Source: Actinomycetota bacterium | GTDB taxonomy: Bacteria; Actinomycetota; UBA4738; HRBIN12 | Reading direction: 5' to 3' | Length of the DNA stretch: 64,000 nucleotides | Assembly (NCBI GenBank): GCA_046330185.1 | Contig: JAXLTF010000005.1 | Coordinates: 96,360-160,359 of the forward strand | Shown here: in pieces, positions 1-64,000 of the stretch | Numbering within the stretch: the first letter of the stretch is position 1 | How the letters are laid out: the number at the start of each line of letters is the position of its first letter | Translations under genes and position numbers: made by a program | The notes under the pieces: generated by a model | Seen by the model: only the letters and a program-made list of their open reading frames with translations | Told to the model about the DNA's origin: nothing | The model's database searches: none

Positions 1-266
1 CCGCCTCCGTTCAAGACGAGGATGTCCACCGTGCCGAACGAGGACACCGCCGTTTCGACGAGTCGCGCGACATCGGCATCATCGCGTTGATCGCCAACGA
101 CCCAAGCCGCGTTCAACTCATTGGCGCAGCGCTCAAGATCCTCCTTCTCGTTCGAGAACATGACGAGGTTGGCTCCTTCACGGTGGAACGCGCGCGCGAT
201 GCCGAGGCCGATCCCGGCCGAGGCACCGCCCACGATCGCCGTCTTCCCAGCTAGCTCGAGGTCCAC
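1..266 (-). CDS. SDR-family oxidoreductase, N-terminal part only (gene continues past window start)
   Basis: Minus-strand translation from a GTG near 266 reads VDLELAGKTAIVGGASAGIGLGIARAF..., the Rossmann Gly-rich motif of short-chain dehydrogenases; no stop before position 1; about 10 nt downstream of the ABC ATPase stop. Confidence 0.6.
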   Translation of the reverse strand, partial: MDLELAGKTAIVGGASAGIGLGIARAFHREGANLVMFSNEKEDLERCANELNAAWVVGDQRDDADVARLVETAVSSFGTVDILVLNGG

Positions 267-276
267 AAGTCCTCGC

Positions 277-1458
277 TCACCTGCCCGACGCCGATTCTGC
301 GTCGCGCTCGACCGGCACCACGGTTGCGTTTGCGGCGGACCATGCCACTCGCGTTCTGCCTTCCGTCATCAACGGCAATGCTTCCTTGGGATCGAGGCGG
401 AGCACGGCTGCCTCTCCGGTCTCGAACCGCCCTTGGCAACGAACCGTCTGCCCGTGGTACAAGGCCTGATCGAGAGTCACCTCGATGCCCGCCGAGACTT
501 CATCTACCAACGAGAGCCGCTCGGGCCGGATCACCACGACCACCTCGGCGCCCGCCAGAAGCGTCTGCGGGGCAGCCTGGACCCGCTTCCCTGACGACAA
601 CTCAACTGTGGTCACAGCTTCGTCGCTCGACACAATCGTTCCCTTCAGGAGGTTGGCTTCGCCGAGGAAGCTCGCCGTGTATGCCGTTGCCGGCCGTTCG
701 TACATCTCCTCAGGCGTTCCCACCTGCTCGATCCGCCCGTGCCGCATCAGCGCGACCCTATCGCTGAGTGCAAGCGCTTCCTCCTGGTCATGGGTCACGT
801 ACACGATCGTGGTGCCGAGGTTCCGATGGATGCGCTGGATCTCACCCTGCAAGTTCTGGCGTAGTCGCTTGTCGAGCGCGCTGAGGGGTTCGTCCATGAG
901 CAGGACCGGAGGGCTGTAGACGGTGGCGCGGGCCAGTGCAACCCGCTGTTGCTGCCCGCCTGACAGCTCCCTCGGATAGCGTGCCTCGAGACCCCCGAGG
1001 TGGACTAGCTCCAGGGCCTTCGTCACCCGTGCTCGGATAACGTCAGCTGGTTGCGATCGCCGCTTCAAGGCGAACGCTACGTTCTCAAACACGGTCATAT
1101 GTGGGAACAGCGCATAGTTCTGGAAGACCATCCCGAGGTTCCGGCGGTGTGCAGGCCGACCGGTGATGTCCTTGCCGTCGAGTACGACCCGCCCGCTCGA
1201 CGGCGACTCGAACCCCGCGACCATCAACAACGTTGTGGTCTTGCCGGATCCGCTCTCCCCCAGGAACGTGAGGAACTCCCCAGCCTGAATCTCGATGCTC
1301 ACATTCTGAACTGCCGCTACATCGCCAAAGTCCTTGCTGAGCGAGATGAGCGTCAGCGCACCTTGACGGACATGCGACCCGGAGGATCCCCCGGCGACTC
1401 GGGATACTGGGGTCACCTCGGAGTGGCCCTTCTGCGAGACAGGTCCCGAGTTAGTCAT
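277..1458 (-). CDS. ABC transporter ATP-binding protein (PotA / Fe3+-type importer ATPase with C-terminal TOBE-like domain)
   Basis: 393 aa; Walker A GESGSGKTT, signature LSGGQQQRVALARA, Walker B LLMDEPLSALD; start overlaps the upstream permease stop (ATGA). Confidence 0.85.
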   Translation of the reverse strand: MTNSGPVSQKGHSEVTPVSRVAGGSSGSHVRQGALTLISLSKDFGDVAAVQNVSIEIQAGEFLTFLGESGSGKTTTLLMVAGFESPSSGRVVLDGKDITGRPAHRRNLGMVFQNYALFPHMTVFENVAFALKRRSQPADVIRARVTKALELVHLGGLEARYPRELSGGQQQRVALARATVYSPPVLLMDEPLSALDKRLRQNLQGEIQRIHRNLGTTIVYVTHDQEEALALSDRVALMRHGRIEQVGTPEEMYERPATAYTASFLGEANLLKGTIVSSDEAVTTVELSSGKRVQAAPQTLLAGAEVVVVIRPERLSLVDEVSAGIEVTLDQALYHGQTVRCQGRFETGEAAVLRLDPKEALPLMTEGRTRVAWSAANATVVPVERDAESASGR

Positions 1459-2297
1459 GCCGGAACCTTCTCAGGCGTCGGCACGGCCCGTGGTCCGGTC
1501 GTCTGGACATGAGTTGCACGCAGCAGGGCCCACCGCGTAATCAGAGCGATCCCGCCGATTACGAGCGTTGCGGCGATGACGAGCGATCCGGCTACCGGAA
1601 CCAGCGGGTCCAACTCGTACCTGATGCTGTTGTAGACGCGAACGGGCAGTGTGGGCTCGAGGTCACCGGTCAGGAACAGTGAAACGACGGTCTCATCGAG
1701 CGACAGGATCAACGTGATCACAACGGCTGCGACCATCGCAGGTGCGATGAGCGGGAGCGTGACCAATCTGAAGGCGGTCAGCCTGGAGGCTCCCATGGTT
1801 TGAGCCACGAGTTCTAGTCGATGGTCAGTGGTCCGCAGACTGGCTCCTACCGTGGTAACGACGTAGGGAAGCGCCAAGACAGCGTGGGCGCACCCGAGGA
1901 GCCAGACCGACCCAACGAGATCGAGCCGGAGGGCGATGAGATAGGCGCCGACAGCGAAGACGATGCTTGGAACGATCATCGGCAGTAGGAGGACGCCAAA
2001 GAGAGCTCCCTTGGCCCGGAACCGTCCACGCACGAGCGCGTATGCCGCAGACGTGCCCACCGACAAGGCGATCAGGGTCGCTATCACTCCAACTCGAGCG
2101 CTCAGCAGCATGGCGCCCGTCCACTCAGGATCAGAGAAGATCGTCCTATACCACTGTGTCGACCAACCCGGTGGCGGGAACTGCAGGAACGGGCTGGAAC
2201 TGAACGACATCGGGACCACGATGAGCACGGGCGCTAGGAGGAAGACGACGACGAGGACCGAGAATCCGACCAACCCGCGTCTAACCACCGTCTGCAC
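1455..2297 (-). CDS. ABC transporter permease (PotC-like)
   Basis: Multi-TM ORF downstream of the second permease; start moved to an internal GTG (V31, or V34 at 2288) to avoid a ~100 nt overlap; the upstream ORF portion is R/S-rich and unlikely to be real. Confidence 0.7.
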   Translation of the reverse strand: MQTVVRRGLVGFSVLVVVFLLAPVLIVVPMSFSSSPFLQFPPPGWSTQWYRTIFSDPEWTGAMLLSARVGVIATLIALSVGTSAAYALVRGRFRAKGALFGVLLLPMIVPSIVFAVGAYLIALRLDLVGSVWLLGCAHAVLALPYVVTTVGASLRTTDHRLELVAQTMGASRLTAFRLVTLPLIAPAMVAAVVITLILSLDETVVSLFLTGDLEPTLPVRVYNSIRYELDPLVPVAGSLVIAATLVIGGIALITRWALLRATHVQTTGPRAVPTPEKVPA

Positions 2298-3183
2298 CTG
2301 GCTGCAGCCGATTGCTGACGCGATAGAGGACGGCGAAGAATACGAGCGCCATCGCGAGCAGCACGACCGCGATAGCGGTTCCCTCACCCCAATCCAGGGT
2401 CGTTTGAATCTTGTCCGCGATCAGCTCCCCAATCATCACGTCCCCAGCGCCGCCAAGGATGGACGGGAGGACGTAGTACCCCAAAGTGGCGATAAAGACG
2501 ATCGTGCAGCCGGCGGCGACTCCCGGCATGGTTAGCGGCAGGTAGACCTTTGCGAAGGCTACCGACGGTCGAGCCCCGAGCGTGGCGGCTGCATAGCGAA
2601 GGCGCTCATCGAAACGTCTCATGACGTCGTAGATGCTCAGGACCATCAGCGGTATCCCGTACTGAATCATTCCGATCACAACGCCCTGGATGTTGTGAAC
2701 GAGGGTTACCTGCCAACGTTCCAGACCCGCAGCGGACAAGGCGCTGTTGAGCACACCCTGTCGATCAAGGATCGTGAGCCAGGAGTAGCCGCGAACGACC
2801 ACGCTGATGAACAAGGATGCTGCTACGCAAGCAAGGATCAGCGTACGGATACGCCTGGACGACGTGGCGGCCACGTACGCGACGACATAGCCGACGATGA
2901 GCGAGATTGCCGTCACGAGGAAGGCAACCCACGCGCTCCTCGCGAGAATCGTGAGCTGGCCACGGGAACCAAGAAACGACCTGTAGTGGACCAAGCCTCC
3001 AGGTGGCTCCGTGAAGCTCCGTGTCAGTAGCGCGGCCGTCGGAAGAAGGAACAAGGCACCAATGAGGACCAGACTTGGGACCAAGAGCCACCCGATCGAC
3101 GAGCGTCGCCGCCGTGCCGGGTGCTTGTGGGGATCGACAGGTCCCCGAGAGCGAGAGTCGTTCCCGTTCAGCTCTCCAATCAC
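2281..3183 (-). CDS. ABC transporter permease (PotB-like)
   Basis: Multi-TM protein with EAA-like loop; GTG start at 3183 overlaps the substrate-binding protein stop TGA (GTGA). Confidence 0.7.
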   Translation of the reverse strand: MIGELNGNDSRSRGPVDPHKHPARRRRSSIGWLLVPSLVLIGALFLLPTAALLTRSFTEPPGGLVHYRSFLGSRGQLTILARSAWVAFLVTAISLIVGYVVAYVAATSSRRIRTLILACVAASLFISVVVRGYSWLTILDRQGVLNSALSAAGLERWQVTLVHNIQGVVIGMIQYGIPLMVLSIYDVMRRFDERLRYAAATLGARPSVAFAKVYLPLTMPGVAAGCTIVFIATLGYYVLPSILGGAGDVMIGELIADKIQTTLDWGEGTAIAVVLLAMALVFFAVLYRVSNRLQPGADGG

Positions 3184-4364
3184 GCTCCGACCCACTCGTA
3201 CCACGCATCCGAGACCGAGTTCAGGTTTGCCCCCCACCAGTCATCGTCGATCACGCCCACAGTCAGCCCGAGGTTGTCTGGGTTCGTGGACATGAGCGTC
3301 TTGGTCGTATCGTCAAGCAGGTCGTAGGCCTCCTGCGTCGGCGGAGCATTCAGGGACGCAGTTGCGTATGCGGCAAGTGCCTGAGGGTCGTAGCACGCCT
3401 TTATCCACTCGACGCAGAGCTCCGGCCGCGGCTGATTCTTCGAGATCAAGTGGTGGGTGATGATCTGCAAGTTCTGACCCCACTGCAAGCCCACCGGGAG
3501 GCCACCGGCTGCAAGGTATGCGATGCGGTTGTGCCACGCTTGGATGAAGTCAACCGTGCCGGCCACCAAGAACTGCTGCGACTCGGCACCAGAGTTCCAG
3601 AACACGAGGTCGTCGCGAATGGAATCGATCTTGTTGAACGCTCGATCGAGGTCCAAGGGATAGAGATCCTCGTACGCGACGCCATCGGCGATAAGTGCGA
3701 TCTCGACGGTGCCGTACGGCCAGTTGAAGAGCGACCGCTTCCCGGCGATCCCCTTCGTGTCGAAGAACTCGACCCAGTCTCGCGGAACCTTGGCGTCAGC
3801 ATCGGTCCGATGGCCGATTGCGTACGCGCTGTGGTACGAGATGAGTGCCTTCGGGAGGTATGCGTTCGCCACAGGGATGACGTCGCTCTCGGTGACGCCA
3901 ATCTCGTCATACGGAAGATCCTCAAGCAACTCGTCCTCGGCAAAGACGAACCAGCCCTCGGCGTCGATCCAGTTCCACGTAACGTCGTCGCTCTCAATCT
4001 GTGCCACGAACTTGCCGTAGTCGATGGCCGTGTTCTCGACAGGGACCCCCGTGTTCTCGGTGAACTGCGCTCCCCAAGTCTGGAGGCGCACGGTCGCCGT
4101 GTTGCCACCCCAGTCCGCCACGATGAATGGCTGAGACGTGTCGAAGCCGCTTGTCGCTCCGGATGGCCCGGATGCTGCCGTCGCACCAGTCGCACCGGTC
4201 GCGCCCGTCGTCGGCTCGCCACCTCCGTCGCTGCTGCAGGCAGCGAGGATCGCGCCGAGGAACGGGGTCGCGGCAACAGCCGCAGATTTCCCGAGGAACC
4301 CACGCCGAGAGATCCTGAGATCCTCGAGGTCATCCAGACTGTAGGGCTTCGACGGATCGGTCAT
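3180..4364 (-). CDS. ABC transporter periplasmic substrate-binding lipoprotein (PotD/PotF-like) with Tat signal
   Basis: Start at M23 gives MTDPSKPYSLDDLEDLRISRRGFLGKSAAVAA...LAACSS (twin-arginine motif plus lipobox); preceded by a GGAGGGGGAG ribosome-binding site; (TGA)n-encoding linker TGATGATGATAAS. Confidence 0.8.
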   Translation of the reverse strand: MTDPSKPYSLDDLEDLRISRRGFLGKSAAVAATPFLGAILAACSSDGGGEPTTGATGATGATAASGPSGATSGFDTSQPFIVADWGGNTATVRLQTWGAQFTENTGVPVENTAIDYGKFVAQIESDDVTWNWIDAEGWFVFAEDELLEDLPYDEIGVTESDVIPVANAYLPKALISYHSAYAIGHRTDADAKVPRDWVEFFDTKGIAGKRSLFNWPYGTVEIALIADGVAYEDLYPLDLDRAFNKIDSIRDDLVFWNSGAESQQFLVAGTVDFIQAWHNRIAYLAAGGLPVGLQWGQNLQIITHHLISKNQPRPELCVEWIKACYDPQALAAYATASLNAPPTQEAYDLLDDTTKTLMSTNPDNLGLTVGVIDDDWWGANLNSVSDAWYEWVGA

Positions 4365-4675
4365 GCTCCCCCTCCTATCGCCGAACAGGGCAGGCGGCCC
4401 GGCTCCCCCAGAACGGGGGATTTCTAGCACTGTTCAAGAAATCTTTCAAGTGGCTCAAGTCCCGACTCGCCAGACGGCCCCCAGCGAGGTGGTTGAGTAG
4501 CATGGATGCCCCATGGCGTGGTTGCCTGAGTTGCGGGCCGAGAGCCGTGTGCGCGAACGGCGGGCCGTTCTTCCCAAACAGGCGGTTCCACTACCGAGTA
4601 CGAGTTGTCCGCCTCCGGGAGATGTACATGAGCTACGGAACGCACAGCTGCCGATGGGGAAGGCGCTTTCGCTAG

Positions 4676-4903
4676 CTAGGAGAGGTAGGCCTCCAGGTCG
4701 TCAAGACCGCCACGAGCGCGGTTGATCATGACCTTCGCGCACCTCTTGCAGTACCCCTTCTCCCCTTGAGCGGGGCCGGGGTTCTTGACGACGAACCGGA
4801 GCTGCCCCTTGGCGATCGCGTGATTCTTGTTGTGCGCGCACTTCGATGCGCGCCCCGCCGGCCGCACCTCTAACTTCAACAGGACCGATCGGATCGCGCT
4901 CAC
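4676..4903 (-). CDS. hypothetical small protein (75 aa) with a Cys/His motif (C..H..NH...CxxC)
   Basis: ORF whose start overlaps the stop of the upstream 186-aa ORF by 4 nt; basic protein; no family recognised. Confidence 0.3.
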   Translation of the reverse strand: MSAIRSVLLKLEVRPAGRASKCAHNKNHAIAKGQLRFVVKNPGPAQGEKGYCKRCAKVMINRARGGLDDLEAYLS

Positions 4904-5460
4904 CCGGGGAGCCTCGAGCGAAGGTCAGCTTCTACTCCGTCGGCGATCTCGTCGAGCCTGGGCACGACTTGCTCCAGCTCTTCGGACGAGAGCTCCCGCC
5001 GCTGGCCGCTGTCGATCCCCAGGTAGTCGTTGATCGCTCGGTTCATTAGGACGGTGACCGCACCGAGGTTGTTCGCCGCACCAGTTCCTCCGAGCGACGC
5101 AATCCTCTGGCCACCGATTCGCTGGCCCAGGGCATCGCAGATGCGGTTCGCAGCGGACTGTGTCTGCTCCCGGAGCCGCACTCGCATCTCCTGGCGATGA
5201 ACCTGCGGCTGGACTGGAAGGCGCATAGGCTCCTGCGGACCGGCTGACGCTCGCGCCGTAACAATCCGCCTGCGAAGCTCATCCCGGTCGAGCCCGAGAG
5301 CAACGAGATCGAGGCCCTGCTCTCGCATGACGGTCAGCGCGTTGTCGATCAGCGTGTCGTCGCTCGGATCAAGATACGGGTCCGAGATGAACCGATCGAT
5401 GATTTCGCGGGAGACGTTCATGTCCGGGTCGGAGCCGACGGCGCGTTTCACGTTCGCCAA
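4900..5460 (-). CDS. hypothetical protein (186 aa), co-oriented directly downstream of the helicase
   Basis: ORF with balanced composition; begins 7 nt after the helicase C-terminal ORF ends. Confidence 0.4.
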   Translation of the reverse strand: MANVKRAVGSDPDMNVSREIIDRFISDPYLDPSDDTLIDNALTVMREQGLDLVALGLDRDELRRRIVTARASAGPQEPMRLPVQPQVHRQEMRVRLREQTQSAANRICDALGQRIGGQRIASLGGTGAANNLGAVTVLMNRAINDYLGIDSGQRRELSSEELEQVVPRLDEIADGVEADLRSRLPG

Positions 5461-5466
5461 TCGGTG

Positions 5467-6747
5467 TCACATCCCCGGCGTCGAGCCACCCTGCGACGAG
5501 TTCGGTCGCCTCGATCGATCTGGCTTGAAGGCCCCAGCGCGATCGACATTGAGGCCGACATGGCTGACGACCACGCCCTGGTTGTCGGGGTGGCCCGGCG
5601 CGTTCTGGACGTTAACTCGCATGATCCGGCCTACGAACTGGATGTACGGGCTCAACGACCGGAACGGGCGGAAGATGGCTGCGACGGAGAGCGGCGGATG
5701 ATCGAATCCTTCACCCAGCATCTGCACCTGCACGATCGCATCGATCCGACCGTTCGAGAGGTCGAGCAAGATGTCCTCGCGTTCGTTGGGCGGCATCCCC
5801 GAGTGAATCTCGCGAGCCTCAAGGCCCCGCTCCTGGAAGGAGCTCCGCACTTCACGCGCGTGATCCATCGAACAGGCCACCGCGATGAGCTGGTGCGGGG
5901 TCCCCGTCTCCCGGAGGTAGCTCAGCCACTGGATAGAGGCATCCGCGATCGAGACGTTGCATTCGCGCGCCAGAGCCACGCCGCGTGAGAACCAGTCCTC
6001 CTCGCGGAGTTCGAGGACTTCCTCGAGCGTGATGCTGCTCGTCGCCCTCGGTACGTGAAGTAGATCTCGGACGGCACGACGTTTACTGCTCGATGTCTCG
6101 ATGTAGCCACGCTGCATCGCGTCACGGAAGGGGGTACCGGTAGATCACCTCGCCCTCGACGGTCGATCGTCGGAACGGAACGGTGTCGCCGAGGCTGAGG
6201 ACACGCGCCTCAGGGAACCGATTGAACACATTCTGCCAGCTCGGTGCCGCGTTGTGATGACCTCAACCACAACGATCAGATCGAAGAACCCGTCCTCGAA
6301 CTCGGGCAACCACCGGTCCGCCCGCGCGGCCAGCTGGTGGATGTTCGTGACGACGACGTGCGCATCGTCACAGTCGGACAGGTTCGCGTCGGCGTCGAGA
6401 GACGCGACGAACGGCCCGTCGGTAAGGTCGGTGAGGGCCCCGACCTTCCGGTAGAAGCACCCCTGGCTCGTTACGTCGAGCGCATCGCGGAGTTGCCGCT
6501 TGATGGTGAGATTCGGGGCGATGACGAGGACACGGCCGCGGGCGATCCTGAACGGCAGCAGGGTAATCAACCCTGTCTTGCCGCACCCAACTGGGATCTG
6601 CTCGACTGCTCGATGGCCCCCGTCGCCGAAGTGTGCCCTGGCGGCCTCGTACCCCCCTACCTGGGGGATCCGAAGGTTGACATTGCCCGTGATCCGGACG
6701 GGGGCCTCGCTGAAGAATCGCGCGACCTGATCGTTGCTGAGCGCCAT
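5467..6747 (-). pseudogene. SF2 DEAD/DEAH-box helicase (type III restriction ResIII-like) split by a frameshift near 6117-6145
   Basis: N-terminal ORF (start M159 of track ORF 6145..7221) has Walker A VGCGKTG, VLVIAPNLT, HVVVTNIHQL and DLIVVVEV at the DExH position, then turns to junk. The C-terminal ORF 5467..6117 carries the helicase C domain (IHSGMPPNEREDILLDLSNG, QMLGEGFDHP, motif VI QFVGRIMR). The two ORFs are in different frames, 28 nt apart. Confidence 0.6.
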
Positions 6748-6949
6748 GCCTAACACGATACGCCGGGGCACCGACGCCAGCAGCAAACGGATCGTTGCTG
6801 CACTTCGTCCGCGTTCCCAAATCAGCCGATTCCGTTCCGAACGCCCCGGTCGCAAGCGTCTGACCTGGTCGAATGGGGTTGTCTGCAAGCCCCACTCCGG
6901 CGCGCCGGCGGCCGCCCGATGATAGCGGACGTCCTCTGGTCCCCCGTCC

Positions 6950-7423
6950 GTGGGACCATCAGCACGGATGCGCCGGATGCTCGCGCTCGTGATGCTCGCC
7001 TCGCTGGCGGCCTGCGGTGGAGATGAGCCGTCGACGCCGTCGACCGCGCCGGACCATATCGTCCGGTTCCCCGGAGCCGGGACCGCGCTCCACGTCCGCG
7101 TATCCGACTCGGATGCGGAGCGGGCGCAAGGCCTGATGGGTGTGAACGACCTCCCCTCCGACGAGGGCATGGCGTTCGTGTGGGAGGAGCCGGTCGAGAG
7201 CACCTTCTGGATGAAGGACACCCCGATCCCCTTGTCGATCGCGTTCGTTGGCGCCGATGACCGGATCGTGACGATCGCGGAGATGGCGCCGTGCCGATCG
7301 GACCCGTGCCCGACGTACGCGGCGGACGCGCCGTTCGTGCTGGCGATCGAGGCGAACCGGGGCTTCTACGCCGACGCCGGCATCGGTGAGGGCGATCGGG
7401 CGCTCCTGGAGACGGCCTCGTGA
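6950..7423 (+). CDS. DUF192 domain lipoprotein
   Basis: Signal plus lipobox MLASLAACGG; DUF192-like blocks RAQGLMG, GMAFVWEE, FWMKDTPIPLSIAFV, PC..DPCPTY, FVLAIEANRG. Confidence 0.65.
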   Translation: MGPSARMRRMLALVMLASLAACGGDEPSTPSTAPDHIVRFPGAGTALHVRVSDSDAERAQGLMGVNDLPSDEGMAFVWEEPVESTFWMKDTPIPLSIAFVGADDRIVTIAEMAPCRSDPCPTYAADAPFVLAIEANRGFYADAGIGEGDRALLETAS

Positions 7424-7734
7424 CCGAGGCCTGCCTGCTCTGCTCGGCCGAGAGGTTGACCGACTGGCTGCACGAGGACGACGACTGCTGGGTCGCCGAG
7501 TGCGTCGTGTGCCGCACCCCGATGGTGGTATGGCGGACCCACGGGCTCCCGGACGCCGAGCTCGAGGCCAGCCTGGTGGCGCACCTGGAGCGGATCGCGG
7601 CCGAGCGGTACGGCGACGGGGGGTACTACGTCGACCCCGAACGACGCCGCATCCCGGACCACTGGCACGCGCACGCCAGGCCGGCCGGGGGGTTCTTCGA
7701 CCCGGCGAGCGACCTGTACGGGCGGTACGGCTAG
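7420..7734 (+). CDS. small HIT-like (histidine-triad-like) protein
   Basis: 104 aa; N-terminal CLLC and C..C pairs as in zinc-binding HIT proteins; C-terminal DHWHAHARP matches the H-phi-H-phi-H triad; start overlaps the previous stop (ATGA). Confidence 0.35.
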   Translation: MTEACLLCSAERLTDWLHEDDDCWVAECVVCRTPMVVWRTHGLPDAELEASLVAHLERIAAERYGDGGYYVDPERRRIPDHWHAHARPAGGFFDPASDLYGRYG

Positions 7735-7768
7735 CGTCCCGAGGACGTCACGGTCACGTGGCGATCCG

Positions 7769-8098
7769 GTGACGGGCCTTCCCCCCGGGAGGCTCCGGGG
7801 CGATGCTCGGCGCGTGGACGCGACGATGAGCCTCGCGATGGCCTTGATCGGCGCCGGCGCCGTCGTTGCGGGTGCCGTCGGGTTCGTGCTGCCGGTCCGG
7901 GAGCGACTGGCGGGCACCGTGCTCGCGCTCGTGGCCGGCGCCGGCGCCGGCGTGGCCGCGCTCGCCATCGGGTGGAACGGACTCGACCCCATGGACGGCG
8001 CCGCCTGGGAGCGCGCCTTCTTGATCGCGTCGGCGGTCGGCTTCGCGGCGGTCGTCGCTTGCCTGGCGATCGCCTGGCGGCGTCGCGACCGGAGCTGA
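7769..8098 (+). CDS. hypothetical membrane protein (true start may be the internal Met near 7823)
   Basis: Three hydrophobic helices (AMALIGAGAVVAGAVGFVL, VLALVAGAGAGVAALAIGW, FLIASAVGFAAVVACLAIAW). Confidence 0.4.
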   Translation: MTGLPPGRLRGDARRVDATMSLAMALIGAGAVVAGAVGFVLPVRERLAGTVLALVAGAGAGVAALAIGWNGLDPMDGAAWERAFLIASAVGFAAVVACLAIAWRRRDRS

Positions 8099-8129
8099 GG
8101 GCCCGGTCTATCCTTCCCGCATCGACCGT

Positions 8130-9260
8130 CGAGAGACGCCGACCTCCCTGCCGTCGTGATCAGCGCCGGCCAAGCCGGCCTGGCGACGAGCCACGAGCTC
8201 TCCGCCGCCGGGGTCGATCACGTGGTGCTGGAACGCGACCGGGTGGGCTCATCCTGGGGCCGGCCTGTGGGACAGCTTCCGGATCAACACGCCGAACTGG
8301 CCCATCCGGCTGCCGGGCGCCACCCGACGACGACGAACCCGACGGCTTCCTGAGCCGGGCGGAGATCGTCGATCACCTCGAGCGGTACGTCGCGCGGTGA
8401 TGCCGAGGTCCGCCGAGGCGTGGATGTCTCTTCCTGGAGCCCGCTCGCGACGGGTTCGTCCTGGACTTCTCCGACGGACCGCTGAGGACCCGGGCGGTCG
8501 CCGTCTGCACCGGCGCGTACCAAGCGGCCTACATGCCACTGGCGCCGATGCTCTCCGCGGCTGGACCTCCCGGTGCTCGACACGCGCGCCTACCGGAACC
8601 CGATCCCTGCCCGACGGAAGGGTGCTGATCATCGGGAGCGGGCAGTCCGGCCCCCAGATCGCCGAGGACCTGGTCGGCGCCGGCCGCGACGTGATCGTGT
8701 CGTGCGGCAAGGCCCCGTGGGGCCCTCGACGGATCCGGGACCAGGACGTCGTGTGGTGGGCGATCGAGACGGGGTTCCTCGCTCAGACGGCGGCGGAGCT
8801 CCCATCTCCGGTCGCGCGTCTGACCGCGAACATCACCGCGAGCGGCGTCGACGGCGGCCTCGACCTCCATCTGCGGACGCCTGGGACCAGTGTCGCGCTC
8901 GCGGGCCACCTCGTCGCGGTGGATGGGACCCGGGTGCGCTTCGCGGACGATCATGCAGGAGAGCGTCGCCTGGGGCGACGCCCGGTACCTGGATCTCCGC
9001 AGGGACGTGATCGCGCTCTGTGACGGGCGGCGGCTCCCGGTGCCGCCCTGCCGTTCGACGATCAAGGGTTCCCCCGGCAAGTCAACGGTGCCAGCAGCAC
9101 GGCGCCTGGTCTGCTCTTCGTCGGCACGCACTTCCTCCGCAAGCGTCAGTCCTCGCTGCTCTACGGCGTCGGGGAGACGCGGCGATCGTGGCACGCGGGG
9201 TCGCCGGATCGGCCCCGCGGGGGTGCATCGCGCCGGTCGAGGCGCAGCGCGGGGCCGCTC
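8130..9260 (+). pseudogene. flavin-containing monooxygenase (CzcO/ArsO-like NAD(P)/FAD oxidoreductase) disrupted by multiple frameshifts
   Basis: Family motifs are spread over all three + frames: [28 protein letters not shown]; [19 protein letters not shown]; [17 protein letters not shown]; AVCTGAYQAAYMPLAP; VLIIGSGQSGPQIAEDLVGAGRDVIVS; GLLFVGTHFLRKRQSSLLYGVGE; GVGRDAAIVARGVAG. Confidence 0.6.
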
Positions 9261-10556
9261 GGCCCCGACGCCGCGCCGCCGCGGACCTTGCCGGCGACCG
9301 GGAGCGCTCCAAGATCACGACCGCCGTCCTTTCATGCGGACGCCTGGCGTACCCGTCCAGGCGTTCCGGGTCTCGCGCCAACGCTGCCACAACCGCTCGC
9401 GCTCCCCCACTTCGCGGCTCGGCCGAGAACCTCGCGCCGCACCCCGCCGGCGAGCTCCACGCACGCCGCCGGGTTGGCCTGCAGGTTCAGCCACCAGGCA
9501 GGCTCCGCGCGCCCCAGCTGCCATCGCCATCGAGACCAGGTTCGGTCCGTCCTCGTAGTAGCCCACGATCACGCTACGCGGCTCACCGCTGCGCTGACCG
9601 GTCGTCGTGAGTCGCAAGGCCCCACTCCTGCCCTGGACGTAGGTGTCACAGGCCCCTGCGTGTCCCTTGGTCGCCCGCACGAGCCTCCGGTGGACGCCAG
9701 AACGACACCATGAACCACCGCGGCGGCAGGCGACCCTTGCCCGTGTCTCTCACCGTGGTCGCATCCCTCATCTCGCTCACCTCGTTCCACCTCACCGAGA
9801 TCGTTCCATGGCTGGCCCGCTCGCCCCAGGGTCTCCTGTCCCACCCGGCCCGGGTCACCCGGGCATCCCACGTCGGTTCACCGCGGGATCGAGCCCGCCT
9901 CCGCCCGGGCGCCGCTCACGATCCGGAAGGCGATCGGTTCGGGCGCGACGGGACCCTGATCGAACGTCTCTGCGCCCGAGAGCCCTCCTCCCCTCCCGCA
10001 CGTGTCTCGGGAGGATGACCTCACGCGCACTTCATGTTATGGTTCGTGCATGAAGTGTTACTTCAGTCGGGGCTCGGATGGATCGAGCCGAGGCCACCTG
10101 GGAGGTGGACGCATGCATGGGATGACGGCCCAGGCGTATCGGTGGGGCTACGGCCGCTTCGGCGGACGGAGCGAACGGCCCGTCGCGGGACGCCCGCGGC
10201 TCCGGCCCGCCGCCGGTCGAACGAGCGCCCGCCCGTGATCTCGGGGGCGGGATCGATGGTCCCGGATCTCGGAGTTGCTCGCGGTCGGGCGCTCCGGCCC
10301 GCTGGGTGGTCGGGGACCCCGAGCTGAGTGGTCGCACGAGTGGGGGTGGAGGATCAGATGGCGAAGTTCGAAGGAAGGGTAGGGCCCGGCGGCGCGGCAC
10401 GGTATCGGACGCCGTCGCCTCGTGGCGACCGGCCCGCTCATGGCGACCGGCGGCCGCCGATGCCCGCGTTCCCCGCATCGCCCCGGCAGGCGCTCCGACG
10501 CTGCCGGCCATCAAGCCGAAGGCTGCCTGAGCGCGGGTTCCGCGGCCCGACGTGGA

Positions 10557-10591
10557 GGCTGCGTCAGGGCTCGATGCATCTTCGAGCCCTG
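10557..10591. other. GC-rich hairpin (14-bp perfect stem GCGTCAGGGCTCGA / TCGAGCCCTGACGC, about 7-nt loop) 36 nt upstream of the regulator gene
   Basis: Read directly from the sequence; no downstream T-tract. Confidence 0.4.
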
Positions 10592-10627
10592 ACGCGCTCG
10601 ACGGTGAGCGGGCGACCGTCCCTATAG

Positions 10628-11896
10628 TTGCCCGACATGGCTCGCCCCAGCACCGGCCTGCGCCCCATCGACGACCTGATCGGCGGCGTGCGGGTCGGTG
10701 ACAACCTGGTGTTCTCCACCAGCCAAGATGTCCCGGTGGACGGGTTCGTCTCGGCCTTCATCCGCGCGTCGGCAGAGGCAGCCGGCCTGGCCTACGTGAG
10801 CTCGCACGTGGCGCCGAGCGCCGTGCTCGAGCGTTTCGCCGAGGATTGGGGCACCGCTCCTACCGTCCTGGTCGACTGCTACACGGATGGCCTGGGAGGC
10901 TCCGACCCCGCGTTCGAACGCTTCTACCGATCGAGGCGGACCCGAGGTGGCCCCCGGGTGCACCGCATGCGCGACGTCGCTGACCCCGAGGGTGTGCGCA
11001 CGTCGATGGCCGGGCTCGAGGACGAGCTGGGACCGAACACGCGATACGTGTTCGACAGCTTGACCGGCCTGCAGGAGATGTGGGGAACGCACGAGGCGCT
11101 GTCGTTCTTCCTCAGGTCGTGCCCGCGGCTGTACGAGCTGCGCACGGTCGCGCTGTGGCTCGTCGACCACGGGGCGCACGATCGATCGTTCCTGTCGCGA
11201 CTCGCGCGGGTGACGCAGGTCCTGGTCCGCATCGAGGCCGACGACGAGGGCATGGCGCTGCGTGTGATCAAGGCCGAGGGGCGTCCCCCGGGGGTCACCG
11301 GCAGGCGCGCGCACATCCGGTTCGAGGACGGCGGGGCCAGCCTCATCCGCGAGGAGGGACCCGGGACCAAGGAGAGGGTCGGCGCGGCCCTGCGTGAGAG
11401 CCGCCGGGCGCGCGGGCTCTCCCAGGCCGAGCTGGCGCGCCGCATCGGCATCAGCCCGAGCGCGCTCTCGCAGGCGGAGCGAGGCGCGGCGGGCCTGTCG
11501 GGGACCACCCTGACCCGCGCCTGGCAGGAGCTCGGCACCCCGTTCGGGGAAGCGGTCCTCCCGCTGACCTCCTCCTACCGGGTGGCCCGACGTGGCGCCA
11601 GGCCCACCCGTGCGATCGGTCCAGGCGTCGCGGCGGAGGAGATCGCCGACGGTTCGGGGTCCGCGGGCGTGCACCTGGTGCGGTTCGCGCCGGGGGCGGC
11701 TGGGCGCAGGGCGCCCTTCGCCACCAAACGCGGGGAGGTCATCTTCGTCACGTCGGGGGTCCTCGAGCTTCGGATCGGCGAGGGCACGGAGACCCTGCAG
11801 GCCGGGGACGCCGTCGAGGTCGCGACGGAGACGATCACCGGTTGGAGGAACCTCGCGCCGGTCGAGACGGTCGCGGTCTGGACGATCCTCCCGTGA
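10628..11896 (+). CDS. three-domain regulator: N-terminal KaiC/RecA-like domain (no P-loop), central XRE-type HTH, C-terminal cupin
   Basis: N-terminus LRPIDDLIGGVRVGDNLVFSTSQDV resembles KaiC/RadA G.P.LD.LLGGGLP but lacks GxxxxGKT; HTH LRESRRARGLSQAELARRIGISPSALSQAERG; cupin-like C-terminus GEVIFVTSGVLELRIGEGTETLQAGDAVEV. Confidence 0.65.
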   Translation: MPDMARPSTGLRPIDDLIGGVRVGDNLVFSTSQDVPVDGFVSAFIRASAEAAGLAYVSSHVAPSAVLERFAEDWGTAPTVLVDCYTDGLGGSDPAFERFYRSRRTRGGPRVHRMRDVADPEGVRTSMAGLEDELGPNTRYVFDSLTGLQEMWGTHEALSFFLRSCPRLYELRTVALWLVDHGAHDRSFLSRLARVTQVLVRIEADDEGMALRVIKAEGRPPGVTGRRAHIRFEDGGASLIREEGPGTKERVGAALRESRRARGLSQAELARRIGISPSALSQAERGAAGLSGTTLTRAWQELGTPFGEAVLPLTSSYRVARRGARPTRAIGPGVAAEEIADGSGSAGVHLVRFAPGAAGRRAPFATKRGEVIFVTSGVLELRIGEGTETLQAGDAVEVATETITGWRNLAPVETVAVWTILP

Positions 11897-11935
11897 CCAC
11901 GGACGATCCGCGATCCGGCGGAAGCGGCGAGCCGG

Positions 11936-13561
11936 CTATCCGAGACGCCGCGGAGCATTCCTCCATCTCGAGTCCCGCTCGATCTGACGGAAGCAGTTCG
12001 CCGCAGGTATCCCGCTGACCCCGCCCCCCGCGTGCGTGGCCGAGCTCGCGTGGTAGAGGCCGCGGATGGGCGTCCGGTAGTCCGCGTAACCGGGAGCCGG
12101 ACGCATGTGGAAGAGCTGATCGGGCGTGAGCTCGCCATGGAAGATGTTGCCGCCGACGAGCCCGAGCTCCTCCTGCATGTCCCAGGGACCGACGACCTGT
12201 CGCGCGATGACCGACCCCTTGAACCCCGGAGCGATCTGGTCGTAGCCATCGATCACCCGATCCGCGAAGGCCTCGAGCTCGTCGGTGTGACGTTCCTCGG
12301 CCCAGGATAGGGGGGCCCACTGGGCGAACATCGACATGATGTGGACGCCCTCAGGAGCCATCGTGCGGTCCCCCCATGTGGGGATCACACCGTCGCAGAA
12401 GGGATGCTCGGCCCCACGTCCCTCGCGAGCGTCCTGGAACGCCCGTTCGATGTAGGCGGGCGAGAAGCCCAGGGCCGAGGACGCCATGTGGTGCTCCTGC
12501 AGGTGGGAGCCGGGATCGGCCCTGTAGCTCGGGAGCTTCGAGATGGCGCAGTTCACCTTGACGACACCCGATCGCGTTCGCCAGCGCTCGACGTCGCGCA
12601 CGAAGTCCGCCGGCAGCTCGGTTCGCTCCAGGAGCTCGAGGAAGGCGATCTTCGGGTGGATGCACGTGACGACCACCGGAGCGGATATCTCCTCGCCCGT
12701 GTGGAGCGCAACACCCGTCGCTCGCCCGTCCCGCGTGAGGATCCTGCCGACCCGTGCCTCGACCCGGACCTCCGCCCCGAACGCCTCCGCGGCACGGCGG
12801 CACGCGTCGGAAACCGCCCCCATGCCCCCCTCGGGGAAGCTGAAGCCGCAGATCTCGCCGGCCACGTCGCCGATCGCGTGGTGCAGCATCACGTACGCGG
12901 TCCCCGGCTCCGCCGGCCCGGCCCAGGTGCCGATGACGCTGTTGAGGGCCAGCATGCCCTTGACCTGCTCCGACTCGAACCACTCGTCGAGCAGATCGAT
13001 CGCGCTCATGGTGAAGAGCCTGGTGACGTCGGCCACGCCGCGCACCCCGAGCCCACGCAGCTTCCACGCCGTTCGCGCGGTCTCCACCAGATCGCCCGGC
13101 GCGAGGGAGCCGAGCCTCGGCGGGACCGCTCGTTGGAGTGGGCCGAGGACCGCGGCCACCCCGCCCAGCCAGGCCTCCCACTCACCCATCGTTTCGGCAT
13201 CCCGCTTCGAGAACCTGGCGATCGATGCCCGGCTCTTCGCGGCGTCGTTCGCGTACACCTTCACCGAGCTGCCGTCGGGGTACGCCTGATAGAAGAGGTC
13301 GAAGCCCGACGCCCTGTAGCCGTGCCGCTCGAGGTCGAGGGCGCGGATGATGGCGAGCGGCATCATCAGCATCGCGTAGGAGTACGTCGACACCCTGAAG
13401 TCGGGGTGCTCCGGCCATGGGCTGCTGGTGTCGGCCGCGCCTCCCACCTTGGACCTGGCCTCCAGCACCACCGTTCGCCGCCCGGTCCTCGCGAGGAACG
13501 CACCGGCGATCAGGCCGTTGTGGCCGGCGCCGATCACGATCGCGTCGTACCCGACCGTCAT
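11936..13561 (-). CDS. CrtI / phytoene-desaturase-family FAD-dependent oxidoreductase
   Basis: Start at internal Met gives MTVGYDAIVIGAGHNGLIAGAFLARTGRRTVVLEARSKVGG (FAD dinucleotide fold); about 540 aa; 22 nt downstream of the mttB-family gene; the upstream track ORF extension is R/P-rich junk. Confidence 0.7.
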   Translation of the reverse strand: MTVGYDAIVIGAGHNGLIAGAFLARTGRRTVVLEARSKVGGAADTSSPWPEHPDFRVSTYSYAMLMMPLAIIRALDLERHGYRASGFDLFYQAYPDGSSVKVYANDAAKSRASIARFSKRDAETMGEWEAWLGGVAAVLGPLQRAVPPRLGSLAPGDLVETARTAWKLRGLGVRGVADVTRLFTMSAIDLLDEWFESEQVKGMLALNSVIGTWAGPAEPGTAYVMLHHAIGDVAGEICGFSFPEGGMGAVSDACRRAAEAFGAEVRVEARVGRILTRDGRATGVALHTGEEISAPVVVTCIHPKIAFLELLERTELPADFVRDVERWRTRSGVVKVNCAISKLPSYRADPGSHLQEHHMASSALGFSPAYIERAFQDAREGRGAEHPFCDGVIPTWGDRTMAPEGVHIMSMFAQWAPLSWAEERHTDELEAFADRVIDGYDQIAPGFKGSVIARQVVGPWDMQEELGLVGGNIFHGELTPDQLFHMRPAPGYADYRTPIRGLYHASSATHAGGGVSGIPAANCFRQIERDSRWRNAPRRLG

Positions 13562-13583
13562 CAGCGGGCCGGCGACCGCCCGA

Positions 13584-15023
13584 TCATCGATCGACCGCGA
13601 CGGGCGCGGCACGGCGAGCATCGACGACGTCGCGCATCCCCGACAACACGTCCTCGGGCAACGGCTCCACGGCGTGCGATCCCCAGACCTCGAAGACCTT
13701 GGCCCGCGCCCGATCCCCGAGCGTGGTCGAGCCATCGGCCGACCACGACATCCTCGACCCCCAGCTGATCACGGACGGGAGCCAGAGCTCTCGGAAGCGC
13801 TCGCGCGTGTGACGCTCCCCCAGGAACTGCCCTCCGGGCCCGACCGCACGGATGGTGTCGAGGGCGATCGCCTCGTCGCTGACGTCGAACGGCGTGACCG
13901 CGACCCTGACCATGTCCGCGACCTCGTCGGCGATCACCAACAGCTCGGGCGAGAAGAGCAGGCCGCCCTCGATGCAGCCGGCATCGAAGACCAGATCCGC
14001 TCCCGCGAGGGTCGCGCCGAGCCCGTAGTAGGCAGCCTCCAGCGCCGCCTGCTCATCGAGCAGCTTGGAGTCGCCCCCGAAGCTCACGCCGACGGAGGGG
14101 AGCCCCCAGCGACGGCAGAGCTGTCCCATCGCCACCGTGAACCTGAACCCGTCGGGACCCCCCGTCGTGACGTTCCCGCTCCGCATGTCCATCAGGAACG
14201 GCACCGTGCCGCTGATGAACGGAACCCCGGGGGACCTGAGCTGCGCGAGCACCAGGCCCATGAGCGTCTCCGCCGCTGAGATCACGAGGGTCCCGGCGAT
14301 CGTCGCCGGCCCGGTCGCGCCCACCTGCGGTGCCGCCTGGCAGCACACCGGGAGTCCCCGGTCGGCCGCCACGAACACCTTGTCCACCGTCTCGGGATTG
14401 AACACGAGCGGCGAGACGGAGTTCAGGTAGGGCACGACGAACGGCCGCTCGCGCAGGGCGTCGCGGCCCCCCGCCACGAGCTCGGCCATGTCGTAGATGT
14501 CCCGGAGCTCCGTGCCCCCGGCGATCAGGACCATCAGCGGCTTGGTCGTGTTCGTGACCATCTCCACGAACTCGCACTGGTTCACGATGTGGATCGGCAG
14601 CTCCTCGGAGGGGCGGGTCACGCCCGGGGTCGCGACGAAGTCGATGTGGGCGAGCGCATCGGCCAGACGCGTGGACTCGCCCGTGGCCCGGAGGCTGAAG
14701 TCCTCCACCTCGCCCGTGCGAGGATCGAGGTAGTTGAGGTTCGTGACGCCCATCCCGACGTAGACGTTGCCCTCACCAAGTCGCAGCGCGGGCCCGCCGT
14801 TCCGATCGAAGATCGAGAACCGGGACGGCGCCGACGCCAGCGCTCGTTCGACCAGATCGGGCGACAGGCGGACGATCTCCCCTTCGAGGGTCGACCCGTG
14901 GTCGGCGAGGAGCTCCCGTCCCTCCCGGGACATGATCCGAACGCCCACCTCGGACAGGACCACGATCGCGGCCGCATGCAGTCGCTCCAGGGCATCGTTC
15001 GACAGGAGCTCCAGCGTCGTCAC
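13584..15023 (-). CDS. MttB-superfamily (trimethylamine methyltransferase family) corrinoid-dependent methyltransferase, non-pyrrolysine type
   Basis: From a GTG near 15023: TTLELLSNDALERLHAAAIVVLSEVGVRI..., with family-length ~479 aa and TIM-barrel-like conserved blocks; no in-frame amber codon; first 162 aa of the track ORF are R/P/S-rich junk. Confidence 0.75.
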   Translation of the reverse strand: MTTLELLSNDALERLHAAAIVVLSEVGVRIMSREGRELLADHGSTLEGEIVRLSPDLVERALASAPSRFSIFDRNGGPALRLGEGNVYVGMGVTNLNYLDPRTGEVEDFSLRATGESTRLADALAHIDFVATPGVTRPSEELPIHIVNQCEFVEMVTNTTKPLMVLIAGGTELRDIYDMAELVAGGRDALRERPFVVPYLNSVSPLVFNPETVDKVFVAADRGLPVCCQAAPQVGATGPATIAGTLVISAAETLMGLVLAQLRSPGVPFISGTVPFLMDMRSGNVTTGGPDGFRFTVAMGQLCRRWGLPSVGVSFGGDSKLLDEQAALEAAYYGLGATLAGADLVFDAGCIEGGLLFSPELLVIADEVADMVRVAVTPFDVSDEAIALDTIRAVGPGGQFLGERHTRERFRELWLPSVISWGSRMSWSADGSTTLGDRARAKVFEVWGSHAVEPLPEDVLSGMRDVVDARRAAPVAVDR

Positions 15024-15128
15024 GCCCGGATGCTGCGTCGAAGCCGGGCGGTCCCGGCAGGGACCAATGGCCCTGTGGAGGGGGGACCGATGGACCCTAC
15101 CGCGGAGGCGGAGCGGGCCACAGGGTCG

Positions 15129-15158
15129 CTTCCGCGGCGCCGGCTTCCGCGGCGCCGG
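15129..15158. repeat. perfect 15-bp tandem duplication CTTCCGCGGCGCCGG x2 in the divergent mttB / corrinoid-protein intergenic region
   Basis: Read from the sequence (..gcttccgcggcgccggcttccgcggcgccggcg..). Confidence 0.5.
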
Positions 15159-15180
15159 CGACCGCCGATAGGACACGAGT

Positions 15181-15855
15181 GTGGACGACGACGAGCTGTT
15201 CAAGGCGATGACCCGGAGCATCCTCGACGGGGAAGCCGAGGTCGCGGCCGAGCTCGCTCGTCGATCCCTGGACGAGGGGATCGACCCCCTCGAGGCCATC
15301 GACCGAGGCTTCCTGCCGGGCGTGACGGAGGTCGGTGACGACTTCGGGGCGGGTCTCGCGTTCCTTCCCGAGCTCGTGATGGCGGGGGCGGCGATGAAGG
15401 CGGCGATCGCCGTCCTCGAACCGGAGATGATCGCCCGAGGGACCTCGCGGGAGCGGTTCGGAACCGTGGTGCTCGCGACGGTCCGGGGCGACGTCCACGA
15501 TATCGGCAAGAGCCTGGTCGGGACGATCCTGACGGCTCACGGGTTCCGGGTGGTCGACCTCGGCGTCGACGTGGCGCCCGAAGCCATCGTCGACGCGGTC
15601 CGCAGCGAAGGGGCCGACATCGTCGGGCTGTCTTCGCTCCTGACGACGACGATGCCCGCGCAGGCGGAGACGATCCGCGCCCTGGAGGCCGCCGGACTCC
15701 GCTCGCGCGTGAAGGTCCTGGTCGGCGGCGCGCCCGTCACGCTCGGATGGGCCCAAGAGGTGGGAGCGGACGCGTACGGCGAGGACGCGTCGGTCGCGGT
15801 CGCCACCGCTCGCCGCCTGCTGAGGCCCGGCGAGGGAACCGACCCGGCAACCTGA
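15181..15855 (+). CDS. corrinoid (B12-binding) protein, MtbC/MttC-like
   Basis: N-terminal helical cap followed by a B12-binding Rossmann domain with the DVHDIGK motif (TVRGDVHDIGKSLVGTIL); 224 aa; divergent from the MttB-family gene. Confidence 0.85.
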   Translation: MDDDELFKAMTRSILDGEAEVAAELARRSLDEGIDPLEAIDRGFLPGVTEVGDDFGAGLAFLPELVMAGAAMKAAIAVLEPEMIARGTSRERFGTVVLATVRGDVHDIGKSLVGTILTAHGFRVVDLGVDVAPEAIVDAVRSEGADIVGLSSLLTTTMPAQAETIRALEAAGLRSRVKVLVGGAPVTLGWAQEVGADAYGEDASVAVATARRLLRPGEGTDPAT

Positions 15856-15895
15856 GCCGACCGAGACCCTCGACCGGTTCCGCGTCTTTCGCGGG

Positions 15896-16165
15896 CTACC
15901 TCTTGACGTACACGACCATCGTCGAGGGGATCATCCCGGCTCGCGCCGCCGCCGCCGCCACGTCCTCGGACAGGGAACCCTGGGCCGCCTGGAAGGCCTC
16001 CATGTCGGTGACGTCCCACGTGCTGGCCACCTGGTTCGAGCCGTCCACGGCGACGTAACTGGCTCCGTCCGACGCGACCTCCGACAACGCGGGGACCAGC
16101 TCCGCCTTGAACCTCAGCCACTCCTCCACATCGTTGACGGCTGCGGTGACGATGATCTGCGGCAT
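15896..16165 (-). CDS. hypothetical small protein (89 aa from an internal Met)
   Basis: MPQIIVTAAVNDVEEWLRFKAELVPAL...; GGAAGGAG-like ribosome-binding site upstream; the upstream ORF extension is R/G-rich. Confidence 0.4.
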   Translation of the reverse strand: MPQIIVTAAVNDVEEWLRFKAELVPALSEVASDGASYVAVDGSNQVASTWDVTDMEAFQAAQGSLSEDVAAAAARAGMIPSTMVVYVKR

Positions 16166-16305
16166 CGCGGGTCTCCTTCCGAACGCCTGGAAGCGGTACC
16201 GGCCTGCACAGCGGCCGGTTCGAGGATCGAGTCTACGCGTCGGTCCGTGGACCGTTCGACCACCACCGGGGCGCTGATCATCCGGCACCGCTGTCTCGGT
16301 GCCCG

Positions 16306-16545
16306 TTACACGGCTCCTCGATCGAACACCACCGCACCGTCCACCATCGTGAGGTCCACGCGCGTCCCTCCGATCTCATCCACCGGTCCCGCGACGAGGT
16401 TCCGGTCAAGCGTGATGTGATCCAGATCGTTCACGTAGGCCGATCCCATCGTGAAGGCGGCGATGGCCGTATGGAGATCGATCCGCTCCTCTCCGGCAGC
16501 AGGGACGTGGCCATCGACCAGGACCAGATCAGCTCCATCCGCCAT
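16306..16545 (-). pseudogene. amidohydrolase C-terminal remnant (about 79 aa)
   Basis: MADGADLVLVDGHVPAAGEERIDLHTAIAAFTMGSAYVNDLDHITLDRNLVAGPVDEIGGTRVDLTMVDGAVVFDRG resembles the C-terminal strand region of amidohydrolases (LGSLEVGKLANLVVL-type). It lies right after the stop of the intact amidohydrolase; the rest of the track ORF 16306..17304 overlaps that gene out of frame. Confidence 0.3.
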
Positions 16546-16622
16546 CGCTCGTGCCTCCTGCGCTTGTCCGCGTTCGCCGGAACATGCGATCCGTGCCGTG
16601 AGGCACGAGCGTAGTACCTCCG

Positions 16623-18326
16623 TCACAGGGAGCCGGCGACCACCTTGCCCTCGAAGATCACGGCATCGACCTCGATGCTGCCGAGGCGCTCGGGCTCGAC
16701 CTCGAGGGGGTCTTGCGGCAGCACGACCAGGTTCGCGAGCTTGCCGACCTCCAGCGAGCCCAGCTTGTCGTCGAGGCGTAGCTGCCTCGCGCCACCGATC
16801 GTGTAGCCCTTGAGCAGGAGGTCGCGGGGCAGCTCCGCCGATGCCGGCGGACGTCTGCCGCCGGGGTGGGCGCCGGGATCGAGCGTGTACTCCGGATCGA
16901 TCCTGGTGTGGGCGATCTGCATCCCGAGCAACGGATCGGCGCGATGACGCTCGTACGCCGTCACCACGTCGCTGCCGAAGCCGAGCACCGCGCCGCTCTG
17001 CGCGATCTCGTTGAAGCGGTACATGCGGTCCCACCGCTCCCGGCCGAGATGCCGCGCCGAACCCTCCCCGAAGTATCCCCCCGACCAGTGGGGGGTCCAG
17101 TTGACGAACACGCCCAGCTCCGCCGGTCGAGCCATGTCCGCGGGATCGACCAGCTCGCAGTGCGCCAGGGTGACCTGGATCGTCCACGCCGCCCGCAGTC
17201 GTTCGCGGGCCCTCTCGGCCGCGTCGCACGCGACCCGGAACGCCCGGTCGCCGACCAGGTGGATGTGCACGTCGACGCCCTCGGCGTTGCACAGGAGCAG
17301 GCACTCGGTTAGCTCGGCGACTTCCATGGCGATCTCGCCGAGGCCGCCGCCGGGGCCCCGGAGCGGTTCGAGCACCGCGCCGTTGCCGCTCTCGTTGGTT
17401 CCGTCGAGGAAGAGCTTCAGCGTGTTCAGTCGCACGTGCTCGCCCCCGTACCGCGACTCATACCGCTTGAGCTGAGCGATCGCACCGGGCAGATCCCTCA
17501 TGTCCCGGAACCGGACCGCGCCCTCGTAGTACACGTTCAGCTCACCCAGCCGGTCGAGCTCCGTGATGGCCTGCAGGATCTGGTCGTCCTCGACCATCGC
17601 TTCGAACAGCGCGGTGACGCCGTGTTCGGTCATGAACCGCAGGACCTCGCGAACCCGTTCGGGCGTGATCTCCTCGGGAGGTCTCCAGCCGATCGCCTCG
17701 TACATCTCGTCGATGAACCGCTCGTGCACGCTCTCGCGCAGGTGCCCGGTAGGCTCGCCGTCCTCATCACGGTCGAACATCTCCAGGCCCGGCACCGGGT
17801 CCGGCGTGTCCCTCGTGATCCCCATCAGCTCGAGCATCCGGCTGTTGACCCAGTGGGCGTGCTCGCTGAAGTCCTGGCACAGGCAGGGCCGGTCGGACAC
17901 CGCCGAGTCCAGCAGCTCCTTCGTCGGCGCACGGTCGCCGAAGGTCGCCGTGGGGTAGTACTCGAAGTAGAGGAACGGCGCCTCCGACGGAGGATGCTCC
18001 CGCGCGTAGCCGCGGATGAAGTCGAGGATCTCGTCCACATCGGTGGTCCAGGGGAGCCGGACGTGCCAGCTGCTCCGCGTGACCAGGCTCGGATGCGTGT
18101 GGGCGTCGACGAACGCCGGGACTACCGTCCGACCACCCAGGTCGTGCACGGAGGAGCCATCCGCCACGACCGGCGGGTCGGCGGCACCTACGTACGTGAG
18201 CACGCGCTCCTCGATGACGAGGGTGGTCGCGAACGGCTGGTCTTCGGCGGACGTGTACACGTTGCCGTTGGTCAGCACGATCCCCACGCGGCTCCACCCT
18301 TCTCTCGTCTCGACTGACGAGCGCAC
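16623..18326 (-). CDS. metal-dependent amidohydrolase (amidohydrolase-3 family)
   Basis: 567 aa; VPAFVDAHTHP metal-binding motif, HLVGDRA, C-terminal GSLEVGKLANLVVL. Confidence 0.8.
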   Translation of the reverse strand: MRSSVETREGWSRVGIVLTNGNVYTSAEDQPFATTLVIEERVLTYVGAADPPVVADGSSVHDLGGRTVVPAFVDAHTHPSLVTRSSWHVRLPWTTDVDEILDFIRGYAREHPPSEAPFLYFEYYPTATFGDRAPTKELLDSAVSDRPCLCQDFSEHAHWVNSRMLELMGITRDTPDPVPGLEMFDRDEDGEPTGHLRESVHERFIDEMYEAIGWRPPEEITPERVREVLRFMTEHGVTALFEAMVEDDQILQAITELDRLGELNVYYEGAVRFRDMRDLPGAIAQLKRYESRYGGEHVRLNTLKLFLDGTNESGNGAVLEPLRGPGGGLGEIAMEVAELTECLLLCNAEGVDVHIHLVGDRAFRVACDAAERARERLRAAWTIQVTLAHCELVDPADMARPAELGVFVNWTPHWSGGYFGEGSARHLGRERWDRMYRFNEIAQSGAVLGFGSDVVTAYERHRADPLLGMQIAHTRIDPEYTLDPGAHPGGRRPPASAELPRDLLLKGYTIGGARQLRLDDKLGSLEVGKLANLVVLPQDPLEVEPERLGSIEVDAVIFEGKVVAGSL

Positions 18327-18497
18327 CTCGCAGGCTAATGGTCCGCATCGGCGGCGGTGCGGAGCGTGGTCGAACGTCAGGAGGACCGACGACCCGGCCC
18401 CTCGAGGAAGGGCCGGGAGCCCCGCTGCCCCATCCGGGTCCGATCACGGCACCGGACCACCCGCTGCGTAGTCGGACGCCCGTCTCACGCGTCTTAG

Positions 18498-19016
18498 GTG
18501 ATGATGCGAGAGACATTGACCGCCGATGCAGCAACCTCGCCGGGCCTCGAGACCCTCTACCTGCACCACGCGCCGAGCGCCCTGCGGTTCGCCTACTTCC
18601 TGACCGGCGACCAGGACGCGGCCAGGGACCTCGTCCAGGACGCGTTCGTGAGGGTCGCCGGCCGTTTCAGGTACCTGCGGCAGCCCAGCGGGTTCGACGC
18701 CTATCTGCGCCGCACGATCGTGAACCTCAACGCCTCCCGGCTGCGGCGGCTCAAGGTGGAGCGGTCGTCCCTGGCCCGTGAGGCCGCCTACCCAGTGGTG
18801 GCCGATCCAGAACATGACCCGGGGGCGAGCGACGAGCTCTGGCAGGCGATCCTCGATCTTCCCCCACGACAGCGGGCGGCGGTCGTCCTTCGCTACTACG
18901 AAGACCTGAGCGAGCCGCAGGCTGCCGACATCCTCCGTTGTTCGGTCAAGGCCCTGAACCAGCTCGTGGTGAGGGCGATGAAGACCCTCCGTACGCGGCT
19001 CGGAGAGGACGGATGA
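18498..19016 (+). CDS. ECF-type RNA polymerase sigma-70 family sigma factor
   Basis: Region 2 DLVQDAFVRV; region 4 LPPRQRAAVVLRYYEDLSEPQAADILRCSVKALNQLVVRAMKTL. Confidence 0.85.
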   Translation: MMMRETLTADAATSPGLETLYLHHAPSALRFAYFLTGDQDAARDLVQDAFVRVAGRFRYLRQPSGFDAYLRRTIVNLNASRLRRLKVERSSLAREAAYPVVADPEHDPGASDELWQAILDLPPRQRAAVVLRYYEDLSEPQAADILRCSVKALNQLVVRAMKTLRTRLGEDG

Positions 19017-20170
19017 TGAACGATCTCGAGGCACGGATCCGCGACGCGTTCCGCGGCCGCGAGGGTGACGCGCCAGCGTTCGACCTCGCAGACGCACCCC
19101 AGATCGCACGTCGGACGCGGCGTCGCCAGATGCTGAACACAGCCGGCGCGGGGATCGGAGCCCTCGTCGTCGTGGTCGCGCTTACAGCCGGGCTCGGCCG
19201 GTTGACGCGCGCCGACGGGACCCCTGCGGATCAGTCCCCGCCTGTGGTGGTGTCCGGCGCGCTGGCCTACGGCCTCGATGGAGACATCTACGTCGCCGAC
19301 CCGGACGGGACGAACCCGGTCAGGATCACCGACGTCGCCGCCCTGGACGACGACGAGTGCCCGGGCGAGCTCCGATACGAGCTCCCGTCGTGGTCGCCGG
19401 ATGGGCGGTACCTCGCCTTCCGGGGGCCTCAGGGTCCGGCGTGCTCGAGTCCCACCGGTGTCGTGATCACCGACCCGCAGGGCAACGTCGTCGCGACGTT
19501 CCCGGGGCAAACCCAGATCAACCTGATGGCCCCGGTGTGGTCGCCCGGTTCCACCCGCGTCGCGGTCTGGGACGTCTACCCGGGCACGATCGGTGTCTAC
19601 CGGATCGACGGCACCCGCGAGACGCAGATCGCGATGCCGAGACAGGGCGACATCGGCAGACTGGCCTGGATGCCGGACGGCTCCTCGCTGCTCGTGGATC
19701 AGTACGAGGTGCCCCTCGACGGCGGTACCCCGCGGGAGCTCCCGTTCCCGTTCACGGAGTTCAACTCCTGGCCCCAGCAATATTCGCCCAACGGATCCCT
19801 GGTCGCGTACGCCAACCCCCACGAGCTGATGGTCGCGCGTCCCGACGGGTCCGGGACCCGTGCGGTGTTCGGACCCTTCGGACCATACACCTGGACGTGG
19901 TCCCCGAACGGCGAGCTGATCGCGCTCAGCGCGAACCCCGCCAACCCATGGCCCCCGAACGAACTGCACGTCGTCGATGTGGCGACCGGGTCGGTTACCC
20001 AGGTGTTCGAAGGCGAGCGGCGGGCGATCCTCTGGGTCATCGGGTTCTCACCGGATGGTGACCGCGTCCTGTTCACCAGCAGCCGCTCGGGGCTGTGGAG
20101 CGTCGGGGTCGACGGCTCCGACGCCCACCAGGTCGCGGGCTCGGCTGACGGGACCTGGCGCCCGATCTAG
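19013..20170 (+). CDS. membrane-anchored TolB-like (PD40) beta-propeller protein, putative anti-sigma factor
   Basis: Start ATGATG overlaps the sigma-factor stop; short cytoplasmic N-terminus, TM AGAGIGALVVVVALTAGLG, then repeated WSPDG/WSPGS/WMPDG/YSPNG/WSPNG/FSPDG PD40 blades. Confidence 0.6.
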   Translation: MMNDLEARIRDAFRGREGDAPAFDLADAPQIARRTRRRQMLNTAGAGIGALVVVVALTAGLGRLTRADGTPADQSPPVVVSGALAYGLDGDIYVADPDGTNPVRITDVAALDDDECPGELRYELPSWSPDGRYLAFRGPQGPACSSPTGVVITDPQGNVVATFPGQTQINLMAPVWSPGSTRVAVWDVYPGTIGVYRIDGTRETQIAMPRQGDIGRLAWMPDGSSLLVDQYEVPLDGGTPRELPFPFTEFNSWPQQYSPNGSLVAYANPHELMVARPDGSGTRAVFGPFGPYTWTWSPNGELIALSANPANPWPPNELHVVDVATGSVTQVFEGERRAILWVIGFSPDGDRVLFTSSRSGLWSVGVDGSDAHQVAGSADGTWRPI

Positions 20171-20183
20171 GGAGGTACTCGAG

Positions 20184-21116
20184 ATGGTGACGGATCAGCG
20201 GCGGAAGATCGGGGGGGTCGTGGTGGTCGCGGCGCTCGTCGTCGCGGGCGCGTCTGCCTGCTCCGGGGCGGGCGGGGACAGGACGACCGACGTCGGCGGC
20301 GGCTCGAGCCAGACGCCGACCTCGACCGGAGCGGAGGCGACACCCACCTTCTCGTCGAGCTACATCGGCTACCTCAACCTGACGACCGGCGAGATCTCGA
20401 CGACCGAGATCCTCCCGCACAACTCGGCGATCGACGTGTCGCCCGACGGGGATCGGATCGCGTACGCGGCCGACGGTATCGTGAGCATCGCCGACCTCGA
20501 CGGCTCGAACGGCCAGGTCCTCGAGGGAACCCGCGGTGACCCAACCGGACCCCAATGGTCACCGGACGGATCCAGCATCGTCTTCCAGGACGGCGGCAAC
20601 CTCTACGTCGTGGACGTGGGTTCCGGCAAGGTCCGCCCGATCACCGAACTCGAGGGCGTGGACACGGCGGCGCTGTCCTACCTGTCGCCGACGTTCGATC
20701 CGAGCGGCGACACGGTCGTGTTCAACATGCCGACCACCGTGGGAGGGGATCGTTACGCGCTGTGGTCCGTGGCGGTGATCGACGGTGAGCCCTGGCTCGT
20801 CGGTGAGCCCACGCTCGTGCGGAAGGCGGCGACCTTCGGCGACGTCTCGCCCGACGGGACCCAGATCGCCTTCGTCGAGGACGGAGGATTCGGCGACCTC
20901 TTCGTGGCGCCGACGGCCGGCGGGAAGGCGCAGAAGCTGGCGACCGGAGAGATCGTCGTGCCGCGGTGGTCCCCGGATGGGACCCGGATCGCGTTCAACG
21001 ACGGGTCAGGTGGCGTCTACGTCGTGGACGTGAGGACCGGGGAACGGACCCTGGTCGTCGAGAGCGACCACCTGCCGGCCTGGGTCGATGACGACACGTT
21101 GAGCCTGTCGCCGTAG
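20184..21116 (+). CDS. TolB-like (PD40) beta-propeller lipoprotein
   Basis: Start from internal Met with GGGAGG ribosome-binding site; lipobox VVAGASACSG; VSPDGDRIAY, WSPDGSSIVF, VSPDGTQIAF, WSPDGTRIAF repeats. Confidence 0.7.
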   Translation: MVTDQRRKIGGVVVVAALVVAGASACSGAGGDRTTDVGGGSSQTPTSTGAEATPTFSSSYIGYLNLTTGEISTTEILPHNSAIDVSPDGDRIAYAADGIVSIADLDGSNGQVLEGTRGDPTGPQWSPDGSSIVFQDGGNLYVVDVGSGKVRPITELEGVDTAALSYLSPTFDPSGDTVVFNMPTTVGGDRYALWSVAVIDGEPWLVGEPTLVRKAATFGDVSPDGTQIAFVEDGGFGDLFVAPTAGGKAQKLATGEIVVPRWSPDGTRIAFNDGSGGVYVVDVRTGERTLVVESDHLPAWVDDDTLSLSP

Positions 21117-21194
21117 TCCTGATCGTTGACACCATCGCCCGAGGGTCGCCTGGAGGTGGTCCATGGCTGGTGATGTCGGGCGCCTCAGTGTTGA

Positions 21195-21245
21195 GACGTG
21201 GTCGGTCGGTGGTTGGTTGGGGGTGGTCGGTCGGTCGGTGGGGTG
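21195..21245. repeat. G/T-rich low-complexity (GGTCGGT)n-like repeat tract at the left edge of the island
   Basis: gtggtcggtcggtggttggttgggggtggtcggtcggtcggtggggtg. Confidence 0.4.
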
Positions 21246-21370
21246 TTCTCAGAACTCTCTGACCTCGCGGTTTGCGGCACTTCTGGAGGACCTCCCACAG
21301 GTTAAGAGGGGTACCTCCCACAGCAGCTCAGGGCGGAATTCGGTCAATCTTGCCTCACCTTGCGATTCGC

Positions 21371-22429
21371 TCAGTCCCATCGAGGCCACTCCTGACGACG
21401 CCTGACCGGACCCGCCGGCCGCAGTCGTTCCACCCGGTCGATGTGTGCCTGGCCTTCCTGCTGCTCCAATATGTGAATCGTCGGCGGGGCTGGCACCAGG
21501 CTAGCAACGCGGTGCTTCTGCTTCTTCGCCAAGGTTCTCACGCGCTGAACCGCGGCCACTGAGGGACCGTAGATCGCCCACTCGGCCGAGGCGTAGGTGC
21601 GAAGGTTGATCTCCTCGACGTCACCCTGATCAGCTTCAGCGTGACGAAGGTCAGGGGGACCGGGCGAAGCGACCAGTGCGCACGTGCGGTCGAGGGGGCA
21701 GGTCGCCACCGTCTCCGGGGAGGACAACCAGCCAGCCCCGTATCCAGGCGCCGCCTGCGGATCATGGATCAGGATCGGGTGATCGGAGACGACGAAGTCG
21801 AGATCCGACGGAGCGTGGAGGATCACCCAGCTCATCTGAGCTGCGATGCGCGGAACCACCCCCTCAGCGAACATGAACATCGCAGCGACCGCGTGGTCGT
21901 GGCTGGCCTTGAGGATGAGTTCTCCCGAGTCCAGATGGTTCGCCCAGACGCGCCCGCGACGCTCGGCTTCCTCGAGCGAGAGCTCCTCCCCCTGCAACCG
22001 ATGAAGCTCCTGCACCTCCCGCGGGTCGAGGAGCCGTCTCATCGCATCAAGCGTGTACGCCTGCTCGAAGGCGTACGTGAACCACTGTCGCCCTCGGGGT
22101 GTGCGGTGGTACTGGAGATAGAGGAACAGCGCCATGGCCATCCTCTGGGTCTGATCGAGTGCACGACCCTCCACGAGGTTCGCGACGACCGAGGCAGCTT
22201 CGTCCTCGACGAGAGCAAGGGTGTGCTCGGCGAACTCCTGTGGCACACCTTCCATCTCTCGCAGGTCGTTGTAACCAGCGATCGCCGCTTCCCCTCGGAC
22301 GCCCCGCACCGAGCATTTGCCCGTGCCCTTGTCGAGATGGTGCAGGCGCGGGTTCTCAGCATCGGGCTCGGCGGAGAAGCGGCGAAGAAGGAAGCGCGGA
22401 ACGAAATGGTGGAGCTTCGGCTTCGTCAT
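21371..22429 (-). CDS. DUF4238-family protein
   Basis: N-terminal hallmark MTKPKLHHFVPRFLLRRF (HHYVPqFyL-type motif of DUF4238); 352 aa. Confidence 0.6.
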   Translation of the reverse strand: MTKPKLHHFVPRFLLRRFSAEPDAENPRLHHLDKGTGKCSVRGVRGEAAIAGYNDLREMEGVPQEFAEHTLALVEDEAASVVANLVEGRALDQTQRMAMALFLYLQYHRTPRGRQWFTYAFEQAYTLDAMRRLLDPREVQELHRLQGEELSLEEAERRGRVWANHLDSGELILKASHDHAVAAMFMFAEGVVPRIAAQMSWVILHAPSDLDFVVSDHPILIHDPQAAPGYGAGWLSSPETVATCPLDRTCALVASPGPPDLRHAEADQGDVEEINLRTYASAEWAIYGPSVAAVQRVRTLAKKQKHRVASLVPAPPTIHILEQQEGQAHIDRVERLRPAGPVRRRQEWPRWD

Positions 22430-22480
22430 TCGCCGCCGCTCCGCTCGTTTCGGCTGGGCCAGCTGGAGTCCGAGCGTCCG

Positions 22481-22726
22481 CTAGTGCTCCTTGTCACGTG
22501 GAGGGTTCGGATCGTGGGCCGGCGGAATCGTGTCGGCACTCCGGATTCGGCCATCCCGGCCGTGTGTCAGGATCTCGCCCCCACCGCTCCCCCGTAGGAT
22601 CTCGCGGGCGCGCCGATCGGCTTCGGCCTGGGTTTCGCCTCTGGCGCTCGCACGGGATGCGCCCTCGCGCTGCGCTTTCCATCCTTCCCCATCCTTCGTC
22701 ACGTGGATCCGCTTTCGGTTCGTCAT
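22481..22726 (-). CDS. DUF2188-family small protein
   Basis: 81 aa; HVTKDGEGWKAQREGASRASARGETQAEADRRAREILRGSGGGEILTHGRDGRIRSADTIPPAHDPNPP follows the DUF2188 pattern; immediately upstream and co-oriented with the DUF4238 gene. Confidence 0.55.
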   Translation of the reverse strand: MTNRKRIHVTKDGEGWKAQREGASRASARGETQAEADRRAREILRGSGGGEILTHGRDGRIRSADTIPPAHDPNPPRDKEH

Positions 22727-22729
22727 TTG

Positions 22730-22898
22730 GATCCTCCTCGAACTGATGTTCGAGTATGAGCCTCAGCTCTTGCTCGCGTCAAGGGCGGACCAGGACAGTG
22801 GCAGTCCGTTAGACCTGTCAGGAGGTATTTAGTGGACTTTGGGTATCTGCTATCTTCTATCCGCGAACTCCCTCCACGGATGAACTAGAGGACTCTGG
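22730..22898. promoter_or_regulatory. AT-rich (about 50% GC) divergent promoter region between the DUF2188 gene and abiEi, with GGATG..CTAGAG direct repeats
   Basis: Marked GC drop relative to ~70% flanks; repeats GGATGAACTAGAG (22878-22890) and GGATGTCATCTAGAG (22897-22911), the second spanning the abiEi ATG. Confidence 0.4.
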
Positions 22899-23708
22899 AT
22901 GTCATCTAGAGCTGGGATCGGATCGAAGGGTCGAGCGGAGCTCGCGGCCGTGCTGGCCGGGGGCCGCCGGTTCGTCACGCCCTCCGACGTCGCGGAAGCG
23001 CTCAACATCGACCGCGACGACGCCACCAAGCGTCTCGCCCGATGGGCCACAGACGGATGGCTCAGACGAGCCCGTCGTGGTCTGTACATCCCGGTTCCCC
23101 TAGACGCCGAGAACCCGGCCACGTGGTCGGAGGATGCCCTCGTCGTCGCGGAGGCCATCTGGTCACCCTGCTACTTCACGGGATGGACCGCCGCCAACCA
23201 TTGGGCACTCACCGAGCAGGTGTTCCGGACGACCGTCTTGAAGACCGCGAACCGGGTGCGATCCAGTTCCACGACGGTCTTGGGACACGACTACCTCGTC
23301 CACCACGTCGATCCAGCAGTGATGGCCTGGGGGCTGAAGTCGCTGTGGAAGAGTGAACTGCGGCTGCGTGTCGCAGATCCTGCCCGAACGGTGATCGACA
23401 TCCTTGACGCACCAGGCCTGGCTGGCGGCATCCGTCATGCAGCTGAGATCCTACGGGCCTACCTCGACGATCACGATTCAGCGCTCCTGATCGAGTACGG
23501 AGAACGCCTCGGGAACAGGGCCACGTTCAAGCGCCTCGGGTATCTCGTTGAGACGTTGGACGACAACGACCGACTTGTATCCGAGTGTCTGGCCCGCATC
23601 TCCACGGGGATTTCGGTCTTGGACCCCGATGGCCCGAAGACCGGGCGGCGCGTGATGCGCTGGAACCTCCTCGTGAATGCGCAGCTGGAACCAGGTGACT
23701 CCTCGTGA
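22899..23708 (+). CDS. abiEi: AbiEi-family antitoxin / transcriptional regulator (type IV TA, COG5340-like)
   Basis: N-terminal wHTH (ELAAVLAGGRRFVTPSDVAEALNI...RRGLYIP) plus C-terminal AbiEi domain; directly followed by the AbiEii gene with a GTGA overlap. Confidence 0.8.
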   Translation: MSSRAGIGSKGRAELAAVLAGGRRFVTPSDVAEALNIDRDDATKRLARWATDGWLRRARRGLYIPVPLDAENPATWSEDALVVAEAIWSPCYFTGWTAANHWALTEQVFRTTVLKTANRVRSSSTTVLGHDYLVHHVDPAVMAWGLKSLWKSELRLRVADPARTVIDILDAPGLAGGIRHAAEILRAYLDDHDSALLIEYGERLGNRATFKRLGYLVETLDDNDRLVSECLARISTGISVLDPDGPKTGRRVMRWNLLVNAQLEPGDSS

Positions 23709-24883
23709 TCTCCGCCCGCGAGGTCTTGGACCTCCGAGCGGAGTGGTCACTCGCAGTCGATGTCATCGAGAAGGACTACATGCTCGGGTGGCTGCTCGCC
23801 GGCATCGCCCAGGAACCGCAGCTGCGTGAGGCGTGGGTGTTCAAGGGCGGCACGTGTCTACGTAAGTGCTACTACGAGACGTACCGGTTCTCAGAGGACC
23901 TCGACTTCACGGTGCGAGCCGGTGGCCCCGAGACTCCCGAGGAACTTAAGCCACTCTTCGTGGGTATCGCGGCGTGGCTCGAGGAGGAGGCGGGAATCGA
24001 ACTCGTGGTCGAAGGCTCCTCCTTCAGACGACGCCGGAATCGGAGGGGGAACGAGACGACTCTTGGGCGCCTTGCGTACCGAGGGCCTAACCGCCCTCCG
24101 CAGCTCCCGAAGGTGAAGCTCGATATCACCTCAGACGAACGCCTGGTCCAGGAGACTGTCAGCCGTCAGATCGGACATCACTACAGTGACGCGCCGCTCC
24201 CCATCGAAGAGGTCGCCTGCTACTCGCTCGTGGAGTTGTTCGCCGAGAAGCTGAGGGCGCTTCAAGAGCGGTGTCGACCACGTGACTTGTACGACGTCGT
24301 GCACATGCACCGGCATCCCGATCTCGCCGGTGAGGCGCCAGCGGTTGCCACGGTACTGGCAGAGAAGTGCGCGTTCGTGGGCATCGACGTCCCCACTGCC
24401 GAGTCCATCCGCTCATCTCCCTACCGAGATGAGATCGAGACGGAGTGGGAGAACATGCTGGGGCATCAGCTCCCGAGACCCTTGCCTCCGTTCTCTGACT
24501 TCTGGGATGTCCTTGACGATGTCTTCGGCTGGCTCACGGGTACGGGTGCGCGCACCGTGCCGGCTCGGATCGAGAGGGAGGACCTGGATCCCACCTGGGT
24601 CGCTCCCAAAGCCATCTCCTCTTGGCGAGCTGGGTTCCCTCTGGAACTCATCCGCTACGCGGGAGCGAACCGACTCAAGGTGGACTTGGACTACCGCGCC
24701 GAGGACGGACGGTGGGGCGTCCGCCGGGTGGAGCCATACTCCCTCAGACGCACGAAGGATGGATACCTGCTGCTGTTCGTGGTGAATGATCGGGGGCAGA
24801 TTCGCGGCTACCGAGTCGATCGCATAGCCGGGGCTCAGGTGACGGGAGAGCGGTTCACCCCTCGCTACTTCGTCGAGTTCTAG
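23705..24883 (+). CDS. abiEii: AbiEii/AbiGii-family nucleotidyltransferase toxin (DUF1814) with a ~100-aa WYL-like C-terminal extension
   Basis: Hallmark FKGGTCLRKCYYETYRFSEDLDF; 392 aa versus ~290 typical; C-terminus EPYSLRRTKDGYLLLFVVNDRGQIRGYRVDRIAGAQVTGERF resembles a WYL ligand-sensing domain. Confidence 0.8.
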   Translation: MISAREVLDLRAEWSLAVDVIEKDYMLGWLLAGIAQEPQLREAWVFKGGTCLRKCYYETYRFSEDLDFTVRAGGPETPEELKPLFVGIAAWLEEEAGIELVVEGSSFRRRRNRRGNETTLGRLAYRGPNRPPQLPKVKLDITSDERLVQETVSRQIGHHYSDAPLPIEEVACYSLVELFAEKLRALQERCRPRDLYDVVHMHRHPDLAGEAPAVATVLAEKCAFVGIDVPTAESIRSSPYRDEIETEWENMLGHQLPRPLPPFSDFWDVLDDVFGWLTGTGARTVPARIEREDLDPTWVAPKAISSWRAGFPLELIRYAGANRLKVDLDYRAEDGRWGVRRVEPYSLRRTKDGYLLLFVVNDRGQIRGYRVDRIAGAQVTGERFTPRYFVEF

Positions 24884-24996
24884 ACTAACGACTCCCCGAT
24901 GGGAGCAGTCCCCTGGGCACCAAGCGCACCTTCACCACCTTTCCCTACCGCACCGAGTTCCCGGACTCCTCAGAGCGAGGGCGGAACTCGAAGACG

Positions 24997-25899
24997 TTGG
25001 AGGATGCCCTGTGGTGGGCAAGATGGCAGGTCCAGTCAAGGTGGCGCGAGACCAACGAGTTCGGGCGTGCCGGCGAGTACGCCAACGACTCGGAGATCGC
25101 GGTCATCACGAACCGGAACACCAGTTACCGCTGGATCGTGCGCCGGGGGGACCACCGCGTCGAGTTCCAGACCCCAGAGATGCTCGAGGGTACCGTGGCG
25201 GATCAGAGCGTTGAGCTCCATCTCACCGTCGAGGAGGTGGAGGCGCTGGCGCGCGCAACCGTAGATGCCAAACCCAAGGACCGTCGGCAGAAGGCGCTCG
25301 TCGAGCAGGCGCTCGACCAGATCGCCGTCGTGTGTCGGCAGGTCCGAGCGCGCGTCGAGGCGGGCGACGAGCTGATCGACTCCTGGACCCGAGCGATCCC
25401 GAGGAGGCCGCCAGACGAACCGCCATCCCCGGAGCCCGAGCAACCGGAGGAGCCTGCCCGCGAACGCCCTCGGTACCGACCGCTCGGTGATCCCGACAAC
25501 CTGTCGCTGAAGGAAGCCGGCGAGATCCTCGGACGCAAGCGCAACACGGTCTACCTGTGGTTCAAGCAAGGGAAGTTCCCGCCCGCGGTCGACGTCGCGT
25601 CACACCTCGGGAGGGGCACCAAGCCGGTCATCGTGGTTCCCCGCTATCGACTCGAGGCGTGGCAGGCGGGTGAGCGGATGCCTCCGATCCTGCAGGAGGT
25701 CTTCGAGACCCGCGGACTCCTGGAGGCACCGTGGGCGTGCTTCGTGACACGCCGGAGAGCGCGTCGCGAAGACATCGAGTTCTGGGTGGATCGCCGCGGC
25801 CTGAAGCTTGCTGCCTCCACGACCGGACGGAAGATCTTCGGCACTGACCTAGAAGAAGGAAGGGTCTACGAGTTGAGAGAGCTACTGGAGAGCGGATGA
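24997..25899 (+). CDS. hypothetical protein with a C-terminal-half HTH motif
   Basis: 300 aa; LSLKEAGEILGRKRNTVYLWFKQGKFP HTH-like segment; acidic/Pro-rich linker. Confidence 0.4.
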   Translation: MEDALWWARWQVQSRWRETNEFGRAGEYANDSEIAVITNRNTSYRWIVRRGDHRVEFQTPEMLEGTVADQSVELHLTVEEVEALARATVDAKPKDRRQKALVEQALDQIAVVCRQVRARVEAGDELIDSWTRAIPRRPPDEPPSPEPEQPEEPARERPRYRPLGDPDNLSLKEAGEILGRKRNTVYLWFKQGKFPPAVDVASHLGRGTKPVIVVPRYRLEAWQAGERMPPILQEVFETRGLLEAPWACFVTRRRARREDIEFWVDRRGLKLAASTTGRKIFGTDLEEGRVYELRELLESG

Positions 25900-25900
25900 A

Positions 25901-26560
25901 TCAGGTTGTCTGCGCCACGATCGTGTTCTCTGGCGGAACCTTCCAGTAGGCGAACTTCCGAAGCTCGATCCGCCGCTCCCAGGAAGGGGAAGTCACGAGG
26001 AAGGTCGCGACGCCGGCGGGTGCCCGCTGCAACCGGTCCAGGTCGGTCTGTAGCTTCTTATTGCCGTCGTGGGCAGAAACGACATCACTCACCTCGAACC
26101 AGGCCTCGCCCTTGTCGCCATCGGTTCGGAGGTCTGAGGGACCTGGAACACCGCTGGTCGTAGGATTGCACTCGAGCACGCGGCTCGCCCAGCCGTTCTC
26201 GATCGCCCATCCGAGCGCGTCGAGGAGTCGTTCGACCGTGGCGCAGATGTTCAACAACTCCATTATCGGATGCTGCTCGCTGGCAACCAGCGGATGAAGG
26301 TTGGATAGGTCCACCGGAGTTCGCTTCCCTTGGATGCCCCAAGCGGGCCCGGCCACGTCATGCGTCCAGCTGATCGCTCGATCGACGATCGCGTCGTGAG
26401 CACCCTGAAGCTGGACCAAGTACTGTCCCGCCTCCAGAGGCCCGTCTTCCGCCATTAGCGGCTTGATCAGGTGCTTCTGAGTCGCCATTCCTTCGATACC
26501 TCCCTGCTCGGCTGTGCCGCCAACCGTCGCTCCAAGGTCCACCTGCGCAACAGGCTCCAT
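25901..26560 (-). CDS. hypothetical protein (219 aa)
   Basis: ORF with balanced composition, directly downstream of the EEP gene on the same strand. Confidence 0.4.
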   Translation of the reverse strand: MEPVAQVDLGATVGGTAEQGGIEGMATQKHLIKPLMAEDGPLEAGQYLVQLQGAHDAIVDRAISWTHDVAGPAWGIQGKRTPVDLSNLHPLVASEQHPIMELLNICATVERLLDALGWAIENGWASRVLECNPTTSGVPGPSDLRTDGDKGEAWFEVSDVVSAHDGNKKLQTDLDRLQRAPAGVATFLVTSPSWERRIELRKFAYWKVPPENTIVAQTT

Positions 26561-26582
26561 CGTCGGCTAGCGACCCAACACT

Positions 26583-27404
26583 TCAGATGTTGAACTCGGC
26601 CACGATCGGAGCGTGGTCGCTGGGTGAGTTCTCGTCTAGCGGCTCAGCCGAACAACGAGTCAGCAGGTCAGCAAGTCCCTCCGAGGCGAACAGGTAGTCG
26701 TCCTGGTATGGGATGGTCGGTCGCCGCTTGTCATAGAAGGTTCTCGTGTGGGTGCAGTCGGGACCCTTGCCACACCGACAGTTGTCCATCTCCTTGCGGC
26801 GGACAGGGTCGTCGTAACGGTCGGCTGGAAGCTTGGCCTTGAGGCAGTCGACCAGACCAAAGTCCTCGAGACCCGTCAGCACGCCGTGGCTGCTGTTGGG
26901 AGGAGACCCCGCGAGGATGTTCCAGTCTCCCCCGAGCAGAACATGCTTCCCGTACTCCGCGTGCTCGAGGATCGGCATGACTTCAGATATCGCCTTCTCC
27001 GTTGATTGCCAGTAGGTCGGATACGCCTCGTCCGTCAGGCCATACAGCGCGATGCTGGTCACGGGGATCCCGCCAAGATCAACGCGGCACGCAACCCAGG
27101 TTCCGGCTCGCACTTCGGGCTCGAAGGGAAGTGGCTCGAATTCGACTCCACGAGGAGCGGCAACAGCCGTGGAGAACTGCCGGCCGGGGTAGTCGCACTT
27201 GCCTGGACCACACTGGCAACCCGTCTCTTTGCTGCTGCCGTTCATCTCGACCATCAAGGAGTCCTCGATGTGCTTGGGAGCGGGAACGGCTTCGCACAAC
27301 AGGTAGAGGCCGGCATTCGCGATAGGACCCCAGTTCAGTAGGCGGTCCCAGTTTTCAGGACCGGTCTGACTCTGCATGTTCCAGACGACCACGTTGGCTG
27401 CCAA
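26583..27404 (-). CDS. endonuclease/exonuclease/phosphatase (EEP) family protein
   Basis: 273 aa; GGDWN metal-binding block and C-terminal SDHAPIVAEFNI (SDHxPV EEP catalytic His motif). Confidence 0.65.
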   Translation of the reverse strand: MAANVVVWNMQSQTGPENWDRLLNWGPIANAGLYLLCEAVPAPKHIEDSLMVEMNGSSKETGCQCGPGKCDYPGRQFSTAVAAPRGVEFEPLPFEPEVRAGTWVACRVDLGGIPVTSIALYGLTDEAYPTYWQSTEKAISEVMPILEHAEYGKHVLLGGDWNILAGSPPNSSHGVLTGLEDFGLVDCLKAKLPADRYDDPVRRKEMDNCRCGKGPDCTHTRTFYDKRRPTIPYQDDYLFASEGLADLLTRCSAEPLDENSPSDHAPIVAEFNI

Positions 27405-27932
27405 AGTGGTCAGAGTATGAACGGCCCGGGAGGTCGTGATTAGAAGCGTCAGCCTTCTTGTCGGAACGTCACGCGCCCCACCCCGAGCTCAACGGTCTCG
27501 ACGCTCCAGCCTGCACGAAGCCAGCTGCGCGCCTGAACATGAGTCTCGTCGTTGGCCCACCAGGCCCGGTGGTTCCGGGCCGATCCCGGGAGCCCGCCGA
27601 CGATCTCCGCTACCTCGACGAAGCTAACCGTCAGGGTGTCACTAGATCGACCGCGTAGGTACTGAGTTAGCGGAGCGTACTTCCCTCCCCCGGCAGCATC
27701 GGAGCGACGCTGTGACGGACGGGGCTTCGGCTCCTGGCGTCGGCCCGACGCGTAGAACGCCTGCTGCTCGAACAGCCCGAGTCCTTCAGCAGGACGAACG
27801 ACCTCGGCGTCGGCAGCGACGAGCCCATCAACGAGCCCGAAGTCGGGTAGCTCGACCCGGCGTGTGCCTCGAACGTGAACCCATCGAGCTCGCCGAGCCG
27901 CTCACGGAGCGCCTCGAGCACGTGGGCACTCC

Positions 27933-28502
27933 ATGCGCGCCGCTCGCGGGCGCTCGGGCACCACCCGCTGGAAGTGTCCGTTCCACGCTGGACTCCTCCG
28001 CTCCCGCCAGCTTCCGTTCACGATGCGCCGTTCCAGACACGCGCCGCTGGTGGAGTTGCTCGAGGGGGCCAAGTGCTGCGAGGGCACGATCAGCGTCAAC
28101 GCGGCGGACCTTCCGTTCCGCCAGAAGCTCGTACCCGGCACGACGGCCTGGCGCAAGTCCTATCGGCGCCGCAACACCGTCGAAGGCGTGAACGGCATGC
28201 TGAAAGGCGGCTTCGTCAACATCCAGGAGAAGTTCTTCAGGGTCTTTGGGCTCACGAAGCTGACGTTCCTGCTGACCTTCACCATCGCCGGCTACAACGT
28301 CGCGTGCATCCGCTCGTTCAAGGCCCGCACCGCCGCAGATGCTGAGGCGAGAGACGCCAAGAAGAAGCATCGCGCCACGCGCCGCAAGGGCACGTACACG
28401 GACCTCCTCGGCGGAGGAGCGGAGGGACCAGTTCCGGATCCTCCGCCAGATCTGAGGCCAGTCACGACACGCGAACAACATCGAAGGGCGTCATCAGCAT
28501 GA
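27933..28502 (+). mobile_element. IS4/IS5-superfamily DDE transposase C-terminal fragment (IS remnant)
   Basis: YRRRNTVEGVNGMLK matches the Y(2)R(3)E(6)K IS4-type signature; no intact N-terminal DDE region or inverted repeats found; upstream frames are degenerate. Confidence 0.5.
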
Positions 28503-28660
28503 CCTGATGACGCCCTTCGCGTGCATCTCGCGCTGCGGAGACGCCGATCGCCAGTTCTGCTCGTTGATGCGGCCGCACGACACCACGTCGATGGCGCACG
28601 TGACCCTCAGTCGATGAGTTCTGAGTTGTCGGGGGCCTTAGTCTTGAGAACACCCCTCGG

Positions 28661-28742
28661 TGGGAGGAGGAGGATTCGAACCTCCGTAGGCTACGCCGGC
28701 GATTTTACAGACCGCTCCCTTTGGCCACTCGGGCATCCTCCC
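28661..28742 (-). tRNA. tRNA-Tyr (anticodon GTA), type II with long variable arm
   Basis: Minus strand: GGGAGGA TG CCCGAGTGGCCAAAGGGA GCGGT CTGTAAA ATCGC CGGCGTAGCCTAC GGAGG TTCGAAT CCTCC TCCTCCC A; 7-bp acceptor stem, GTA anticodon, TTCGAAT T-loop. Confidence 0.8.
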
Positions 28743-28802
28743 GGGGACCACATAGTACGAGCCGCCCGCGGACGCGCCTGGAGGCTCGCCGATCGCCATC
28801 TC

Positions 28803-29624
28803 TCACGTGATGGCGATCGTGTCGTCACCCGTCGCGAGCTGGATGGCCTCGCTGAACCCGTCGGTCGCACCCCGTTGGAAGTAGCGAACCGCCGCCGGAC
28901 CAGGTCCGAACGCGATGTTGCTCTCGGGCTGCAGCTCGACGGACCAGGCCGGAGCGGCGCCGGGGTCGCAGGACAAGCCACCGGACAGGTAGACGCGCGC
29001 GATGAACATGCCGTCGCGGAGCTGCCGGACGGCCGCCTCCAGGTAGACGATGGAGCGCTCGGAACAGCTCATGGTCCCCGTCACGGTGATGTCACCGCTG
29101 AGAGGGTCCGTGCGGCCGCCCGTGATCTCGATCGACGCCTTCAACGGCTCCGCGTTGACACGCTCGACGTGCAGGACGAGATGTCCACCGATCCCGTCGA
29201 CCCCCGAGCCGCAGCACGCCGACACCATGATCGTGTAGGCGACACCCGCCTGCCCTCGGAAGCGAACCCCCGCATCCAGCCCGAACCGGTCGTCGTTGCA
29301 CTCCAGGATCTCGGGCGGGCGCCGGCCCGCGAGGAAGACGGTCAACACCGTGTCGTACCCGCTCCCGACGGTATCGACCTGATAGCGGCCGCCCGTGGTC
29401 GGCTCGAGCCGGAAGAAGACCGATGCGTTGTTCCCGCATCCGCGAGGGCCGTCCGCGGTCGCGTCGGTCGTGTCCTGTTCGTGCACGAACGGGAGACCCG
29501 TCACCGAGATCGCGCCCGCTTCGCTGTCGTTCGTGGGCGTCGCCGCCGATGCGACGGATCCACCGAGCAACGCCGACGCACAGGCGACGACCAGCGCCGA
29601 GCCGAACCGGAACGATGTGCGCAT
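28803..29624 (-). CDS. secreted hypothetical protein
   Basis: From internal Met: signal peptide MRTSFRFGSALVVACASALLGGSVASA; Cys-rich, Gly-rich mature part. Confidence 0.45.
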   Translation of the reverse strand: MRTSFRFGSALVVACASALLGGSVASAATPTNDSEAGAISVTGLPFVHEQDTTDATADGPRGCGNNASVFFRLEPTTGGRYQVDTVGSGYDTVLTVFLAGRRPPEILECNDDRFGLDAGVRFRGQAGVAYTIMVSACCGSGVDGIGGHLVLHVERVNAEPLKASIEITGGRTDPLSGDITVTGTMSCSERSIVYLEAAVRQLRDGMFIARVYLSGGLSCDPGAAPAWSVELQPESNIAFGPGPAAVRYFQRGATDGFSEAIQLATGDDTIAIT

Positions 29625-29735
29625 CGTCAACCCTCCCTGCTGCGGCGGGCCCGGCTCCATGCCTCCTGGTCATCCAAGACCCGATCCCGTCGGCCGTCAA
29701 GCGCCGGCGTCGGCGCCGGCGCTAGAATCCGCCGC

Positions 29736-30233
29736 ATGGCCAAGGAGCAGTTCTCGTTCGACATCGTCTCCGAGGTCGACATGCAGGAGGTCCGCAACGC
29801 CGTGGACCAGGCCGGCCGTGAGATCGCGCAGCGCTTCGACTTCAAGAACACCGACACGAGCATCAGCCAGGACCACACGACGATCGAGCTCCGGTCCTCC
29901 ACCGAGGATCGGCTCAAGGCCGCGGCCCAGGTGCTGAAGGACAAGGCGATCAAGCGGAGCATCCCGCTGAAGGCCCTCTCCGAAGGGGAGGTCCACAGCG
30001 CGGCGAAGGGCCACGTCCGCCAGGCCGTCACCGTGCTCACCGGGATCGGCGACGAGAAGGCCAAGGAGATCTCGAAGTTCGTGCGCTCGTCCGTCCCGAA
30101 GGTCCAGACGCAGATCCAGGGCTACCAGATCCGGGTCTCGGGCAAGAACAAGGACGACCTGCAGGCGGCGATCCGCGCCGTCAAGGAGCACGACTTCGGC
30201 ATCGCGCTCCAGTTCACGAACTACCGTCCCTAG
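29736..30233 (+). CDS. yajQ: YajQ-family nucleotide-binding protein (UPF0234)
   Basis: 165 aa; MAKEQFSFDIVSEVDMQEVRNAVDQAGREIAQRFDFKNTD... matches YajQ across its length; the upstream 400 aa of the track ORF are junk. Confidence 0.85.
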   Translation: MAKEQFSFDIVSEVDMQEVRNAVDQAGREIAQRFDFKNTDTSISQDHTTIELRSSTEDRLKAAAQVLKDKAIKRSIPLKALSEGEVHSAAKGHVRQAVTVLTGIGDEKAKEISKFVRSSVPKVQTQIQGYQIRVSGKNKDDLQAAIRAVKEHDFGIALQFTNYRP

Positions 30234-30313
30234 CTGGGCGGACGCCGCTCGGCCGCGCGTTGCTTCCGGCGGTTCGCGGCCGGTAGGCTGGCCGGACTCA
30301 GGAGGTGATACGC

Positions 30314-31693
30314 GTGGACGTCGACCGTCTGAAAGCGCGTGCGGCGGAGATCGCCGAGAGGGAAACGAAGGTCCTGCTGGACCGGACCCCGGGCTCGAAG
30401 GCGCTGCACGAGCGCGCCCTGAAGAGCCTGCCGAACGGGGTGGCGTCGAACTTCCAGGCCGGGGACCCCTACCCCGTCTACCTGCAGCGAGGCTCCGGCT
30501 CGAACGTCTGGGACGTGGACGGGACGCGCTACACGGACTTCCACGGAGGCTTCGGGGTCAACGTCGTCGGACACGCCCACCCGCTGATCGTCGAGGCGAT
30601 CCGCAAGGTCGCGGACCAGGGCATCCACTTCGCCGTGACGACCGAGTCCACGGTCGCGCTGGCCGAGGAGATCTGCTCGCGGTTCGAGCTGGAGCAGATG
30701 CGCTTCGTGAACTCGGGAACCGAGGCGACGATGGACGCGCTGCGCGTCGCCCGGGCGGCCACCGGGCGCGACAAGATCATCAAGATGGAGGGCTCGTACC
30801 ACGGTCATCACGACTCGGTGCTGTTCTCGGTCGTGCCCGAGGCGGACGTGCTCGACATGCGCCACGAGGTTGAGCACGAGAAGAGCTGGTACACGACCGA
30901 GCCGACGTCGAGGGGGATCCCGAAGGCGCTCTGGGAAACCGTGATCGTCGTGCCGTTCAACGACGCCGCCGCGGTGGAGGAGGCGTTCCGGGACCATCCG
31001 GGCGAGATCGCCGCCGTGATACTCGAGCCCGTGATGATGAACATCGGCCTGGTCGTGCCCCAGCGCGGCTACCTGCAGGCGCTGCGCGACGCTTGCGAGG
31101 CGAACGGCGCGGCCCTGATCTACGACGAGGTCAAGTGCGGCGGCACGATCGCCTACGGCGGCACGACCGAACGCTTCGGCGTGCGCCCGCACCTGGCGGC
31201 CTTCGCGAAGGCCGTCGGCGGCGGCGCCACGATCGGGGCGTTCGGGGGTGAGGCTCGGTTCATGGAGTGGGTGACGAAGGGCGCCGCCCAGCAGGGCACG
31301 TTCAACGGGAACCCGCTCTCGGTAGCCGCCGGCCTGGCCGCGCTCACCCAGGTCCTTACGAAGGACGCTTACGTCGAGCTCGGCCGGATGGGGACGATGC
31401 TCGCCGACGGCTGCCAGCGCGCCCTCGACGAGAACGGGATCCCGGGTCACGCGGTCGACCTCGGCGCGAAGGGCTGCGTCTCGTACCGGCCCGAGCCCCT
31501 GCAGAACTACCGGGACTTCCTGGAGACGATCCCCGACTTCTTCTACGCGAGCTTCGCATGGATGATCAACCGGGGCGTCTTCATGACGCCGGGCGACGAG
31601 GAGCAGTGGACGATCTCGGTCCAGCACTCCGACGACGACATCCGCTCGTACCTGAACGCCTTCGGGGAGTTCTGCGGGGAGCTCGCCGGCTAG
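30314..31693 (+). CDS. class III PLP-dependent aminotransferase (GSA-aminomutase-like)
   Basis: GGFGVNVVGHAHP, VNSGTEATMDALRVARAATGRDKIIKMEGSYHGHHD, KCGGTIAYGG blocks; GTG start 9 nt after an AGGAGG site. Confidence 0.8.
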   Translation: MDVDRLKARAAEIAERETKVLLDRTPGSKALHERALKSLPNGVASNFQAGDPYPVYLQRGSGSNVWDVDGTRYTDFHGGFGVNVVGHAHPLIVEAIRKVADQGIHFAVTTESTVALAEEICSRFELEQMRFVNSGTEATMDALRVARAATGRDKIIKMEGSYHGHHDSVLFSVVPEADVLDMRHEVEHEKSWYTTEPTSRGIPKALWETVIVVPFNDAAAVEEAFRDHPGEIAAVILEPVMMNIGLVVPQRGYLQALRDACEANGAALIYDEVKCGGTIAYGGTTERFGVRPHLAAFAKAVGGGATIGAFGGEARFMEWVTKGAAQQGTFNGNPLSVAAGLAALTQVLTKDAYVELGRMGTMLADGCQRALDENGIPGHAVDLGAKGCVSYRPEPLQNYRDFLETIPDFFYASFAWMINRGVFMTPGDEEQWTISVQHSDDDIRSYLNAFGEFCGELAG

Positions 31694-31781
31694 CTTCGGG
31701 CGGCGGAGGGCTCGGCGGTTCCCGAACGGGGCCGGTCCGAAGGGCCGGCCCCGCGTCGCGTGCGGCACCAGGAGGGCTGCG

Positions 31782-33137
31782 ATGCAGGACATGCACCGGT
31801 ACACCGACGAGACGGAGGCGCTCTTCCGGGCGATCCGGGACCACGTCCGCCACCGGATCGCCACCCCTGCCCCGCTCGACGGCCCCGCCTCGGCCGAGAC
31901 GCTCGCCGCGGCCGCCGGCGCGACGATCACGCCGGCTGGGATCGGCGGGCCGGAGGCCCTGCGGATCTGGGCGGAGGTCCTCGCGCCCGCCACGGTCTCG
32001 ACCGACCACCCGGCCTTCCTGGCGTTCGTCCCCGGGGCTCCCAGCCGGGCGAGCGTCCTGTTCGACCTGGTGATCTCGGCGTCGTCCGCCTACGCGGGGA
32101 GCTGGCTCGAGGGGGCGGGCGCCGTCTGGGCCGAGAACCAGGCCCTGCGGTGGATCGCGGACCTCGCCGGACTCCCGCCCGGGGCCGGGGGATGCTTCGT
32201 GTCCGGAGGCACGAACGGGAACCTGTCCGCCCTGGTCGCGGCGCGACACACCATGGCCGCGCGGATGGGACGGCGGCCCGCGCGATGGAAGGTGGCCGCC
32301 ACCGACACCGTGCACTCGTCGGTCGCCTCGGCCGCCGCCGTGATGGACGTCGACGTGATCTCGGTCCCCCACGACGAGCGCGGACGACTCACCGGGGATC
32401 GCCTCTCGGCGCGCCTGGGCGAGATCGACTCCCGGGGACTGTTCGCCGTGGTGGCCAGCGCGGGGTCCACGAACGCCGGCGTCGTCGACGACCTGGCCGG
32501 CGTGGCCGAGGTGTGCGCCGAGCGGGAGGTCTGGTTCCACGTCGACGGCGCGTACGGGGGCGCCGGCCTGGTGGCTCCGTCGGTCCGCGATCGATTCACG
32601 GGCGTCGAGCACGCCGATTCATTCATCGTCGACCCCCACAAGTGGCTCTTCGCCCCCTTCGACGCCTGCGCCCTGCTCTATCGCGATCCCGCGCTGGCCA
32701 GGGCCGCGCATCGCCAGGAGGCGTCGTACCTGGACTCGCTGAACGCGACGCCGGACTGGAACGCCAGCGACTACGCCCACCACCTGACCCGGCGGGCGCG
32801 CGGGCTCCCCCTGTGGTTCTCGCTCGCCACGTACGGCACCGACGCCTACCGGGACGCGGTCGAACGGGTCCTCGCCGTCACCCGTGAGAGCGCCGACGAG
32901 ATCCGGAGCCGGGACGGGCTGGAGCTGGTCATGGAGCCGGAGCTCTCGGTGCTGCTCTTCCGCCGGCTCGGATGGTCCGCCGACGACTACGAGGCGTGGT
33001 GGCCGCGTCTGCTCGAGGAGCAGATCGGCTTCGTGCAGCCGACGACCTGGGCGGGCGAGAGGGTCGCTCGGCTCTGCTTCGTGAGCCCGCTCACGACACT
33101 CGACGACGTGAACGCGATCCTCGACGCGATGGCCTAG
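31782..33137 (+). CDS. group II pyridoxal-dependent decarboxylase (amino-acid / diaminobutyrate decarboxylase family)
   Basis: FVSGGTNGNLSALVAARH, HVDGAYGG, PHKWLFAPFDAC blocks; 451 aa. Confidence 0.8.
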   Translation: MQDMHRYTDETEALFRAIRDHVRHRIATPAPLDGPASAETLAAAAGATITPAGIGGPEALRIWAEVLAPATVSTDHPAFLAFVPGAPSRASVLFDLVISASSAYAGSWLEGAGAVWAENQALRWIADLAGLPPGAGGCFVSGGTNGNLSALVAARHTMAARMGRRPARWKVAATDTVHSSVASAAAVMDVDVISVPHDERGRLTGDRLSARLGEIDSRGLFAVVASAGSTNAGVVDDLAGVAEVCAEREVWFHVDGAYGGAGLVAPSVRDRFTGVEHADSFIVDPHKWLFAPFDACALLYRDPALARAAHRQEASYLDSLNATPDWNASDYAHHLTRRARGLPLWFSLATYGTDAYRDAVERVLAVTRESADEIRSRDGLELVMEPELSVLLFRRLGWSADDYEAWWPRLLEEQIGFVQPTTWAGERVARLCFVSPLTTLDDVNAILDAMA

Positions 33138-34027
33138 GCACCCGAGATCGGCGAGCCGCCACGGAGCTGCTGCCCGATCGCCTCCAGGCGCGCGATCCGC
33201 TCCTCGGTGGGCGGGTGCGTCGAGAACAGGTTCGCGAACCCACGGCCCTTCAGCGCAGCCATCGGGTTCATGATGAACAGGTGCGCCTCGGCTGGGCTCA
33301 CGCTGGACGGCGGCGGGACGCGCCGAACGCCCACCTCCAGCTTGCGGAGCGCGCCCGCCAGGGCCTCCGGGTCGTGCGAGAGGTACGCCCCCGACTCGTC
33401 GGCCTGGTACTCACGAGAGCGCGAGACCGCCATCTGGATGATCGCGGCCGCGATCGGGGCGAGGATCCATGCGAACAGCACGCCGAAGGCGCCGAGCGGG
33501 TTGCCGCCTCGGTCGTCGTTCCCGCCGAAGAACAACGCGAACCGCGCGAGGAACGTGATGCTCATGCCGATCGCGGCCGCGATCGAGGAGATGAGGATGT
33601 CGCGGTTCGCGACGTGGGAGAGCTCGTGCGCGAGCACGCCGCGGAGCTCGCGCTCGTCGAGGAGCTCCAGGATCCCCGCGGTCACCGAGACGGCCGCGTG
33701 CTTGGGGTTGCGGCCCGTGGCGAACGCGTTGGGCTGGGTCATCGCCGAGACGTAGATCGCGGGCATCGGCATGCCGCGCGCCTGGGTCAGCTCTCGGACG
33801 ATCCGGTACAGGGCCGGCTGCTCCTGCTCGGTCACCGGCTTCGAACGGGTCGTCGCGATCGCGATCTTGTCCGAGAACCAGTACATGCCGAAGTTGAACA
33901 GCAGGGCGAACCCCAGGGCCCAGACGGCCCCGGAGGTGCCGCCGATCCAGGCGCCGATCAGGACGAACAGGCCGCCCAGGGCGGCGATCAGGATCCAGGT
34001 CTTGACCCGATTGATCCCGGGCTGCAC
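33134..34027 (-). CDS. htpX: zinc metalloprotease HtpX (M48 family)
   Basis: N-terminal TMs; HELSHVANRDIL (HExxH); second pair of TMs; 297 aa. Confidence 0.85.
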   Translation of the reverse strand: MQPGINRVKTWILIAALGGLFVLIGAWIGGTSGAVWALGFALLFNFGMYWFSDKIAIATTRSKPVTEQEQPALYRIVRELTQARGMPMPAIYVSAMTQPNAFATGRNPKHAAVSVTAGILELLDERELRGVLAHELSHVANRDILISSIAAAIGMSITFLARFALFFGGNDDRGGNPLGAFGVLFAWILAPIAAAIIQMAVSRSREYQADESGAYLSHDPEALAGALRKLEVGVRRVPPPSSVSPAEAHLFIMNPMAALKGRGFANLFSTHPPTEERIARLEAIGQQLRGGSPISGA

Positions 34028-34149
34028 GGTCGTTCCCCTCCTTCGGCCCGCGCGGTGCGCGGGTCATCCCGTACCGATGCTCTCACAGGCCCTTCGCTCC
34101 GCCGCCGACCCAGGTTCGCTCGCCGACCTGGGAGAACGCTGTGCGCCGC

Positions 34150-35619
34150 TCAGCTGCCGACCAGCGTCGAGATCCCCGCGGCGTCCGCGAACGGGGTCGG
34201 GAAGACGAACAGGGCCACGATCGCGATCGTCGCGAGGGCGACCACCGCGGTGACCAGCGCCGGCGACCTGAGCGGGGACTCGTCGACGGCCGGCTCGAAG
34301 ATCATCTCCCGCGGCACCGCCAGGTAGTAGTAGATGCTCACGACCGAGTTGATCAGCATGATCACCGCGAGCGAGAGGCCGAGCCCGCCGCCCCGGTCGA
34401 TGGCGACCCGGAAGATCAGGATCTTGGCCCAGAACCCGCCCGTCGGCGGGATCCCGGCCAGCGAGATCATGAACGTGGTCATCCCCACCGCCATCAGCGG
34501 AGCCGTCCGGATGAGCCCGGCGAAGTCCTTGAACAGCAGCAGTGGGTGACGGCGGCTGACCGCGGTCGCCACGGCGAACGCGCCCAGGTTCATCACGCCG
34601 TAGATCAGGATGTAGGCGACCGCCGCCGCGAACGCGTCCTTGTTCGTCGCGGCATCGTTCGTCACCAGCGCGAACGGGAGCAGCATGTAACCGGCCTGCG
34701 CGATACCGGAGTACGCGAGGAGCCGGACGACCTGGTTCTGCTGCAGCGCGACCAGGTTCCCCACCGACATCGTGGCGATCGAGAAGAACGCGAAGATCGG
34801 GACCCAGAACTCCCACTGCCCTATGAACGCCACGAACATCAGCTGCAGCAAGCCCGCGAAGCCCGCCGCCTTCGATGCCACCGCGAGGAACGCGGCGACC
34901 GGAACGGGGGCGCCCTCGTACGTGTCGGGGGCCCAGAACTGGAACGGGAACGCCGAGACCTTGAACGCGAACCCGACCACGACGAACAGGATCGCGGCCA
35001 GCGCCAGCGTCTCCTGGTCCGAGGGGAGGTTCCCCAGCCTGGCGGCGATCGCGGACAGGCCGGTCTCGCCGCGGGTCACGCCGTAGATGAGGCTCATCCC
35101 GAACAGCATCACGGCGGTCGACAGGACGCCGATCAGGAAGAACTTGAGCCCGCCCTCGTTCCCAAGCGGGTCCGCCTTGCGGAAGGCGGCCATCAGGAAG
35201 CCCGGGGCGGAGACCAGCTCGAGCGAGATGAACAGCAGCAGCAGGTCGCGGCTGGCCGGCATCAGCATGCAGCCCAGGAACGAGGTGAGCAGGAGGAAGT
35301 AGTACTCGCCCTGGTAGAAGCCTCCCTCCCGGAAGTAGCGGAGAGAGATCGCGAGCACCACGATCGCGACGACCAGGAAGAAGATCTGGAACAGCACCGC
35401 GAAGTTGTCGACGACGAACGTGCCTCCGAACGTCTCGCGCGGGAGGCTCCCCAGGAGGGTGAGCTCCGCGATCAGCGTCGCGACGACGCCGATCATCGAC
35501 AGCGGCATCGCGAGCCACTTGCGTTGAGGGGAGAGGAAGACGTCGACGACCAGGACCACGACGATGGTCCCGGACAGGATCAGCTCGGGCAGGATCGCGT
35601 GGTAGTCGATCGCGCTCAT
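34150..35619 (-). CDS. nuoN: NADH-quinone oxidoreductase subunit N (partial cluster 1)
   Basis: 489 aa antiporter-like subunit; MSAIDYHAILPELILSG. Confidence 0.9.
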   Translation of the reverse strand: MSAIDYHAILPELILSGTIVVVLVVDVFLSPQRKWLAMPLSMIGVVATLIAELTLLGSLPRETFGGTFVVDNFAVLFQIFFLVVAIVVLAISLRYFREGGFYQGEYYFLLLTSFLGCMLMPASRDLLLLFISLELVSAPGFLMAAFRKADPLGNEGGLKFFLIGVLSTAVMLFGMSLIYGVTRGETGLSAIAARLGNLPSDQETLALAAILFVVVGFAFKVSAFPFQFWAPDTYEGAPVPVAAFLAVASKAAGFAGLLQLMFVAFIGQWEFWVPIFAFFSIATMSVGNLVALQQNQVVRLLAYSGIAQAGYMLLPFALVTNDAATNKDAFAAAVAYILIYGVMNLGAFAVATAVSRRHPLLLFKDFAGLIRTAPLMAVGMTTFMISLAGIPPTGGFWAKILIFRVAIDRGGGLGLSLAVIMLINSVVSIYYYLAVPREMIFEPAVDESPLRSPALVTAVVALATIAIVALFVFPTPFADAAGISTLVGS

Positions 35620-35647
35620 CGGCGGCTCCCGGGGGCATCGGCCACGT

Positions 35648-37174
35648 CTACGCTCCGAACAACCCCATCAGCGACGCGACGGCGCTGTCGGTGACCCCGA
35701 ACACCAGCCGGGGGAACAGCCCCAGCACCAGGATCCCGACGAGCAGCGGGAGCCACGCGAGCCACTCGACCGTGAGGATGTCGCTGAACGGATGCTCCCG
35801 CCAGTTCTCCGGCATCACGCCCAGGTTCACCCGCTGGAGCATCCACAGGAAGTACCCCGCGGTCAGGATCGTCCCGATCCCGCCCGCGATCATGAACGCG
35901 CGGAACAACGCGACGTTCAGCCCCGGGCCGGGCTCGAACGAGGACAGCAGGGCCATGACCTCGCCCCAGAACCCGGCCAGGCCGGGGAGACCCAGGGACG
36001 CGATCGCGACGAACGCGAATATCCCGGCGAGCCTGGGCATCTTCTGGGCCATCCCGCCGCCGATGACCGCGATCTCTCGCGTGTGGTAGCGGTCGTAGAT
36101 GGACCCGACGCAGAAGAAGAGCATCCCCGTGATCACGCCGTGGGCGACCATGCCGAAGATCGCCGCCTGGATCCCGATCTCGGTGAGCGTCGCGATCCCG
36201 AGCATCACGAACCCCATGTGTCCGACGGAGGAGAACGCGATCAGGCGCTTCAGGTCCTTCTGCGCGAGGCACGCCAGGGCCGCGTAGACGATGGCGATCG
36301 CCGCCAACCCTCCGATCCAGGGCGCGTACGCCTGCGCGCCCTCGGGCAGGACCGGCAGCGCGATCCGGATGAACCCGTAGGTGCCCATCTTCAGCATGAT
36401 CCCGGCCAGCAGGACGGAGCCGATGGTGGGGGCCTCCGTGTGCGCGTCGGGCAGCCACGTGTGGAACGGCCACATCGGCACCTTGACGGCGAACCCGAGC
36501 GCCACCGCCCCGAACACGATCAGCTGGAACGTGTGGCTGAACCCGCCGCCGGCGCCGAACTCGGTCAGCCGTACCAGGTCGAAGGTGTGCGGCTCCGGAC
36601 CCTGGAAGTACATCGCCAGGAACCCCAGCAGCATGAAGATCGACCCAAGCAGGGTGTACAGGAAGAACTTGATCGCCGCGTACTCGCGGTTCGACGACCC
36701 CCAGATCCCGATCAGGAAGTACATCGGGACCAGCACCATCTCCCAGAAGACGAAGAACAGGATGAGGTCGAACGCGATGAACGTCCCGGCCATGCCGGTC
36801 TCGAGCAGCAGCATCAGGGCGATGAAGGCCTTGGTGCGGCCCGGGTCCGGCACGTACTTCCAGGTGTAGATCGCGCAGAGGAACGACAGGACGAAGGTCA
36901 GCACGTACAGCGGCATCGAGATGCCGTCGATCGCGACGTGGTAGCGGGCGCCGATCGCCGGGATCCACGGGACGTCGAGCGTGAACTGGAGCCCTCCGTG
37001 CGCGTAGTCGAAGCCCGCGGCGATCGCGATCGCCAGGACCAGGGCGGCGCCGCTGATGCCGATCCCCAGGCCGCGGGTCAGCCGATCCTTCTCCTTAGGG
37101 ATGAACATGATCACCAACGCGCCCGCCACGGGCAGCAGCGTGGTGATCGTGATCGCCGACTCCTGCCAGTTCAT
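35648..37174 (-). CDS. nuoM: NADH-quinone oxidoreductase subunit M (cluster 1)
   Basis: 508 aa; MNWQESAITITTLLPVAGALVIMFIPKEK. Confidence 0.9.
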   Translation of the reverse strand: MNWQESAITITTLLPVAGALVIMFIPKEKDRLTRGLGIGISGAALVLAIAIAAGFDYAHGGLQFTLDVPWIPAIGARYHVAIDGISMPLYVLTFVLSFLCAIYTWKYVPDPGRTKAFIALMLLLETGMAGTFIAFDLILFFVFWEMVLVPMYFLIGIWGSSNREYAAIKFFLYTLLGSIFMLLGFLAMYFQGPEPHTFDLVRLTEFGAGGGFSHTFQLIVFGAVALGFAVKVPMWPFHTWLPDAHTEAPTIGSVLLAGIMLKMGTYGFIRIALPVLPEGAQAYAPWIGGLAAIAIVYAALACLAQKDLKRLIAFSSVGHMGFVMLGIATLTEIGIQAAIFGMVAHGVITGMLFFCVGSIYDRYHTREIAVIGGGMAQKMPRLAGIFAFVAIASLGLPGLAGFWGEVMALLSSFEPGPGLNVALFRAFMIAGGIGTILTAGYFLWMLQRVNLGVMPENWREHPFSDILTVEWLAWLPLLVGILVLGLFPRLVFGVTDSAVASLMGLFGA

Positions 37175-37193
37175 CGGTGCCTCACGCTCCCTC

Positions 37194-39161
37194 TCACGCG
37201 ATCCTCACGAACACGATCGTCAGCGCGATCACGCCCACGAACAGCGCCACCGCGTACCACTGCACGTTGCCGCTCTGGATGAACCGGAGCGCGGCGCCGA
37301 AGCCGCGCGTCACCTGGCCGGCGCCGTTCACCGCGCCGTCGATGACGTTGCGGTCGAACCAACCGATCGCGCCGGACGCGCGGCGCGTGACGTGCGCGGC
37401 CCCGTTCACGATGCCGTCCAGCACGTGCTGGTTGAACCAGTAGGCCCCCGCCGAGACCGAGTCGCGTATCGGGTAGACGATGCCCCTCAGGTAGACGTCG
37501 TCCAGGTAGTACTTGTGCTCCAGGATCCGCGAGAGCGCGCCCAGCTCGAGCGTCGGGTCGGGGTCGCGGTACCTGCGGTACACGACGAAGCCCGCCACGG
37601 CTCCGGCCGCGGCCGCGGCCGTCGAGAGCAGCGCGACCCACGCCACGAAGCTGATCTCCTCCGGGTGCTCCAGGAAGACCCAGTCGAAGAACACGGCGCC
37701 GGTCGCCGCGGCCCCCAGGAGCCCGACGAACAGCGTGGCGCCGGCCAGCGCGACCAGGGGCCCGGTCATCGAGGCGGGCGACTCGTGCGGATGCGCCTCG
37801 CCCCGGTACTCGCCCGTGAACGTCATCATCACCATGCGGGCGGTGTAGAAGGCCGTGAGGAGCGCCGTGATCACGAAGACCGCGAAGGCGACCTCGTGTC
37901 CGACGGAGGCGGCCACCAGCAGCTCGTCCTTCGACCAGAAGCCCGCGAGCGGCGGGATCCCCGCCAGGGCGAGCGACCCGATCGCGAAGGTCCAGAACGT
38001 GATCGGCATCGGGCGTCGCAGGCCGCCCATCTCGCGCATGTCGTTCGAGTGCACGGCGTGGATCACCGAACCAGCGCCCAGGAACAGGAGCGCCTTGAAG
38101 AAGGCGTGGGTGAACAGGTGGAAGAACGCGGCGTTGCGCCCGGCCTCTCCTAGCGACATCGCGAGCACCATGTATGCGAGCTGCGAGACCGTCGAGTACG
38201 CCAGGACCTTCTTGATGTCGAACTGGACCAGGGCAAGCAACGCGGCGCCGAGCATCGTGATGCCGCCAACGATGCCGACCACCTGCAGCACGAACGGGTC
38301 GGCTTCCAGGAAGACCTGGAACATGCGGCCCACCAGGTAGACGCCGGCGGCGACCATCGTGGCGGCATGGATCAGCGCCGAGACGGGCGTGGGCCCCGCC
38401 ATCGCGTCGGGGAGCCAGACGTGCAGCGGGAACTGGGCCGACTTGCCGATCGTGCCGCCGAACAGCAACAGCGCCGCGGCCGAGACCAGGGCCGGAGACA
38501 CGGCCGGTCCGCCGACCAGCTCGGAGATGGCCTGGATGTTCGAGGTCGTGAACCCGGTCGCGAAGATCAGCGCGAAGATCCCGAACATGAACGGAACGTC
38601 GCCGACGCGGGTCGTGAGGAACGCCTTGATCGCTGCGCTCGAGTTCTCCTTCGCCTCGTACCAGTGGCCGATCAGCAGGTAGGAGCAGATGCCCATGACC
38701 TCCCAGCCGACGAGCAACTGGATCAGGTTGTCGGCGATCACGACGTTCAGCATCGCGCCGGTGAACATCGACAGGACCACGTAGAACCACGTGAACCGCA
38801 CGTCGCCGTGCATGTACCCGAGCGAATAGACGTGAACGCAGAGCGAGACCGAGGTGACGACGACCAGCATCACCGCGGTGAGGCCGTCGACGTACTGGCC
38901 GAGCTCGACGTGGAACGGGCCCACCGAGAACCAGGGGACGCTGCTGGCGTACACGCTGCCGCCCTGGACGAAATGCCAGAGCACGGCGAGCGACATCACG
39001 AACCCGGCGCCCACGGCCGCGATCCCGAAGCCGGAGCCCTTGCCGGGGGCGCGCTTGCCGAAGAACAGGATCAGGGCGGCCGACACGAACGGCAGCAGGG
39101 CTATCACCCAGGTGTACCGGATGATCCCGGAGGCGGCCTCGTGCGCGGTCTCGGCTACCAC
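37194..39161 (-). CDS. nuoL: NADH-quinone oxidoreductase subunit L (cluster 1), long form with C-terminal extension
   Basis: GTG start overlapping the nuoK stop; [23 protein letters not shown]-terminus; about 656 aa. Confidence 0.85.
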
Positions 39162-39457
39162 TTGAGCAGGTTCACCTCGTCCACGTTGATCGTCGCGCGA
39201 TTGCGGAACAGCAGGATCACGATCGCCAGGCCGATGCCGACCTCGGCGGCCGCAACGGCGATCACGCACCGCGCGCACACCTGACCCGTGATGTCGCCGA
39301 GCTGGGAGGCGAACGCGACCAGGTTCACGTTGACCGCGTTCAGCATCAGCTCGATCGACATGAGCACCATCACAGCGTTGCGGCGCGCCAGGACCCCGTA
39401 GACCCCGGCCGAGAACAGGAACGCCGAGAACATCAGCACGAGCGGCAGCCGGATCAC
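39155..39457 (-). CDS. nuoK: NADH-quinone oxidoreductase subunit K (cluster 1)
   Basis: About 100 aa from a GTG overlapping the nuoJ stop (GTGA); the upstream track ORF portion is R/P-rich. Confidence 0.8.
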
Positions 39458-39960
39458 GAGCCCTCGTCCTTGCGGGCCAGGACCACCGCGCCGATCAGGG
39501 CGGCCAGGAGCAGGAACGAGATCGCCTCGAACGGCAGGATGTAGGACCGGAACATCACGGACCCGATCTGCTCGGTAGTCGCGTGGGCGGGCTCGAACGC
39601 CCAGGCGTCCCCGCGGACGTCGAAGGCGTCCTGGATCATGAAGACCAGGCCGGCGAAGATCCCGATCCCGACGAGGGCCCCCAGCCACCGCCGCTGGTTG
39701 TCCAGCGCGTCACGGCCGATCGGCGCCTTCGTGAGCATCAGGCCGAACAGGAACAGGATCACGATCGCGCCCACGTAGATCAGGATCTGGACCCAGGCGA
39801 CGAACTCGGCCCCGAGGACCAGGTAGACGCCGCCCACCGAGAGCAACGACAGGACCAGGTACAGGGCGGCGTGGACGACGTTGCGGGCGGTCACGACCGC
39901 GATCGCCGATGCCGACCCGACCACGGCGAGGACGATGAACGCGTACTCCTGTCCCGACAC
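39454..39960 (-). CDS. nuoJ: NADH-quinone oxidoreductase subunit J (cluster 1)
   Basis: [43 protein letters not shown]; start approximate. Confidence 0.8.
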
Positions 39961-39962
39961 GC

Positions 39963-40514
39963 CTATGCGCCCTCCCCGACCGCGGCCGGCTCCGGGGATG
40001 CCTCGGCCTCGACCGCCTCGGCGCCCTCCTCGAGCGGCGGCGGTGGCAGCACCGTGTAGGTCCACTCCTCGAGCCGCTCCTTCTCGTGCGTCATCAGGTC
40101 GATCTCGTGCTCCCCGTACTCGAACTCCGGGCTCCAGAACAGGGCGTCGAACGGACAGACCTCAACGCAGATCCCGCAGTACATGCATAGCGCGTAGTCG
40201 ATCGCGAAGCGGTCGAGCACCTTGACGGAGCGCGCGCGGCCACCGCCGGCGGGCTCATGCGCCTCCTTGTGGGCATCGATGTAGATGCACCAGTCCGGGC
40301 ACTCGCGCGCGCACTTGTAGCAGACCGTGCAGTTCGCTTCCTTGAGGGCGATCACGCCACGGGTCCGGGCCGGGAGATCCGGCTTGACGTGCGGATACTG
40401 CTGCGTGACCGCGGGCTGCAGCATCGTCTTCAGCGTGACCCCGAGCCCCTTGAGCAGCCCCTGGCCGGCGCCGCTCTGCGGCGCGTCGTTGCGGTCCTCG
40501 GCGTCCGATGCCAC
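39963..40514 (-). CDS. nuoI: NADH-quinone oxidoreductase subunit I (2x[4Fe-4S]) (cluster 1)
   Basis: [12 protein letters not shown] and [12 protein letters not shown] ferredoxin motifs. Confidence 0.9.
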
Positions 40515-40536
40515 GACCCCTCCCTCCGACGCGTTC

Positions 40537-41544
40537 CTAATGGACCGCGACCTTCACGACCGCCACGACCATGATCTGCAGCAGCGCGAGCGGGATCAGC
40601 ACCAGCCAGGAGAACCGCTGCAGCTGATCCTCGCGCATGCGTGGGTAGGTGGCCCTGAGCCAGATCACGATGAACGAGAGCACGCCGATCTTGCCGAGCA
40701 TCATCAGCGGCCCGGGGATGGGGATCCCCGGTAGCGGCAGGTAGCCGCCCAGGAAGAGCACCGACGCGATCCCGGCAAGCGCCACGATCCCGCCGTACTC
40801 CGCCAGCAGGAAGAACGCGAACTTCAGCCCCGTGTACTCGGTGTATGCCCCGAAGATGATCTCGGAGTCGGCGACGGGCATATCGAACGGCGGCCGAGTG
40901 AGCTCGGCCAGCGACGCCATCATGAAGATCAGGAACCCGATCAGCTGCGGGATCACGAACCAGAAGTCGGTCTGTGCCTCGACGATCCCCACCAGCGAGA
41001 GCGTTCCCGCCTGCATCACGACCGCGGCGGCGGCGAGCACCAGCGGCAGCTCGTAGGCGATCAGCTGTGCCGCGGCGCGCAGGGCTCCGATCAACGAGAA
41101 CTTGTTGGCGGAGGACCAGCCGGCCATGAGCACGCCGATCACCGACACAGAAGACATCGCGAGCACGAAGAAGATCCCGATGTCGAGGTTGACCGCCCAG
41201 ACCGAGTCGCTGAACGGCAGCACGACCAGGATCGCGATGTACGGGATCATCGCCACGGCCGGCGCGAGCGAGAAGACGCTGCGGTCGGCCGCCTGCGGGA
41301 CGACGTCCTCCTTCTGCACGAACTTCACGCCGTCGGCGACGAGCTGAGCCCACCCGTGGAACGCCCCGGCCTCCATCGGGCCGAGCCTGGCCTGCATGTG
41401 CGCCAGGACCTTGTGCTCCAGGTACCCGATCGCCAGCGGCACGACCAGGAAGAACGCCAGCACGAAGACCGTCTTGACGATCACGACGATCCAGACGTTG
41501 TCGAACCACTGTTCGACGAACGACGCGCCGGCCTGCGCGATCAC
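40537..41544 (-). CDS. nuoH: NADH-quinone oxidoreductase subunit H (cluster 1)
   Basis: GTG start overlapping the nuoC stop; conserved ...[23 protein letters not shown]... Confidence 0.85.
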
Positions 41545-42068
41545 TCCTCCTCTTCCTCCTCGCCCTCCACGGCCCCCGGCCAGGGCTTCGCCTCGCGGGT
41601 CATCAGCGGGAAGTCCTTGCGGAGCGGGTGGCCCTCGAAGGGCTCGGAGAGGAGCAGCTTGACCGGCTTCGGATGGCCCTCGAACCGGATACCGAACATC
41701 TCGAGGACCTCCCGTTCGTGCCAGTCCGACGTGGGGAACAGGTCGGACACGGTCGGGCACACCGGGTCCTCATGAGGCAGGACGACCTTCACACGGACGT
41801 TGTGGTGGTGAAGGGTCGAGAACAGATGCGTCACGACCTCGAAGCCCCGCTCCGGACCGAAGTCGACACCGCCCGTGAAGTCGCAGTAGTCGCAGGCGAG
41901 CTCGGGTTCGTCCCGCAGGAAGCGGCAGATGTCCCGGTAGCGCTCGACGGCGACCGTCGCCACCGCGTGCCCGTGCTGCTCGGCGACGTCGGCGATGTCG
42001 TCTCCGAAGCGGGCCCGCAGCCGGGCGGCGACGTCCTCAGGCGTGAGCCGGCGCGGCGTCCCGACCAC
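41541..42068 (-). CDS. nuoC: NADH-quinone oxidoreductase subunit C (30-kDa) (cluster 1)
   Basis: [20 protein letters not shown] and PLRKDFP motifs; 175 aa; followed directly by nuoH with no nuoD. Confidence 0.85.
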
Positions 42069-42549
42069 CGAACTTCTCCTGGATGTCCTCGTCCTTGATC
42101 TTCTGCTGCAGCATCACGATGCCGTGCAACAGGGCCTCGGGCCGCGGCGGGCACCCCGGGACGTACACGTCCACGGGGACGATCTGGTCCACGCCCTTCG
42201 TGACCGAGTAGGAGTCCCAATACGGTCCGCCGCAGTTGGAGCACGACCCGAACGAGATGACGTACTTCGGATCGGGGATCTGGTCGTACACGCGCTTGAG
42301 AGCGGGGGCCATCTTGTCGGTCAGGGTCCCGGCGACGATCAGCAGGTCGGCCTGCCTGGGGCCGTGCGCGAACGGGATCACGCCGAGGCGGATGAAGTCG
42401 TGCTTGGATGTGGAGGTCGCGATCAGCTCGATCGCGCAGCATGCCAGCCCGAAGTTCATCACCCACAACGAGTAGCGGCGTCCCCAGTTCAGGAGGAACT
42501 TCACGGGCTGGATCCGCGGCAGGGGGGTCCGCTCGGTGATCAGGCCCAC
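42037..42549 (-). CDS. nuoB: NADH-quinone oxidoreductase subunit B (cluster 1), N2 cluster ligands retained
   Basis: [18 protein letters not shown] and PGCPP cysteine motifs; start adjusted to a GTG 8 nt before the nuoA stop. Confidence 0.85.
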
Positions 42550-42947
42550 GTCAGCACGCCCTTCTTCCAGGCGTAGAGCAGCCCCACGGCCAAGATCCCG
42601 ATGAAGATGCCCATCTCGACGACCGCGGTGTACCCGAGCGACTCGAAGACCCGCGCCCACGGGAACAGGAACACGCTCTCCACGTCGAACACCACGAAGA
42701 GGAACCCGTAGACGTAGTAGCGGATCTGGCTCTGCGACCATCCCTCGCCCACCGGGTCGATCCCGCACTCGTAGGTGGTGAGCTTGGCGGGGAGCGGCCG
42801 GCGGGGGGCGATCAGGCGGGCGGCCCCGAAGGCCACGGCCACGAGCGCGGCCCCAGCGATCACGACCGCGAGCACGACGCCGTAGGACTGGTAGTAGCTA
42901 GTCACGCTTGTGAACGCTTTCCCGAGCGCGGATCCTAGCAGGATCAC
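42540..42947 (-). CDS. nuoA: NADH-quinone oxidoreductase subunit A (cluster 1)
   Basis: [12 protein letters not shown]...[11 protein letters not shown]; starts 1 nt after the polyprenyl synthase stop. Confidence 0.85.
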
Positions 42948-43961
42948 TCATCGCGGATCCTCAGCTCCGCAGCGGGCCGCCAGGAAGCGCGCGAGCTGCC
43001 GGAACGCGTGGCGGGCGGGCCCGTCGGGAAGCGTCCGCGTGAGCCGGATCGCGCGTTCCACCTCCTCCGTCACCGCCCGTCGAGCCGCCTCCACCGAGCC
43101 CCCGCCCTGCACGATCTCGAGCGCTCGATCCAGCAGCTCGCCGTCGGGCGGTCCGTGCGACAGGATGCGCGCCAGCTCCGCGCGGTCCGGGTCGTGGGCG
43201 AGCGCGTGGAGCACGGGAAGCGTGTACACGCCCTCCTTCAGATCCTGCCCGGGCTCCTTCCCGAGCTCGAGCTGGGTCGAGGTGATGTCCATGATGTCGT
43301 CCGACAGCTGGAAGGCCATGCCCAGGGCGTGGCCGAACGCCTCCAGGACGTCGATCTGCTCGATGGTTGCATCCGAAAGCATCCCGCCCAGGCGGCACGA
43401 GGTGCCGATCAACCACGCGGTCTTGCGGCGGATGATCTCGAGGTAGGCCTCCTGCTCCTGTTCGACCCTGCCCGCGGCGTCCACCTCCCGGATCTGCCCG
43501 TCGCACAAGATCGCGATCGTCCGGGCGAGGAGGCGGCAGACCTCGGTCCCCAGCTCCGTCGAGATCTCCGACGCGCGCGCGAACAGGAAGTCGCCGGTGA
43601 GGATCGCGACCGTGTTGTCCCAGCGCAGGTTCGCCGAGGGCGAGCCGCGACGGCTCTCGGCCTCGTCGATCACGTCGTCGTGGTACAGCGTGGCGAGGTG
43701 GACCAGCTCGATCGCGACCGACCCGGGGATCAGGCGGGGATCGGCGGCGTCGCCGAAAGTGCCGGCCAGCAGCACCAGCATCGCCCGGAAGCGCTTGCCG
43801 CCGGCCGCGATCAGGTACGACGAGGTCTCGGACAGCAGCCCGGAGGTCTCGACCCGGACCGCCTTCTCGAGCGCCTCCTCCACCCGGTCCAGCCGGCCAC
43901 GGATCTCCGCTTCGAGGGCCGGGTCCGGCGACTCCAGCCCCGGGAGCACGCGAAGGCTCAT
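42948..43961 (-). CDS. polyprenyl diphosphate synthase (trans-isoprenyl diphosphate synthase family), embedded between the two nuo sets
   Basis: FARM LYHDDVIDEAESRRG and second motif FQLSDDIMD; start ATG 4 nt after the nuoN2 stop. Confidence 0.85.
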   Translation of the reverse strand: MSLRVLPGLESPDPALEAEIRGRLDRVEEALEKAVRVETSGLLSETSSYLIAAGGKRFRAMLVLLAGTFGDAADPRLIPGSVAIELVHLATLYHDDVIDEAESRRGSPSANLRWDNTVAILTGDFLFARASEISTELGTEVCRLLARTIAILCDGQIREVDAAGRVEQEQEAYLEIIRRKTAWLIGTSCRLGGMLSDATIEQIDVLEAFGHALGMAFQLSDDIMDITSTQLELGKEPGQDLKEGVYTLPVLHALAHDPDRAELARILSHGPPDGELLDRALEIVQGGGSVEAARRAVTEEVERAIRLTRTLPDGPARHAFRQLARFLAARCGAEDPR

Positions 43962-43965
43962 CGGC

Positions 43966-45417
43966 TCACCATCGCAGCACCGACGCCTGCTGCAGGATCT
44001 CCGACAGCAGGCCAGGGAAGATCCCGAGCACCAGCGTGAGCACCGCCGGGATCGCGATCGCCACACGCGGGGCCACGGACGGATCGCGGGAGTGCTCCCC
44101 CTGAGGTTCGTGCATGTACATCAGGACGATCAGGCGCAGGTAGAAGAAGGCCGCCACGACGCTCGACACGACCCCGATCAGCGCGAGCGACCAGTACCCC
44201 GCGTCGATCGCCGCGCCGAAGACGCCCGCCTTCGCGATGAAGCCGACCGTCGGCGGGATCCCGGCCAGGGAGAGCAGGAACAGGGTCATCAGGCCGGCCA
44301 GCAGCGGCGAGCGACGGGCGAGGCCCGCGTACGCCCCGAACGACGTCTGCTCCTCGCCCCGCGCGGACACGAGCATCACGATGCCGAACGCGCCCAGGAT
44401 CATGACGGCGTACGCGATCAGGTAGAACATCGCCGCCCGGATGCCGGTCTGGTTCGCCGCCGTCAGGCCGGTGAGGATGAACCCGGCGTGGGCGACGCTC
44501 GAATACGCCAGCATCCGCTTCACGTCGGTCTGGGCGATCGCCAGGACGCTCCCCACCACCATCGAGAGCGCCGCCAGCGCCCAGATCACGGGCGTCCAGT
44601 CCCACGTGATGGGCTGGAACGCCACGTCGAGCACCCGGATCAGCGCCATGAACGCGGCGACCTTGGTCGCGGCCGACATGTACGCAGTCACCGGCGTCGG
44701 CGCGCCCTGGTAGACGTCCGGGGTCCACATGTGGAACGGCGCGGACGAGACCTTGAAGGCGAACGCGACCGCCAGGAACGCGAACGCCAGCAGCACGATC
44801 GCCAGGTCGTCGGTCGAGCCCGTCAACGCGTTCGCGATCGCGCGGATCTTCGTCGTGCCGGTGGCGCCGTAGGCCATCGCCACGCCGTAGAGGAAGAAGG
44901 CCGACGAGAACGCCCCGAGCAGGAAGTACTTCATCGCCGCCTCGCTCGAGCTACGCCGGCCGGTGATCCCGGTCAGCACGTACAGCGACAGCGAAAGGAT
45001 CTCGAGCGCCAGGAACGTCACGATCAGGTCGTTCGCGGCCGTGATCAGCGTCATCCCGGCCGTGGCGAACAGCAGCAGCGGATAGAACTCACCACGCGGC
45101 TCGTCGCCGGAACGCGCGAAGTAGTGCGCGCCGTAGACCAACGCGAGCGCGGCGATGGCGACCAGCAGGACGCGGGCGACGACCGAGAACCGGTCGACCG
45201 CCACCATCCCCTGCAGGGCGGTCTGGCCTCCCTCGTGGTTCCAAAGGAGCATCGAGGCCGCGGCGGCCCCGGCGAGCCCGATCGCGGCCACCAGGACGTG
45301 TATCCGGCGATCGGATCGACGGGCGAACGCCTCGTACAGCAGCCCCACGATCGCCGCCGCGCACAGGACCAGCTCGGGGAGGATCGGGACGAGGTCGATC
45401 TCCGGGGTGCGGATCAT
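43966..45417 (-). CDS. nuoN: NADH-quinone oxidoreductase subunit N (complete cluster 2)
   Basis: Starts [16 protein letters not shown] at an ATG overlapping the nuoM2 stop (ATGA); the track ORF 43966..47025 is a read-through artefact. Confidence 0.85.
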
Positions 45418-46963
45418 GACCCCCCCTCCGTCGATGGCGGCGCCAGCGCGAGCGCGGGCTGCCCGAGGTCGGTCTGCTGCCCGGCCGGCGCGACGTGCCG
45501 CACGACGGCCGACGTGGTCGGGTCGATCCGGTCGGTGACCACCTTGGGGTAGACGCCGAACACCAGCAGCAGGGCCAGCACCGGAGCGAGCAGGACCACC
45601 TCCCGCAGGCTGACGTCGGGCAGGTGACGATGATCCTCGTCCCGGACGGGCCCGAACGCCATCCGCTGGTAGGACCACAGCAGGTAGATCGCGGCCAAGA
45701 CCACCGCGACGGCCGCGAGCGACCCGAACCACGGATCGACCATGAACGCGCCGGCGATCACCAGGAACTCGCCGACGAAGTTGTTCAGCCCGGGCAGACC
45801 GATCGACGCCAGGACCACGAACAGGAACGCGCCGGTGAGCCACGGCATGATCGTCGCCAACCCGCCCATCCGGGCGAGGTCGCGCGTATGCGTCCGTTCG
45901 TAGACCATGCCGACGACCAGGAACAGCGCGCCGGTCGACAGGCCGTGGTTGACCATCTGCAGCACGCCGCCGGTGGCGCCCTGCTCGGTGAACGCGAAGA
46001 TGCCCAGCACCACGAACCCGAGGTGCGACACGGACGTGTACGCGACGAGCCGTTTGAGGTCGGTCTGCATCAGCGCCACGACCGCGCCGTAGACGATCCC
46101 GATCACGGCGAGGACCGACACGGCGGTGGCGAAGTACCGAGAGGCCCCCGGGAACAGCGCCAGGTTGAACCGGATCAGGCCGTAGGCTCCGACCTTCAGG
46201 AGCACGCCCGCCAGGAGCACCGAGCCGGCCGTCGGCGCCTCGGTGTGCGCGTCGGGGAGCCAGGTGTGCAGCGGGAAGACGGGCACCTTGACAGCGAACG
46301 CCACGAAGAACGCCAGGAACAGCCACCGGGTGGTCGCGGGAGACAGCGCCCCGGCCACCTCGGTGAGGGCCCGCAGATCGAACGTGCCCGCGCCCAGCTG
46401 GGGGCCCGCTTTCGCGTACAGGAACAGGATCCCCACCAGCAGGAACGCCGATCCCGCCATCGTGTACAGGAAGAACTTCACCGCCGCATGGACGCGGCGC
46501 TCCCCGCCCCATCCGCCGATCAGGAAGTACATCGGGACGAGGATGGCCTCGAAGAAGATGAAGAACAGGAGCAGGTCTAGCGCGACGAACGAGCCGACGA
46601 CTGCGACCTCCAACGTCAGCATCGCCATGAAGTAGCGGCGGACGTTGCGCTCGATCGACCACGAGGCCAGGACCGAGACCGGCATCAGGAACGTCGTGAG
46701 CAGCACCATCCACAGGCTCACGCCGTCGACCCCGACCAGGTACCGCAGGCCGATCGCCGGCACCCACGACGCGTCCTCGACCATCTGGAAGCCGGGGACC
46801 TGCGCGTCGAAACGCCCGAGCACGGCGAGCGAGGCCACGAACGCGGCGAGCGTGGTGACGAGCGCGACGACCCGGGCGCCGTCGTCGGACAGGGACCTCC
46901 AGGCCAGCAGGATCGCGACGCCGACCAGCGGCAGGAAGGTCACCAGGGAGAGCAGGTGGTCGA

Positions 46964-46967
<4 letters not shown>
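45414..46967 (-). CDS. nuoM: NADH-quinone oxidoreductase subunit M (cluster 2)
   Basis: GTG start ([16 protein letters not shown]) overlapping the nuoL2 stop; about 517 aa. Confidence 0.85.
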
Positions 46968-48873
<1,906 letters not shown>

Positions 48874-48880
<7 letters not shown>

Positions 48881-49179
48881 CTGAGCTCCTTCAGCTCGTC
48901 CATGTTGACGGTGTGCCGACGGCGGTAGACCGAGACGATGATCGCGAGCCCGACGACGACCTCGGCGGCGGCCACGACCATCGAGAAGAACGCCAGCACC
49001 TGGCCGTCGAGGTTCCCGTGCATCCGCGAGAAGGCCACCAGCGCCAGGTTCGCTGCGTTCAGCTGGAGCTCGACCGACATGAACATCACGAGCGCGTTGC
49101 GACGGACCAACACGCCGACGCTTCCGACCGCGAACAGGATCGCGGACAGGACCAAGAAGTAGGCGATCGGGGTGCTCAC
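48874..49179 (-). CDS. nuoK: NADH-quinone oxidoreductase subunit K (cluster 2)
   Basis: 101 aa from a GTG overlapping the nuoJ2 stop; [19 protein letters not shown]... Confidence 0.8.
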
Positions 49180-49799
49180 GGGACGGGCTCCGCCTGCGCC
49201 GGGGCCGGCGAACCGCCCGGATCCGAAGGGTCGTCCGGGCCGGCCGCCGCCATCACCGCGGCGGCTTCCGCCTGGGTGATCGCGCGAGCCTTGCGGTGCG
49301 CCAGGATCATCGCCGCGATCGCCGCGATGATCAGCAGGATCGAGGTGACCTCGAAGGGGAAGAAGTAGTCCCGGAACAGCACGCGCGCGAGCGCCTGGGC
49401 GTTCCCGGGGGCGTTGACCTCGTCGAACCCGTCGGGGGCGAGGGTCGCGAACCCGATCCCGGCGCGGATCGCCAGGGTCACCTCGAGGACGAACGCGACC
49501 CCGAACGCGATCGCCAGCCAACGCTGGCCCGACAGCCGCTCGCGCAGATCCTCGGTCCGGTCGACGCCCAGCAGCATGATCACGAACAGGAACAGGACCA
49601 TGATCGCGCCCGCGTAGACGACGATCTGCACGGCGAACAGGAACGGCGCGTCGAGGATCAGGTAGAAGACGGCCAGGCAGAAGAAGTTCACGATCAGGAA
49701 CAGCGCCGCGTGGATCGCGTTGCGCATCATCAGCATCCCGATCGCGCTCGCCACCGAGATCGGCGCGAACACCCAGAAGGCCAGGAGGTCGGCCGGCAC
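49176..49799 (-). CDS. nuoJ: NADH-quinone oxidoreductase subunit J (cluster 2) with Pro-rich C-terminal tail
   Basis: [40 protein letters not shown]. Confidence 0.85.
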
Positions 49800-50294
49800 C
49801 TAGCGCCCCTCGCGGTCCACGGGATCGGTGCCCAGCTCGGGCGGACCCTCGAGCAGGCGCTCCTTCGTCCACACCGCGTCCTCGCGGCTCGTGAACGCGA
49901 GCTCGTAGTAGCTGGTGAGGGTGAGCGCCCGCGTGGGGCAGGCCTCGACGCAGAACCCGCACATGATGCAGCGCAGGTAGTTGATCTGGTAGTCCTTCGC
50001 GTACCGCTCCCCCGGCGACACCGGGTCATCGGGATCGTTGTCCGCGCCCTGCACCCAGATCGCGTCCGCGGGACACGCGTACGCGCAGAGCTCGCACCCG
50101 ATGCACTTCTCCAGCCCGTTCTCGTGCCGGTTCAGTCGGTGTCGGCCGATGTGGGAACGCTCGGGCGGAGGCACGATCTCGGCCGGGTACCGCTCGGTGT
50201 TGTCCCGGCGGAAGGTCTGCTTCCAGACGGTCCCCAGCCCCTTCGCGATGGCCGACGCCGCGTCCACGAACGTCCTCGGCTCGCGTTCGCTCAC
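49800..50294 (-). CDS. nuoI: NADH-quinone oxidoreductase subunit I (cluster 2)
   Basis: [12 protein letters not shown] and [12 protein letters not shown]; GTG start overlapping the nuoH2 stop; upstream 260 aa of the track ORF are junk. Confidence 0.85.
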
Positions 50295-51436
50295 ACGGAC
50301 ACCCCTTCGTCGGATGAGCCCGGCTCCGACGGCTGCGGCCGGCGGGGAGCCACGAGCGGCGCGAGCAGCGAGACCAGCAGCACGGCGCCCAAGATCGCGG
50401 CCGCGCCCACCAGGATCGCGCGACGCCCGAAGTGATCCGGCAGCACCACGACCGCTCCCGTGATCATCACCCAAACCAGGCCGAACGGGATCAGGACCTT
50501 CCAACCGAACGTCATCAGCCGGTCGTAGCGCATCCGGGGGAGGGTGCCGCGAACCAGGATGTAGACGTAGATGATCGCGGTGACCTTCACCAGGAACCAC
50601 ACGATGGGCCACAGGCCGTGCAGGAACTCGGGGGCGGGGCCGCGCCAGCCGCCCAGGAACAGCGTCGTGGCGATCGCGGCGACCGTGACCGTGTTCACGT
50701 ACTCGCCCAGGTAGAACATCGCGAACTTGATGCCCGAGTACTCGGTGTGGAACCCGGCGACGAGCTCGGTCTCGGCCTCGGCCAGGTCGAACGGCGGACG
50801 GTTCGTCTCGGCCAGCCCGCACACCAGGTACACGACGAACGCCGGGAGCTGCGGGATCACGTTCCACACGCGCTCCTGCGCGTCCACGATCTCGCTCATC
50901 CGCAGGTGTCCCGAGTACATCAGGACCGCGACGAGCGCCAGGCCCATCCCGACCTCGTAGGAGATCATCTGCGCCGTCGAGCGGATGGAACCCAGCAGGG
51001 GGTAGTTCGACCCGCTCGACCAGCCGGCCAGCACGATCGAGTAGACGCCGATCGAGGTCATCGCCAGCACCCACAGGATCCCGATGTTCAGGTCGGAGAT
51101 CTGCATCGGCACCTCGCGCCCGAAGAGCTCCACCGGCGCGCCGAACGGCACGACGGCGAAGGCCAGGAACGCCGGCAGCATCGCGATCACCGGGGCGATC
51201 AGGTAGACGCCGCGGTCCGCGTTCGCCGGCGTGATGCCCTCCTTGAAGAACAGCTTGATCCCATCGGCGAGCGTGATCAGGATCCCCCGTGGCCCCGCCC
51301 GCAGCGGACCGGTGCGGGTCTGGAAGTCGGCGATCACCTTGCGCTCCATCCAGATGTAGAGCATCACGGCGATCAGGAGCGCGAAGAACACGATCACGAC
51401 GCGTGCGATCAGCAGGACCCAGTCGAGCCAGTCCAT
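50291..51436 (-). CDS. nuoH: NADH-quinone oxidoreductase subunit H (cluster 2)
   Basis: 381 aa; [34 protein letters not shown]. Confidence 0.9.
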
Positions 51437-53857
51437 CTACGCGCCCACCTCCGCGCGTTCGGCGTCGTCGGCGCCCGATCCCGTGTCCAGCGCCTCCACG
51501 ACCGCGGGCGTCGTGAACGTCCCCGACAGCAGCGTGTTCGCCGCGAGACCCGGCTGGTTGAAGGGCACGAACGCGGAGCCGGCAGCGACGTGAGGGGTCA
51601 CCCTGACCGGGAGATCTGCCCGCCCCGCCGCGGTCCGCACCGCCGCGCGCCCGCCGTCAACGATCCCGCGGACCGAGGCGTCGTCCGGATGGACCTCGAG
51701 CACGGCCTCGTCCTCGAGGGCCGCCTTGAGCTCGACGGCCCGCTCCGAGAGCCGGCCCTCATCGACCAGGAGCGGATACGTGAAGAGCGCCAGCTCGCCT
51801 TCGCCGAGCGCCCCCCGCTGCGGAACCGGGGCCCGCTCCAGGGGTGTCCCGACCGGCGCGACCCCGCCCTCCATGGGGGCCAGCAGCCGGCCCATCTCCT
51901 CGTGCAGCTCGTCGAGGGTCTCGAACCCCAGATCGCCTCCGGCCGCCAGGGCGAGGCTCGCGAAGATCTCCCAGTCGGGCAGCGAGATGCTCCGCGGGCC
52001 GCGGACCGGCCGCAGGCGCTGCGAACGTCCCTCCCACGTCGTGACGTGGCCGTCCTTCTCCAGGTACGGCGCCGCCGGCAGGAAGGCGTCGGCGAAGGGC
52101 TCCAAGGAGCCGAGCTCGAGCGACTGGACGACCTTGCGCGGCACGTTCTCCAGGGCCCGTCGCGCGAGCGCCGCGTCGGGGTAGTCCCGCAACGGGTCGA
52201 TGCCGATCAGGAACAGCACGTCCAGCTCGCGCGACGCGCATGCCTCCAGGATCTCCCGCCAGCCCCGGCCCTCCTCGGCCGCCAGGATCGGACCCCACCG
52301 CGCCTCCACCTCCGCCCGCTCCGCGTCGGCGCCGAACCTGCGACCGCCGGGCAGGAGCGACGGATGGACGCCGGCGATCAGCGCGCCGCGGTCGTTCGCC
52401 CGCCGCGTCGCGAACGCGAACCGCGCGCCGGTGGACCGGGCGAGGTCGCGCGCTGCCTCAACACCCCCCCGGTGCGCCGCGAGCCGCGGACCCGCGATCA
52501 CGAGGCCGCGCTCGCCCGCGTCGCGGAGAGCCGCCACGACACCCGCGAGCTCGGCCGCGCCGCCGTCGGGGTCCAGCAGCCCGGCCTCGTCGCCGGGCCG
52601 GCACAGGACGTGCTCCGCGACGTCCCACAGGCGCGTGCGCCGCGGGTGCAGCACGACGATCCGGACGCCGCGTCGGGCGGCCTTGCGCAGCCGCAGGTGG
52701 AGGATCGGCACCTCCTGCTCGGCATCCAGGCCCGCCACCAGGATCACGTCGGCGCGCTCGACGTCCGCGTAGGTCGTCGAGAGGGTGCCAGCCGCCAGCC
52801 GCTCCTCGACGTCGCCCGCCCCCTCGTCGCGCCGGTGATCCAGGTCGTTGGTGCTGAAGACCGTGCGCGCGAGCTTCGACAGCGCGTAGTAGTCCTCGTC
52901 CATCAGCCGACCGCCGGTCAGGAACGCGACCCGCCGGCCCCGGCTCCATCCCGCGACCCGCGTCAGCACCTCGCCGAACGACGCGGGCTCCAGCCCGTGG
53001 TCGCGCAGCAAGGGGGTCGTGATCCGATCGGGGGCGTCGGCGAACCGGAAGGCGAACCGGCCCTTGTCGCAGATCCATGCGTCGTTGACGTCCAGGTTGT
53101 CACGGGCGACCTGTCGGACGACCTCTCCGCGGCGGAGATCGAGCTTCATGTTGCAGCCGGCGCTGCAGTGCGGGCAGATCGTGTCCACCGTCGACAGGTC
53201 GAACGGGCGGGCCACGAACCGGTACGGCGTCGAGGTAAGGGCCCCGACGGGGCAGATCTGGATCGTGTTGCCGCTGAACGGCGACCGCAGATCCTCCCCC
53301 GCCGCGATCGCGACCTGCTGGAAGGCGCCGCGGGCGAACATGTCGATGAACCGGTCGCCCGAGATCTGGTCGCAGAAGCGGGTGCAACGGGCGCACAGGA
53401 CGCAGCGCTCCCGGTCGAGGTTCACCAGCGGGGACAGCGGCAGCGGCTTGCGGAAGACCCGCTTGGCCTCCCGATAACGGCTCTCACCCGGACCGAACGC
53501 GAGGGTCTGATCCTGCAGCGGGCATTCGCCGCCCCGGTCGCAGACGGGGCAGTCGAGCGGGTGGTTGAGCAGCAGGAACTCCAGGTTCGCGACCTGCGCC
53601 TCGCGCGCCTCGTCGCTCGCGTTCTGGGTCCTGACGACCATCCCGGGCGCGACGGTGGTGGTACAGGACGTGAAGAGCTTGCGCTGGCCCTCGATCTCGA
53701 CGTAGCACTGACGGCAGGCGCCGACGGGGTCGAGGAGCGGGTGATCGCAGAACCGCGGGATCTCGATGCCCAGATGCTCGGCCGCACGGATGATGAGCGT
53801 CCCGGCGGGGACCGTCACCTCCTTGCCGTCGATCGTGAGGGTTACGAGGTCGCTCAT
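51437..53857 (-). CDS. nuoG: NADH-quinone oxidoreductase subunit G (cluster 2)
   Basis: Start [40 protein letters not shown] at an ATG overlapping the nuoF2 stop; 2Fe-2S and 4Fe-4S Cys motifs; about 806 aa. Confidence 0.9.
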
Positions 53858-55218
53858 GCCCCGGCCCCGGTCAGGCTCGCCTCGACGCCTCCGTCGGCGG
53901 GCTGCTCCATGCCTCCGCCCGCGGCGGGCTCCTCGACGCCCGGGCCGACGCCCGTGACCGGGCATCGGCCCTCCCGCACGTGGGCCTCGTACTCCTCGGG
54001 GAAGTGCTTGAGCGTGGACGCGATCGGGGATACGGCGCCGTCGGCCAGGGCGCAGAACGCGCGGAACAGGATGTTCCGTCCCATGTCGTCCATCAGCGGG
54101 AGGTCCCTCGCGCTCCCGTACCCGCCCTCGATCCGCCCGAGCACCCGCGCGGCCCACCACGTGCCTTCGCGGCACGGCGTGCACTTGCCGCACGACTCGT
54201 GCGCGTAGAACTGCACGAGCCGGCGCGCCGCCTCGACCATGCAGTCCGTCTCGTCCAGGACGATCACCGCGCCGGTACCCAGCAGCGAGCCGGCCTCGGC
54301 GATCGACTCGAAGTCCAGTCCGACGTCCATGTGCTGGGCCGTCAGGAACGGCGTCGACGATCCGCCCGGCGTCCAGGCCTTGAGCGCCCTGCCGCCCAGC
54401 ACGCCGCCCGCGTGCTCCTCCAGCAGGACCCGGAGCGGCGTCCCGAGCGGCAGCTCGTAGTTGCCCGGGCGCTCGACCTTGCCGGAGACCGTGAACATCT
54501 TCGTGCCCGGTGACTTCTCGGTGCCCCAGCGGCGGAACCAATCCGCGCCGTTGCGGACGATCGGCGGGACGTTCATCAGCGTCTCGACGTTGTTGATCAC
54601 CGTCGGGCTGGCGTACAGGCCCTCGACCGCGGGGAACGGCGGCCGCAGCCTAGGCTGGCCACGGAAGCCCTCGAGCGAGGAGAGCAGCGCCGTCTCCTCC
54701 CCGCAGATGTATGCCCCGGCGCCGCGGTGCAGGACGACGTCCAGGTCGTAGCCGCTGCCCATCACGTCACGCCCCAGGTATCCTGCGGCGTACGCCTCGT
54801 CCAGCGCGCGCTGCACGACGATGCCCGGCCACAGGTACTCACCGCGGATGTAGATGAACGCCTGGTGACACTCGATCGCGCGCGCCGCGATGGCGACGCC
54901 TTCGATCAGTGCGTGCGGCTCGCGCTCGACCAGCTCTCGGTTGTTGCACGTGCCCGGCTCGGACTCGTCGAAGTTGCATACGACGTAGGTGGGCTTGCCG
55001 GTGTCCTGGGGGACGAACGACCACTTCATGCCCGTGGGGAACCCCGCGCCGCCGCGGCCGCGGAGCCCGGAGTCCTTCACGAGCTGGATCAGGTCGGGAC
55101 CGGACGTCGCCAGCGCGGAGCGCAGCGCCGCATAGCCGCCGGCCGCCTCGTAGCCCGCGAGCGGGATCACGGAGTCGTCGCCCCAGTGGGCGGTGAGGAT
55201 CCGTGCCTCCTCGCTCAC
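53854..55218 (-). CDS. nuoF: NADH-quinone oxidoreductase subunit F (cluster 2)
   Basis: GRGGAGFPTGMKWSF FMN/NADH site; GTG start overlapping the nuoE2 stop (GTGA). Confidence 0.9.
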   Translation of the reverse strand: MSEEARILTAHWGDDSVIPLAGYEAAGGYAALRSALATSGPDLIQLVKDSGLRGRGGAGFPTGMKWSFVPQDTGKPTYVVCNFDESEPGTCNNRELVEREPHALIEGVAIAARAIECHQAFIYIRGEYLWPGIVVQRALDEAYAAGYLGRDVMGSGYDLDVVLHRGAGAYICGEETALLSSLEGFRGQPRLRPPFPAVEGLYASPTVINNVETLMNVPPIVRNGADWFRRWGTEKSPGTKMFTVSGKVERPGNYELPLGTPLRVLLEEHAGGVLGGRALKAWTPGGSSTPFLTAQHMDVGLDFESIAEAGSLLGTGAVIVLDETDCMVEAARRLVQFYAHESCGKCTPCREGTWWAARVLGRIEGGYGSARDLPLMDDMGRNILFRAFCALADGAVSPIASTLKHFPEEYEAHVREGRCPVTGVGPGVEEPAAGGGMEQPADGGVEASLTGAGA

Positions 55219-55826
55219 ACGACCACCTCGGTGGGCTCGGGTGCGCCCCCGCTCGGCGGCAGCCCCTCGAGGCCCGCCAGGATCCGCGACGCGTGGCGGA
55301 AGCTCGTGACGGCAGGGCCTCGGGCCGGCCCGGGGACCGTGCCGGCGCGCAGCGCATCCACCAGCTCGGCCACCCGCTCCGGGGTCACATGGTCGTGGTT
55401 CGCGGCGTTGACCTGAACGACCGGCGCCAGCTCGCAGACCCCGAGGCACTCCTCCTCGTGCACCGAGAAGACGCCGTCGTCGGAGAGATCGCCCCCGTGG
55501 GGGATCCCGGTCGCCCGGTGGGCGGCCTCGTAGACGTCCTTGGCGCCCCGCAGGGCGCACGACAGGTTCGTGCAGACCGCGATCAGGTGGGTGCCCGTCT
55601 CACGCAGCCTCAGCATCGTGTAGAAGCTGCCGACCGCCTCGACCTCCGCCGTCGTGATCCCCAGGAGCTCGCCGACCTCGCGCAGCGCGCCCCGAGTGAC
55701 GTGGCCCTCGATCGACTGCGTGAGGTAGAGCAGCGGCATCACGGCGGAGCGTTCGCGCCCGGCCGGGTACCTCGCGATGATCGCGCGCGCCTCCTCGAGC
55801 GTGGTTCCCTCGAACAGCGCCATCAG
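55215..55826 (-). CDS. nuoE: NADH-quinone oxidoreductase subunit E (cluster 2)
   Basis: [20 protein letters not shown]...; thioredoxin-like 2Fe-2S CxxxxC...C motifs; ATGA overlap with nuoD2. Confidence 0.85.
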
Positions 55827-57088
55827 CGGTCCACCCCGCCCATCACGGGATCGAGGCTGGCGATCGCGGCGATCGCGTCGGCCACGAGATAGCCCTCGAC
55901 CATCTTCGCGGTCGCCTGCAGGTTCACGAACGACGGGTCGCGGATCTTCACGCGGTACGGCTGGTAGCCCCCGTCCGAGACGATGTAGAAGCCGAGCTCT
56001 CCGCGTGGCGACTCGACCGCCTGATAGACCTCGCCGGCCGGGACCTCGACGCCCTGGGTAACCATCTTGAAGTGGTTGATCAGGGCCTCCATCGACTCCT
56101 CCATGATGTGGCGAACGTAGGCGGGGTCGTTGCCGATGCCGTCGGGCCCGACCGACAGACGCGAGGGCCATGCCACCTTCGGGTCGGCGACCATGACGGG
56201 ACCGGGCTCCTCCAGTCGCTCGAGGCACTGCTCGACGATCCGCATCGACTCGCGCATCTCGTCGAGGCGGATCCGGTACCTCGCGTAGGCGTCGGCGTCG
56301 TCGAGGACGGGAACATCGAACTCGAACGTCTCGTAGCCGCAGTAGGGCGCATCCTTGCGCAGGTCGGCCGCGACGCCGGCCGAGCGCAGGATCGGCCCCG
56401 TGACGCCCAGCGCGAGGCAGTCCTCGGCGGACAGGACCCCGACGCCCTGGTTGCGCTGCAACCAGATCGGATTGTCGTCCAGGATCGCCTCGTACTCGTC
56501 GATCCTGATCGGCATCTCACGCAGGAAGTCGCGGACGTGCTCCTCCGCCCCCGGCTGCAGATCCATGATCACGCCGCCGATCCGGAAGTACTCGTGGTTC
56601 ATCCGCAGGCCCGTGGTCGCCTCGAAGATCTCCATCAGGACCTCACGCTCGCGGAAGCCGTAGAGCATGATCGACACCGCGCCCAGCTCCATGCCGCCGG
56701 TGGCCAACCACACCAGGTGCGACGCGATCCGATTCAGCTCGCAGAACAGCACCCGCAGGAGCTGAGCGCGCGGCGGCGCCTCGATCCCCAGCAGCCGCTC
56801 GACCGCGAGGCAGTACCCGAGCTCGTTGAAGAACGGCGAGAGGTAGTCGGCTCGGGTGACGTAGGTGACGCCCTGCTGCCAGGTCCGGTACTCGGTGTTC
56901 TTCTCGATCCCGGTGTGCAGGTAGCCGATCACCGGTTCGCACGAGATCACCGTCTCTCCGTCGAGCTCCAGGAGCAGACGGAGCACCCCATGGGTCGAGG
57001 GGTGCTGGGGACCCATGTTGATGATCATCGTCTCCTGCCGGATCTGGCCGGAGGCGTCGCGCTGCAGGCGGTCGGTTGGAGGGGTCAT
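55823..57088 (-). CDS. nuoD: NADH-quinone oxidoreductase subunit D (cluster 2)
   Basis: MTPPTDRLQ...[27 protein letters not shown]; about 421 aa; ATGA overlap with nuoC2. Confidence 0.9.
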
Positions 57089-57591
57089 GGTCGGGTGATG
57101 GTTCGCCGGTCCACCGGCGGGATGAACGCGCCGACGAAGCGCGTGTTCACGCCGCCGAGCTCCTCGTCCTTCCGCAACGGGAACCCGTCCCAGTCGTCGG
57201 GGAGCAGGATCCGCTTCAGGTCCGGGTGCCCGGCGAACGTCACGCCGAAGAAGTCGTACGTCTCGCGCTCGTGCCAGTTCGCCGTCGGGAACAACCCCGT
57301 GACGGTGGGCACCCATGGATCGTCGTTCGGGACCCCGACCTTGACCCGAAGGCGGTGCGAGTGCCGGAGCGATCGCATCTCGTAGGCGATCCAGAACCGC
57401 GGATCCTCCCCGGGTCGATCTACGGCTGTGACCGACGAGCAGAAGCTCATATCGAGCTCCGCGTCGTCGCGGAAGGTGGTCAGGGCCTCCAGCAACTCGT
57501 CGCGATCAACCACTACCGTCGCCTCGTCCCGCGCCACGAGCACGTCCGGCCAGCGTTCCCGGATCCGCTCGGCGAGCTCCCGCGGCATCAT
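57085..57591 (-). CDS. nuoC: NADH-quinone oxidoreductase subunit C (cluster 2)
   Basis: [10 protein letters not shown]...[40 protein letters not shown]. Confidence 0.85.
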
Positions 57592-58106
57592 CTGAACGTC
57601 TCCGCGGTGCGGACCTTCTCGTGCAGCTTCAGGATGCCGAACATCAGCATCTCGGGCTTCGGTGGACAGCCGGGCACGTACACGTCGACCGGGACGATGG
57701 TGTCGACCCCCTGGACGATCGCGTAGTTGGTGAACATCCCTCCGGCCGACGCGCAGACGCCCATCGCGATCACCCAGCGGGGCTCGGGCATCTGGTCGTA
57801 GATCCGGCGCAGGACCGGGGCCATCTTCTGCGACACGCGGCCCGCGACGATCATCAGGTCCGATTGGCGAGGCGAGGCGCGGAAGAGCTCCATCCCCCAA
57901 CGCGAGAGGTCGTATCGCCCGGCGCCGGTCGACATCATCTCGATCGCGCAGCAGGCCAGACCGAACGTCGCCGGCCACATCGACTGCTCGCGCGCCCACC
58001 CGACGGCGCGGTCCAGCGTGGTGAGCAGGACGCCCCGACGGACCTCCTCCTCCACCTCCTCGGGGGTCTTCCCTGGGCTAACGCCCGGGATCCGCTCAAC
58101 CGGCAC
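57588..58106 (-). CDS. nuoB: NADH-quinone oxidoreductase subunit B (cluster 2)
   Basis: [20 protein letters not shown] and PGCPP motifs. Confidence 0.9.
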
Positions 58107-58539
58107 CGACGGCCTCCCGCTCGGGCTCCTCCTCCGCCGCCGCGACGGGCTGTTCCGCTAGGCCCAGATCCTCCGACCAGTCCAGGCCCCCCTTCCGCCA
58201 CACGTACGCGTACGCGACGAACACCAGCGCGATGAAGACCGCCATCTCGACCAGCCCGAACAGGCCGAGGTTGCGGAACTCCACGGCCCACGGGAACAGG
58301 AAGATCATCTCGATGTCGAAGATGATGAACAGCATCGCGACCACGTAGAACTTCACCGGGAACCGCTCGCCCTTCGGGAGCCGGACCGGGTCGTTGCCGC
58401 ACTCGTACGGCATCAGCTTCACGGGGTTCGGCCGGTTGGGCCGCAGGAGCGACGACGCGAACAACGACGCCACGGCGAAGACGAACGCGAGGACCGCGAG
58501 GACCAGGATCGGCAGGTACTCGCTCAACACGGGCGGCAT
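58096..58539 (-). CDS. nuoA: NADH-quinone oxidoreductase subunit A (cluster 2)
   Basis: [11 protein letters not shown]...[11 protein letters not shown]. Confidence 0.9.
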
Positions 58540-58555
58540 CCTAACCGGGGGTGCC

Positions 58556-59803
58556 TCACGCCGCCCTCGCCAGCCGCTGCAGCAGGGCGAAGAGCCGGTC
58601 CTGCGCGTCGCCGTCCCACCCGTCGGAGATGTTGCCCATGACCCGGAGCGCGAAGCCCATGACCGTCGGCCGCGGGAGCATCCACCTGGTCGCTAGCCCC
58701 ATCACCGCCGGGTTGCCGATGGCCCGGGCGAACCCACGGCCGATCGTGAAGTAGCGCCCGTAGCGCTGCCGCAGGACGGTCGGGTACATCGCCGCGATGC
58801 CGGGCCGCCGCGCGACCAGAGCCTCGTGGATCAGCTCGGCGGCGATCTCGGCCGTCTCCATCGCGTAAGCGATGCCCTCGCCGTTCATCGGGTTGACTGC
58901 GCCCGCGGCGTCGCCCACCAGCAACATGCCGGGAACGGCCTGCGGCGTCCGGTTGAAGCTCATCGGGAGCGGGCCCGAGAGCAGGCGTCCCTCGGCGGTC
59001 TCCTCCGCGATGCCGTACGTCTCCGGGAGCATCGCCGCGAACGCGTCGAACAGCCGCTGCGCGGAGACCTCCTTGAAGTCCCTGAACGTGTTGAGCAGGC
59101 CGGCGCCGAGGTTCACCGTGCCGCCGGCTACCGGGAAGAGCCATCCGTACCCGGGCAGGAGCAGGTCGCCCTCCCAAAGATCCAGCCACGACTCGAGCCA
59201 CGGGCCCGGGTGGTACTCGGTCCGGTAGTAGCGCCGCGCGGCGATCCCCAGCGGCCGGCCGTCGTCGCGCACGACCCCCGCGGGCACGGCGAACCGCGAG
59301 GCGGCGCCGTCGGCGGCGATGACGAACCGAGCGCGGACCTGCCGGACCTCACCGTCGTCCCGCGACCCCGCCGGACGCACGGTCGAGCCGACGACCCAGC
59401 CCTCGTCGAGGATCGGCGCCACGGCCTCCGTGGCCTCCACGAGCCGCGCGCCGGCCTTGACGGCACGCTCGGCGAGCATGGCGTCGAGGTCGTGGCGCGT
59501 CCGAACCACGCCGAAGTCGGGCCAGGACGTGAGCTCGGGGAACGGGAGCTCGATGGTGTCGCGCCGCGAGTGGACGCGCAGGCCGTGGACCCGTTCGAAC
59601 CCGGGCTCGTTCGGGTCGATCCCCATCCGCTTCACGGCGGCGACGCCGCGGGGGGTGAGGCCATCGCCGCAGACCTTCTCTCGCGGGAAACGGGTCCGCT
59701 CGAGCATCGTCACGTCGATCCCGTGGCGCGCCAGGTGATAGGCGGCCGCCGACCCGCCCGGCCCCGCCCCGATCACCAGCACATCGGTCTCGGTGCCCGT
59801 CAC
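58556..59803 (-). CDS. geranylgeranyl reductase-family FAD-dependent oxidoreductase (possible menaquinone side-chain reductase, MenJ-like)
   Basis: DVLVIGAGPGGSAAAYHLARHGIDVTMLER...VCGDGLTP; 17 nt upstream of nuoA2. Confidence 0.75.
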   Translation of the reverse strand: MTGTETDVLVIGAGPGGSAAAYHLARHGIDVTMLERTRFPREKVCGDGLTPRGVAAVKRMGIDPNEPGFERVHGLRVHSRRDTIELPFPELTSWPDFGVVRTRHDLDAMLAERAVKAGARLVEATEAVAPILDEGWVVGSTVRPAGSRDDGEVRQVRARFVIAADGAASRFAVPAGVVRDDGRPLGIAARRYYRTEYHPGPWLESWLDLWEGDLLLPGYGWLFPVAGGTVNLGAGLLNTFRDFKEVSAQRLFDAFAAMLPETYGIAEETAEGRLLSGPLPMSFNRTPQAVPGMLLVGDAAGAVNPMNGEGIAYAMETAEIAAELIHEALVARRPGIAAMYPTVLRQRYGRYFTIGRGFARAIGNPAVMGLATRWMLPRPTVMGFALRVMGNISDGWDGDAQDRLFALLQRLARAA

Positions 59804-59879
59804 AGACTCCCCCTCAGATGCTTGTGAAAGGCTTCACGAGCGGCAGCGTATCCGCTCGTGAACGGCTTCACTTTCGAGC

Positions 59880-60347
59880 CTACAACGGCTCGTTCCCACG
59901 CACGACGTCGGGGGCGCGGGCGTGGTCCCAGGTCCGCACGGCCGTCGTCAGGACCCGCACGAACCCGAGCGCCGGCACATCGCGCGCGAGCTGTTCGAAG
60001 CCCTCGCCCGCCACGGCGCCACGGTACTTCTCATGCCAGGCCGACATCGGGCCGCGCATGTCCGGGTGCTCGACGGGCGAGAGCTCGCCCGTCCCGTCGA
60101 TCCGGACGCCGGCGAGCTCCATCCACGACCTGCCGCGGTCGACCACCACGCTGAGGCGCGGGTCCGCCTCGAGGTTCTCCCAGGTCGCGTCGCCGCGCGG
60201 TGTCGCGACGAACAGCCCCGGTTCCGTCCATACGAACCACCGGCTGGCGACGTGCGGATGCCCGTTCCCCCCGACGGTGGCGATCCGGCATGCCGGGACG
60301 TCACGGAACGCCCGCCGCAACGGCTCGAGGGGATCCCGCTCCATCAC
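59880..60347 (-). CDS. pyridoxamine 5'-phosphate oxidase-like FMN-binding family protein
   Basis: 155 aa; PNPOx/F420-dependent split-barrel family pattern (IATVGGNGHPHVASRWFVW...). Confidence 0.6.
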   Translation of the reverse strand: MMERDPLEPLRRAFRDVPACRIATVGGNGHPHVASRWFVWTEPGLFVATPRGDATWENLEADPRLSVVVDRGRSWMELAGVRIDGTGELSPVEHPDMRGPMSAWHEKYRGAVAGEGFEQLARDVPALGFVRVLTTAVRTWDHARAPDVVRGNEPL

Positions 60348-61218
60348 GGGCCCGCCAACCGCAGCGCCAGATCGGCCAGGGCTCCGGCGACGTCGGCCTC
60401 GAGCGCGGCCCCGTCGAGGGCGCCCACCGCCTCGTCGTAGAGCGCGGCGACCCGACGCCGGTCCACGGCGGGTTGGTCGCGGTCGCGGAGGTCGTCGAGC
60501 AGCTGGAATGCCTCGCCGAGGGGTCCGCCGAACGCCGACAAGGTGTCCAGCACGGCCGGGGAAGCTCCCCCAGGGTGCCCCCGATCACGAGTGGAGCCGC
60601 GACCGTGTAGGAGCCGCCGCGCAGCCGGGCGGCCCGGCCGGGGTCCGCGCCGGGATCGCCCAGGAGCTCCACCACCTGACCCGCCGCCATCTCGACCCGC
60701 ATATCCGCGTACACGCTCAGCGCGGCGACCGATCTGTCGGGGGCGAACCCCGCATCCAGGAGGAGCCGGTCCGCCAGCACCGCGGCGAGGTCCCCGGTCA
60801 GCAACGCGAGGGACCATCCGGTCCGCTCCGGATCGGCCGCGCCGGCCTCGCGGGCGCGGCCGGTCAGCCATGCCTCGCTCGAGGGGACGTCGCGGCGCTC
60901 GGTGGCCCGGTCGATCAGGTCGTCGTGTATCAGCGCCATCGCGTGAAGCAGCTCCAGCGCGCTCGCCGCCCGCAGGATCGCCGGTTCGTCCGCGTCACCG
61001 CCCGCGGCCCGGTACCCCAGCACGCAGCAGGCGGGACGCAGGCGTTTGCCGCCCGCGGCGAGCAGCCGCGAGAGCTCGTCGACGAGGATCGCGGCGCTCG
61101 GATCGAGCGTCGCGATCGACGAACGCGCCCGGCTGAGAGCCTCGTCCAGGATCTCGTCGACCCGCGCGCGGATCCGTCCCGTAGGGTCGACGGCCGACGG
61201 CAACGACGGGCCCGACAC
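60344..61218 (-). pseudogene. polyprenyl diphosphate synthase with an apparent frameshift near 60600
   Basis: FARM LIHDDLIDRATERRD in the track ORF 60301..61218; the second motif FQLLDDLRD is in a different minus frame (track ORF 60344..60871); homopolymer C runs lie at the junction. Confidence 0.55.
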
Positions 61219-61291
61219 GCATGCACGGTACCCGAACCCGCGATGCCGGGGGTGGCGATATCATGGCGGGGAGCCCTCGGCTCACCATCGG

Positions 61292-62416
61292 ATGAACCGC
61301 TTCCAGAAGCTGACGCTCGTCACCGCCTGCACCACGATCGTGCTGTTCGCCGTGGGTGGGCTGGTACGCGGCACCGGGTCCGGTCTGGGGTGCTCCACCT
61401 GGCCCGGGTGCGAGCCGGGGCAGCTGTTCCCCAGCGGGACGATCCATTCGTTGATCGAGTTCTCGCACCGGGCGCTCGTGTTCGTCGTGAGCGCCCTGGT
61501 CGCCTGGACCGCGATCGAGGCGCTCCGCCGGTACCGGTCCGTGCCCGCGCTGTTCTGGCCGGCCGTCGCCGCGATCCCGCTCGTGCTCGGGCAGGCGGTC
61601 CTGGGCGGGATCGTCGTGCGCACGGAGCTCGACCCCGCCTGGGTGACGGCCCATTTCGCGATCGCGCTGGCGCTGGTCGCGGACGTGACCTTCCTGGCCA
61701 CGCGCTCCGCGCTCATGGAGAGACCGGCCGCCGAGGCCGCGGCCGACCCGGGATCCGCCCGCCTGGCGTGGGTCACGACCGGCGCGACGGCGGCTCTGCT
61801 GCTGGTCGGGACGTACGTCCGGGCGCGCGACGCCGGGCTGGCGTTCACGGACTGGCCCCTGCTGGGCGGGAAGCTGGTGCCGGGCCTGGACGGCTACACG
61901 ACGCCGATGTTCCTGCACCGCCTGCTCGCGGCCATCGTCTTCCTCCTGGTGCTGTGGATCGCGATCCGTGCCCGGACCGGTGGGAGCCTCCCCGTTCTCG
62001 TCCGGCTGTCGACGGTGCTGCTAGCCCTGTACGTCGCGCAGATCCTCTCCGGCGCCGCCAACGTGTGGACGCGCCTTCGGCCCTGGACGGTGGTCCTGCA
62101 CGTCGCCCTCTCGGTCCTGATCTGGGCCACCACGGTGGCCCTGGCGACGGCGACGCAGCGGTTGGTCGAGCGGGAGCCCGCCTCGGCCGAGGAGAGCCCG
62201 GACGCGACGGCGGGCGGTTCGCTGCAGGAGCAGGTCACGGCCTACGTCCGGCTCACCAAACCCCGGATCATCGTCCTGCTCCTGATCACGACCGTGCCGG
62301 CGATGATGCTGGCGGCCCATGGGGTCCCGTCGCTCAGGTTGATCCTGGCGACGCTGGCCGGCGGCACGATCGCGGCGGGCTCGGCGAACGCGATCAACAT
62401 GTACCTGGACCGCTGA
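61292..62416 (+). CDS. ctaA: heme A synthase (CtaA/COX15-like) whose frame continues into the N-terminus of heme O synthase (CtaB)
   Basis: From [40 protein letters not shown] (CtaA Cys pair and His-containing TMs) to ...[23 protein letters not shown]...[13 protein letters not shown] (UbiA/CtaB N-terminus) in one frame. Confidence 0.7.
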
Positions 62417-63088
62417 CATCGACCAGATCATGCGCCGCACCGTCAGCGCCCGCTCCGGCGCGCGGTGACACCGGATCAGGCCCTGCAGTTCGGGTTCGTG
62501 CTGGGCGCGATCGCCTTCTACTTCATGGCCATCGCCGTGAACGTCCTGGCGGCGACGCTGGCGCTCTCCGCGATCGCGATCTACGTATTCGTCTACACGC
62601 TGTGGCTGAAGCGCTCCAGCCCCCAGAACATCGTGATCGGCGGCGCGGCGGGGGCGATGCCCACCCTCGTCGGATGGGCCGCCGTCTGAGCCTCGCTCCC
62701 CGCCTGGATCTTGTTCGCCGATCGTCTTCGTCTGGACGCCGCCGCACTTCTGGGCCCTGTCGATGCGGTTCCGGGGAGACTACGCGGCCGCCGGCGTGCC
62801 GATGCTTCCGGTGGTTCGCGGTGAGGACGAGACCCGCCGCCAGATCCTCCTGTCTCGCTCGTGCTGTTCGCCGGTGACGCTGCTGCCGCTGCTGGTCCCG
62901 GTGGGGCACATGGGCCTGGTCTACCTGACGACCGCGCTCGTGCTCGGCGGTACGTTCGTCTACCCCAGGCCTGCGTCTGTGGCGAGGGCGGCGACGCCCA
63001 GCGTGGAAGCTGTTCAAAGGCGTACTCGATCGTGTACCTCGCGGCGCTGGTGTTCGGCGCAGTGGCCCTCGACGCGATCGCGTCCTAG
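62417..63088 (+). pseudogene. ctaB: remainder of protoheme IX farnesyltransferase (CtaB) scattered over three + frames
   Basis: [18 protein letters not shown]...[27 protein letters not shown] in one frame, FVWTPPHFWALSMRFRGDYAAAGVPMLPVV in a second, and ...LVFGAVALDAIAS* in a third; at least two frameshifts. Confidence 0.6.
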
Positions 63089-63625
63089 GACCCGCCGCGA
63101 GGAGCTCGTCGAGCAGGCCGGCCAGCTCGACCTCGTCCGTTCGACCGAAGATCGCGTACCGGATGGTGCGCCGCGGTCCACCACGTAGGTGTCGGGGAGC
63201 CCCACGAACCCCAGATCGTCGGCCCAAGCGCCGGCGTGGTCCACGAGGCTCGGATACGTGACGCCGGTGGTCTCGACGAGCGCCCGGGCCTTGTCCTCGT
63301 CGTTGCGGTAGTTGATCCCCAGGAACGCCACGCCGCGATCGCCGTAGCGCTCGTAGAGGCGCTGCAGCGCGGGCATCTCTTCGAGGCACGGCCCGCACCA
63401 CTCGGCCCACACGTTCACTACCGCCACGCGCCCGCGCAGGTCCCGGGTGTCGGCCGTGCCGCCGTCGAGCGTCGGCCCACGCAGCAGGGGCAACGGGCGA
63501 TCCATCGCCGTGACCCCCGGCTCGAGCCCCGAGCCGCCGGCCCGGCGCTCGATCAGGTAGACGGCGCCCAGCACGACCGTCAGGCAGATCACCCCGACGG
63601 GCAGCAGCTTGCGCATGCCGGCCAC
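63085..63625 (-). pseudogene. TlpA/ResA-like thiol-disulfide oxidoreductase with an apparent frameshift near 63180-63230
   Basis: Signal/TM MRKLLPVGVICLTVVLGAVYL; WAEWCGPC active site. The family C-terminus TIRYAIFGRTDEVELAGLLDELLAAGP* is in another minus frame and ends at a TAG inside a CCTAGG palindrome shared with the convergent ctaB stop. Confidence 0.55.
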
Positions 63626-63668
63626 CCTAGCAACGCGCGATCGGCAACCGGGGTCGGCCCGGCCGAGG

Positions 63669-64000
63669 TCAGCCCGACGGGCCGGTTCCCCCAGTGGGGC
63701 CGGACTCGCCGCTGGGCGCGGTGGGACCCGTCGGCGCCGGTTCCCCGCCTCCCCCGCCTCCCCCGGCGGCCACCACGACGGAGCCGGACATGTTCGGATG
63801 CGTGTCGCAGTGGAAGTAGTAGGTCCCGGCGGTGAAGGCCGGCACGTCGTAAGTGATCTGGTCGGGGCCCGTGATGTCCGCTCCGTCGAACATCGGAGCG
63901 TCCAGCGACTCCTCGTCCGGGAATATCGCGATGTTGTGCACGACCGCGGGATCGCGGTTGTCGAGCGTGATCTGAGACGCCTGGTCCGCCGGCAGGTCGA
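63669..64000 (-). CDS. cupredoxin (plastocyanin/amicyanin-like type-1 copper protein), partial at window end, with Gly/Pro-rich C-terminal tail
   Basis: HNIAIF...YYFHCDTHPNMSG supplies His, Cys, His and Met type-1 Cu ligands; the N-terminal beta-strands must lie upstream of the listed Met and possibly beyond 64000. Confidence 0.55.
   Translation of the reverse strand, partial: DLPADQASQITLDNRDPAVVHNIAIFPDEESLDAPMFDGADITGPDQITYDVPAFTAGTYYFHCDTHPNMSGSVVVAAGGGGGGGEPAPTGPTAPSGESGPTGGTGPSG

What the first reader, a model, noticed from the sequence alone, without database searches (positions are those of the whole stretch)
10628..11896. Regulator combining a P-loop-less KaiC/RecA-like domain, an XRE HTH and a cupin
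The N-terminal ~230 aa resembles KaiC/RadA-like ATPase cores (LRPIDDLIGGVRVGDNLVF) but has STSQDV where the Walker A GKT should be, which implies a non-catalytic sensor or oligomerisation module. It is fused to an XRE helix-turn-helix and a C-terminal cupin barrel. It lies convergent to the mttB/CrtI-like operon and may regulate it. The three-domain architecture looks uncommon.
Basis: partly seen in the sequence, partly recalled or inferred. Interest (0 to 1): 0.6.

Follow-up and report, generated by a model that had tools for sequence, protein, structure and literature searches.

The report
Dead-KaiC, XRE, cupin transcription regulator
[quoted passage not shown] It belongs to a large metagenome-only family whose conserved neighbour is a Gre-factor-like gene, not the mttB operon next to it here.

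Summary
One gene (most likely ATG 10637 to stop 11896, 419 aa) encodes three domains. The N-terminal ~240 aa have a KaiC/RecA fold: Foldseek matches PH0284 with TM 0.75, plus Sso2452, FlaH and KaiC. An XRE helix-turn-helix follows (Pfam HTH_3, 6.9e-11), then a cupin barrel without metal ligands. The Walker A is absent in all 135 family sequences examined, and the catalytic Glu-Glu is replaced by H/R-V/L. The domain is therefore an inactivated KaiC ('iKaiC'), a concept already published for archaeal signalling. It carries its own G-D-N signature and matches no MEDS or DUF835 model.

The same N-domain heads GAF-sigma54 activators, histidine kinases, GGDEF-EAL proteins and ANTAR proteins, so it is a general input module. 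iKaiC-XRE-cupin is its most common architecture, so the combination is undescribed in the literature searched rather than rare.

The proposed link to the mttB/CrtI-like operon is not conserved (0 of 52 loci). About 33 of 52 actinobacterial loci instead have a divergent GreA/Rnk-like gene directly adjacent, but the window copy lacks it.

The most likely function is a ligand-responsive local repressor. The iKaiC domain probably provides oligomerisation or partner contacts. Interest is moderate: a new variant of a known kind.

The parts
10637..11896 (+). Regulator gene (419 aa from the ATG; the mechanical ORF starts at TTG 10628)
   Evidence: ORF list. GC3 frame plot. The identical 419-aa NCBI protein P0001 and more than 300 full-length homologues.
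10637..11356 (+). Inactivated KaiC/RecA-like domain (iKaiC). It carries the signature STG..D..GG..GDN, a Walker-B-like YVFDSLT, CPRLY and TQV. It has no Walker A and no catalytic Glu pair.
   Evidence: Foldseek hits to 2dr3, 2w0m, 4yds and KaiC. Profile hit to 2dr3. Motif census. Faint DUF7090 / KaiC Pfam hits.
11366..11545 (+). XRE-type helix-turn-helix (HTH_3) with a nearly invariant recognition region, ISPSALSQAERG
   Evidence: Pfam. PDB profile hits to ClgR, P22 C2, SinR and 434 repressor. Alignment A1.
11603..11887 (+). Cupin_2 beta-barrel lacking the His metal ligands. Invariant residues are P-F-x-T-K-x-x-E, G-D-A and W-x-N.
   Evidence: Pfam at 26.4 bits, with homologues above the cut-off. 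Matches to 1y9q and HppE. Alignment A1.
10623..10628 (+). -10-like hexamer TATAGT, with 8 nt between it and the ATG and no Shine-Dalgarno. This implies a leaderless or near-leaderless mRNA.
   Evidence: Sequence. The same arrangement (TATAGT, TATGGT or TAGACT 7-8 nt before the ATG) occurs in the closest homologue loci, whereas the Nitriliruptoria clade has GGAGG Shine-Dalgarno sequences. It is not a full sigma-70 consensus.
10561..10595 (.). Perfect 14-bp inverted repeat GCGTCAGGGCTCGA / TCGAGCCCTGACGC with a 7-nt spacer, 42-76 nt upstream of the ATG. It is a candidate operator or a structural element, and its function is unproven.
   Evidence: the repeat finder. RNA fold z = -4.35 with no T-tail. 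Unique in the window. Not sequence-conserved in homologue loci, although other inverted repeats overlap their promoters.
10600..10620 (.). Small inverted repeat GACGGT-N9-ACCGTC abutting the -10 hexamer. It is positionally equivalent to the 10-12-bp inverted repeat at -44..-18 in L001, L011 and L012.
   Evidence: Sequence. Upstream comparison.

Best explanation
The gene encodes a cytoplasmic one-component transcription factor. A conventional XRE-HTH + cupin regulator has acquired an N-terminal inactivated KaiC-like (iKaiC) domain.

Shown:
- The fold and order of the three domains.
- Loss of Walker A and of the catalytic glutamates in every family member.
- Absence of the cupin metal ligands.
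- Reuse of the same iKaiC module at the N-terminus of many other signalling proteins.
- A conserved actinobacterial linkage to a Gre-factor-like gene.

Inferred:
- The XRE domains bind a palindromic operator as a dimer and repress transcription locally, at the regulator's own promoter and, where present, at the adjacent Gre-like gene.
- The metal-free cupin binds a small-molecule effector that relieves repression.
- The iKaiC domain cannot hydrolyse ATP. It acts as an input or assembly module, either driving higher-order (KaiC-like ring or dimer-of-dimers) assembly or docking a partner or ligand at the degenerate nucleotide site. This adds a second layer of control over DNA binding.
- In this genome the Gre-like partner is not adjacent, so the only target that can be proposed is autoregulation through the inverted repeats in the promoter region.
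For: Architecture and fold.

Inactivation: PH0284 'GPGTGKT' and 'EE' align to variable and HV positions; 0 of 135 with Walker A; 128 of 135 with the GDN signature.

One gene.

Module reuse: the N-domain profile finds 796 representative clusters. These include GAF-sigma54 activators, GAF-HisKA_3 kinases, PAS-GGDEF-EAL, GAF-ANTAR, PPDK_N and PAS-DUF835 proteins, all with GDN and without a P-loop. Of 105 representatives, 69 carry HTH_3 and 46 carry Cupin_2.

Published background: iKaiC is a recognised signalling domain class (PMC5847659, citing Makarova et al. 2017 mBio). XRE-cupin factors are dimeric, palindrome-binding local repressors of neighbouring genes (PMC7901475).

Context: a Gre-like gene is adjacent in about 33 of 52 loci, either divergent or co-directional at 95-400 bp. 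It is a divergent GreA/GreB/Rnk paralogue (Pfam GreA_GreB).

Promoter: leaderless-type promoter and promoter-overlapping inverted repeats.
Against: - No operator is demonstrated. The promoter-proximal inverted repeats differ in sequence between loci although the HTH recognition region is almost invariant, which argues against them being the shared operator.
- The window copy has no Gre-like neighbour, and non-actinobacterial members have other contexts. The Gre link may therefore be lineage-specific synteny rather than a regulatory relationship.
- The oligomeric state was not predicted. A pTM of 0.58 means the inter-domain arrangement is uncertain.
- Repression rather than activation is inferred only by analogy with Pseudomonas XRE-cupin factors.
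- Conserved residues around the former nucleotide site (D143, T196-Q197, R163/R167) leave open non-canonical ligand binding.
Confidence: 0.6

Rival explanations
1. It is the dedicated regulator of the convergent CrtI-like oxidoreductase / MttB-family methyltransferase / corrinoid-protein cluster, sensing a methylamine or betaine-type substrate through the cupin.
For: Physical adjacency: the CrtI-like gene ends 40 bp after the regulator, with MttB and a B12-binding protein beyond it. XRE-cupin factors usually control neighbouring metabolic genes (PMC7901475). A sibling strain keeps the regulator/CrtI-like junction.
Against: MttB lies near a homologue in 0 of 52 loci, the CrtI-like gene only in the 98%-identical sibling, and a corrinoid protein once at 2.9 kb. 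The orientation is convergent, so there is no shared control region. The 15-bp tandem repeat in the mttB/corrinoid intergenic region has no counterpart near the regulator, and the hairpin half-site does not recur.
Confidence: 0.12
2. The iKaiC domain is primarily a ligand sensor. It binds a nucleotide, nucleotide-derived second messenger or phosphorylated metabolite at the remodelled P-loop pocket, rather than acting as an oligomerisation or docking module. On this reading the protein integrates two small-molecule signals, one through iKaiC and one through the cupin.
For: Invariant residues sit around the former active site: the Walker-B Asp D143, the sensor-like T196-Q197, R163/R167 and the new G-D-N motif immediately before beta-1. 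The module occupies the N-terminal 'input' position in kinases, sigma54 activators, GGDEF-EAL and ANTAR proteins, alongside GAF/PAS. MEDS, another iKaiC, was proposed as a small-molecule sensor (cited in PMC5847659).
Against: The loop that replaces the P-loop is hypervariable (positions 30-37), which is unexpected for a conserved ligand site. No ligand is predicted. The conserved residues could equally form a subunit interface.
Confidence: 0.25
3. It is an active KaiC-like ATPase or autokinase fused to a DNA-binding domain, working as a clock-like or GvpD-like regulator.
For: KaiC fold. JGI labels some homologues 'KaiC/GvpD/RAD55 family RecA-like ATPase'. The Walker-B Asp is retained.
Against: No Walker A in 0 of 135 sequences. 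Catalytic Glu-Glu is replaced by H/R-V/L. The KaiC Pfam model is not reached by the window protein.
Confidence: 0.03
4. It is a mobile-element, toxin-antitoxin or defence-associated XRE repressor, or an artefactual fusion of two genes.
For: XRE domains are common in such systems. PADLOC and NCBIfam give weak HTH-only matches to antitoxins and control proteins. A DUF4386+TetR indel lies just upstream in sibling strains.
Against: Matches are confined to the HTH. Neighbourhoods are housekeeping or metabolic. The coding signal is continuous and full-length conservation spans hundreds of sequences and two phyla.
Confidence: 0.03

Closest known systems
iKaiC: inactivated KaiC-like signalling domains (MEDS PF14417, DUF835 PF05763; Makarova, Galperin & Koonin 2017, as summarised in PMC5847659)
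   Same: KaiC/RecA-like fold with a lost P-loop. It is used as a module fused to PAS, GAF, REC, kinase and HTH domains in signal-transduction proteins. One relative found here even combines this N-domain with DUF835 in an archaeon.
   Different: No match to the MEDS or DUF835 Pfam models at E<=1. It has its own G-D-N / YVFDSLT / CPRLY / TQV signature. It is predominantly bacterial (Actinomycetota, Planctomycetota). Fusion to XRE-HTH + cupin was not described in the literature I could search.
Single-domain KaiC-like RecA-superfamily ATPases: PH0284 (2dr3), Sso2452 (2w0m), archaellum ArlH/FlaH (4yds, 4wia) and KaiC itself
   Same: Best structural matches (TMt 0.6-0.75). Shared N-terminal 'STGI..LD..LGG' motif and Walker-B Asp.
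   Different: Those proteins bind ATP through a canonical GxxGxGKT and have catalytic glutamates. This domain has neither and is fused to a DNA-binding output.
XRE-cupin transcription factors (ErfA, PsdR, PauR, PuuR; structure 1y9q)
   Same: The C-terminal 175 aa have the same HTH_3 + Cupin_2 arrangement and match 1y9q in both sequence profile and fold. These factors are dimeric local repressors that sense small molecules through the cupin (PMC7901475).
   Different: Those proteins are about 180-200 aa two-domain proteins. This family has an extra 240-aa iKaiC domain at the N-terminus. Its conserved neighbour is a Gre-factor-like gene rather than enzymes or transporters.
Pfam DUF7090 (PF23365) and DUF7125 (PF23442)
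   Same: Faint, sub-threshold matches over parts of the N-domain in the window protein and several homologues. They are probably related KaiC-derived domains.
   Different: Never above the gathering score (14-20 bits against 27-29). No functional information exists for these DUFs, and no papers mention them.

Membership tests
KaiC/RecA-like ATPase (Pfam PF06745, COG0467) | RecA-like alpha/beta core fold | tested here: met
   Foldseek: 2dr3 TMt 0.75 with rmsd 3.5 A, plus 2w0m, 4yds, 3bs4 and many KaiC chains, all with probability 1.00. The model's N-domain pLDDT is mostly 88-93.
KaiC/RecA-like ATPase (Pfam PF06745, COG0467) | Walker A P-loop GxxxxGK[ST] after beta-1 | tested here: not met
   0 of 135 family sequences have it. 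The equivalent positions 30-37 are hypervariable. PH0284 'GPGTGKT' aligns to 'e.easvd'.
KaiC/RecA-like ATPase (Pfam PF06745, COG0467) | Catalytic glutamate(s) after beta-2 | tested here: not met
   PH0284 'YVALEEHP' aligns to family 'YVSFHVsP'. Positions 60-61 are H/R and V/L in all 30 aligned members.
KaiC/RecA-like ATPase (Pfam PF06745, COG0467) | Walker B hydrophobic strand ending in Asp | tested here: met
   Y140-V-F-D143 is invariant in A1.
KaiC/RecA-like ATPase (Pfam PF06745, COG0467) | Score above the Pfam gathering threshold | tested here: not met
   The window protein has no PF06745 hit at E<=1. 19 of 105 relatives hit at E<=0.001, and one (P0133) reaches 31.3 bits against a cut-off of 26.6.
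iKaiC class (inactivated KaiC-like signalling domains) | KaiC-like fold with disrupted nucleotide-binding motifs, fused to signal-transduction or DNA-binding domains | tested here: met
   Definition taken from PMC5847659.
MEDS (PF14417) / DUF835 (PF05763) | Match to the family HMM | tested here: not met
   Neither model appears for the window protein or for four homologues at E<=1. DUF835 appears only as a separate downstream domain in the archaeal relative P0232.
XRE-cupin transcription factors | HTH_3 (XRE) DNA-binding domain | tested here: met
   PF01381 at 42.5 bits against a cut-off of 23. PDB profile hits to ClgR, P22 C2 and SinR.
XRE-cupin transcription factors | C-terminal Cupin_2 barrel | tested here: met
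   The window protein scores 26.4 bits against a cut-off of 27.2, which is marginal. Homologues score 28.6-41.6 bits. The predicted beta-barrel is confident, and 1y9q aligns through residue 397.
XRE-cupin transcription factors | Two-domain protein of about 180-200 aa | tested here: not met
   419 aa with an additional 240-aa N-terminal domain.
XRE-cupin transcription factors | Dimeric palindrome binding and repression of adjacent genes | not testable with these tools
   Inverted repeats exist at the promoter, but binding cannot be tested in silico.
Metal-dependent cupins | His/Glu metal ligands of motifs G(X)5HXH(X)3-4E and G(X)5PXG(X)2H(X)3N | tested here: not met
   Motif 1 reads P-F-x-T-K-x-x-E and motif 2 ends W-x-N, with no conserved His, in all 30 aligned members.

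The most novel reading that the evidence does not exclude
The GDN-type iKaiC domain is an unrecognised, widespread bacterial input or assembly module. In Actinomycetota, the iKaiC-XRE-cupin protein and the adjacent Gre-factor paralogue form a two-gene module. In this module a ring- or oligomer-forming repressor couples a metabolite signal to production of an RNA-polymerase secondary-channel factor. A small-molecule signal would then act on global transcription elongation or initiation rather than on a local catabolic operon.
Probability: 0.15. Interest if true: 0.65.

Novelty: new variant of a known kind. Interest (0 to 1): 0.42.

Why it matters
Inactivated KaiC domains have been proposed as signalling hubs, mainly in archaea, and none has a demonstrated mechanism. 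This family gives a bacterial iKaiC subtype that is sequence-distinct and not covered by Pfam. It recurs at the input position of kinases, sigma54 activators, c-di-GMP enzymes, ANTAR proteins and, most often, XRE-cupin regulators.

The XRE-cupin chassis is experimentally tractable through DAP-seq and EMSA. It offers a simple read-out for what an iKaiC domain does, whether oligomerisation, partner docking or ligand sensing. The conserved pairing with a Gre-like factor in Actinomycetota is a concrete, testable regulatory hypothesis.

For annotating this window, the practical point is negative: there is no evidence that this regulator controls the neighbouring mttB-type methyltransferase cluster.

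Tried and rejected
- Single-sequence phmmer of the N-domain against the PDB found nothing. Only the profile gave PH0284, and weakly.
- Rfam scan of 9000-16500 gave only chance-level hits below gathering scores.
- Consensus promoter/terminator scan of 10000-12100 found nothing.
- A Gre-like gene in the window: tblastn with four Gre-like partners gave only noise. The best hit, at 61.4-61.5 kb, lies inside unrelated genes.
- A shared operator between the regulator's promoter and the mttB/corrinoid intergenic region: the hairpin half-site and the 15-bp repeat are unrelated, and neither recurs above chance.
- A conserved operator across homologues: promoter-proximal inverted repeats exist in several loci but differ in sequence, so none is claimed.
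- PADLOC gave only generic HTH matches.
- Makarova et al. 2017 (PMC5717392) is not held. The iKaiC concept is cited through PMC5847659.
- No model coordinates were exposed, so spatial clustering of invariant residues could not be computed.

Full report
**1. The observation**

The window is high-GC (about 0.70). The ORF 10628..11896 (+) is real. Its third-position GC is 0.85-0.97 from about 10630 to 11890 without interruption, while the 600 nt upstream (10000-10620) show no coding frame.

An identical NCBI protein (P0001, 'MAG: helix-turn-helix domain-containing protein [Actinomycetota bacterium]') is 419 aa, and every homologue aligns from the Met at residue 4 of the mechanical ORF. A -10-like TATAGT lies at 10623-10628 and overlaps the TTG. 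It leaves 8 nt before ATG 10637, and there is no Shine-Dalgarno sequence.

The closest homologue loci have the same arrangement: TATAGT, TATGGT or TAGACT 7-8 nt before the ATG. The Nitriliruptoria clade has GGAGG-type ribosome-binding sites instead. I therefore place the start at ATG 10637 on a leaderless or near-leaderless mRNA. This is an inference, because the full sigma-70 consensus scan finds nothing.

**2. Domains**

- Pfam gives HTH_3 at residues 255-306 (6.9e-11) and Cupin_2 at 350-416. The cupin scores 26.4 bits against a cut-off of 27.2.
- The first 245 residues give only a faint DUF7090 hit. NCBIfam sees only the HTH.
- An AlphaFold2 model built on a 30-sequence alignment is confident (mean pLDDT 85.8, N-domain mostly 88-93). 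A pTM of 0.58 means the relative domain placement is uncertain.
- In Foldseek against the PDB, the C-terminal half matches the XRE-cupin regulator 1y9q and HppE. The N-terminal half matches PH0284/2dr3 (TMt 0.75, rmsd 3.5 A), Sso2452, FlaH/ArlH, PH0321 and many KaiC chains, all with probability 1.00.
- A sequence profile of the N-domain independently finds PH0284 as its best PDB hit (E 0.011).
- In that alignment PH0284's 'GPGTGKT' falls on the family's variable segment, and its catalytic 'EE' falls on 'HV'.

**3. The inactivation is family-wide and the module is reused**

The motif counts below come from 135 collected sequences and the 30-sequence alignment A1.

| Feature | Result |
|---|---|
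| Walker A in 135 sequences | 0 |
| G-[DE]-N signature before beta-1 | 128 of 135 |
| P-loop-equivalent positions 30-37 | hypervariable |
| Catalytic Glu pair position | H/R-V/L |
| Walker-B-like Y-V-F-D143 | invariant in A1 |
| CPRLY and T196-Q197 | invariant in A1 |

The cupin lacks the canonical His ligands: motif 1 reads P-F-x-T-K-x-x-E and motif 2 ends W-x-N. It is therefore a non-metal cupin, presumably ligand-binding.

A profile search of 1.8 billion cluster representatives with the N-domain alone finds 796 clusters at E<=1e-3. The table shows what a Pfam scan of 105 of them found.

| Pfam domain | Clusters of 105 |
|---|---|
| HTH_3 | 69 |
| Cupin_2 | 46 |
| KaiC model (PF06745) | 19 |
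| GAF | 7 |
| PPDK_N | 5 |
| PAS | 4 |
| sigma54 activator domain | 3 |

Individual examples are N-domain-GAF-sigma54-HTH_8, N-domain-GAF-HisKA_3-HATPase, N-domain-PAS-GGDEF-EAL, N-domain-GAF-ANTAR, N-domain-PPDK_N and an archaeal N-domain-PAS-DUF835. All have GDN and lack a P-loop.

The domain is therefore a general N-terminal input or assembly module. iKaiC-XRE-cupin is its commonest architecture, so it is not a rarity in metagenomes. All members I could trace come from uncultured genomes: soil Actinomycetota bins, Nitriliruptoria and Planctomycetota.

**4. Genomic context**

In the window the regulator is convergent with a CrtI-like FAD oxidoreductase, 40 bp away. This is followed by an MttB-family methyltransferase and, divergently, a B12-binding corrinoid protein. 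That association is not conserved. The table counts neighbours across 52 loci that carry a homologue.

| Neighbour | Loci with it near the regulator |
|---|---|
| MttB | 0 of 52 |
| CrtI-like gene | 1 (a 98%-identical sibling strain) |
| Corrinoid protein | 1 (2.9 kb away) |
| GreA_GreB-domain gene (150-190 aa) | about 33 of 52 |

The position of the Gre-like gene varies by clade:

- It is divergent upstream in the window's own clade (L001, L003, L008, L010, L011, L012, L022, L023).
- It is co-directional upstream in two loci.
- It is 95-400 bp downstream on the same strand throughout the Nitriliruptoria.

These calls are supported by Pfam labels. NCBIfam places this partner as a divergent GreA/GreB/Rnk paralogue, far below every equivalog cut-off.

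The window copy lacks the partner. Compared with sibling strains, the window is also missing a 1.5-kb DUF4386+TetR segment at about 9924. Outside the Actinomycetota the linkage disappears. One member sits between a GAF-ANTAR gene and a GAF-kinase/sigma54-RR pair, and the Planctomycetota member overlaps the end of ligA.

**5. Candidate DNA sites**

- The hairpin is real: 14-bp perfect arms at 10561-10574 and 10582-10595 with a 7-nt spacer. It is thermodynamically strong (z = -4.35) but has no T-tail and is unique in the window.
- A smaller inverted repeat, GACGGT-N9-ACCGTC (10600-10620), abuts the -10 hexamer.
- L001, L011 and L012 have a 10-12-bp inverted repeat at the equivalent position (-44 to -18), and L023 has another at -41 to -10. 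The arm sequences differ between loci although the HTH recognition region is almost invariant. I do not claim any of them as the operator.
- The tandem repeat 2 x GCTTCCGCGGCGCCG (15128-15157) is real but unrelated to the hairpin, and it does not recur above chance.

**6. Mechanism**

Shown: a single polypeptide combines a dead KaiC-like domain, an XRE HTH and a metal-free cupin.

Inferred: XRE-cupin factors are dimeric, palindrome-binding local repressors whose cupin senses a small molecule (PMC7901475). By analogy, the C-terminal half most likely works this way, with autoregulation and, where present, control of the adjacent Gre-like gene.

The iKaiC domain cannot hydrolyse ATP. It consistently occupies the N-terminal input position of diverse signalling proteins, which suggests either an assembly module or a sensor. 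As an assembly module it would form KaiC-type oligomers or dock a partner. As a sensor it would use the remodelled nucleotide pocket. The hypervariable ex-P-loop favours the assembly reading. The invariant D143, T196-Q197 and R163/R167 keep the sensor reading open.

**7. Comparison with known systems and novelty**

Inactivated KaiC domains (iKaiC, including MEDS and DUF835) are an established class of signalling domain, described mainly for archaea (PMC5847659, citing Makarova et al. 2017). JGI's pipeline already labels some homologues 'XRE-family HTH / KaiC/GvpD/RAD55 family RecA-like ATPase'.

What is new is the subtype: the GDN signature, no MEDS or DUF835 match, no Pfam model, and a largely bacterial distribution. 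Also new are its fusion to XRE-cupin and the actinobacterial pairing with a Gre-factor paralogue. No paper mentioning DUF7090 or DUF7125 was found. I rate it a new variant of a known kind, of moderate interest.

**8. Verdict**

The structural interpretation is supported. The proposed regulatory target, the mttB/CrtI-like operon, is not supported. 'Uncommon' should read 'uncharacterised but abundant'.

Noticed in passing
window ~9924 (compare L005 623-2160): Sibling-strain contigs that carry the identical regulator (98% DNA identity) have an extra ~1.5-kb segment here encoding a DUF4386 protein and a TetR regulator. The window lacks it, so this is a strain-level indel just upstream of the regulator.
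   Followed up: partly
window 10248-10310: A conserved DNA block (GATCGATGGTCCCGGATCTCGGAGTTGCTCGCGGTCGGGCG...CTGG) aligns with blocks 70-100 nt upstream of the regulator in L001, L011, L022 and L008. In those loci it reads as the C-terminus of a called ~71-aa ORF (DRW.RI.EL..IGR.G..WF), with several synonymous differences. In the window that frame is broken by a TGA at 10236-10238, and the block lies ~340 nt from the start codon. It may be a small ORF, a regulatory site or a transcript element.
   Followed up: partly
window 10000-10620: About 600 nt of GC-rich sequence with no coding frame in the GC3 plot lie upstream of the regulator. The stretch contains a near-perfect direct repeat (CTCGTGGCGACCGGC / CTCATGGCGACCGGC at 10419 and 10437) and the 14-bp hairpin. 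Roughly 275 nt of it (10310-10600) are absent from the equivalent intergenic regions of homologue loci.
   Followed up: partly
window 15128-15157: Perfect tandem duplication of GCTTCCGCGGCGCCG in the divergent intergenic region between the MttB-family gene and the corrinoid-protein gene (start 15181). Each unit contains the palindromes CCGCGG and GGCGCC. It could be an operator for that cluster's own regulator and is unrelated to the hairpin near the XRE gene.
   Followed up: partly
window 8150-9200 (+): A flavin-monooxygenase-like gene (Pyr_redox_3/FMO-type N-terminus '[26 protein letters not shown]') appears split over at least two reading frames. The tblastn match switches frame between 8257 and 8268, and later pieces lie in other ORFs. 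It is either a pseudogene or an assembly error.
   Followed up: partly
window 13584-15509 (-): The mechanical MttB ORF is 641 aa, but the MTTB Pfam match begins at residue 161. The first ~160 codons overlap the corrinoid gene's control region and are probably not translated, so the real start is likely near 15030.
   Followed up: no
L066 1701-2996 and L067 2674-3969: In Planctomycetota MAGs the iKaiC-XRE-cupin gene overlaps the stop of NAD-dependent DNA ligase (ligA) by 4 nt. This suggests co-transcription with a replication/repair gene, a context quite different from that in Actinomycetota.
   Followed up: no
L064 4204-9530: A distant iKaiC-XRE-cupin member (P0137) is flanked by a divergent GAF-ANTAR gene and followed by a GAF-GAF histidine kinase and a sigma54-dependent response regulator, next to a glutamate-synthase-domain gene. 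This may be a nitrogen-related signalling cluster.
   Followed up: no
window 34000-50000: AT skew is unusually high (0.17-0.31) over about 16 kb compared with the rest of the window (mostly within +/-0.1). This suggests a long run of genes on one strand or compositionally distinct DNA.
   Followed up: no

Follow-up and report, generated by a model that had tools for sequence, protein, structure and literature searches.

What does a corrinoid-dependent methyltransferase of the MttB family act on in an uncultured actinobacterium, and why is its gene followed there by that of a flavoprotein reminiscent of carotenoid enzymes? These questions are raised by a locus of three genes within the stretch of 64,000 nucleotides analysed here, referred to as the window. 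The host is an aerobic, respiring organism; respiratory genes in the window comprise two nuo clusters and the genes for heme A synthase and heme O synthase.

Organization of the locus

The mttB-family gene (positions 13584 to 15023, minus strand) starts with GTG and encodes 479 amino acids. The gene for a corrinoid (B12-binding) protein of the cognate type (15181 to 15855, plus strand; 224 amino acids) is transcribed away from it across a divergent control region of 157 bp (15024 to 15180). The flavoprotein gene (11936 to 13561, minus strand; 541 amino acids) lies on the same strand as mttB. All three genes are present and intact where the original prediction had placed them, and the spacer between the mttB stop codon and the flavoprotein ATG (13562 to 13583, minus strand), read from the sequence, has the 22 nt claimed for it. 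The PGAP call of the flavoprotein (P0121, 558 amino acids) starts 17 codons further upstream and overlaps mttB, while the N-termini of homologues (MANTYDAIVIGGGHNGL) favour the ATG at 13561; the two genes are read as tightly co-directional with either start. No terminator-like site was found between them and, since 22 nt are too few for a terminator, they are probably co-transcribed. Same-strand genes spaced in this way are normally co-expressed.

Two imperfect palindromes of the form CAGGGCC-N3/4-GGCCCTG stand in tandem in the control region (15058 to 15075 and 15082 to 15099) and are conserved in three related loci; a perfect 15-nt tandem repeat (15128 to 15157) is specific to the window. 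A search of this region against Rfam gave no match, and an RNA fold received no support from covariation.

A gene for an XRE-HTH and cupin regulator (10628 to 11896, plus strand) converges on the flavoprotein gene. Pfam identifies HTH_3 (E=7e-11) and Cupin_2 (E=5.5e-6) in its product, behind an N-terminal domain of about 240 amino acids with no family match. No homologue was encountered in any related locus compared, and the regulator is treated as a neighbour, not as an established member of the system. The surrounding region displays signs of flux: positions 8 to 10.6 kb possess no clean ORF, several genes are frameshifted, and a defence island of low GC occupies 21 to 29 kb of the window.

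An MttB-family methyltransferase without pyrrolysine

The mttB product is 100% identical to NCBI P0001, annotated as "trimethylamine methyltransferase family protein" from an Actinomycetota MAG, and matches Pfam PF06253 over 471 of 500 profile positions (E=9.5e-91). Its AF2 model superposes with a TM-score of 0.82 on each of three solved proteins: MtgB of Desulfitobacterium hafniense (DhMtgB; DSY3156, with MtgC as DSY3155; PDB 2QNE/9YCE), the pyrrolysine-dependent MttB of Methanosarcina barkeri (MbMttB, partner of MttC; PDB 7XCL/7XCN) and the S. meliloti protein 4yyc. The sequence identities are 27%, 29% and 26%, respectively.

The original prediction regarded the gene as a non-pyrrolysine member and named an overlooked amber codon as the finding that would overturn this. 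The reading frame runs uninterrupted from 15509 to 13584, and mttB therefore contains no amber codon; where M. barkeri MttB carries pyrrolysine, the alignment places Gly316, a residue shared by 120 of 120 clade members. A pyrrolysine-dependent trimethylamine methyltransferase is thus refuted by sequence and retains practically no probability, even though the clade profile scores slightly higher on M. barkeri MttB, its top PDB match, than on MtgB (251 against 237 bits) and the active-site motifs GxGV...Y.D, GLPS and AG..E.G..FS.E align gap-free, as the protein remains below the TIGR02369 cut-off (330 against 525 bits) and its host is an aerobic actinobacterium rather than a methanogen, with no pyl genes seen in the window.

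A flavoprotein of the PYROXD2 family

The flavoprotein, with its GxGxxG motif at residues 10 to 15, can be aligned along its whole length with mouse PYROXD2 (P0493; residues 5 to 532, 36% identity, 342 bits, E=3e-115), the identity of the query sequence having been confirmed; the solved CrtI structure scores 47.5 bits. The two proteins are collinear over their full length and have in common the blocks YDA[IV]VIGAGHNGL, D.WFESE..K, GYV.LHH and GGNIFH...DQL..RP. They differ in that the actinobacterial protein possesses no mitochondrial presequence and belongs to a sister subfamily, soil-bacterial relatives being closer to PYROXD2 (about 44% identity).

The earlier label of a CrtI-like, phytoene-desaturase-family enzyme holds at the level of the superfamily, whose fold and N-terminal FAD-binding motif are shared, and fails at the level of CrtI or CrtO membership. 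A carotenoid enzyme, either a CrtI desaturase or a CrtO ketolase with no link to amines, would account for the best NCBIfam match, which is the CrtO model aligned over its full length, and for the Foldseek result, in which carotenoid desaturases are the nearest PDB neighbours, followed by amine oxidases. The scores, however, fall far under the curated cut-offs (250 against 1000 bits for CrtO, 87 against 238 for crtI_fam), the solved desaturases are just 17% identical, the similarity to PYROXD2 is greater, and none of crtB, crtE and crtY is located nearby. We consider a carotenoid role very improbable and, judging by these comparisons, assign the protein to the PYROXD2 family.

The corrinoid protein and its partners

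The prediction of an intact, divergently encoded corrinoid protein with a DVHDIGK motif was confirmed. The B12-binding_2 (E=2.7e-18) and B12-binding (E=8.8e-30) domains are identified by Pfam, and the motif, of the His-on DxHxxG type, occupies residues 104 to 110 (nt 15490 to 15510). The protein approaches the cut-off of the generic NCBIfam model TIGR02370 (202.6 against 215.3 bits), stays further below that of MtgC, NF047995 (about 202 against 310), and is 36% identical to the B12 domain of MetH. The divergent cor-mttB pair is kept in all relatives of at least 79% identity (L001/2/3/13, L012, L034).

Neither a methylcorrinoid:tetrahydrofolate methyltransferase nor a RamA-type activator is encoded in the window, in agreement with the earlier reading: Pterin_bind, RACo and DUF1638 were not found by Pfam in the approximately 55 ORFs covering the 64 kb, and in tblastn with the four domains of E. 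coli MetH the corrinoid gene was the sole match. This raises the possibility of a split system of the methionine-synthase type, in which the corrinoid protein would serve mainly for methionine synthesis and MttB would be one of several methyl donors, like the dual-function MtgC of Ruegeria pomeroyi. A dual role of this sort has been shown in aerobic bacteria (PMC12478193), the locus possesses no dedicated methyl-acceptor gene, and a MetH-like homocysteine-binding domain is encoded about 8 kb from mttB in locus L026. That domain, however, is a single weak match in a single locus (E=3.7e-5), and the strict pairing of the corrinoid gene with mttB in the close subclade suggests a dedicated partner; such a split system is considered unlikely.

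Clade placement and putative substrate of the methyltransferase

In a neighbour-joining tree the MttB clade is monophyletic. It extends to P0241 at 55% identity, and the next full-length relative outside it, among 1.84 billion cluster representatives, is only 38% identical. The clade is sharply isolated and actinobacterial, neither MtgB nor pyrrolysine MttB, so that placement amongst the characterised clades, as the original prediction had proposed, assigns the protein to none of them.

One explanation would make the protein an actinobacterial MtgB, a glycine-betaine:corrinoid methyltransferase supplying dimethylglycine to enzymes of the DMGDH type as in Desulfitobacterium or Ruegeria. The two-gene logic of MtgB and MtgC is indeed shared, namely a non-pyrrolysine MttB-family enzyme with a small DxHxxG corrinoid protein, and MtgC is the second-best NCBIfam match of the latter in a near tie with TIGR02370 (202.3 against 202.6 bits). 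Relatives of the methyltransferase are flanked by genes for dimethylglycine and sarcosine oxidation: 8 of the 29 loci contain DMGDH-like genes, which in L004, L022 and L024 are part of the same operon, sarcosine-DH-like genes are also found, and a GbcA-like Rieske oxygenase is present in 5 loci. MtgB, MtgC and MtgD are used for glycine betaine by aerobic bacteria, R. pomeroyi among them, a host type shared with the window (PMC12478193).

The glycine-betaine contacts of DhMtgB argue against this assignment. Its Y97, R312, H348 and F356 align to T94, V311, D347 and G354, and the replacements (T/V, V/L/I, D and G) are invariant in 120 clade sequences. In MtgB, R312 and H348 bind the carboxylate, the variants R312L and H348E are inactive, and R312 is conserved in every characterised non-pyrrolysine member (PMC13080624); S. 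meliloti 4yyc retains both the R and the H, whereas the clade does not. The deep separate branch, with 27% identity to DhMtgB, and the lack of MtgA, MtgD and RamA nearby are further differences. Since R312 and H348 are missing, glycine betaine is not secure as the substrate; it may serve as an unproven default guess, and an MtgB identity is judged doubtful. The substrates first suggested (glycine betaine, proline betaine, carnitine, gamma-butyrobetaine) constitute an analogy and not an assignment, because the protein lies outside the characterised clades and possesses none of these contacts.

Operons shared by relatives with dehydrogenases of the DMGDH type point to demethylation of a trimethylammonium compound as the probable function of the module. 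The TIM-barrel enzyme would bind the methylated amine, and the Co(I) centre of the His-on corrinoid protein would accept one of its methyl groups. From the resulting methyl-Co(III), a methyltransferase whose gene lies beyond the window would pass the group on to tetrahydrofolate or homocysteine; the genes for corrinoid reactivation would likewise be located elsewhere. The association of relatives with THF-dependent N-methyl dehydrogenases (DMGDH or sarcosine-DH type) indicates that this step is most likely the first of three sequential N-demethylations.

The adjacency of mttB and the flavoprotein gene

The pairing of the two genes had been called atypical, and the survey agrees. It covered 27 genome loci, 5 further mttB loci, 80 metagenome flavoprotein loci, L005-L011 and L121-L129, and the adjacency turned up in the window only: MttB relatives (about 30 loci) and flavoprotein relatives (about 90 loci) gave no instance of it. 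The gene downstream of mttB encodes a membrane protein in L034 (84% identical MttB), and the 81%-identical flavoprotein of L011 has a TetR-SDR context. Absence from about 120 related loci indicates a lineage-specific arrangement.

Orthologues of the flavoprotein keep a block of ACAD, TetR, flavoprotein and ACD ligase, of which the TetR regulator and the ADP-forming acyl-CoA ligase are absent in the window; these missing partners hint that the substrate is CoA-linked rather than a free amine. Genes of choline, dimethylglycine or sarcosine catabolism (DMGDH with ETF, SoxBDAG, or a GMC oxidoreductase with aldehyde dehydrogenase, betA/betB-like) lie within 8 kb upstream of the flavoprotein gene in four of the six long orthologue loci, a conservation that may be partly inherited synteny and not independent evidence. 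None of these methylamine-catabolic neighbours accompanies the 76 more distant relatives, whose neighbours are unrelated housekeeping genes.

A rearrangement may thus have put an unrelated PYROXD2-family gene behind mttB by chance, the flavoprotein belonging to a CoA-dependent route alongside an acyl-CoA dehydrogenase and a CoA ligase of the ADP-forming type and being connected neither to the methyltransferase nor to methylated amines. The uniqueness of the pairing, the conserved block, the housekeeping surroundings of distant family members and the flux of the region all speak for this explanation. The co-directional 22-nt spacing speaks against it, as does the presence of an amine-oxidising flavoenzyme beside mttB in orthologous loci (an OYE/FadH flavoenzyme, overlapping the stop codon of mttB, in the 83%-identical L012), and the block itself adjoins the catabolic genes in those four long loci. 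Chance juxtaposition is therefore possible, but we hold it to be rather unlikely.

With moderate confidence we favour a corrinoid methyl-transfer module together with a PYROXD2-family flavoprotein of the same metabolic area. The flavoprotein would most likely oxidise an N-methylated amine or a CoA-activated derivative; a part in the breakdown of N-methyl amines is a plausible proposal, and a coupling of the two enzymes is conceivable. The suggestion of the original prediction that it may oxidise the demethylated product gains indirect support from the DMGDH-type or OYE/FadH-type flavoenzymes encoded next to mttB in orthologous loci and from the dimethylglycine, sarcosine and choline genes near the orthologues of the flavoprotein. 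Human PYROXD2 is an orphan flavoprotein whose locus carries variants associated with trimethylamine, dimethylamine and N6-methyl-lysine (PMC3169529, PMC9763692), the causal gene for trimethylamine at the HPS1/PYROXD2 locus being disputed (PMC9286311). Both proteins are tied to N-methylated amines by association only, and the occurrence of a PYROXD2 relative beside mttB offers a testable lead to the function of this family.

Gene organization of the locus

The three genes described in the original prediction are all present as stated. The methyltransferase gene mttB (13584-15023, minus strand) encodes 479 amino acids, starting with GTG at 15023 and running to the stop at 13584 with no internal stop. 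The corrinoid-protein gene cor (15181-15855, plus strand, 224 amino acids) is divergent from it across 157 bp and encodes both B12-binding domains and the DVHDIGK motif. The flavoprotein gene (11936-13561, minus strand, 541 amino acids) starts 22 nt past the mttB stop, a start backed by the N-termini of its homologues. ORF reading, domain matches and start placement thus confirm the earlier coordinates and description. The window MttB is 100% identical to P0001 and the oxidoreductase to P0121, both NCBI MAG proteins located on one contig. The locus represents a genuine and intact system of a type already known, namely a non-pyrrolysine MttB with its corrinoid protein; it belongs to an uncharacterised clade and carries a lineage-specific accessory gene beside mttB.

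The MttB homologue and its substrate pocket

MttB matches PF06253 at 304.7 bits (cut-off 25, E=9.5e-91) over positions 27-497 of the 500 in the profile. Its AF2 model (pLDDT 77, pTM 0.81) is a predicted TIM barrel with a C-terminal extension, which Foldseek aligns with 2qne and 9yce (MtgB of Desulfitobacterium hafniense), 7xcl/7xcn (MttB of Methanosarcina barkeri) and 4yyc (a Sinorhizobium meliloti homologue) at TM 0.81-0.84 over about 478 columns. Sequence identity to these three proteins is 27%, 29% and 26%, respectively. When 1.84 billion cluster representatives were searched exhaustively with HMMER, its own cluster was recovered together with a single further one at 55% identity; beyond these, no match exceeded 38% identity. 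The same search places 7,264 representatives in the MttB superfamily at E<=0.001, thousands of clusters against a handful of known substrates, and literature searches brought up no paper about MttB homologues from actinobacteria. By neighbour joining, the actinobacterial relatives of the window protein are monophyletic and fall outside both the MtgB/4yyc pair and the pyrrolysine MttB.

A pyrrolysine-type MttB with a hidden amber codon was rejected: the reading frame contains no stop, and hence no in-frame UAG, the pyrrolysine column is occupied by Gly316 in 120 of 120 sequences, and the score against the pyrrolysine MttB equivalog TIGR02369 (330.2 bits) lies below its cut-off of 525. The original assignment as a non-pyrrolysine member therefore stands.

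In MtgB, glycine betaine is contacted by Y97 and F356 through cation-pi interactions and by R312 and H348 at the carboxylate, according to a 2026 structure paper (PMC13080624). R312 is conserved in all characterised non-pyrrolysine members, and R312L and H348E are dead (PMC13080624). The corresponding columns were located with three independent alignments and compared among 120 homologues at 62-100% identity. The Y97 column is T94 in the window protein (V93 or M91 by other aligners), the F356 column is G354 and invariant in the clade, and the R312 column holds V in 83, L in 36 and I in one of the 120. At the H348 column stands D347, or F346 with a different aligner, and no basic residue is found in the segment. 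Across the 120 homologues, all four columns show either no variation or conservative substitutions. The loss of Arg is robust, since the alignment around its column has no gaps and is anchored by GLP and D[SA]K. Judged from these alignments, the window MttB appears to lack both the aromatic pair and the carboxylate-binding pair of MtgB; the S. meliloti homologue keeps R and H, unlike the window clade. A clade-specific R294 or another residue may compensate for R312. Many other uncharacterised superfamily members also lack this Arg, so that the window clade is one of many orphan clades rather than a unique oddity. Most of the nearest other superfamily clusters (P0245-P0389) form a large uncharacterised group with a shared pocket signature unlike that of every characterised member, with an aromatic residue in place of R312, Cys in the pyrrolysine column and His aligned with H348.

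Corrinoid protein, control region and cycle partners

The corrinoid protein consists of a B12-binding_2 cap and a Rossmann B12-binding domain (Pfam), and its translation contains the DVHDIG, SSLLTTT and VGG elements of the DxHxxG...SxL...GG motif. Its NCBIfam score against TIGR02370 is narrowly under the cut-off (202.6 against 215.3 bits), and it scores 202.3 bits against MtgC NF047995 (cut-off 310) and 191.9 against MtbC (cut-off 350). The pairing of cor with mttB is kept in the related loci L001, L012 and L034, and divergent cor genes beside mttB are found only in the subclade of at least 79% identity (the window; L001/2/3/13; L012; L034).

Just upstream of the mttB start lie two tandem imperfect palindromes, CAGGGCC-N3/4-GGCCCTG (15058-15075 and 15082-15099), which are conserved in all four loci with divergent cor and mttB (the window, L034, L001 and L012) and probably constitute an operator for a regulator. 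A perfect 15-nt tandem duplication (GCTTCCGCGGCGCCG x2, 15128-15157), located 24 nt upstream of the cor start, is absent from the three related loci and is thus a genome-specific insertion. The region upstream of mttB was rejected as a riboswitch or structured leader, since Rfam returned no match at gathering score or at E<=1; it likewise displays no covariation, and its consensus RNA fold is weak. Scans for sigma-70 promoters and terminators were uninformative in DNA of 70% GC.

Among the approximately 55 ORFs of the 64-kb window, Pfam identified no pterin-binding methyltransferase, RamA/RACo or DUF1638, and tblastn with four E. coli MetH domains matched only the corrinoid gene, in agreement with the earlier observation that the window contains neither a methylcorrinoid:THF methyltransferase nor a RamA-type activator. 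The related loci, too, gave no pterin-binding domain in this tblastn, which has limited sensitivity for remote MtgA-type proteins. A weak MetH-like homocysteine-binding domain (25% identity, E=3.7e-5) occurs at 18817-19740 of L026, about 8 kb from an MttB relative, and is the sole candidate methyl-acceptor module near any clade member.

Gene neighbourhoods of MttB relatives

Loci encoding MttB relatives were collected from a genome scan (27 loci, most from Actinomycetota MAGs and three with other phylum labels) and from exact-protein look-ups (five more). The enzyme beside mttB differs by lineage. Genes of the DMGDH type (DAO-FAO_M-GCV_T) are present in 8 of 29 loci and directly operonic in L004/L020 (DMGDH-DMGDH-PAS-MBL-mttB), L022 and L024 (gap 18 nt); five loci have a Rieske oxygenase that scores best in NCBIfam against GbcA, and three a lysA-like decarboxylase. 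In L034 (84% identical) the downstream gene encodes a membrane protein. In L012 (83% identical) a 655-amino-acid flavoenzyme of the OYE/FadH family (1908-3875) overlaps the mttB stop codon, which suggests translational coupling; its best NCBIfam match is 'mycofactocin system FadH/OYE family oxidoreductase 2' (582 bits, cut-off 793). The DMGDH, GbcA-like and OYE/FadH neighbours tie the clade to the stepwise N-demethylation of a methylated amine.

A 136-amino-acid PAS protein and a 280-amino-acid metallo-beta-lactamase-fold (MBL) protein are encoded as a pair in eight loci beside MttB relatives of 63-73% identity (8707-9959 in L004/L020; L022, L032, L021, L025, L027, L028 and L038). In several of these the pair is directly upstream in the same operon, and these loci have no nearby corrinoid gene.

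Classification of the flavoprotein

The flavoprotein had been described as a CrtI-like oxidoreductase of the phytoene desaturase family. This likeness holds at the level of the superfamily: its top Foldseek matches are carotenoid desaturases (17% identity), with nicotine, putrescine and monoamine oxidases ranking next. Membership in CrtI or CrtO was rejected, as the scores lie under the curated cut-offs (87.2 bits against 238.1 for crtI_fam TIGR02734; 250.2 against 1000 for CrtO NF045689) and the gene context of carotenoid synthesis is absent, with no crtB, crtE or crtY within 15 kb.

The flavoprotein is instead far nearer to PYROXD2 than to the solved CrtI structure, and it shares conserved blocks with human PYROXD2. 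Its best PDB sequence match, CrtI 4dgk, reaches 47.5 bits, against 342 bits (E=3e-115) for mouse PYROXD2, with which it is collinear (residues 5-532 on 35-579, 36% identity). The identity of the PYROXD2 query was confirmed against primate and mouse entries of that name; a human-type sequence was 96-98% identical to the primate entries and has Gly426 and Val498 as in PMC8777681; the comparison used the database mouse protein. The clade of the window flavoprotein is 34-38% identical to PYROXD2, and a second bacterial group is about 44% identical both to PYROXD2 and to the window protein. As this second group is the closer to PYROXD2, sequence comparison suggests that the window gene represents a sister subfamily, actinobacterial in its members, within the PYROXD2 family.

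Membership in the PYROXD2 family lends the locus more interest than a CrtI-like oxidoreductase could. PYROXD2 has been among the strongest human metabolite QTL genes for more than ten years and is a mitochondrial disease gene. No reaction is known for it (PMC8777681). Its locus carries variants that are strong QTLs in humans for urinary trimethylamine and plasma dimethylamine (PMC3169529) and for N6-methyl-lysine (PMC9763692), the neighbouring gene HPS1 being favoured as the cause of the trimethylamine signal in one study (PMC9286311). No characterised member of the flavoprotein subfamily came up in literature searches, nor any paper that connects PYROXD2 with glycine betaine, sarcosine or choline.

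Genomic context of flavoprotein orthologues

Against a meaningful pairing, the adjacency of mttB and the flavoprotein gene recurs neither in about 30 loci with mttB nor in 80 metagenome loci encoding flavoprotein relatives or 16 further orthologue loci, and it is missing from the closest relatives of either gene; the pairing is indeed as atypical as first supposed. In favour of a meaningful pairing are the same-strand spacing of 22 nt and other flavoenzymes adjoining mttB in orthologous loci, namely OYE/FadH downstream in L012 and DMGDH-type genes adjacent or upstream in L024, L022 and L004.

Orthologues at 66-74% identity lie in a block of their own, composed of acyl-CoA dehydrogenase, TetR, flavoprotein and ADP-forming acyl-CoA ligase, often with a PLC-type phosphoesterase (PF04185); this block is absent from the window, which also counts against the pairing. 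It was found in L005, L008, L121-L124, L126 and L129, often followed by the PF04185 phosphoesterase, a second flavoprotein paralogue of about 41% identity and then an amidase. In four of six long orthologue loci the block lies within 8 kb of methylamine genes, whose composition varies by lineage: DMGDH and ETF in L005; aldehyde dehydrogenase, GcvT-like, DMGDH, ETF and serine-dehydratase-type PALP in L121; SoxGADB, IclR and PALP in L124; and betA/betB-like genes for a GMC oxidoreductase and an aldehyde dehydrogenase, with a permease, in L008. No such genes accompany 76 distant flavoprotein relatives, and distant relatives at 41-46% identity have neighbours without functional hint (GlgB, adenosine deaminase, TonB receptor, Nramp, XdhC). 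L011, whose flavoprotein is 81% identical, carries a lysA-like decarboxylase 43% identical to those of the mttB loci L004 and L032. No wider synteny was found between the window and the orthologue loci, their ABC transporters being just 32-46% and their amidohydrolases 33% identical. There is moderate support, of an associative kind, for the flavoprotein subfamily working in or beside choline, betaine and N-methyl-amine catabolism. That the window flavoprotein acts on the product of this particular MttB has somewhat less than an even chance of being correct.

Proposed pathway and its implications

A trimethylammonium substrate would bind in the barrel of MttB, where its methyl group would be attacked by the Co(I) corrinoid protein. 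From the resulting methyl-Co(III) protein, the methyl group would pass to THF or homocysteine through the action of an enzyme encoded elsewhere, and occasional oxidation to Co(II) would be repaired by an activator likewise encoded elsewhere. The tertiary-amine product might then be oxidised by a flavoenzyme, of the DMGDH type in relatives and possibly PYROXD2-like here. We infer the methyl-transfer, unloading and repair steps by analogy with the family, and the identity of the substrate, the co-transcription of the genes and the coupling of the two enzymes are equally putative. A more specific reading is unlikely: that the flavoprotein is an FAD-dependent dehydrogenase or oxidase dedicated to the second step of this module, acting on a tertiary amine released by an MttB whose pocket, without Arg or His and with an Asp, accepts a quaternary amine other than glycine betaine. 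Candidate substrates under this reading are betaines derived from lysine or aminovalerate, for example trimethyllysine or trimethylaminovalerate, as well as gamma-butyrobetaine and choline.

If this specific reading were true, the biochemical function of the PYROXD2 family, long sought, would come to light through a bacterial operon, which would also explain the human links of PYROXD2 to trimethylamine, dimethylamine and N6-methyl-lysine. If the pocket assignment holds, this aerobic actinobacterial clade, whose atypical pocket is invariant (Asp present, Arg and His absent, Gly at the pyrrolysine site), would be a clean target for finding, in oxic soils and sediments, a new methyl-donor specificity. 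PYROXD2 family members in bacteria, whether encoded after a corrinoid amine demethylase or close to genes for dimethylglycine, sarcosine and choline catabolism, would then supply proteins that are soluble and can be expressed, together with a few candidate substrates on which PYROXD2 function could be tested directly.

Surroundings of the locus in the window

The window derives from an uncultured Actinomycetota MAG. Its GC content varies from 61 to 74%, and gene content was assigned by Pfam scans of the approximately 55 ORFs. An ABC transporter at 0.3-4.4 kb precedes a helicase split into ResIII and Helicase_C ORFs (5467-7365). The following 2.8 kb or so (7750-10620, 72% GC) have no clean ORF, just overlapping fragments, some of which resemble pieces of the flavin monooxygenase or DUF385 type; none has a Pfam match, and they are probably decayed or frameshifted genes. 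A regulator with XRE-HTH and cupin domains (10628-11896) is convergent on the flavoprotein gene; its N-terminal domain of about 240 amino acids has no Pfam or NCBIfam match, and no homologue of it occurs in any related locus. An Amidohydro_3 gene and a sigma factor were also identified.

The segment 21371-29700 is of lower GC (63-64%) and encodes DUF4238, an AbiEi/AbiEii(+WYL) toxin-antitoxin pair, an HTH_17 protein and several ORFs without Pfam match. It ends near a tRNA (28661-28742, minus strand) and is probably an integrated mobile or defence island. The window further contains a geranylgeranyl-reductase-like gene and polyprenyl synthases (42.9-44.1 kb and 60.3-61.3 kb) sited with nuo, menaquinone and heme genes. 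Two nuo clusters together with heme A and heme O synthases indicate that the host respires aerobically. The reading frame of the heme A/heme O synthases (COX15 and UbiA, 60947-63188) is broken into three frames, which, along with the split helicase, suggests assembly indel errors or pseudogenes; mttB, cor and the flavoprotein gene are unaffected by these breaks.

Follow-up and report, generated by a model that had tools for sequence, protein, structure and literature searches.

Organization of the tRNA-Tyr locus

Within the window, by which we mean the whole 64-kb stretch of actinomycetotal DNA that was analysed, positions 21120-28742 hold a group of accessory genes that ends at an intact tRNA-Tyr gene (Table 1). 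An abiEi/abiEii pair with genes overlapping by 4 nt is accompanied by a DUF2188-DUF4238 pair, an EEP-superfamily hydrolase and two orphan proteins, one of which has a recognizable HTH domain. AbiEii has a full-length match in PADLOC (E=2.9e-135), DUF2188 matches the PADLOC candidate system PDC-S16 (E=3e-19), and a DUF4238 gene conferred T7 resistance in E. coli (bioRxiv 10.1101/2021.01.21.427644). The EEP hydrolase has 173 homologues, several of which pass PF03372 and one of which sits among McrBC, DUF2130 and AbiE genes. No plasmid homologue of the 300-aa HTH_17 protein and no linkage of its gene to EEP homologues was found, and the 219-aa orphan has no match in Pfam, PADLOC, NCBIfam or plasmids. 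From the host's point of view the cassette amounts to a small defence island, made up of AbiE abortive infection/toxin-antitoxin, the DUF2188-DUF4238 candidate system and the EEP hydrolase.

Table 1. Features at the tRNA-Tyr locus, in window coordinates.
Feature	Position	Strand	Evidence or remark
Right-end relic of older neighbouring element	21172-21196	+	Right-end profile (nhmmer E=1.9e-4); directly matches 28627-28649 at 20/23 positions
(NNGT)n tetranucleotide array (GGTC/GGTT units)	21198-21239	+	Reverse complement of relatives' (ACCN)n tRNA-Tyr trailer
Left pentamer TCGGT	21235-21239	+	Direct sequence reading
Conserved left end, 125 nt	21240-21364	+	nhmmer E=1.3e-33; alignment of 9-11 left ends
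DUF4238 protein, 352 aa	21371-22429	-	Pfam PF14022 E=3.6e-34; weak PADLOC DUF4238-Pers
DUF2188 protein, 81 aa, upstream partner of DUF4238	22481-22726	-	Pfam PF09954 E=1.8e-18
Divergent intergenic region DUF2188(-)/abiEi(+)	22727-22898		GC minimum of the window, 52-53%
AbiEi antitoxin/regulator, 269 aa	22899-23708	+	Pfam AbiEi_4; PADLOC AbiEi E=4e-77
AbiEii nucleotidyltransferase toxin with C-terminal WYL, 392 aa	23705-24883	+	Pfam AbiEii E=4.8e-38, WYL
300-aa protein, AlpA/excisionase-type HTH_17 (residues 169-225), otherwise orphan	24997-25899	+	Pfam
219-aa orphan, downstream of EEP gene	25901-26560	-	No annotation match
EEP-superfamily metal-dependent hydrolase, 273 aa	26583-27404	-	Own Pfam match below cutoff
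Remnant of the element's DDE transposase, last ~175 aa of a ~543-566-aa protein	27915-28502	+	ORF 27933-28502; tblastn; weak IS1182/DDE_Tnp_1_6
Perfect hairpin, 16-nt stem, across transposase stop codon	28482-28519		Kept in relatives' right ends
Conserved right end, 58 nt	28599-28656	+	nhmmer E=5.6e-16
Right pentamer TCGGT	28657-28661	+	ACCGA in tRNA sense: last 3 nt of tRNA plus 2 nt
tRNA-Tyr(GTA), intact, homing site	28659-28742	-	ARAGORN; Rfam RF00005, 54 bits

The preliminary description of this DNA was right in regarding 21120-28742 as accessory DNA that came from a mobile element by horizontal transfer and lies at the tRNA-Tyr 3' end. ARAGORN and Rfam place the tRNA on the minus strand, its 3' end pointing toward the island as described, Pfam and PADLOC agree with the accessory content proposed, the EEP match being weak, and indeed no integrase or recombinase gene is found in the window. 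The drop in GC content that had been pointed out is real but modest, about 5 points (0.640 against 0.691 in the rest of the window), and GC at third codon positions (GC3) is likewise lower, 0.73-0.81 in the island genes versus 0.85-0.97 in the flanking core genes. Among all 7.6-kb windows only the one at the start of the stretch (1-7600; about 1-7200) is as low or lower. The segment 22730-22900 is, as had been suspected, a low point and in fact the lowest 171-nt stretch of the window, although its GC content is 53% and not about 50%. Furthermore, an independent assembly (L088) matches the junction of the PD40 gene, the left end and the cargo at 100% identity. In 13 relatives the syntenic tRNA-Tyr/yajQ locus lacks every one of the cargo genes, so that this gene content is not one shared by all relatives.

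Ends and insertion site

The discrete element spans 21240-28656 (7.4 kb), and its edges match each other in inverted orientation. The left end begins with the 17-nt terminal inverted repeat GGGGTGTTCTCAGAACT (21240-21256) followed by CTGACC, contains two ACC(T/C)CCCACAG motifs (21290-21300 and 21313-21323) that flank GGTTAAGAGGGGT, and has no Rfam family. The terminal inverted repeat of the right end (28640-28656) is identical to the left one at 15 of 17 positions, and a second, subterminal copy of AGTTCTGAG is also found in this end. Profile searches gave no other full copy of either end in the 64 kb and detected no internal end relics between 21365 and 28598. The relic just outside the left end matches positions 29-53 of the right-end profile, without the terminal ACACCCC.

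The two flanks of the element are identical over exactly 5 nt, and this identity is lost at 4 or 6 nt. Considering all loci, identical flanking pentamers are found in 8 of 11 complete units and represent six different sequences, as compared to a mean of 1.6 and a maximum of 7 matching units in 10,000 permutations. The pentamer is not a palindrome and, read in the RNA sense, always contains AC; a right end, 5 nt and a left end in succession form a 17-5-17 palindrome. All complete units lie in or beside GT-type repeats or tRNA ends, so that the duplication is seen only at targets of this kind. In relatives without a right end at tRNA-Tyr, (ACCN)n directly follows the tRNA, and removing 21240-28661 from the window leaves the same arrangement, i.e. 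the array at 21198-21239 is the displaced native tRNA-Tyr trailer. The oddities previously noticed at the far edge, which are the G/T-rich repeats (here 21198-21239), the duplicated ACCTCCCACAG (21290-21300, 21313-21323) and the 8-bp match TCGGTGGG (21235-21242 and 28657-28664), all exist and are explained by the conserved left end and the features of the insertion site, the 8-bp match being the 5-bp duplication extended by GGG. A 5-bp duplication does not account for the 4-nt periodicity seen in the repeat arrays at the flanks.

The transposase remnant had been taken for an incidental IS4/IS5 remnant beside the tRNA, but it is the element's own shortened transposase next to the right end and is found again at this position in over 10 genomes. 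It is 72% identical, without gaps, to residues 371-543 of the 543-aa protein P0080, full-length relatives being about 540-620 aa, and it retains the Y-(2)-R-(3)-E-(6)-K signature (SYRRRNTVEGVNGMLK). This YREK signature is the hallmark of IS4-type transposases, and in IS4-related families whose YREK is degenerate the duplications are about 4-6 bp long (PMC2266710). Since only the C-terminal third of the transposase is left and no recombinase-fold gene is found in the window, the copy is non-autonomous and resembles a mobile insertion cassette (MIC).

Relatives of the element

About 100 related ends were found in relatives and metagenomes, where tandem arrays are frequent and the cargo is different each time, being unrelated from element to element; the window's cargo is absent from the other elements of the family. 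Left and right ends are both present in L001-L011 and L082, and 74 metagenome contigs carry 92 left and 25 right ends, with junctions of a right and a left end 5-33 nt apart. The right end abuts tRNA-Tyr in L002, L004, L006, L011, L082, L086, L087, L100, L158 and L167 and lies 15 nt downstream of it, within the repeat array, in L008, and at tRNA-Tyr the orientation is fixed with the right end on the tRNA side. In the arrays, a right end is missing in front of many of the left ends. Junctions of exactly 5 nt occur in the arrays of L004, L092, L152 and L157, several junctions of one array have one common pentamer in L004 and L082, and the left ends of L091, L111, L123 and L154 adjoin non-GT, apparently unrelated sequence. 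The family, which is apparently undescribed, has the 3' ends of tRNA-like genes as its homing sites, and in uncultured soil Actinomycetota its members are stacked as arrays of cassettes.

Autonomous copies occupy the tRNA-Tyr site in L083-L087, L167 and L168. In such relatives the gene of an IS4/IS1182-like DDE transposase is preceded and overlapped by that of a Cre/Xer-fold protein, and in L108 the family's left end precedes this module. No left end is found within 10 kb of the full-length copies in L087 and L167, and a complete autonomous element has therefore not been seen from end to end. The AF2 model of the recombinase-fold protein (pLDDT 91) has the full two-domain fold, and its top 50 PDB matches are all tyrosine recombinases. 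Both catalytic arginines are invariant, whereas the nucleophile position is a tyrosine in 17 of 34 members and, among the three intact modules aligned, a phenylalanine in two. The gene is always coupled to that of a DDE transposase which is conserved, seems intact and has the YREK region. A distant branch of the family targets tmRNA, and a Cas4/RecB-like PD-(D/E)XK nuclease gene (PF12705) is found in the tRNA-Tyr clade and is missing from the tmRNA-targeting relative.

Origin of the element

On balance it seems likely that 21240-28656 is a non-autonomous, cargo-carrying derivative of this apparently undescribed, transposon-like family homing to the tRNA-Tyr 3' end, in functional terms a MIC. 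As to the mechanism, which may be DDE transposition or recombinase-catalysed integration, we infer that the DDE transposase would make the insertion, the pentamer being the presumed target-site duplication. The recombinase-fold protein, often without its nucleophilic tyrosine, may then be a DNA-binding partner, conceivably a selector of tRNA-like 3'-end targets, an end-binding or regulatory factor, or a resolvase where the tyrosine is kept. An internal deletion would have taken out the mobility genes, and the cassette should now be fixed unless a full-length relative provides the proteins in trans. DDE transposons are indeed able to home just downstream of tRNA genes by way of a dedicated DNA-binding selector (PMC9881144), and MIC derivatives without transposase are known (PMC7157771).

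It is not very likely that the Cre/Xer-fold protein takes the place of the DDE protein and integrates the element as a circle, and that the window holds a decayed integrative element with a 5-bp core, a notion nearer to that of the preliminary description. The right end, 5 nt and left end would then be an attP-like core in which the pentamer is the overlap where crossover takes place, with attB at the 3' end of the tRNA or tmRNA. A tyrosine-recombinase core site has the look of a 17-5-17 palindrome and tRNA and tmRNA 3' ends are classic integrase targets, and in agreement with this we find such a palindrome, fixed-orientation homing to tRNA-Tyr and, in the distant branch, to tmRNA, a non-palindromic pentamer with constant AC, exact 5-nt junctions in four arrays as from tandem site-specific integration, and a complete recombinase fold with both arginines invariant and the tyrosine kept in half of the proteins. 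However, that half of the proteins lack this tyrosine, that the recombinase-fold gene is always coupled to a DDE transposase with the YREK region, that spacers between ends range from 5 to more than 30 nt, and that left ends beside non-GT sequence suggest insertion without site specificity, all speak against it. Furthermore, the pentamer varies among genomes and usually matches within an element, for which a recombinase would need overlap identity or tolerance, whereas target duplication needs no special assumption.

Transposase plus right end and core genes are about equally diverged between genomes (73% vs 77%), so that the end beside the tRNA may be ancient and the 7.4 kb may have come in by more than one step. 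It is nevertheless unlikely that the locus has an old, vertically inherited anchor, formed by the remnant of the transposase, the right end and the junction with the tRNA, beside which the 7.4 kb was built in place by later cassette insertions and then by deletions that joined the old remnant to cargo and a left end of foreign origin, with matching pentamers merely reflecting one pentamer common to all junctions of an array. Such a common pentamer is indeed seen in two arrays, the truncation point of the transposase differs from element to element, a right-end relic lies just outside the left end, and the GC3 of the cargo (mostly 0.73-0.77) is below that of the transposase remnant (0.81). The compositional split is however not clean, since the HTH gene also has a GC3 of 0.81, and there are no detectable end relics inside the element. 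Moreover, a stepwise assembly fits the same family and enzymes and alters the order of events, not the identity of the element.

A classical tRNA island, in which a lambda-type integrase used the tRNA 3' half as att site, integrase and distal att decayed and an unrelated IS came to lie by the tRNA, is very improbable. The position at the tRNA 3' end, the lower GC, the accessory cargo and the missing integrase would fit, but no part of the tRNA of at least 10 nt is directly repeated anywhere in the island, only 5 bp being duplicated, the ends at both edges are conserved within a single family and have terminal inverted repeats, and the supposed IS is part of the element. Of the earlier idea of an old, decayed integrative element, the mobile origin, the loss of mobility genes and the absence from relatives hold, and the integrase/att island does not. 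That there is no discrete element, but just a fluctuation in composition or a chimeric assembly, is a virtually negligible prospect, for although the GC drop is small and positions 1-7200 are equally low, it is contradicted by ends matching family profiles (E=1e-33 and E=6e-16), by the identical left junction in an independent assembly and by the absence of the cargo from relatives.

Comparison with known systems

Known MICs, such as MIC231 of IS231 and the Tn3-family MICs of Xanthomonas, likewise have the parent's terminal inverted repeats around passenger genes, no functional transposase, presumed mobilisation in trans and a short flanking direct duplication (PMC2266710, PMC7157771). The window element differs in having a parent from another, uncurated transposase group and in still containing a transposase remnant, and its family differs in inserting site-specifically at a tRNA 3' end and in stacking in tandem arrays with GT-type tetranucleotide repeats between elements. 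The Tn3 family resembles the present element in its 5-bp duplication and in ends beginning with GGGG. In its TnpI-containing members Tn4430 and Tn5401 a tyrosine-recombinase gene is likewise found directly upstream of and colinear with the DDE transposase gene, short motifs are repeated near an end, and toxin-antitoxin cargo and MIC derivatives are known (PMC7157771). The present transposase is however of about 550 aa and IS4/IS1182-like with YREK, as opposed to about 1000 aa for Tn3-type TnpA, the inverted repeats are 17 nt and not about 38 nt, the recombinase nucleophile is just half-conserved, and the family homes to tRNA-like genes and, unlike Tn4430 and Tn5401, tolerates neighbours and so has no sign of target immunity.

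Tn7-like elements homing to attTn7 or tRNA genes via TnsD/TniQ are also DDE transposons inserted in fixed orientation just downstream of a conserved gene, with a 5-bp duplication, defence cargo and a separate DNA-binding protein as presumed selector (PMC9881144), and the PD-(D/E)XK nuclease gene of the tRNA-Tyr clade is a further likeness. The present family nonetheless has no rve-type TnsB, AAA+ TnsC or TniQ, inserts 2-3 nt past the tRNA and not about 29 nt, and has an integrase-fold candidate selector; the nuclease is moreover Cas4/RecB-like and missing in the tmRNA-targeting relative. Integrase islands at tRNA and tmRNA genes have in common with it the 3'-end target, the preserved RNA gene, accessory or defence cargo, tandem occupancy and, in autonomous members, a tyrosine-recombinase-fold protein, but here no tRNA segment longer than 3 nt is duplicated, terminal inverted repeats are present, and the recombinase-fold gene, its product often without nucleophile, is always coupled to a DDE transposase. 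With the IS4/IS1182 superfamily the family shares DDE_Tnp_1/DDE_Tnp_1_6 similarity, the Y-(2)-R-(3)-E-(6)-K signature, terminal inverted repeats and a short duplication, whereas its transposases score 17-33 bits against the NCBIfam IS1182 cutoff of 270, an extra, translationally coupled recombinase-fold gene is present, and the elements insert site-specifically and carry kilobases of cargo.

Composition and gene content of the island

From the comparisons described below we can conclude that the island at 21240-28656 is a non-autonomous member of a family of mobile elements, having intact ends, a flanking 5-bp duplication and seven cargo genes, and lacking both a functional transposase and the recombinase-fold gene that accompanies full-length copies of the family. 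The low-GC accessory island seen at tRNA-Tyr in the preliminary description is confirmed. The drop in GC content across 21120-28742 is real (0.640 against 0.691 in the rest of the window), although the shift is modest, and when all 7.6-kb windows are compared only the first 7.6 kb is lower. The stretch 22730-22900, the divergent intergenic region between the DUF2188 and abiEi genes, is the lowest short stretch within the window, but its GC content is 53% and not 50%. GC3 is likewise reduced, being 0.73-0.81 in the island genes and 0.85-0.97 in flanking core genes. Rfam agrees on tRNA-Tyr(GTA) at 28659-28742 of the minus strand with its 3' end facing the island, and the gene list is borne out by Pfam and PADLOC.

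Features of the island and its edges (LE, left end; RE, right end, adjoining tRNA-Tyr)
Feature	Position	Strand	Basis
Partial RE relic	21172-21196		profile, E=2e-4
LE	21240-21364		profile, E=1e-33
DUF4238	21371-22429	minus	Pfam/PADLOC
DUF2188	22481-22726	minus	Pfam; matches PADLOC candidate PDC-S16
AbiEi and AbiEii+WYL	22899-24883		Pfam/PADLOC
HTH_17 protein, 300 aa	24997-25899		Pfam
219-aa orphan (island cargo)
EEP gene (island cargo)			weak match
DDE_Tnp_1_6 C-terminal fragment	27933-28502		weak match
RE	28599-28656		profile, E=6e-16

Element ends and the flanking pentamer

The att repeat that might be sought for an integrative element at a tRNA gene did not appear: when the tRNA and its flanks were compared with the window, nothing of 10 nt or longer was repeated directly within the island. 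What does match, in inverted orientation, is the stretch adjoining the tRNA on its 3' side (28616-28656) and the far edge (21240-21257), and a 17-nt terminal inverted repeat, GGGGTGTTCTCAGAACT, is common to both edges, 15 of its 17 positions being identical between the ends. Directly outside both ends lies the pentamer TCGGT (21235-21239 and 28657-28661), the right copy of which includes the final 3 nt of tRNA-Tyr, and the duplication totals 5 bp only. The 8-bp match noted earlier, TCGGTGGG, is present and is this pentamer plus GGG. Alignments of relatives delimit an LE of about 125 nt and, besides an RE of about 45-60 nt, a hairpin that is conserved and the C-terminus of the transposase, and the duplicated ACC(T/C)CCCACAG motif, both copies of which are present, falls inside the conserved LE. 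Profiles of the two ends match the window at three places only, and the RE relic among them explains a direct 20/23 match between 21174-21196 and 28627-28649, which alone is not above window controls. An Rfam scan of 20900-29000 returned the tRNA only, so the conserved LE is not a known RNA family. That the terminal repeat TTCTCAGAA echoes the T-arm of the tRNA (TTCGAA) was considered by eye and rejected, since the two are placed differently with respect to the pentamer.

Identical pentamers flank 8 of the 11 complete LE-to-RE units found at all loci (six sequences, all ending in GT), against a mean of 1.6 and a maximum of 7 in 10,000 permutations (P<1e-4). The window's LE junction is reproduced with 100% identity in an independent assembly. 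Among foreign copies the one nearest to its LE shares 87% identity with it (median 73%), a similarity that is not persuasive as a sign of recent transfer.

Relatives at the tRNA-Tyr/yajQ locus

Relatives were retrieved with the yajQ gene adjoining the tRNA, and all come from uncultured Actinomycetota: L001 is close (about 85% nucleotide identity), and a further dozen or so are distant (about 75-78%), with tRNA-Tyr 40-130 nt from yajQ in the latter. The cargo of the window is found in none of the distant relatives at this locus. The RE starts 2-3 nt past the tRNA in four of the relatives' loci (L002, L004, L006 and L011) and 15 nt further on, within a repeat array, in L008, while (ACCN)n tetranucleotide runs take its place in L003, L005 and L010 and precede a truncated RE in L007. 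The G/T-rich repeats reported at the far edge exist and are the reverse complement of these post-tRNA runs, so that taking out 21240-28661 leaves the tRNA with a trailer that looks native. Scanning for motifs furthermore located LEs, each preceded by (NNGT)n, in L001, L002, L004 (three copies), L005, L008 and L010, and L004 holds three complete elements in tandem beside the tRNA.

In the closest relative (L001 8391-10000) tRNA-Tyr is absent at this locus, and after an LE at 8604 come a RibD_C-like fragment, part of the 285-aa gene described below and then yajQ. This arrangement suggests a deletion that took out RE and tRNA, in which case tRNA-Tyr must be encoded elsewhere in that genome.

The transposase and its recombinase-fold partner

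The insertion sequence remnant noted beside the tRNA is a transposase fragment and belongs to the element itself. The ORF aligns without gaps to residues 371-543 of P0080, a 543-aa full-length relative, with 72% identity, and the window retains only residues 369-543 or thereabouts. An exhaustive profile search places full-length relatives at 540-620 aa, and among some 2000 relatives almost none has a Pfam assignment. Similarity to Pfam DDE_Tnp_1 and DDE_Tnp_1_6 is weak, the latter being below gathering score, and with the IS1182 model (NCBIfam NF033551), which has a cutoff of 270, the window fragment and full-length relatives alike reach 17-33 bits. The signature Y-(2)-R-(3)-E-(6)-K, SYRRRNTVEGVNGMLK, is nevertheless found in both the window ORF and P0080, and across the family R, E and K show little or no variation, unlike the Y position, which varies. 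This region is a marker of IS4-type DDE transposases, and IS4-related families with degenerate YREK make duplications of about 4-6 bp (PMC2266710). The transposase is truncated near residue 369 in the window and at residues 224, 338, 403, 409 and 470 in other elements, and since the point differs in every element the mobility genes appear to have been lost by independent internal deletions. One locus considered as a full-length copy, L081, was rejected, being likewise truncated and not at tRNA-Tyr. A plasmid search with the transposase fragment gave one weak match only, and neither the transposase nor the recombinase profile had a match among PDB sequences.

Full-length copies reside at tRNA-Tyr with the RE 2-3 nt away in L083-L087, L086, L167 and L168. 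Their transposase gene is preceded by genes for a 143-155-aa protein, a 236-237-aa PD-(D/E)XK protein (PF12705) and a 306-334-aa protein, the last of which abuts or overlaps the transposase gene (by 4 nt in L083-L087 and in L169, a distant genome). In L108 two passenger genes separate this module from a family LE 2 kb upstream, and in L087 and L167 no LE was found in the 10 kb that precede the full-length copy. The window-type LE preceding the module in L108 and the RE following full-length transposases in L086, L087 and L167 link the ends of the island to a parent element, and the island shows features of a mobile insertion cassette, namely inverted-repeat ends of a parent element, passengers without a functional transposase and a flanking pentamer duplication; such a cassette would be moved in trans by the parent transposase.

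At least 400 proteins, unannotated and almost all without a Pfam assignment, make up the family of the 306-334-aa protein. The top 50 PDB matches of its AlphaFold model (pLDDT 91) are all tyrosine recombinases, including Cre, XerH, XerA, lambda Int, Tn1549 Int and IntI. The two catalytic arginines do not vary among its members, and the position aligned with Cre Tyr324, in a weak alignment to Cre (E=0.08), is Tyr in 17 and Phe in 11 of 34 members. No recombinase or integrase gene was found within the window.

In L169 (10001-13167) the recombinase-fold/DDE pair has a recognisable RE abutting the 3' end of tmRNA, with the pentamer ACAGT and smpB nearby, so the target of the family has switched between tRNA-like genes. 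The RE positions at tRNA-Tyr in the main clade and at tmRNA in L169 indicate that the family targets 3' ends of tRNA-like genes, and because the small-protein and PD-(D/E)XK genes are absent from L169 the recombinase-fold/DDE pair is the family core. Upstream of the 143-155-aa gene, the two diverged copies in L083 (about 1560-1640) and L086 (1-125) have in common a promoter-like TTGACAGACA...TAGTCTTA box and a GC-rich hairpin, GGCCCCGGCGGCG...CGCCCCGGGGCC, which to judge from the sequence may be a regulatory region of the module.

Cargo turnover and cassette arrays

The elements of relatives carry unrelated genes and no intact transposase: the three of L004 hold LysE and AraC, then TfoX, an ECF sigma factor and YCII, then RidA and sigma factor/SnoaL, whereas that of L008 holds ADH, BTAD and DUF4386, that of L010 two rhodanese genes, and L082 SnoaL with a nucleotide-cyclase/AAA protein and a MIP channel. 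A scan of metagenomes with the best-conserved 20 nt of the LE gave 74 contigs with 92 LEs and 25 REs. The copies often form same-orientation arrays in which RE/LE junctions are spaced by 5-33 nt of NNNGT/(NNGT)n, and many arrayed LEs have no RE in front. We thus have a widespread unannotated element family, with about 100 LE copies in soil metagenomes, which makes the tRNA-Tyr/yajQ locus a variable array of cassettes with restriction-modification, AbiE, DUF4238 and other cargo.

Several further observations concern these arrays. The spacers (21198-21239 in the window; L090-L163 among the metagenome contigs) have a 4-nt period, as in (GGTC)n, (GTTC)n and (GAGT)n, which does not fit a 5-bp duplication. 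GT-type arrays are confined to genomes that have, or once had, these elements, and the more distant L009 and L012-L014 have ordinary trailers; the arrays may have begun as scars of insertion and grown by slippage. On four contigs (L115, L126, L135 and L147) the LE is preceded by an RE relic, TCAGT, a solo terminal repeat (GGGGTGTTCTCAGGACC) and a GT run, a compound junction pointing to insertions at one and the same place that were nested or aborted. Immediately to the left of the island, the RE relic follows two tandem PD40 beta-propeller lipoprotein paralogues (18938-21116); PD40-like genes are cargo just inside LEs on metagenome contigs (L099, L107, L110 and L128), and copies 70-76% identical to the N-terminus of the 18938 gene likewise lie just inside metagenome LEs. 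Given the relic and this cargo, the PD40 genes may be what is left of an earlier cassette of this array, now decayed. In L167 (2036-8287) a complete Type I restriction-modification system (HsdR/S/M) sits directly upstream of the four-gene module at tRNA-Tyr, with a HEPN-like gene and an integrase fragment further upstream, and represents another defence cargo at the same hotspot.

Predicted function of the window's cargo

The earlier label of toxin/defence-type cargo suits four of the seven genes, for which such a function is predicted, while the 219-aa and 300-aa genes are orphans. AbiEi and AbiEii-WYL give full-length matches to known PADLOC models, in agreement with Pfam, and their genes overlap by 4 nt; adjacent genes for an AbiEi HTH antitoxin and an AbiEii nucleotidyltransferase are what defines AbiE, and a type IV toxin-antitoxin or abortive-infection system is accordingly predicted from sequence. 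Protection against T7 has been shown for a DUF4238 gene of an E. coli P2 hotspot (bioRxiv 10.1101/2021.01.21.427644), although that homologue is distant from the one in the window. The latter has a strong Pfam match, reaches only E=0.0024 with PADLOC 'DUF4238-Pers' and matched no PDC-S16 model, whereas its DUF2188 partner matches PDC-S16 models at 3e-19. The EEP assignment is backed by homologues that pass the Pfam threshold, and in L164 (1-7709) a 65%-identical homologue lies in a defence-island context between McrBC, DUF2130 and a distant AbiEi/AbiEii pair. Plasmid searches with the 219-aa and 300-aa genes matched neither, and neither was found alongside EEP homologues, so these three genes do not form one conserved module.

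Mechanism of insertion and comparison with known systems

The flanking TCGGT is either a target duplication made by the transposase or a crossover core, and DDE transposition with a 5-bp target duplication is the most likely chemistry of insertion. The DDE transposase would then insert the element and generate the duplication, and the recombinase-fold protein would be a DNA-binding partner, either a target selector or an end-binding protein, or where the tyrosine is kept a resolvase, as in Tn4430 (PMC7157771). Tn7-like elements offer a precedent, in that a dedicated selector there places a DDE transposon always at the same position behind a tRNA gene (PMC9881144). The main rival is integration catalysed by the recombinase at a 17-5-17 core, a notion that accords with the type of target, tRNA-like 3' ends, and with the exact 5-nt RE/LE junctions, but it is in poor agreement with the weak conservation of the nucleophile and with the constant presence of an intact DDE gene. 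As to history, the tRNA-proximal end may be ancient with cargo joined to it later, since transposase and RE diverge about as core genes do (73% vs 77%).

Integrase-type tRNA islands resemble the present element in their site at a tRNA or tmRNA 3' end with the RNA gene preserved, but they encode an integrase, which the window element does not, and have a distal att repeat derived from the 3' part of the tRNA, where here only 5 bp are repeated, 3 nt of them from the tRNA. A decayed tRNA island without integrase can thus instead be a transposon-type cassette with defined ends, and terminal repeats and a 5-bp duplication, in place of att repeats, are then the features by which such islands should be delimited. 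The YREK-bearing DDE region is shared with IS1182/IS4, although the family falls far below the curated IS1182 score. Members of the Tn3 family make a 5-bp duplication and have terminal repeats of about 38 bp that begin with GGGG. The duplication and the GGGG start are alike here, but the repeat common to both ends is only 17 nt, and the Tn3 TnpA is about 1000 aa (DDE_Tnp_Tn3) as opposed to 540-620 aa with weak DDE_Tnp_1 / DDE_Tnp_1_6 matches. Tn7-like elements have a rve-type TnsB, an AAA+ TnsC and TniQ/TnsD, whereas the module here comprises the 143-155-aa protein, PDDEXK_1, the recombinase-fold protein and an IS4-like DDE transposase, and no rve, AAA+ or TniQ domains were found in the modules of full-length copies.

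Cassettes bounded by transposon ends, transposons with both a tyrosine recombinase and a DDE transposase, and tRNA-homing transposons are each already known, and the window copy itself is a decayed, ordinary-looking family member. The combination seen here is that of an IS4/IS1182-like transposase coupled to a Cre-fold protein often without nucleophile, insertion 2-3 nt beyond tRNA-Tyr or tmRNA, and head-to-tail arrays with GT-type repeats between them, which in full was not found in curated profile libraries or in the literature searched. It is conceivable, if on balance doubtful, that this represents a new kind of homing transposon, in which an exapted integrase-fold protein, often without nucleophile, would recognise tRNA-like 3' ends (tRNA-Tyr in one clade, tmRNA in another) and deliver an IS4-type DDE transposase to a fixed position, so that repeated homing to the same pentamer would build head-to-tail arrays of exchangeable cassettes with the GT-type tetranucleotide arrays as scars, an integron-like and defence-rich platform for gene capture in uncultured Actinomycetota. 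If the integrase-fold protein does select the target for the DDE transposase, this would be a new solution to safe-site homing beside TnsD/TniQ and CRISPR guides.

Other variable regions of the window

Between tRNA-Tyr and yajQ the window encodes a 285-aa secreted-looking protein (28803-29660, minus strand) without a Pfam match. As a synteny probe it found no relatives in the genome collection, and exact look-ups of it and of P0001 gave no record. At the same spot L167 has a different 180-aa gene and L001 a partial homologue, and given these differing genes, against 40-130 nt in the distant relatives, the 5' side of the tRNA is a variable spot as well. The stretch 1-7221 is as low in GC content as the island (GC 0.61-0.65, GC3 0.72-0.80). 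It encodes an ABC sugar-transporter operon (ATPase+TOBE, two permeases and a solute-binding protein), a 186-aa orphan and a helicase that is split between two ORFs, ResIII (6145-7221) and Helicase_C (5467-6117), and homology of L001 to the window starts only at about 6905; this stretch may be another acquired block.

Follow-up and report, generated by a model that had tools for sequence, protein, structure and literature searches.

The 64,000-nucleotide stretch of DNA analysed here (the window) carries, in a small patch of lower GC content that adjoins a tRNA-Tyr gene in an Actinomycetota genome, two co-oriented genes that, judged by sequence comparison and structure prediction, are close to certain to form an intact two-gene AbiE (AbiEi-AbiEii) toxin-antitoxin or abortive-infection module. 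On the same evidence, the toxin carries an additional C-terminal domain of the WYL type. The features discussed below are as follows:

22727..22898, + strand, intergenic region 5' of abiEi, presumed promoter/operator
22899..23708, + strand, abiEi antitoxin/transcriptional regulator gene (269 aa)
23705..24883, + strand, abiEii-WYL toxin gene (392 aa, GTG start, single ORF)
23789..24511, + strand, AbiEii/DUF1814 nucleotidyltransferase (NTase) domain, residues 29-269 (Pfam PF08843), an alpha/beta NTase lobe and a helical lobe
23843..23908, + strand, active-site segment K47-G48-G49 ... R61-F62-S63-E64-D65-L66-D67-F68, with GG motif, predicted phospho-acceptor Ser63 and metal-binding DxD
24281..24295, + strand, catalytic motif R193-D194-L195-Y196-D197 of the helical lobe, aligning with KDFYD of 9hlo_B
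24539..24640, + strand, linker, residues 279-312, the least conserved part of the toxin
24641..24853, + strand, WYL domain, residues 313-383 (Pfam PF13280), a helix (313-321) and then five beta-strands

The upstream gene, an apparently translationally coupled AbiEi (COG5340) gene, shares 4 nt (GTGA) with the toxin gene, whose GTG start overlaps the abiEi stop codon and lies 6 nt downstream of a ribosome-binding-like AGGTGA site. The AbiEi product matches the PADLOC AbiEi model PDLC02271 with 256.9 bits over residues 9-261, and contains a Pfam AbiEi_4 wHTH at residues 15-65 (E 5.3e-7) as well as a weak match to the Pfam AbiEi_1 C-terminal domain. A search of positions 22720-22930 detected no sigma-70-like promoter on the + strand and found no convincing AbiEi operator upstream of abiEi, only weak inverted repeats (15 nt at 80% and 20 nt at 70%). 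Neither att-like direct repeats of the tRNA-Tyr 3' end nor an integrase, both of which were sought to delimit a mobile island at the AbiE locus, were found. The exact toxin protein is already present in NCBI (P0001), and the identical toxin gene has been recovered from five independent sequencing runs.

An earlier, sequence-only reading of this DNA had described the toxin as a 392-aa protein compared with about 290 aa for canonical AbiEii, and these lengths hold, with canonical relatives shorter by about 100 residues; the toxin is encoded by a single ORF (23705-24883), and the proteins used here for comparison measure 287 aa (9hlo_B), 293 aa (MenT4) and 288-290 aa (MenT3). The 9hlo_B chain is labelled 'AbiGII', and we take it to be the S. 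agalactiae AbiEii. With regard to the enzyme body, residues 29-269 match Pfam PF08843 (AbiEii) with an E value of 4.8e-38 and 131.9 bits (GA 22.5); at least 22 PADLOC AbiEii models match the toxin, and one of these, the 396-position model PDLC02317, spans residues 1-391 with 449 bits. An AlphaFold2 model of the toxin (pLDDT 84.1, pTM 0.85) predicts an enzyme body that resembles MenT3 and MenT4, after which come a helix and a barrel of five strands. When this model was compared with known structures by Foldseek, it matched MenT4 (6y56, E 5.9e-7, TM 0.60 normalised on the target) and MenT3 (8xhr, TM 0.64; also 6j7s and 6y5u), and the enzyme body is thus predicted to have the bilobed MenT-like fold.

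The catalytic residues are in register with those of characterised relatives. Profile alignment to 9hlo_B pairs S63 with T65, D65/D67 with D67/D69 and K47-G48-G49 with KGG, while R193-D194-x-x-D197 aligns with D189/D192 of the same chain; the Pol-beta-type NTase motifs also align with MenT4. KGG, DxD, RDxxD and Ser63 are invariant across 78 species. In S. agalactiae AbiEii, a D192A substitution abolishes toxicity and T65 is the mapped phospho-acceptor of an auto-phosphorylation that is induced by the antitoxin (bioRxiv 10.64898/2026.01.19.700257). A Ser/Thr phospho-acceptor directly precedes the DxD strand in AbiEii (T65), MenT3 (S78) and MenT1 (T39), and S63 is the candidate for this position in the toxin described here. 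MenT toxins modify the tRNA acceptor stem (PMC7450476, PMC10435456). The sequence-only reading had called the protein a type IV toxin; assignment to the AbiEii toxin family stands, while the type label is under revision, a 2026 preprint having moved AbiE from type IV to type VII (bioRxiv 10.64898/2026.01.19.700257). The same preprint reports that the S. agalactiae AbiE system, when introduced into E. coli, gave no protection against 32 coliphages (bioRxiv 10.64898/2026.01.19.700257).

The part of the toxin that follows the helical lobe had been described as a WYL-like C-terminal domain, on the basis of the peptide EPYSLRRTKDGYLLLFVVNDRGQIRGYRVDRIAGAQVTGERF, which we place at residues 343-384. 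Both the HMM search and the AlphaFold2 model that had been proposed as checks agree with that description. Residues 313-379 match Pfam PF13280 (WYL) over profile positions 3-70 of 70, with an E value of 2.2e-7 and 31.2 bits compared with a GA of 21.8; PADLOC WYL models match the tail at E 1e-7, and a precomputed PF13280 match is present on nearly all close homologues of the toxin. In the model, a helix (313-321) is followed by strands at 324-331, 337-350, 355-360, 366-370 and 374-383 with a pLDDT of about 90, while pLDDT falls to 57 at residues 301-310 of the linker. A Foldseek search with the tail alone returned WYL proteins as all of the top 29 PDB matches (1.7-2.0 Å over about 74 columns), including BrxR (7qfz, 1.7 Å, 74 columns) and DriD bound to ssDNA (7tzv, 2.0 Å, 75 columns, 21% identity); Hfq/Sm proteins came after these, among the lower matches. 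By contrast, sequence searches of the PDB with the tail, as a single sequence and as a profile, found no WYL structures and gave chance-level matches to DHKTD1 and other proteins, so that the WYL assignment rests on the Pfam and PADLOC HMMs together with the fold search. On these two lines, HMM match and predicted fold, the extension is a genuine WYL (Sm/SH3-like) barrel domain.

Several properties of the barrel bear on its possible function. The eponymous Trp-Tyr-Leu tripeptide is absent, the corresponding residues being G353-Y354-L355 here and G-N-L in the family consensus; however, the motif is degenerate in accepted members as well (N-Y-L in DriD), and the missing tripeptide does not argue against WYL membership. 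Y330, R340, R367, Y369, R370 and D372 are invariant in the tail across the 78 species, and the first five of these are spaced like Y168, R178, R204, W206 and R207 of DriD, a correspondence that is one of spacing alone. The tail has a pI of 10.0, with 14 Arg and a net charge of about +4 across the family, whereas the enzyme body is acidic (pI of about 5). Only 9 residues separate the end of the barrel from the stop codon, and no WCX domain follows the WYL domain. Mean pairwise identity over the 78 species is 0.50 for the linker, 0.66 for the enzyme and 0.71 for the WYL tail, which is thus at least as conserved as the enzyme.

The survey of AbiEii homologues that the sequence-only reading had called for found the same extension in at least 199 species-representative genomes, whose homologues are full-length and collinear, align with residues 1-392 and keep the N-terminus conserved. 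Hundreds of species, for the most part soil Actinomycetota, Dormiibacterota and Chloroflexota, make up the fusion clade, and cultured Rhizobium, Thiodictyon and Streptomyces carry full-length homologues on plasmids; the WYL tail is covered in only 5 of 61 matching PLSDB records. The Rhizobium plasmid matches were considered as possible RlegTA systems, RlegT being a Rhizobium toxin already studied by experiment; this identification was rejected, as their AbiEi measures 262 aa compared with 205 aa for RlegA. Searches of phage genomes and IMG/VR viral contigs yielded no matches, and a phage-borne origin was dropped on that basis. AbiEi lies directly upstream of the toxin in all 78 related loci that have enough flanking sequence. 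Some relatives are longer and append 75-90 residues after the WYL domain, consisting of a basic low-complexity linker and a conserved CxxC..H..C zinc-finger-like motif.

An artefactual origin of the extension (missed stop, frameshift, chimeric assembly or functionless, decaying pseudogene) can draw on a set of disrupted or rearranged relatives (loci L001/L002, L057, L060 and L090, and the AbiEi-WYL chimera P0246). In L001/L002 and L090, the toxin gene is disrupted beside an intact antitoxin gene, as expected for a harmful gene. The gene in the window is uninterrupted, 77 of 80 species-representative loci have an uninterrupted toxin ORF of 385-400 codons, and no region of the toxin is better conserved than the tail; together with the five sequencing runs and the homologues in species representatives and on plasmids of cultured organisms, these observations refute an artefact, to which we assign a negligible probability. 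A word-indexed search with the tail alone had returned only short proteins (80-215 aa) that look like stand-alone WYL genes. One of these, P0146 (from loci L001/L002), corresponds to the 3' part of an AbiEii-WYL gene that is split by a frameshift and adjoins an intact abiEi; in an exhaustive search of representatives combined with local HMM classification, all complete proteins bearing this tail proved to have an NTase in front. A free-living WYL gene family as the ancestor of the tail was therefore rejected.

The best explanation of the locus, to which we give a probability of roughly one half, is an AbiE module in which the tail serves as a nucleic-acid-binding accessory acting in cis. By homology, the toxin would add nucleotides to tRNA 3' acceptor ends and hence block translation; AbiEi would repress the operon through its wHTH and would neutralise the toxin by causing it to auto-phosphorylate at the conserved Ser63 (corresponding to T65 of AbiEii and S78 of MenT3). 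The basic, Arg/Tyr-rich WYL tail may in turn bind single-stranded nucleic acid in cis, and could thereby capture or position the RNA substrate or make catalysis depend on nucleic-acid binding, in which case it would be comparable to the WYL domain that acts as an accessory in the Thermotoga elfii PIF1 helicase (TePif1) rather than to a free-standing small-molecule sensor. An accessory role is suggested by the conservation of the tail relative to the enzyme (0.71 compared with 0.66), by the placement of a domain with a pI of about 10 on an acidic enzyme, by the fact that the one characterised enzyme-fused WYL domain, that of TePif1, is an ssDNA-binding accessory (bioRxiv 10.1101/163188), by the long forms, which add a zinc-finger-like motif and thus stack what seem to be nucleic-acid-binding modules, and by the invariable retention of AbiEi, which means that a regulator is already present. 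Counting against this role, WYL domains are also able to bind small molecules, c-di-GMP among them (PMC11880434), most characterised WYL domains are sensors, and a basic surface would suit a sensor equally well. A search of the literature found no experiments on any AbiEii-WYL protein, and the accessory role is offered as the most likely of several options.

Chief among the other options is an allosteric infection sensor, in which the WYL domain would bind a cue of infection or DNA damage (ssDNA, ssRNA or a nucleotide derivative) and either turn the NTase on or shield it from AbiEi-induced auto-phosphorylation, making sensor and effector one polypeptide; we consider this tentative, and distinctly less probable than the accessory role. 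The structurally characterised WYL regulators among the matches of the tail, namely DriD, CapW, PafBC and BrxR, all respond to ligands and several of them sense ssDNA, the tail is under strong purifying selection, and a sensing role was proposed for the AbiG-type NTase fusion by Makarova et al. (PMC4012209). The toxin, on the other hand, has neither WCX nor HTH, antitoxin-based control is still present in all 78 loci, and the zinc-finger-like module of the long forms is easier to explain as a substrate-binding element. The more specific version, that the barrel captures phage-derived ssDNA or ssRNA or a nucleotide signal, whereupon the AbiEi-induced auto-phosphorylation of the NTase is relieved or the enzyme is directly activated, is somewhat more doubtful still. 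Coupling of toxin activity to a nucleotide or nucleic-acid signal, as the sequence-only reading had envisaged, is thus plausible, but an accessory role fits the evidence at least as well, and between the two, a tail that binds single-stranded nucleic acid (i.e., the RNA substrate) is slightly favoured. We regard it as unlikely that the barrel is instead a protein-protein module that drives oligomerisation of the toxin or serves as a docking site for AbiEi or for some other protein from the host or a phage. Sm-like barrels commonly oligomerise, and Hfq/Sm proteins are among the lower fold matches; the pTM of 0.85 suggests defined packing of the tail onto the remainder of the toxin; and the AbiEi encoded here, at 269 aa, is larger than the COG5340 antitoxins SanaA, SdenA and RlegA (136-205 aa; bioRxiv 10.64898/2026.01.19.700257), which may provide an extra contact surface. 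Close unfused AbiEii/AbiEi subfamilies in PADLOC, however, have AbiEi of similar length (models of 252-263 positions), indicating that AbiEi gained no visible domain along with the fusion, and the invariant Arg/Tyr pattern and the pI of 10 are typical of nucleic-acid binding.

Neither the architecture nor the sensing hypothesis is original to this locus. The AbiEii-WYL fusion was described in 2014, is modelled in PADLOC and occurs in hundreds of species; Makarova et al. listed a WYL domain fused to an 'AbiGII-like nucleotidyltransferase (DUF1814)' and proposed ligand sensing for it, in one sentence and a supplementary table that were not accompanied by functional work (PMC4012209). The locus adds one more member, from an uncultured Actinomycetota genome, and its value is that of a clean, intact example of a fusion catalogued since 2014. 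The newest work on the triggering of AbiE and MenAT systems concerns reversible, antitoxin-induced auto-phosphorylation (bioRxiv 10.64898/2026.01.19.700257), and a large natural clade with a WYL domain on the toxin is convenient for asking whether a toxin may have its activation or its choice of substrate built in. If the tail were a sensor, the toxin of a toxin-antitoxin system would be triggered by a ligand and not by loss of the antitoxin, the switching-on of the large AbiEii-WYL clade would be explained, and the zinc-finger long form would be a variant for a different cue. Homologues from cultured organisms, such as that on a Rhizobium sp. CB3171 plasmid (WP_283054706.1), are better experimental entry points.

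Among known systems, the AbiEii proteins of S. agalactiae and L. lactis and MenT1-4 of M. tuberculosis share with the toxin described here the PF08843 catalytic domain, the KGG, DxD and RDxxD motifs and the position of the Ser/Thr phospho-acceptor, and in AbiEii/MenT loci, too, a COG5340/AbiEi partner gene lies upstream and overlaps the toxin gene. MenT3 and MenT4 are no more than 11-23% identical in sequence to the toxin described here; in addition, characterised AbiEii/MenT toxins (about 287-293 aa) end after the helical lobe, whereas about 110 residues (linker and WYL domain) follow it here, and none of the experimentally studied AbiEii/MenT toxins that we checked has a WYL tail. Exactly the same architecture is found in PADLOC subfamily PDLC02317. 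The long-form toxin of the Rhizobium sp. CB3171 plasmid (474 aa) has the same NTase-linker-WYL core, with 46.6% identity over residues 1-392, and the same upstream AbiEi, but its zinc-finger-like extension is absent from the toxin described here. The WYL barrel superposes on those of DriD, CapW, BrxR and PafBC at 1.7-2.0 Å over about 74 residues with 15-23% identity, and the Arg/Tyr-rich basic face appears comparable; these regulators, however, have a wHTH and a WCX dimerisation domain, while the toxin has neither and its output is an enzyme, so that, despite the common WYL fold, it falls outside the wHTH-WYL-WCX family. In DriD, ssDNA is clamped between WYL and WCX, an arrangement that is impossible in a toxin that lacks WCX. 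The WYL domain at the C-terminus of TePif1 binds ssDNA as an accessory module and tunes catalysis (bioRxiv 10.1101/163188), and the Cas13d accessory protein WYL1 binds ssRNA; in both cases, as here, a WYL domain is attached to or works with a nucleic-acid enzyme. The partner enzymes in those systems are a helicase and an RNase rather than a nucleotidyltransferase, and WYL1 (6oaw) ranked only 35th in the fold search with the tail; by analogy, TePif1 and WYL1 nevertheless appear to be the closest functional parallel for a C-terminal WYL domain on a predicted RNA-modifying NTase.

The toxin gene of the window starts with a GTG that overlaps by 4 bases with the TGA of the upstream 269-aa ORF encoding AbiEi, and an AGGTGA ribosome-binding-like site lies 6 bases 5' of this GTG. 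Both genes are located in a lower-GC stretch at about 21.1-28.7 kb (21100-28750; GC 0.62-0.65 vs about 0.70), and the features of this region and of its upstream edge are as follows:

18938-21116, + strand: a pair of neighboring PD40/beta-propeller paralogues (410 and 379 aa) with internal direct repeats
21371-22429, - strand: 352-aa DUF4238 protein (Pfam E 3.6e-34), the second gene upstream of the abiE pair
22481-22726, - strand: DUF2188 gene, in the lower-GC stretch
22899-23708, + strand: abiEi, 269 aa, upstream of the toxin gene and ending in TGA
23705-24883, + strand: abiEii-WYL toxin, GTG start, 392 aa
24997-25899, + strand: HTH_17 protein, 300 aa, in the lower-GC stretch
25901-26560, - strand: unknown ORF, 219 aa, in the lower-GC stretch
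26583-27404, - strand: endonuclease/exonuclease/phosphatase-like ORF (weak match)
27933-28502, + strand: DDE transposase remnant, in the lower-GC stretch
28659-28742, - strand: tRNA-Tyr, at whose 3' end the lower-GC stretch stops

Neither an integrase nor an att repeat turned up for the lower-GC stretch by the tRNA-Tyr; the stretch resembles an integrated element in decay, or a small variable/defence islet. The DUF4238 gene may be another gene of this islet with a link to defence; its product matched the PADLOC candidate model "DUF4238-Pers" only weakly (E 0.0024). The PD40/beta-propeller pair, immediately upstream of the lower-GC stretch, marks the edge of normal-GC chromosome.

The ORF is as described in the sequence-only reading, which had proposed an AbiEii toxin carrying a WYL-like sensor domain; the peptide quoted there occupies residues 343-384. 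Pfam placed AbiEii (PF08843) on residues 29-269 (E 4.8e-38) and WYL (PF13280) on residues 313-379 (E 2.2e-7; 31.2 bits, curated cut-off 21.8), and the generic WYL models of PADLOC also matched the toxin (E about 1e-7), which has neither a WCX nor an HTH domain. An AlphaFold2 model of the full toxin, built from a 52-sequence alignment, reached a mean pLDDT of 84.1 and a pTM of 0.85, with the 50-62 loop ahead of the DxD strand as its sole disordered stretch; residues 313-383 were modelled as a helix followed by five strands (pLDDT about 90), and a separate model restricted to residues 281-392 agreed (pLDDT 86.8). Foldseek searches of the PDB with the full model retrieved MenT4 (6y56, E 5.9e-7) and MenT3, followed by BrxR, PafBC, DriD, and CapW. 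With the C-terminal extension (the tail) alone, all top 29 matches were WYL-domain proteins, including BrxR 7qfz (1.7 A over 74 columns) and the ssDNA-bound DriD C-domain 7tzv (2.0 A over 75 columns, 21% identity); subsequent matches were to Hfq/Sm proteins, with the Cas13d accessory protein WYL1 (6oaw) at rank 35. A WYL fold is thus predicted, whereas the sequence-only reading had named the lack of a predicted WYL or SH3-like fold as grounds for refutation, and the domain call stands.

The possibility that the extension arose from a missed stop or frameshift was ruled out by several lines of evidence. The identical gene with the same neighbors was present in five independent sequencing runs, and nearly all of the best 120 homologues (66-100% identity, 390-407 aa) carried both Pfam domains. 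A survey of homologues for the same extension, which scanned one genome per species with only two strict peptide patterns, identified 199 loci encoding a relative; among the best 80, the match spanned residues 1-392 in 78 (L057 and L060 matched at 1-376 and 6-392, respectively), 77 had the toxin as one unbroken ORF of 385-400 codons, and an AbiEi homologue was located directly upstream in all 78 loci with enough flank. Across 78 species, mean pairwise identity was 0.71 for the WYL tail, 0.66 for the enzyme, and 0.50 for the linker (residues 279-312); the extension is thus not an artefact, and the tail equals or exceeds the enzyme in conservation, with the linker as the variable part.

An exhaustive HMMER search of residues 281-392 against 1.84 billion representative proteins yielded 545 clusters with E <= 0.001, of which 236 also reached E <= 1e-10. 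When the best 150 clusters were sorted with separate local HMMs for the enzyme half and the tail half, the AbiEii enzyme preceded the tail in every complete protein; the short matches, which were numerous, were fragments. Two size classes were apparent: proteins of about 390-395 aa that end right after the barrel, including the window protein, and proteins of about 455-490 aa (P0294, P0260, P0283, P0320, P0331, P0273, P0357, and L094:3001-4425) in which the barrel is followed by a basic linker of low complexity and then by a CxxC..H..C motif that is conserved (roughly YVFxCxxCGKxFxR...LxPHKdxxGxxCxGRxG). This motif matched no Pfam family and is probably a small zinc finger; as far as could be found, the addition is undescribed. 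The L094 protein (WP_283054706.1, 474 aa) is encoded on conjugative plasmid pCB3171_2 of the cultured Rhizobium sp. CB3171. As only 5 of 61 matching PLSDB plasmid records covered the tail, the fusion is a minority of the wider AbiEii family; phage genomes and viral contigs gave no match. The representative search also returned P0246 (331 aa), in which an AbiEi_4 wHTH N-terminus is joined to the tail with the NTase missing, and which could stem from a deletion that brought the antitoxin and the toxin tail together, or be a chimera produced by assembly or gene calling. Contig k117_2866913 (5915 bp) was deposited in both a Gemmatimonadaceae and a Gaiella MAG (L075/L076), and a 72%-identical copy (L020) was found on a 2.8-kb contig of a "Micrarchaeaceae archaeon" MAG; these odd taxa probably stem from noise in binning and not from broad horizontal transfer.

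MenT toxins modify the tRNA acceptor stem and block translation (PMC7450476, PMC10435456). A 2026 preprint reported that AbiEi binds AbiEii and triggers its auto-phosphorylation at T65, and its authors proposed that AbiE, classed as type IV, be reclassified as type VII (bioRxiv 10.64898/2026.01.19.700257). Counting residue equivalences along the family profile alignment to MenT4 and to the 9hlo_B chain (labelled "AbiGII"), which we took to be S. agalactiae AbiEii, we found that T65, the mapped phospho-acceptor, corresponds to Ser63 of the toxin, D67/D69 to D65/D67, and D189/D192 to D194/D197; these residues and the KGG turn (47-49) were invariant in 78 species. The data strongly support a two-gene AbiE module with an intact MenT-like NTase and phospho-acceptor Ser, and, because these residues are conserved, the window protein appears equipped to be an active toxin under AbiEi control. 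Relatives that pair an intact abiEi with a broken toxin gene (frameshift near residue 208 in L001/L002, early stop in L090) lend indirect support to toxicity. The toxin was frameshifted, truncated, or altered with abiEi intact at L001:3252-4432, L002:3252-4432, L090, L060, and L057; 3' pieces of such genes, read from an internal Met that is conserved (M251 or M201), were called as "stand-alone" WYL proteins of 141-143 or 192 aa, which inflates the apparent count of small WYL proteins in databases. Long-read assembly errors may account for some of these cases.

While the WYL barrel is, on strong evidence, genuine and highly conserved, its role can be read in different ways. We favor a tail that would act in cis as a single-stranded nucleic-acid-binding accessory, capturing or positioning the RNA substrate or, alternatively, coupling catalysis to its binding. 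This reading is favored because the toxin lacks the WCX and HTH domains of the WYL regulators, because the one characterized enzyme-fused WYL, that of TePif1, is an accessory ssDNA-binding module tuning its enzyme (bioRxiv 10.1101/163188) and WYL1 binds ssRNA (PMC6547453), because the long form carries, after the barrel, an additional module resembling a zinc finger, and because AbiEi is always retained as regulator. The tail is basic (pI 10, 14 Arg in 80 residues) as compared to an acidic enzyme body (pI 5), and the invariant Y330, R340, R367, Y369, and R370 resemble, in spacing only, the DriD ssDNA contacts Y168, R178, R204, W206, and R207. A serious rival, which we regard as somewhat less likely, is an allosteric, ligand-sensing switch of the toxin; such coupling to a nucleotide or nucleic-acid signal, as suggested by the sequence-only reading, is plausible but unproven, and was already published by Makarova et al. 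2014 (PMC4012209). A protein-protein role for the tail seems improbable.

The architecture itself is known from the literature, PADLOC, and RefSeq annotation. Literature searches turned up no experiments on an AbiEii-WYL protein, and the window locus is a clean example, with no special leverage on the tail's role beyond that. Makarova, Anantharaman, Grishin, Koonin, and Aravind (Front Genet 2014; PMC4012209) listed "AbiGII-like nucleotidyltransferase (DUF1814)" among the partners of WYL, PADLOC AbiEii model PDLC02317 (396 positions) covers residues 1-391 of the toxin (449 bits), and the exact protein is present in NCBI, where it is assigned to the AbiEii/AbiGii family and comes from an Actinomycetota MAG. 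As compared to characterized relatives of 287-293 aa (9hlo_B chain, 287 aa; MenT3, 288-290 aa; MenT4, 293 aa), the window toxin, at 392 aa, is indeed longer by the approximately 100 residues originally noted.
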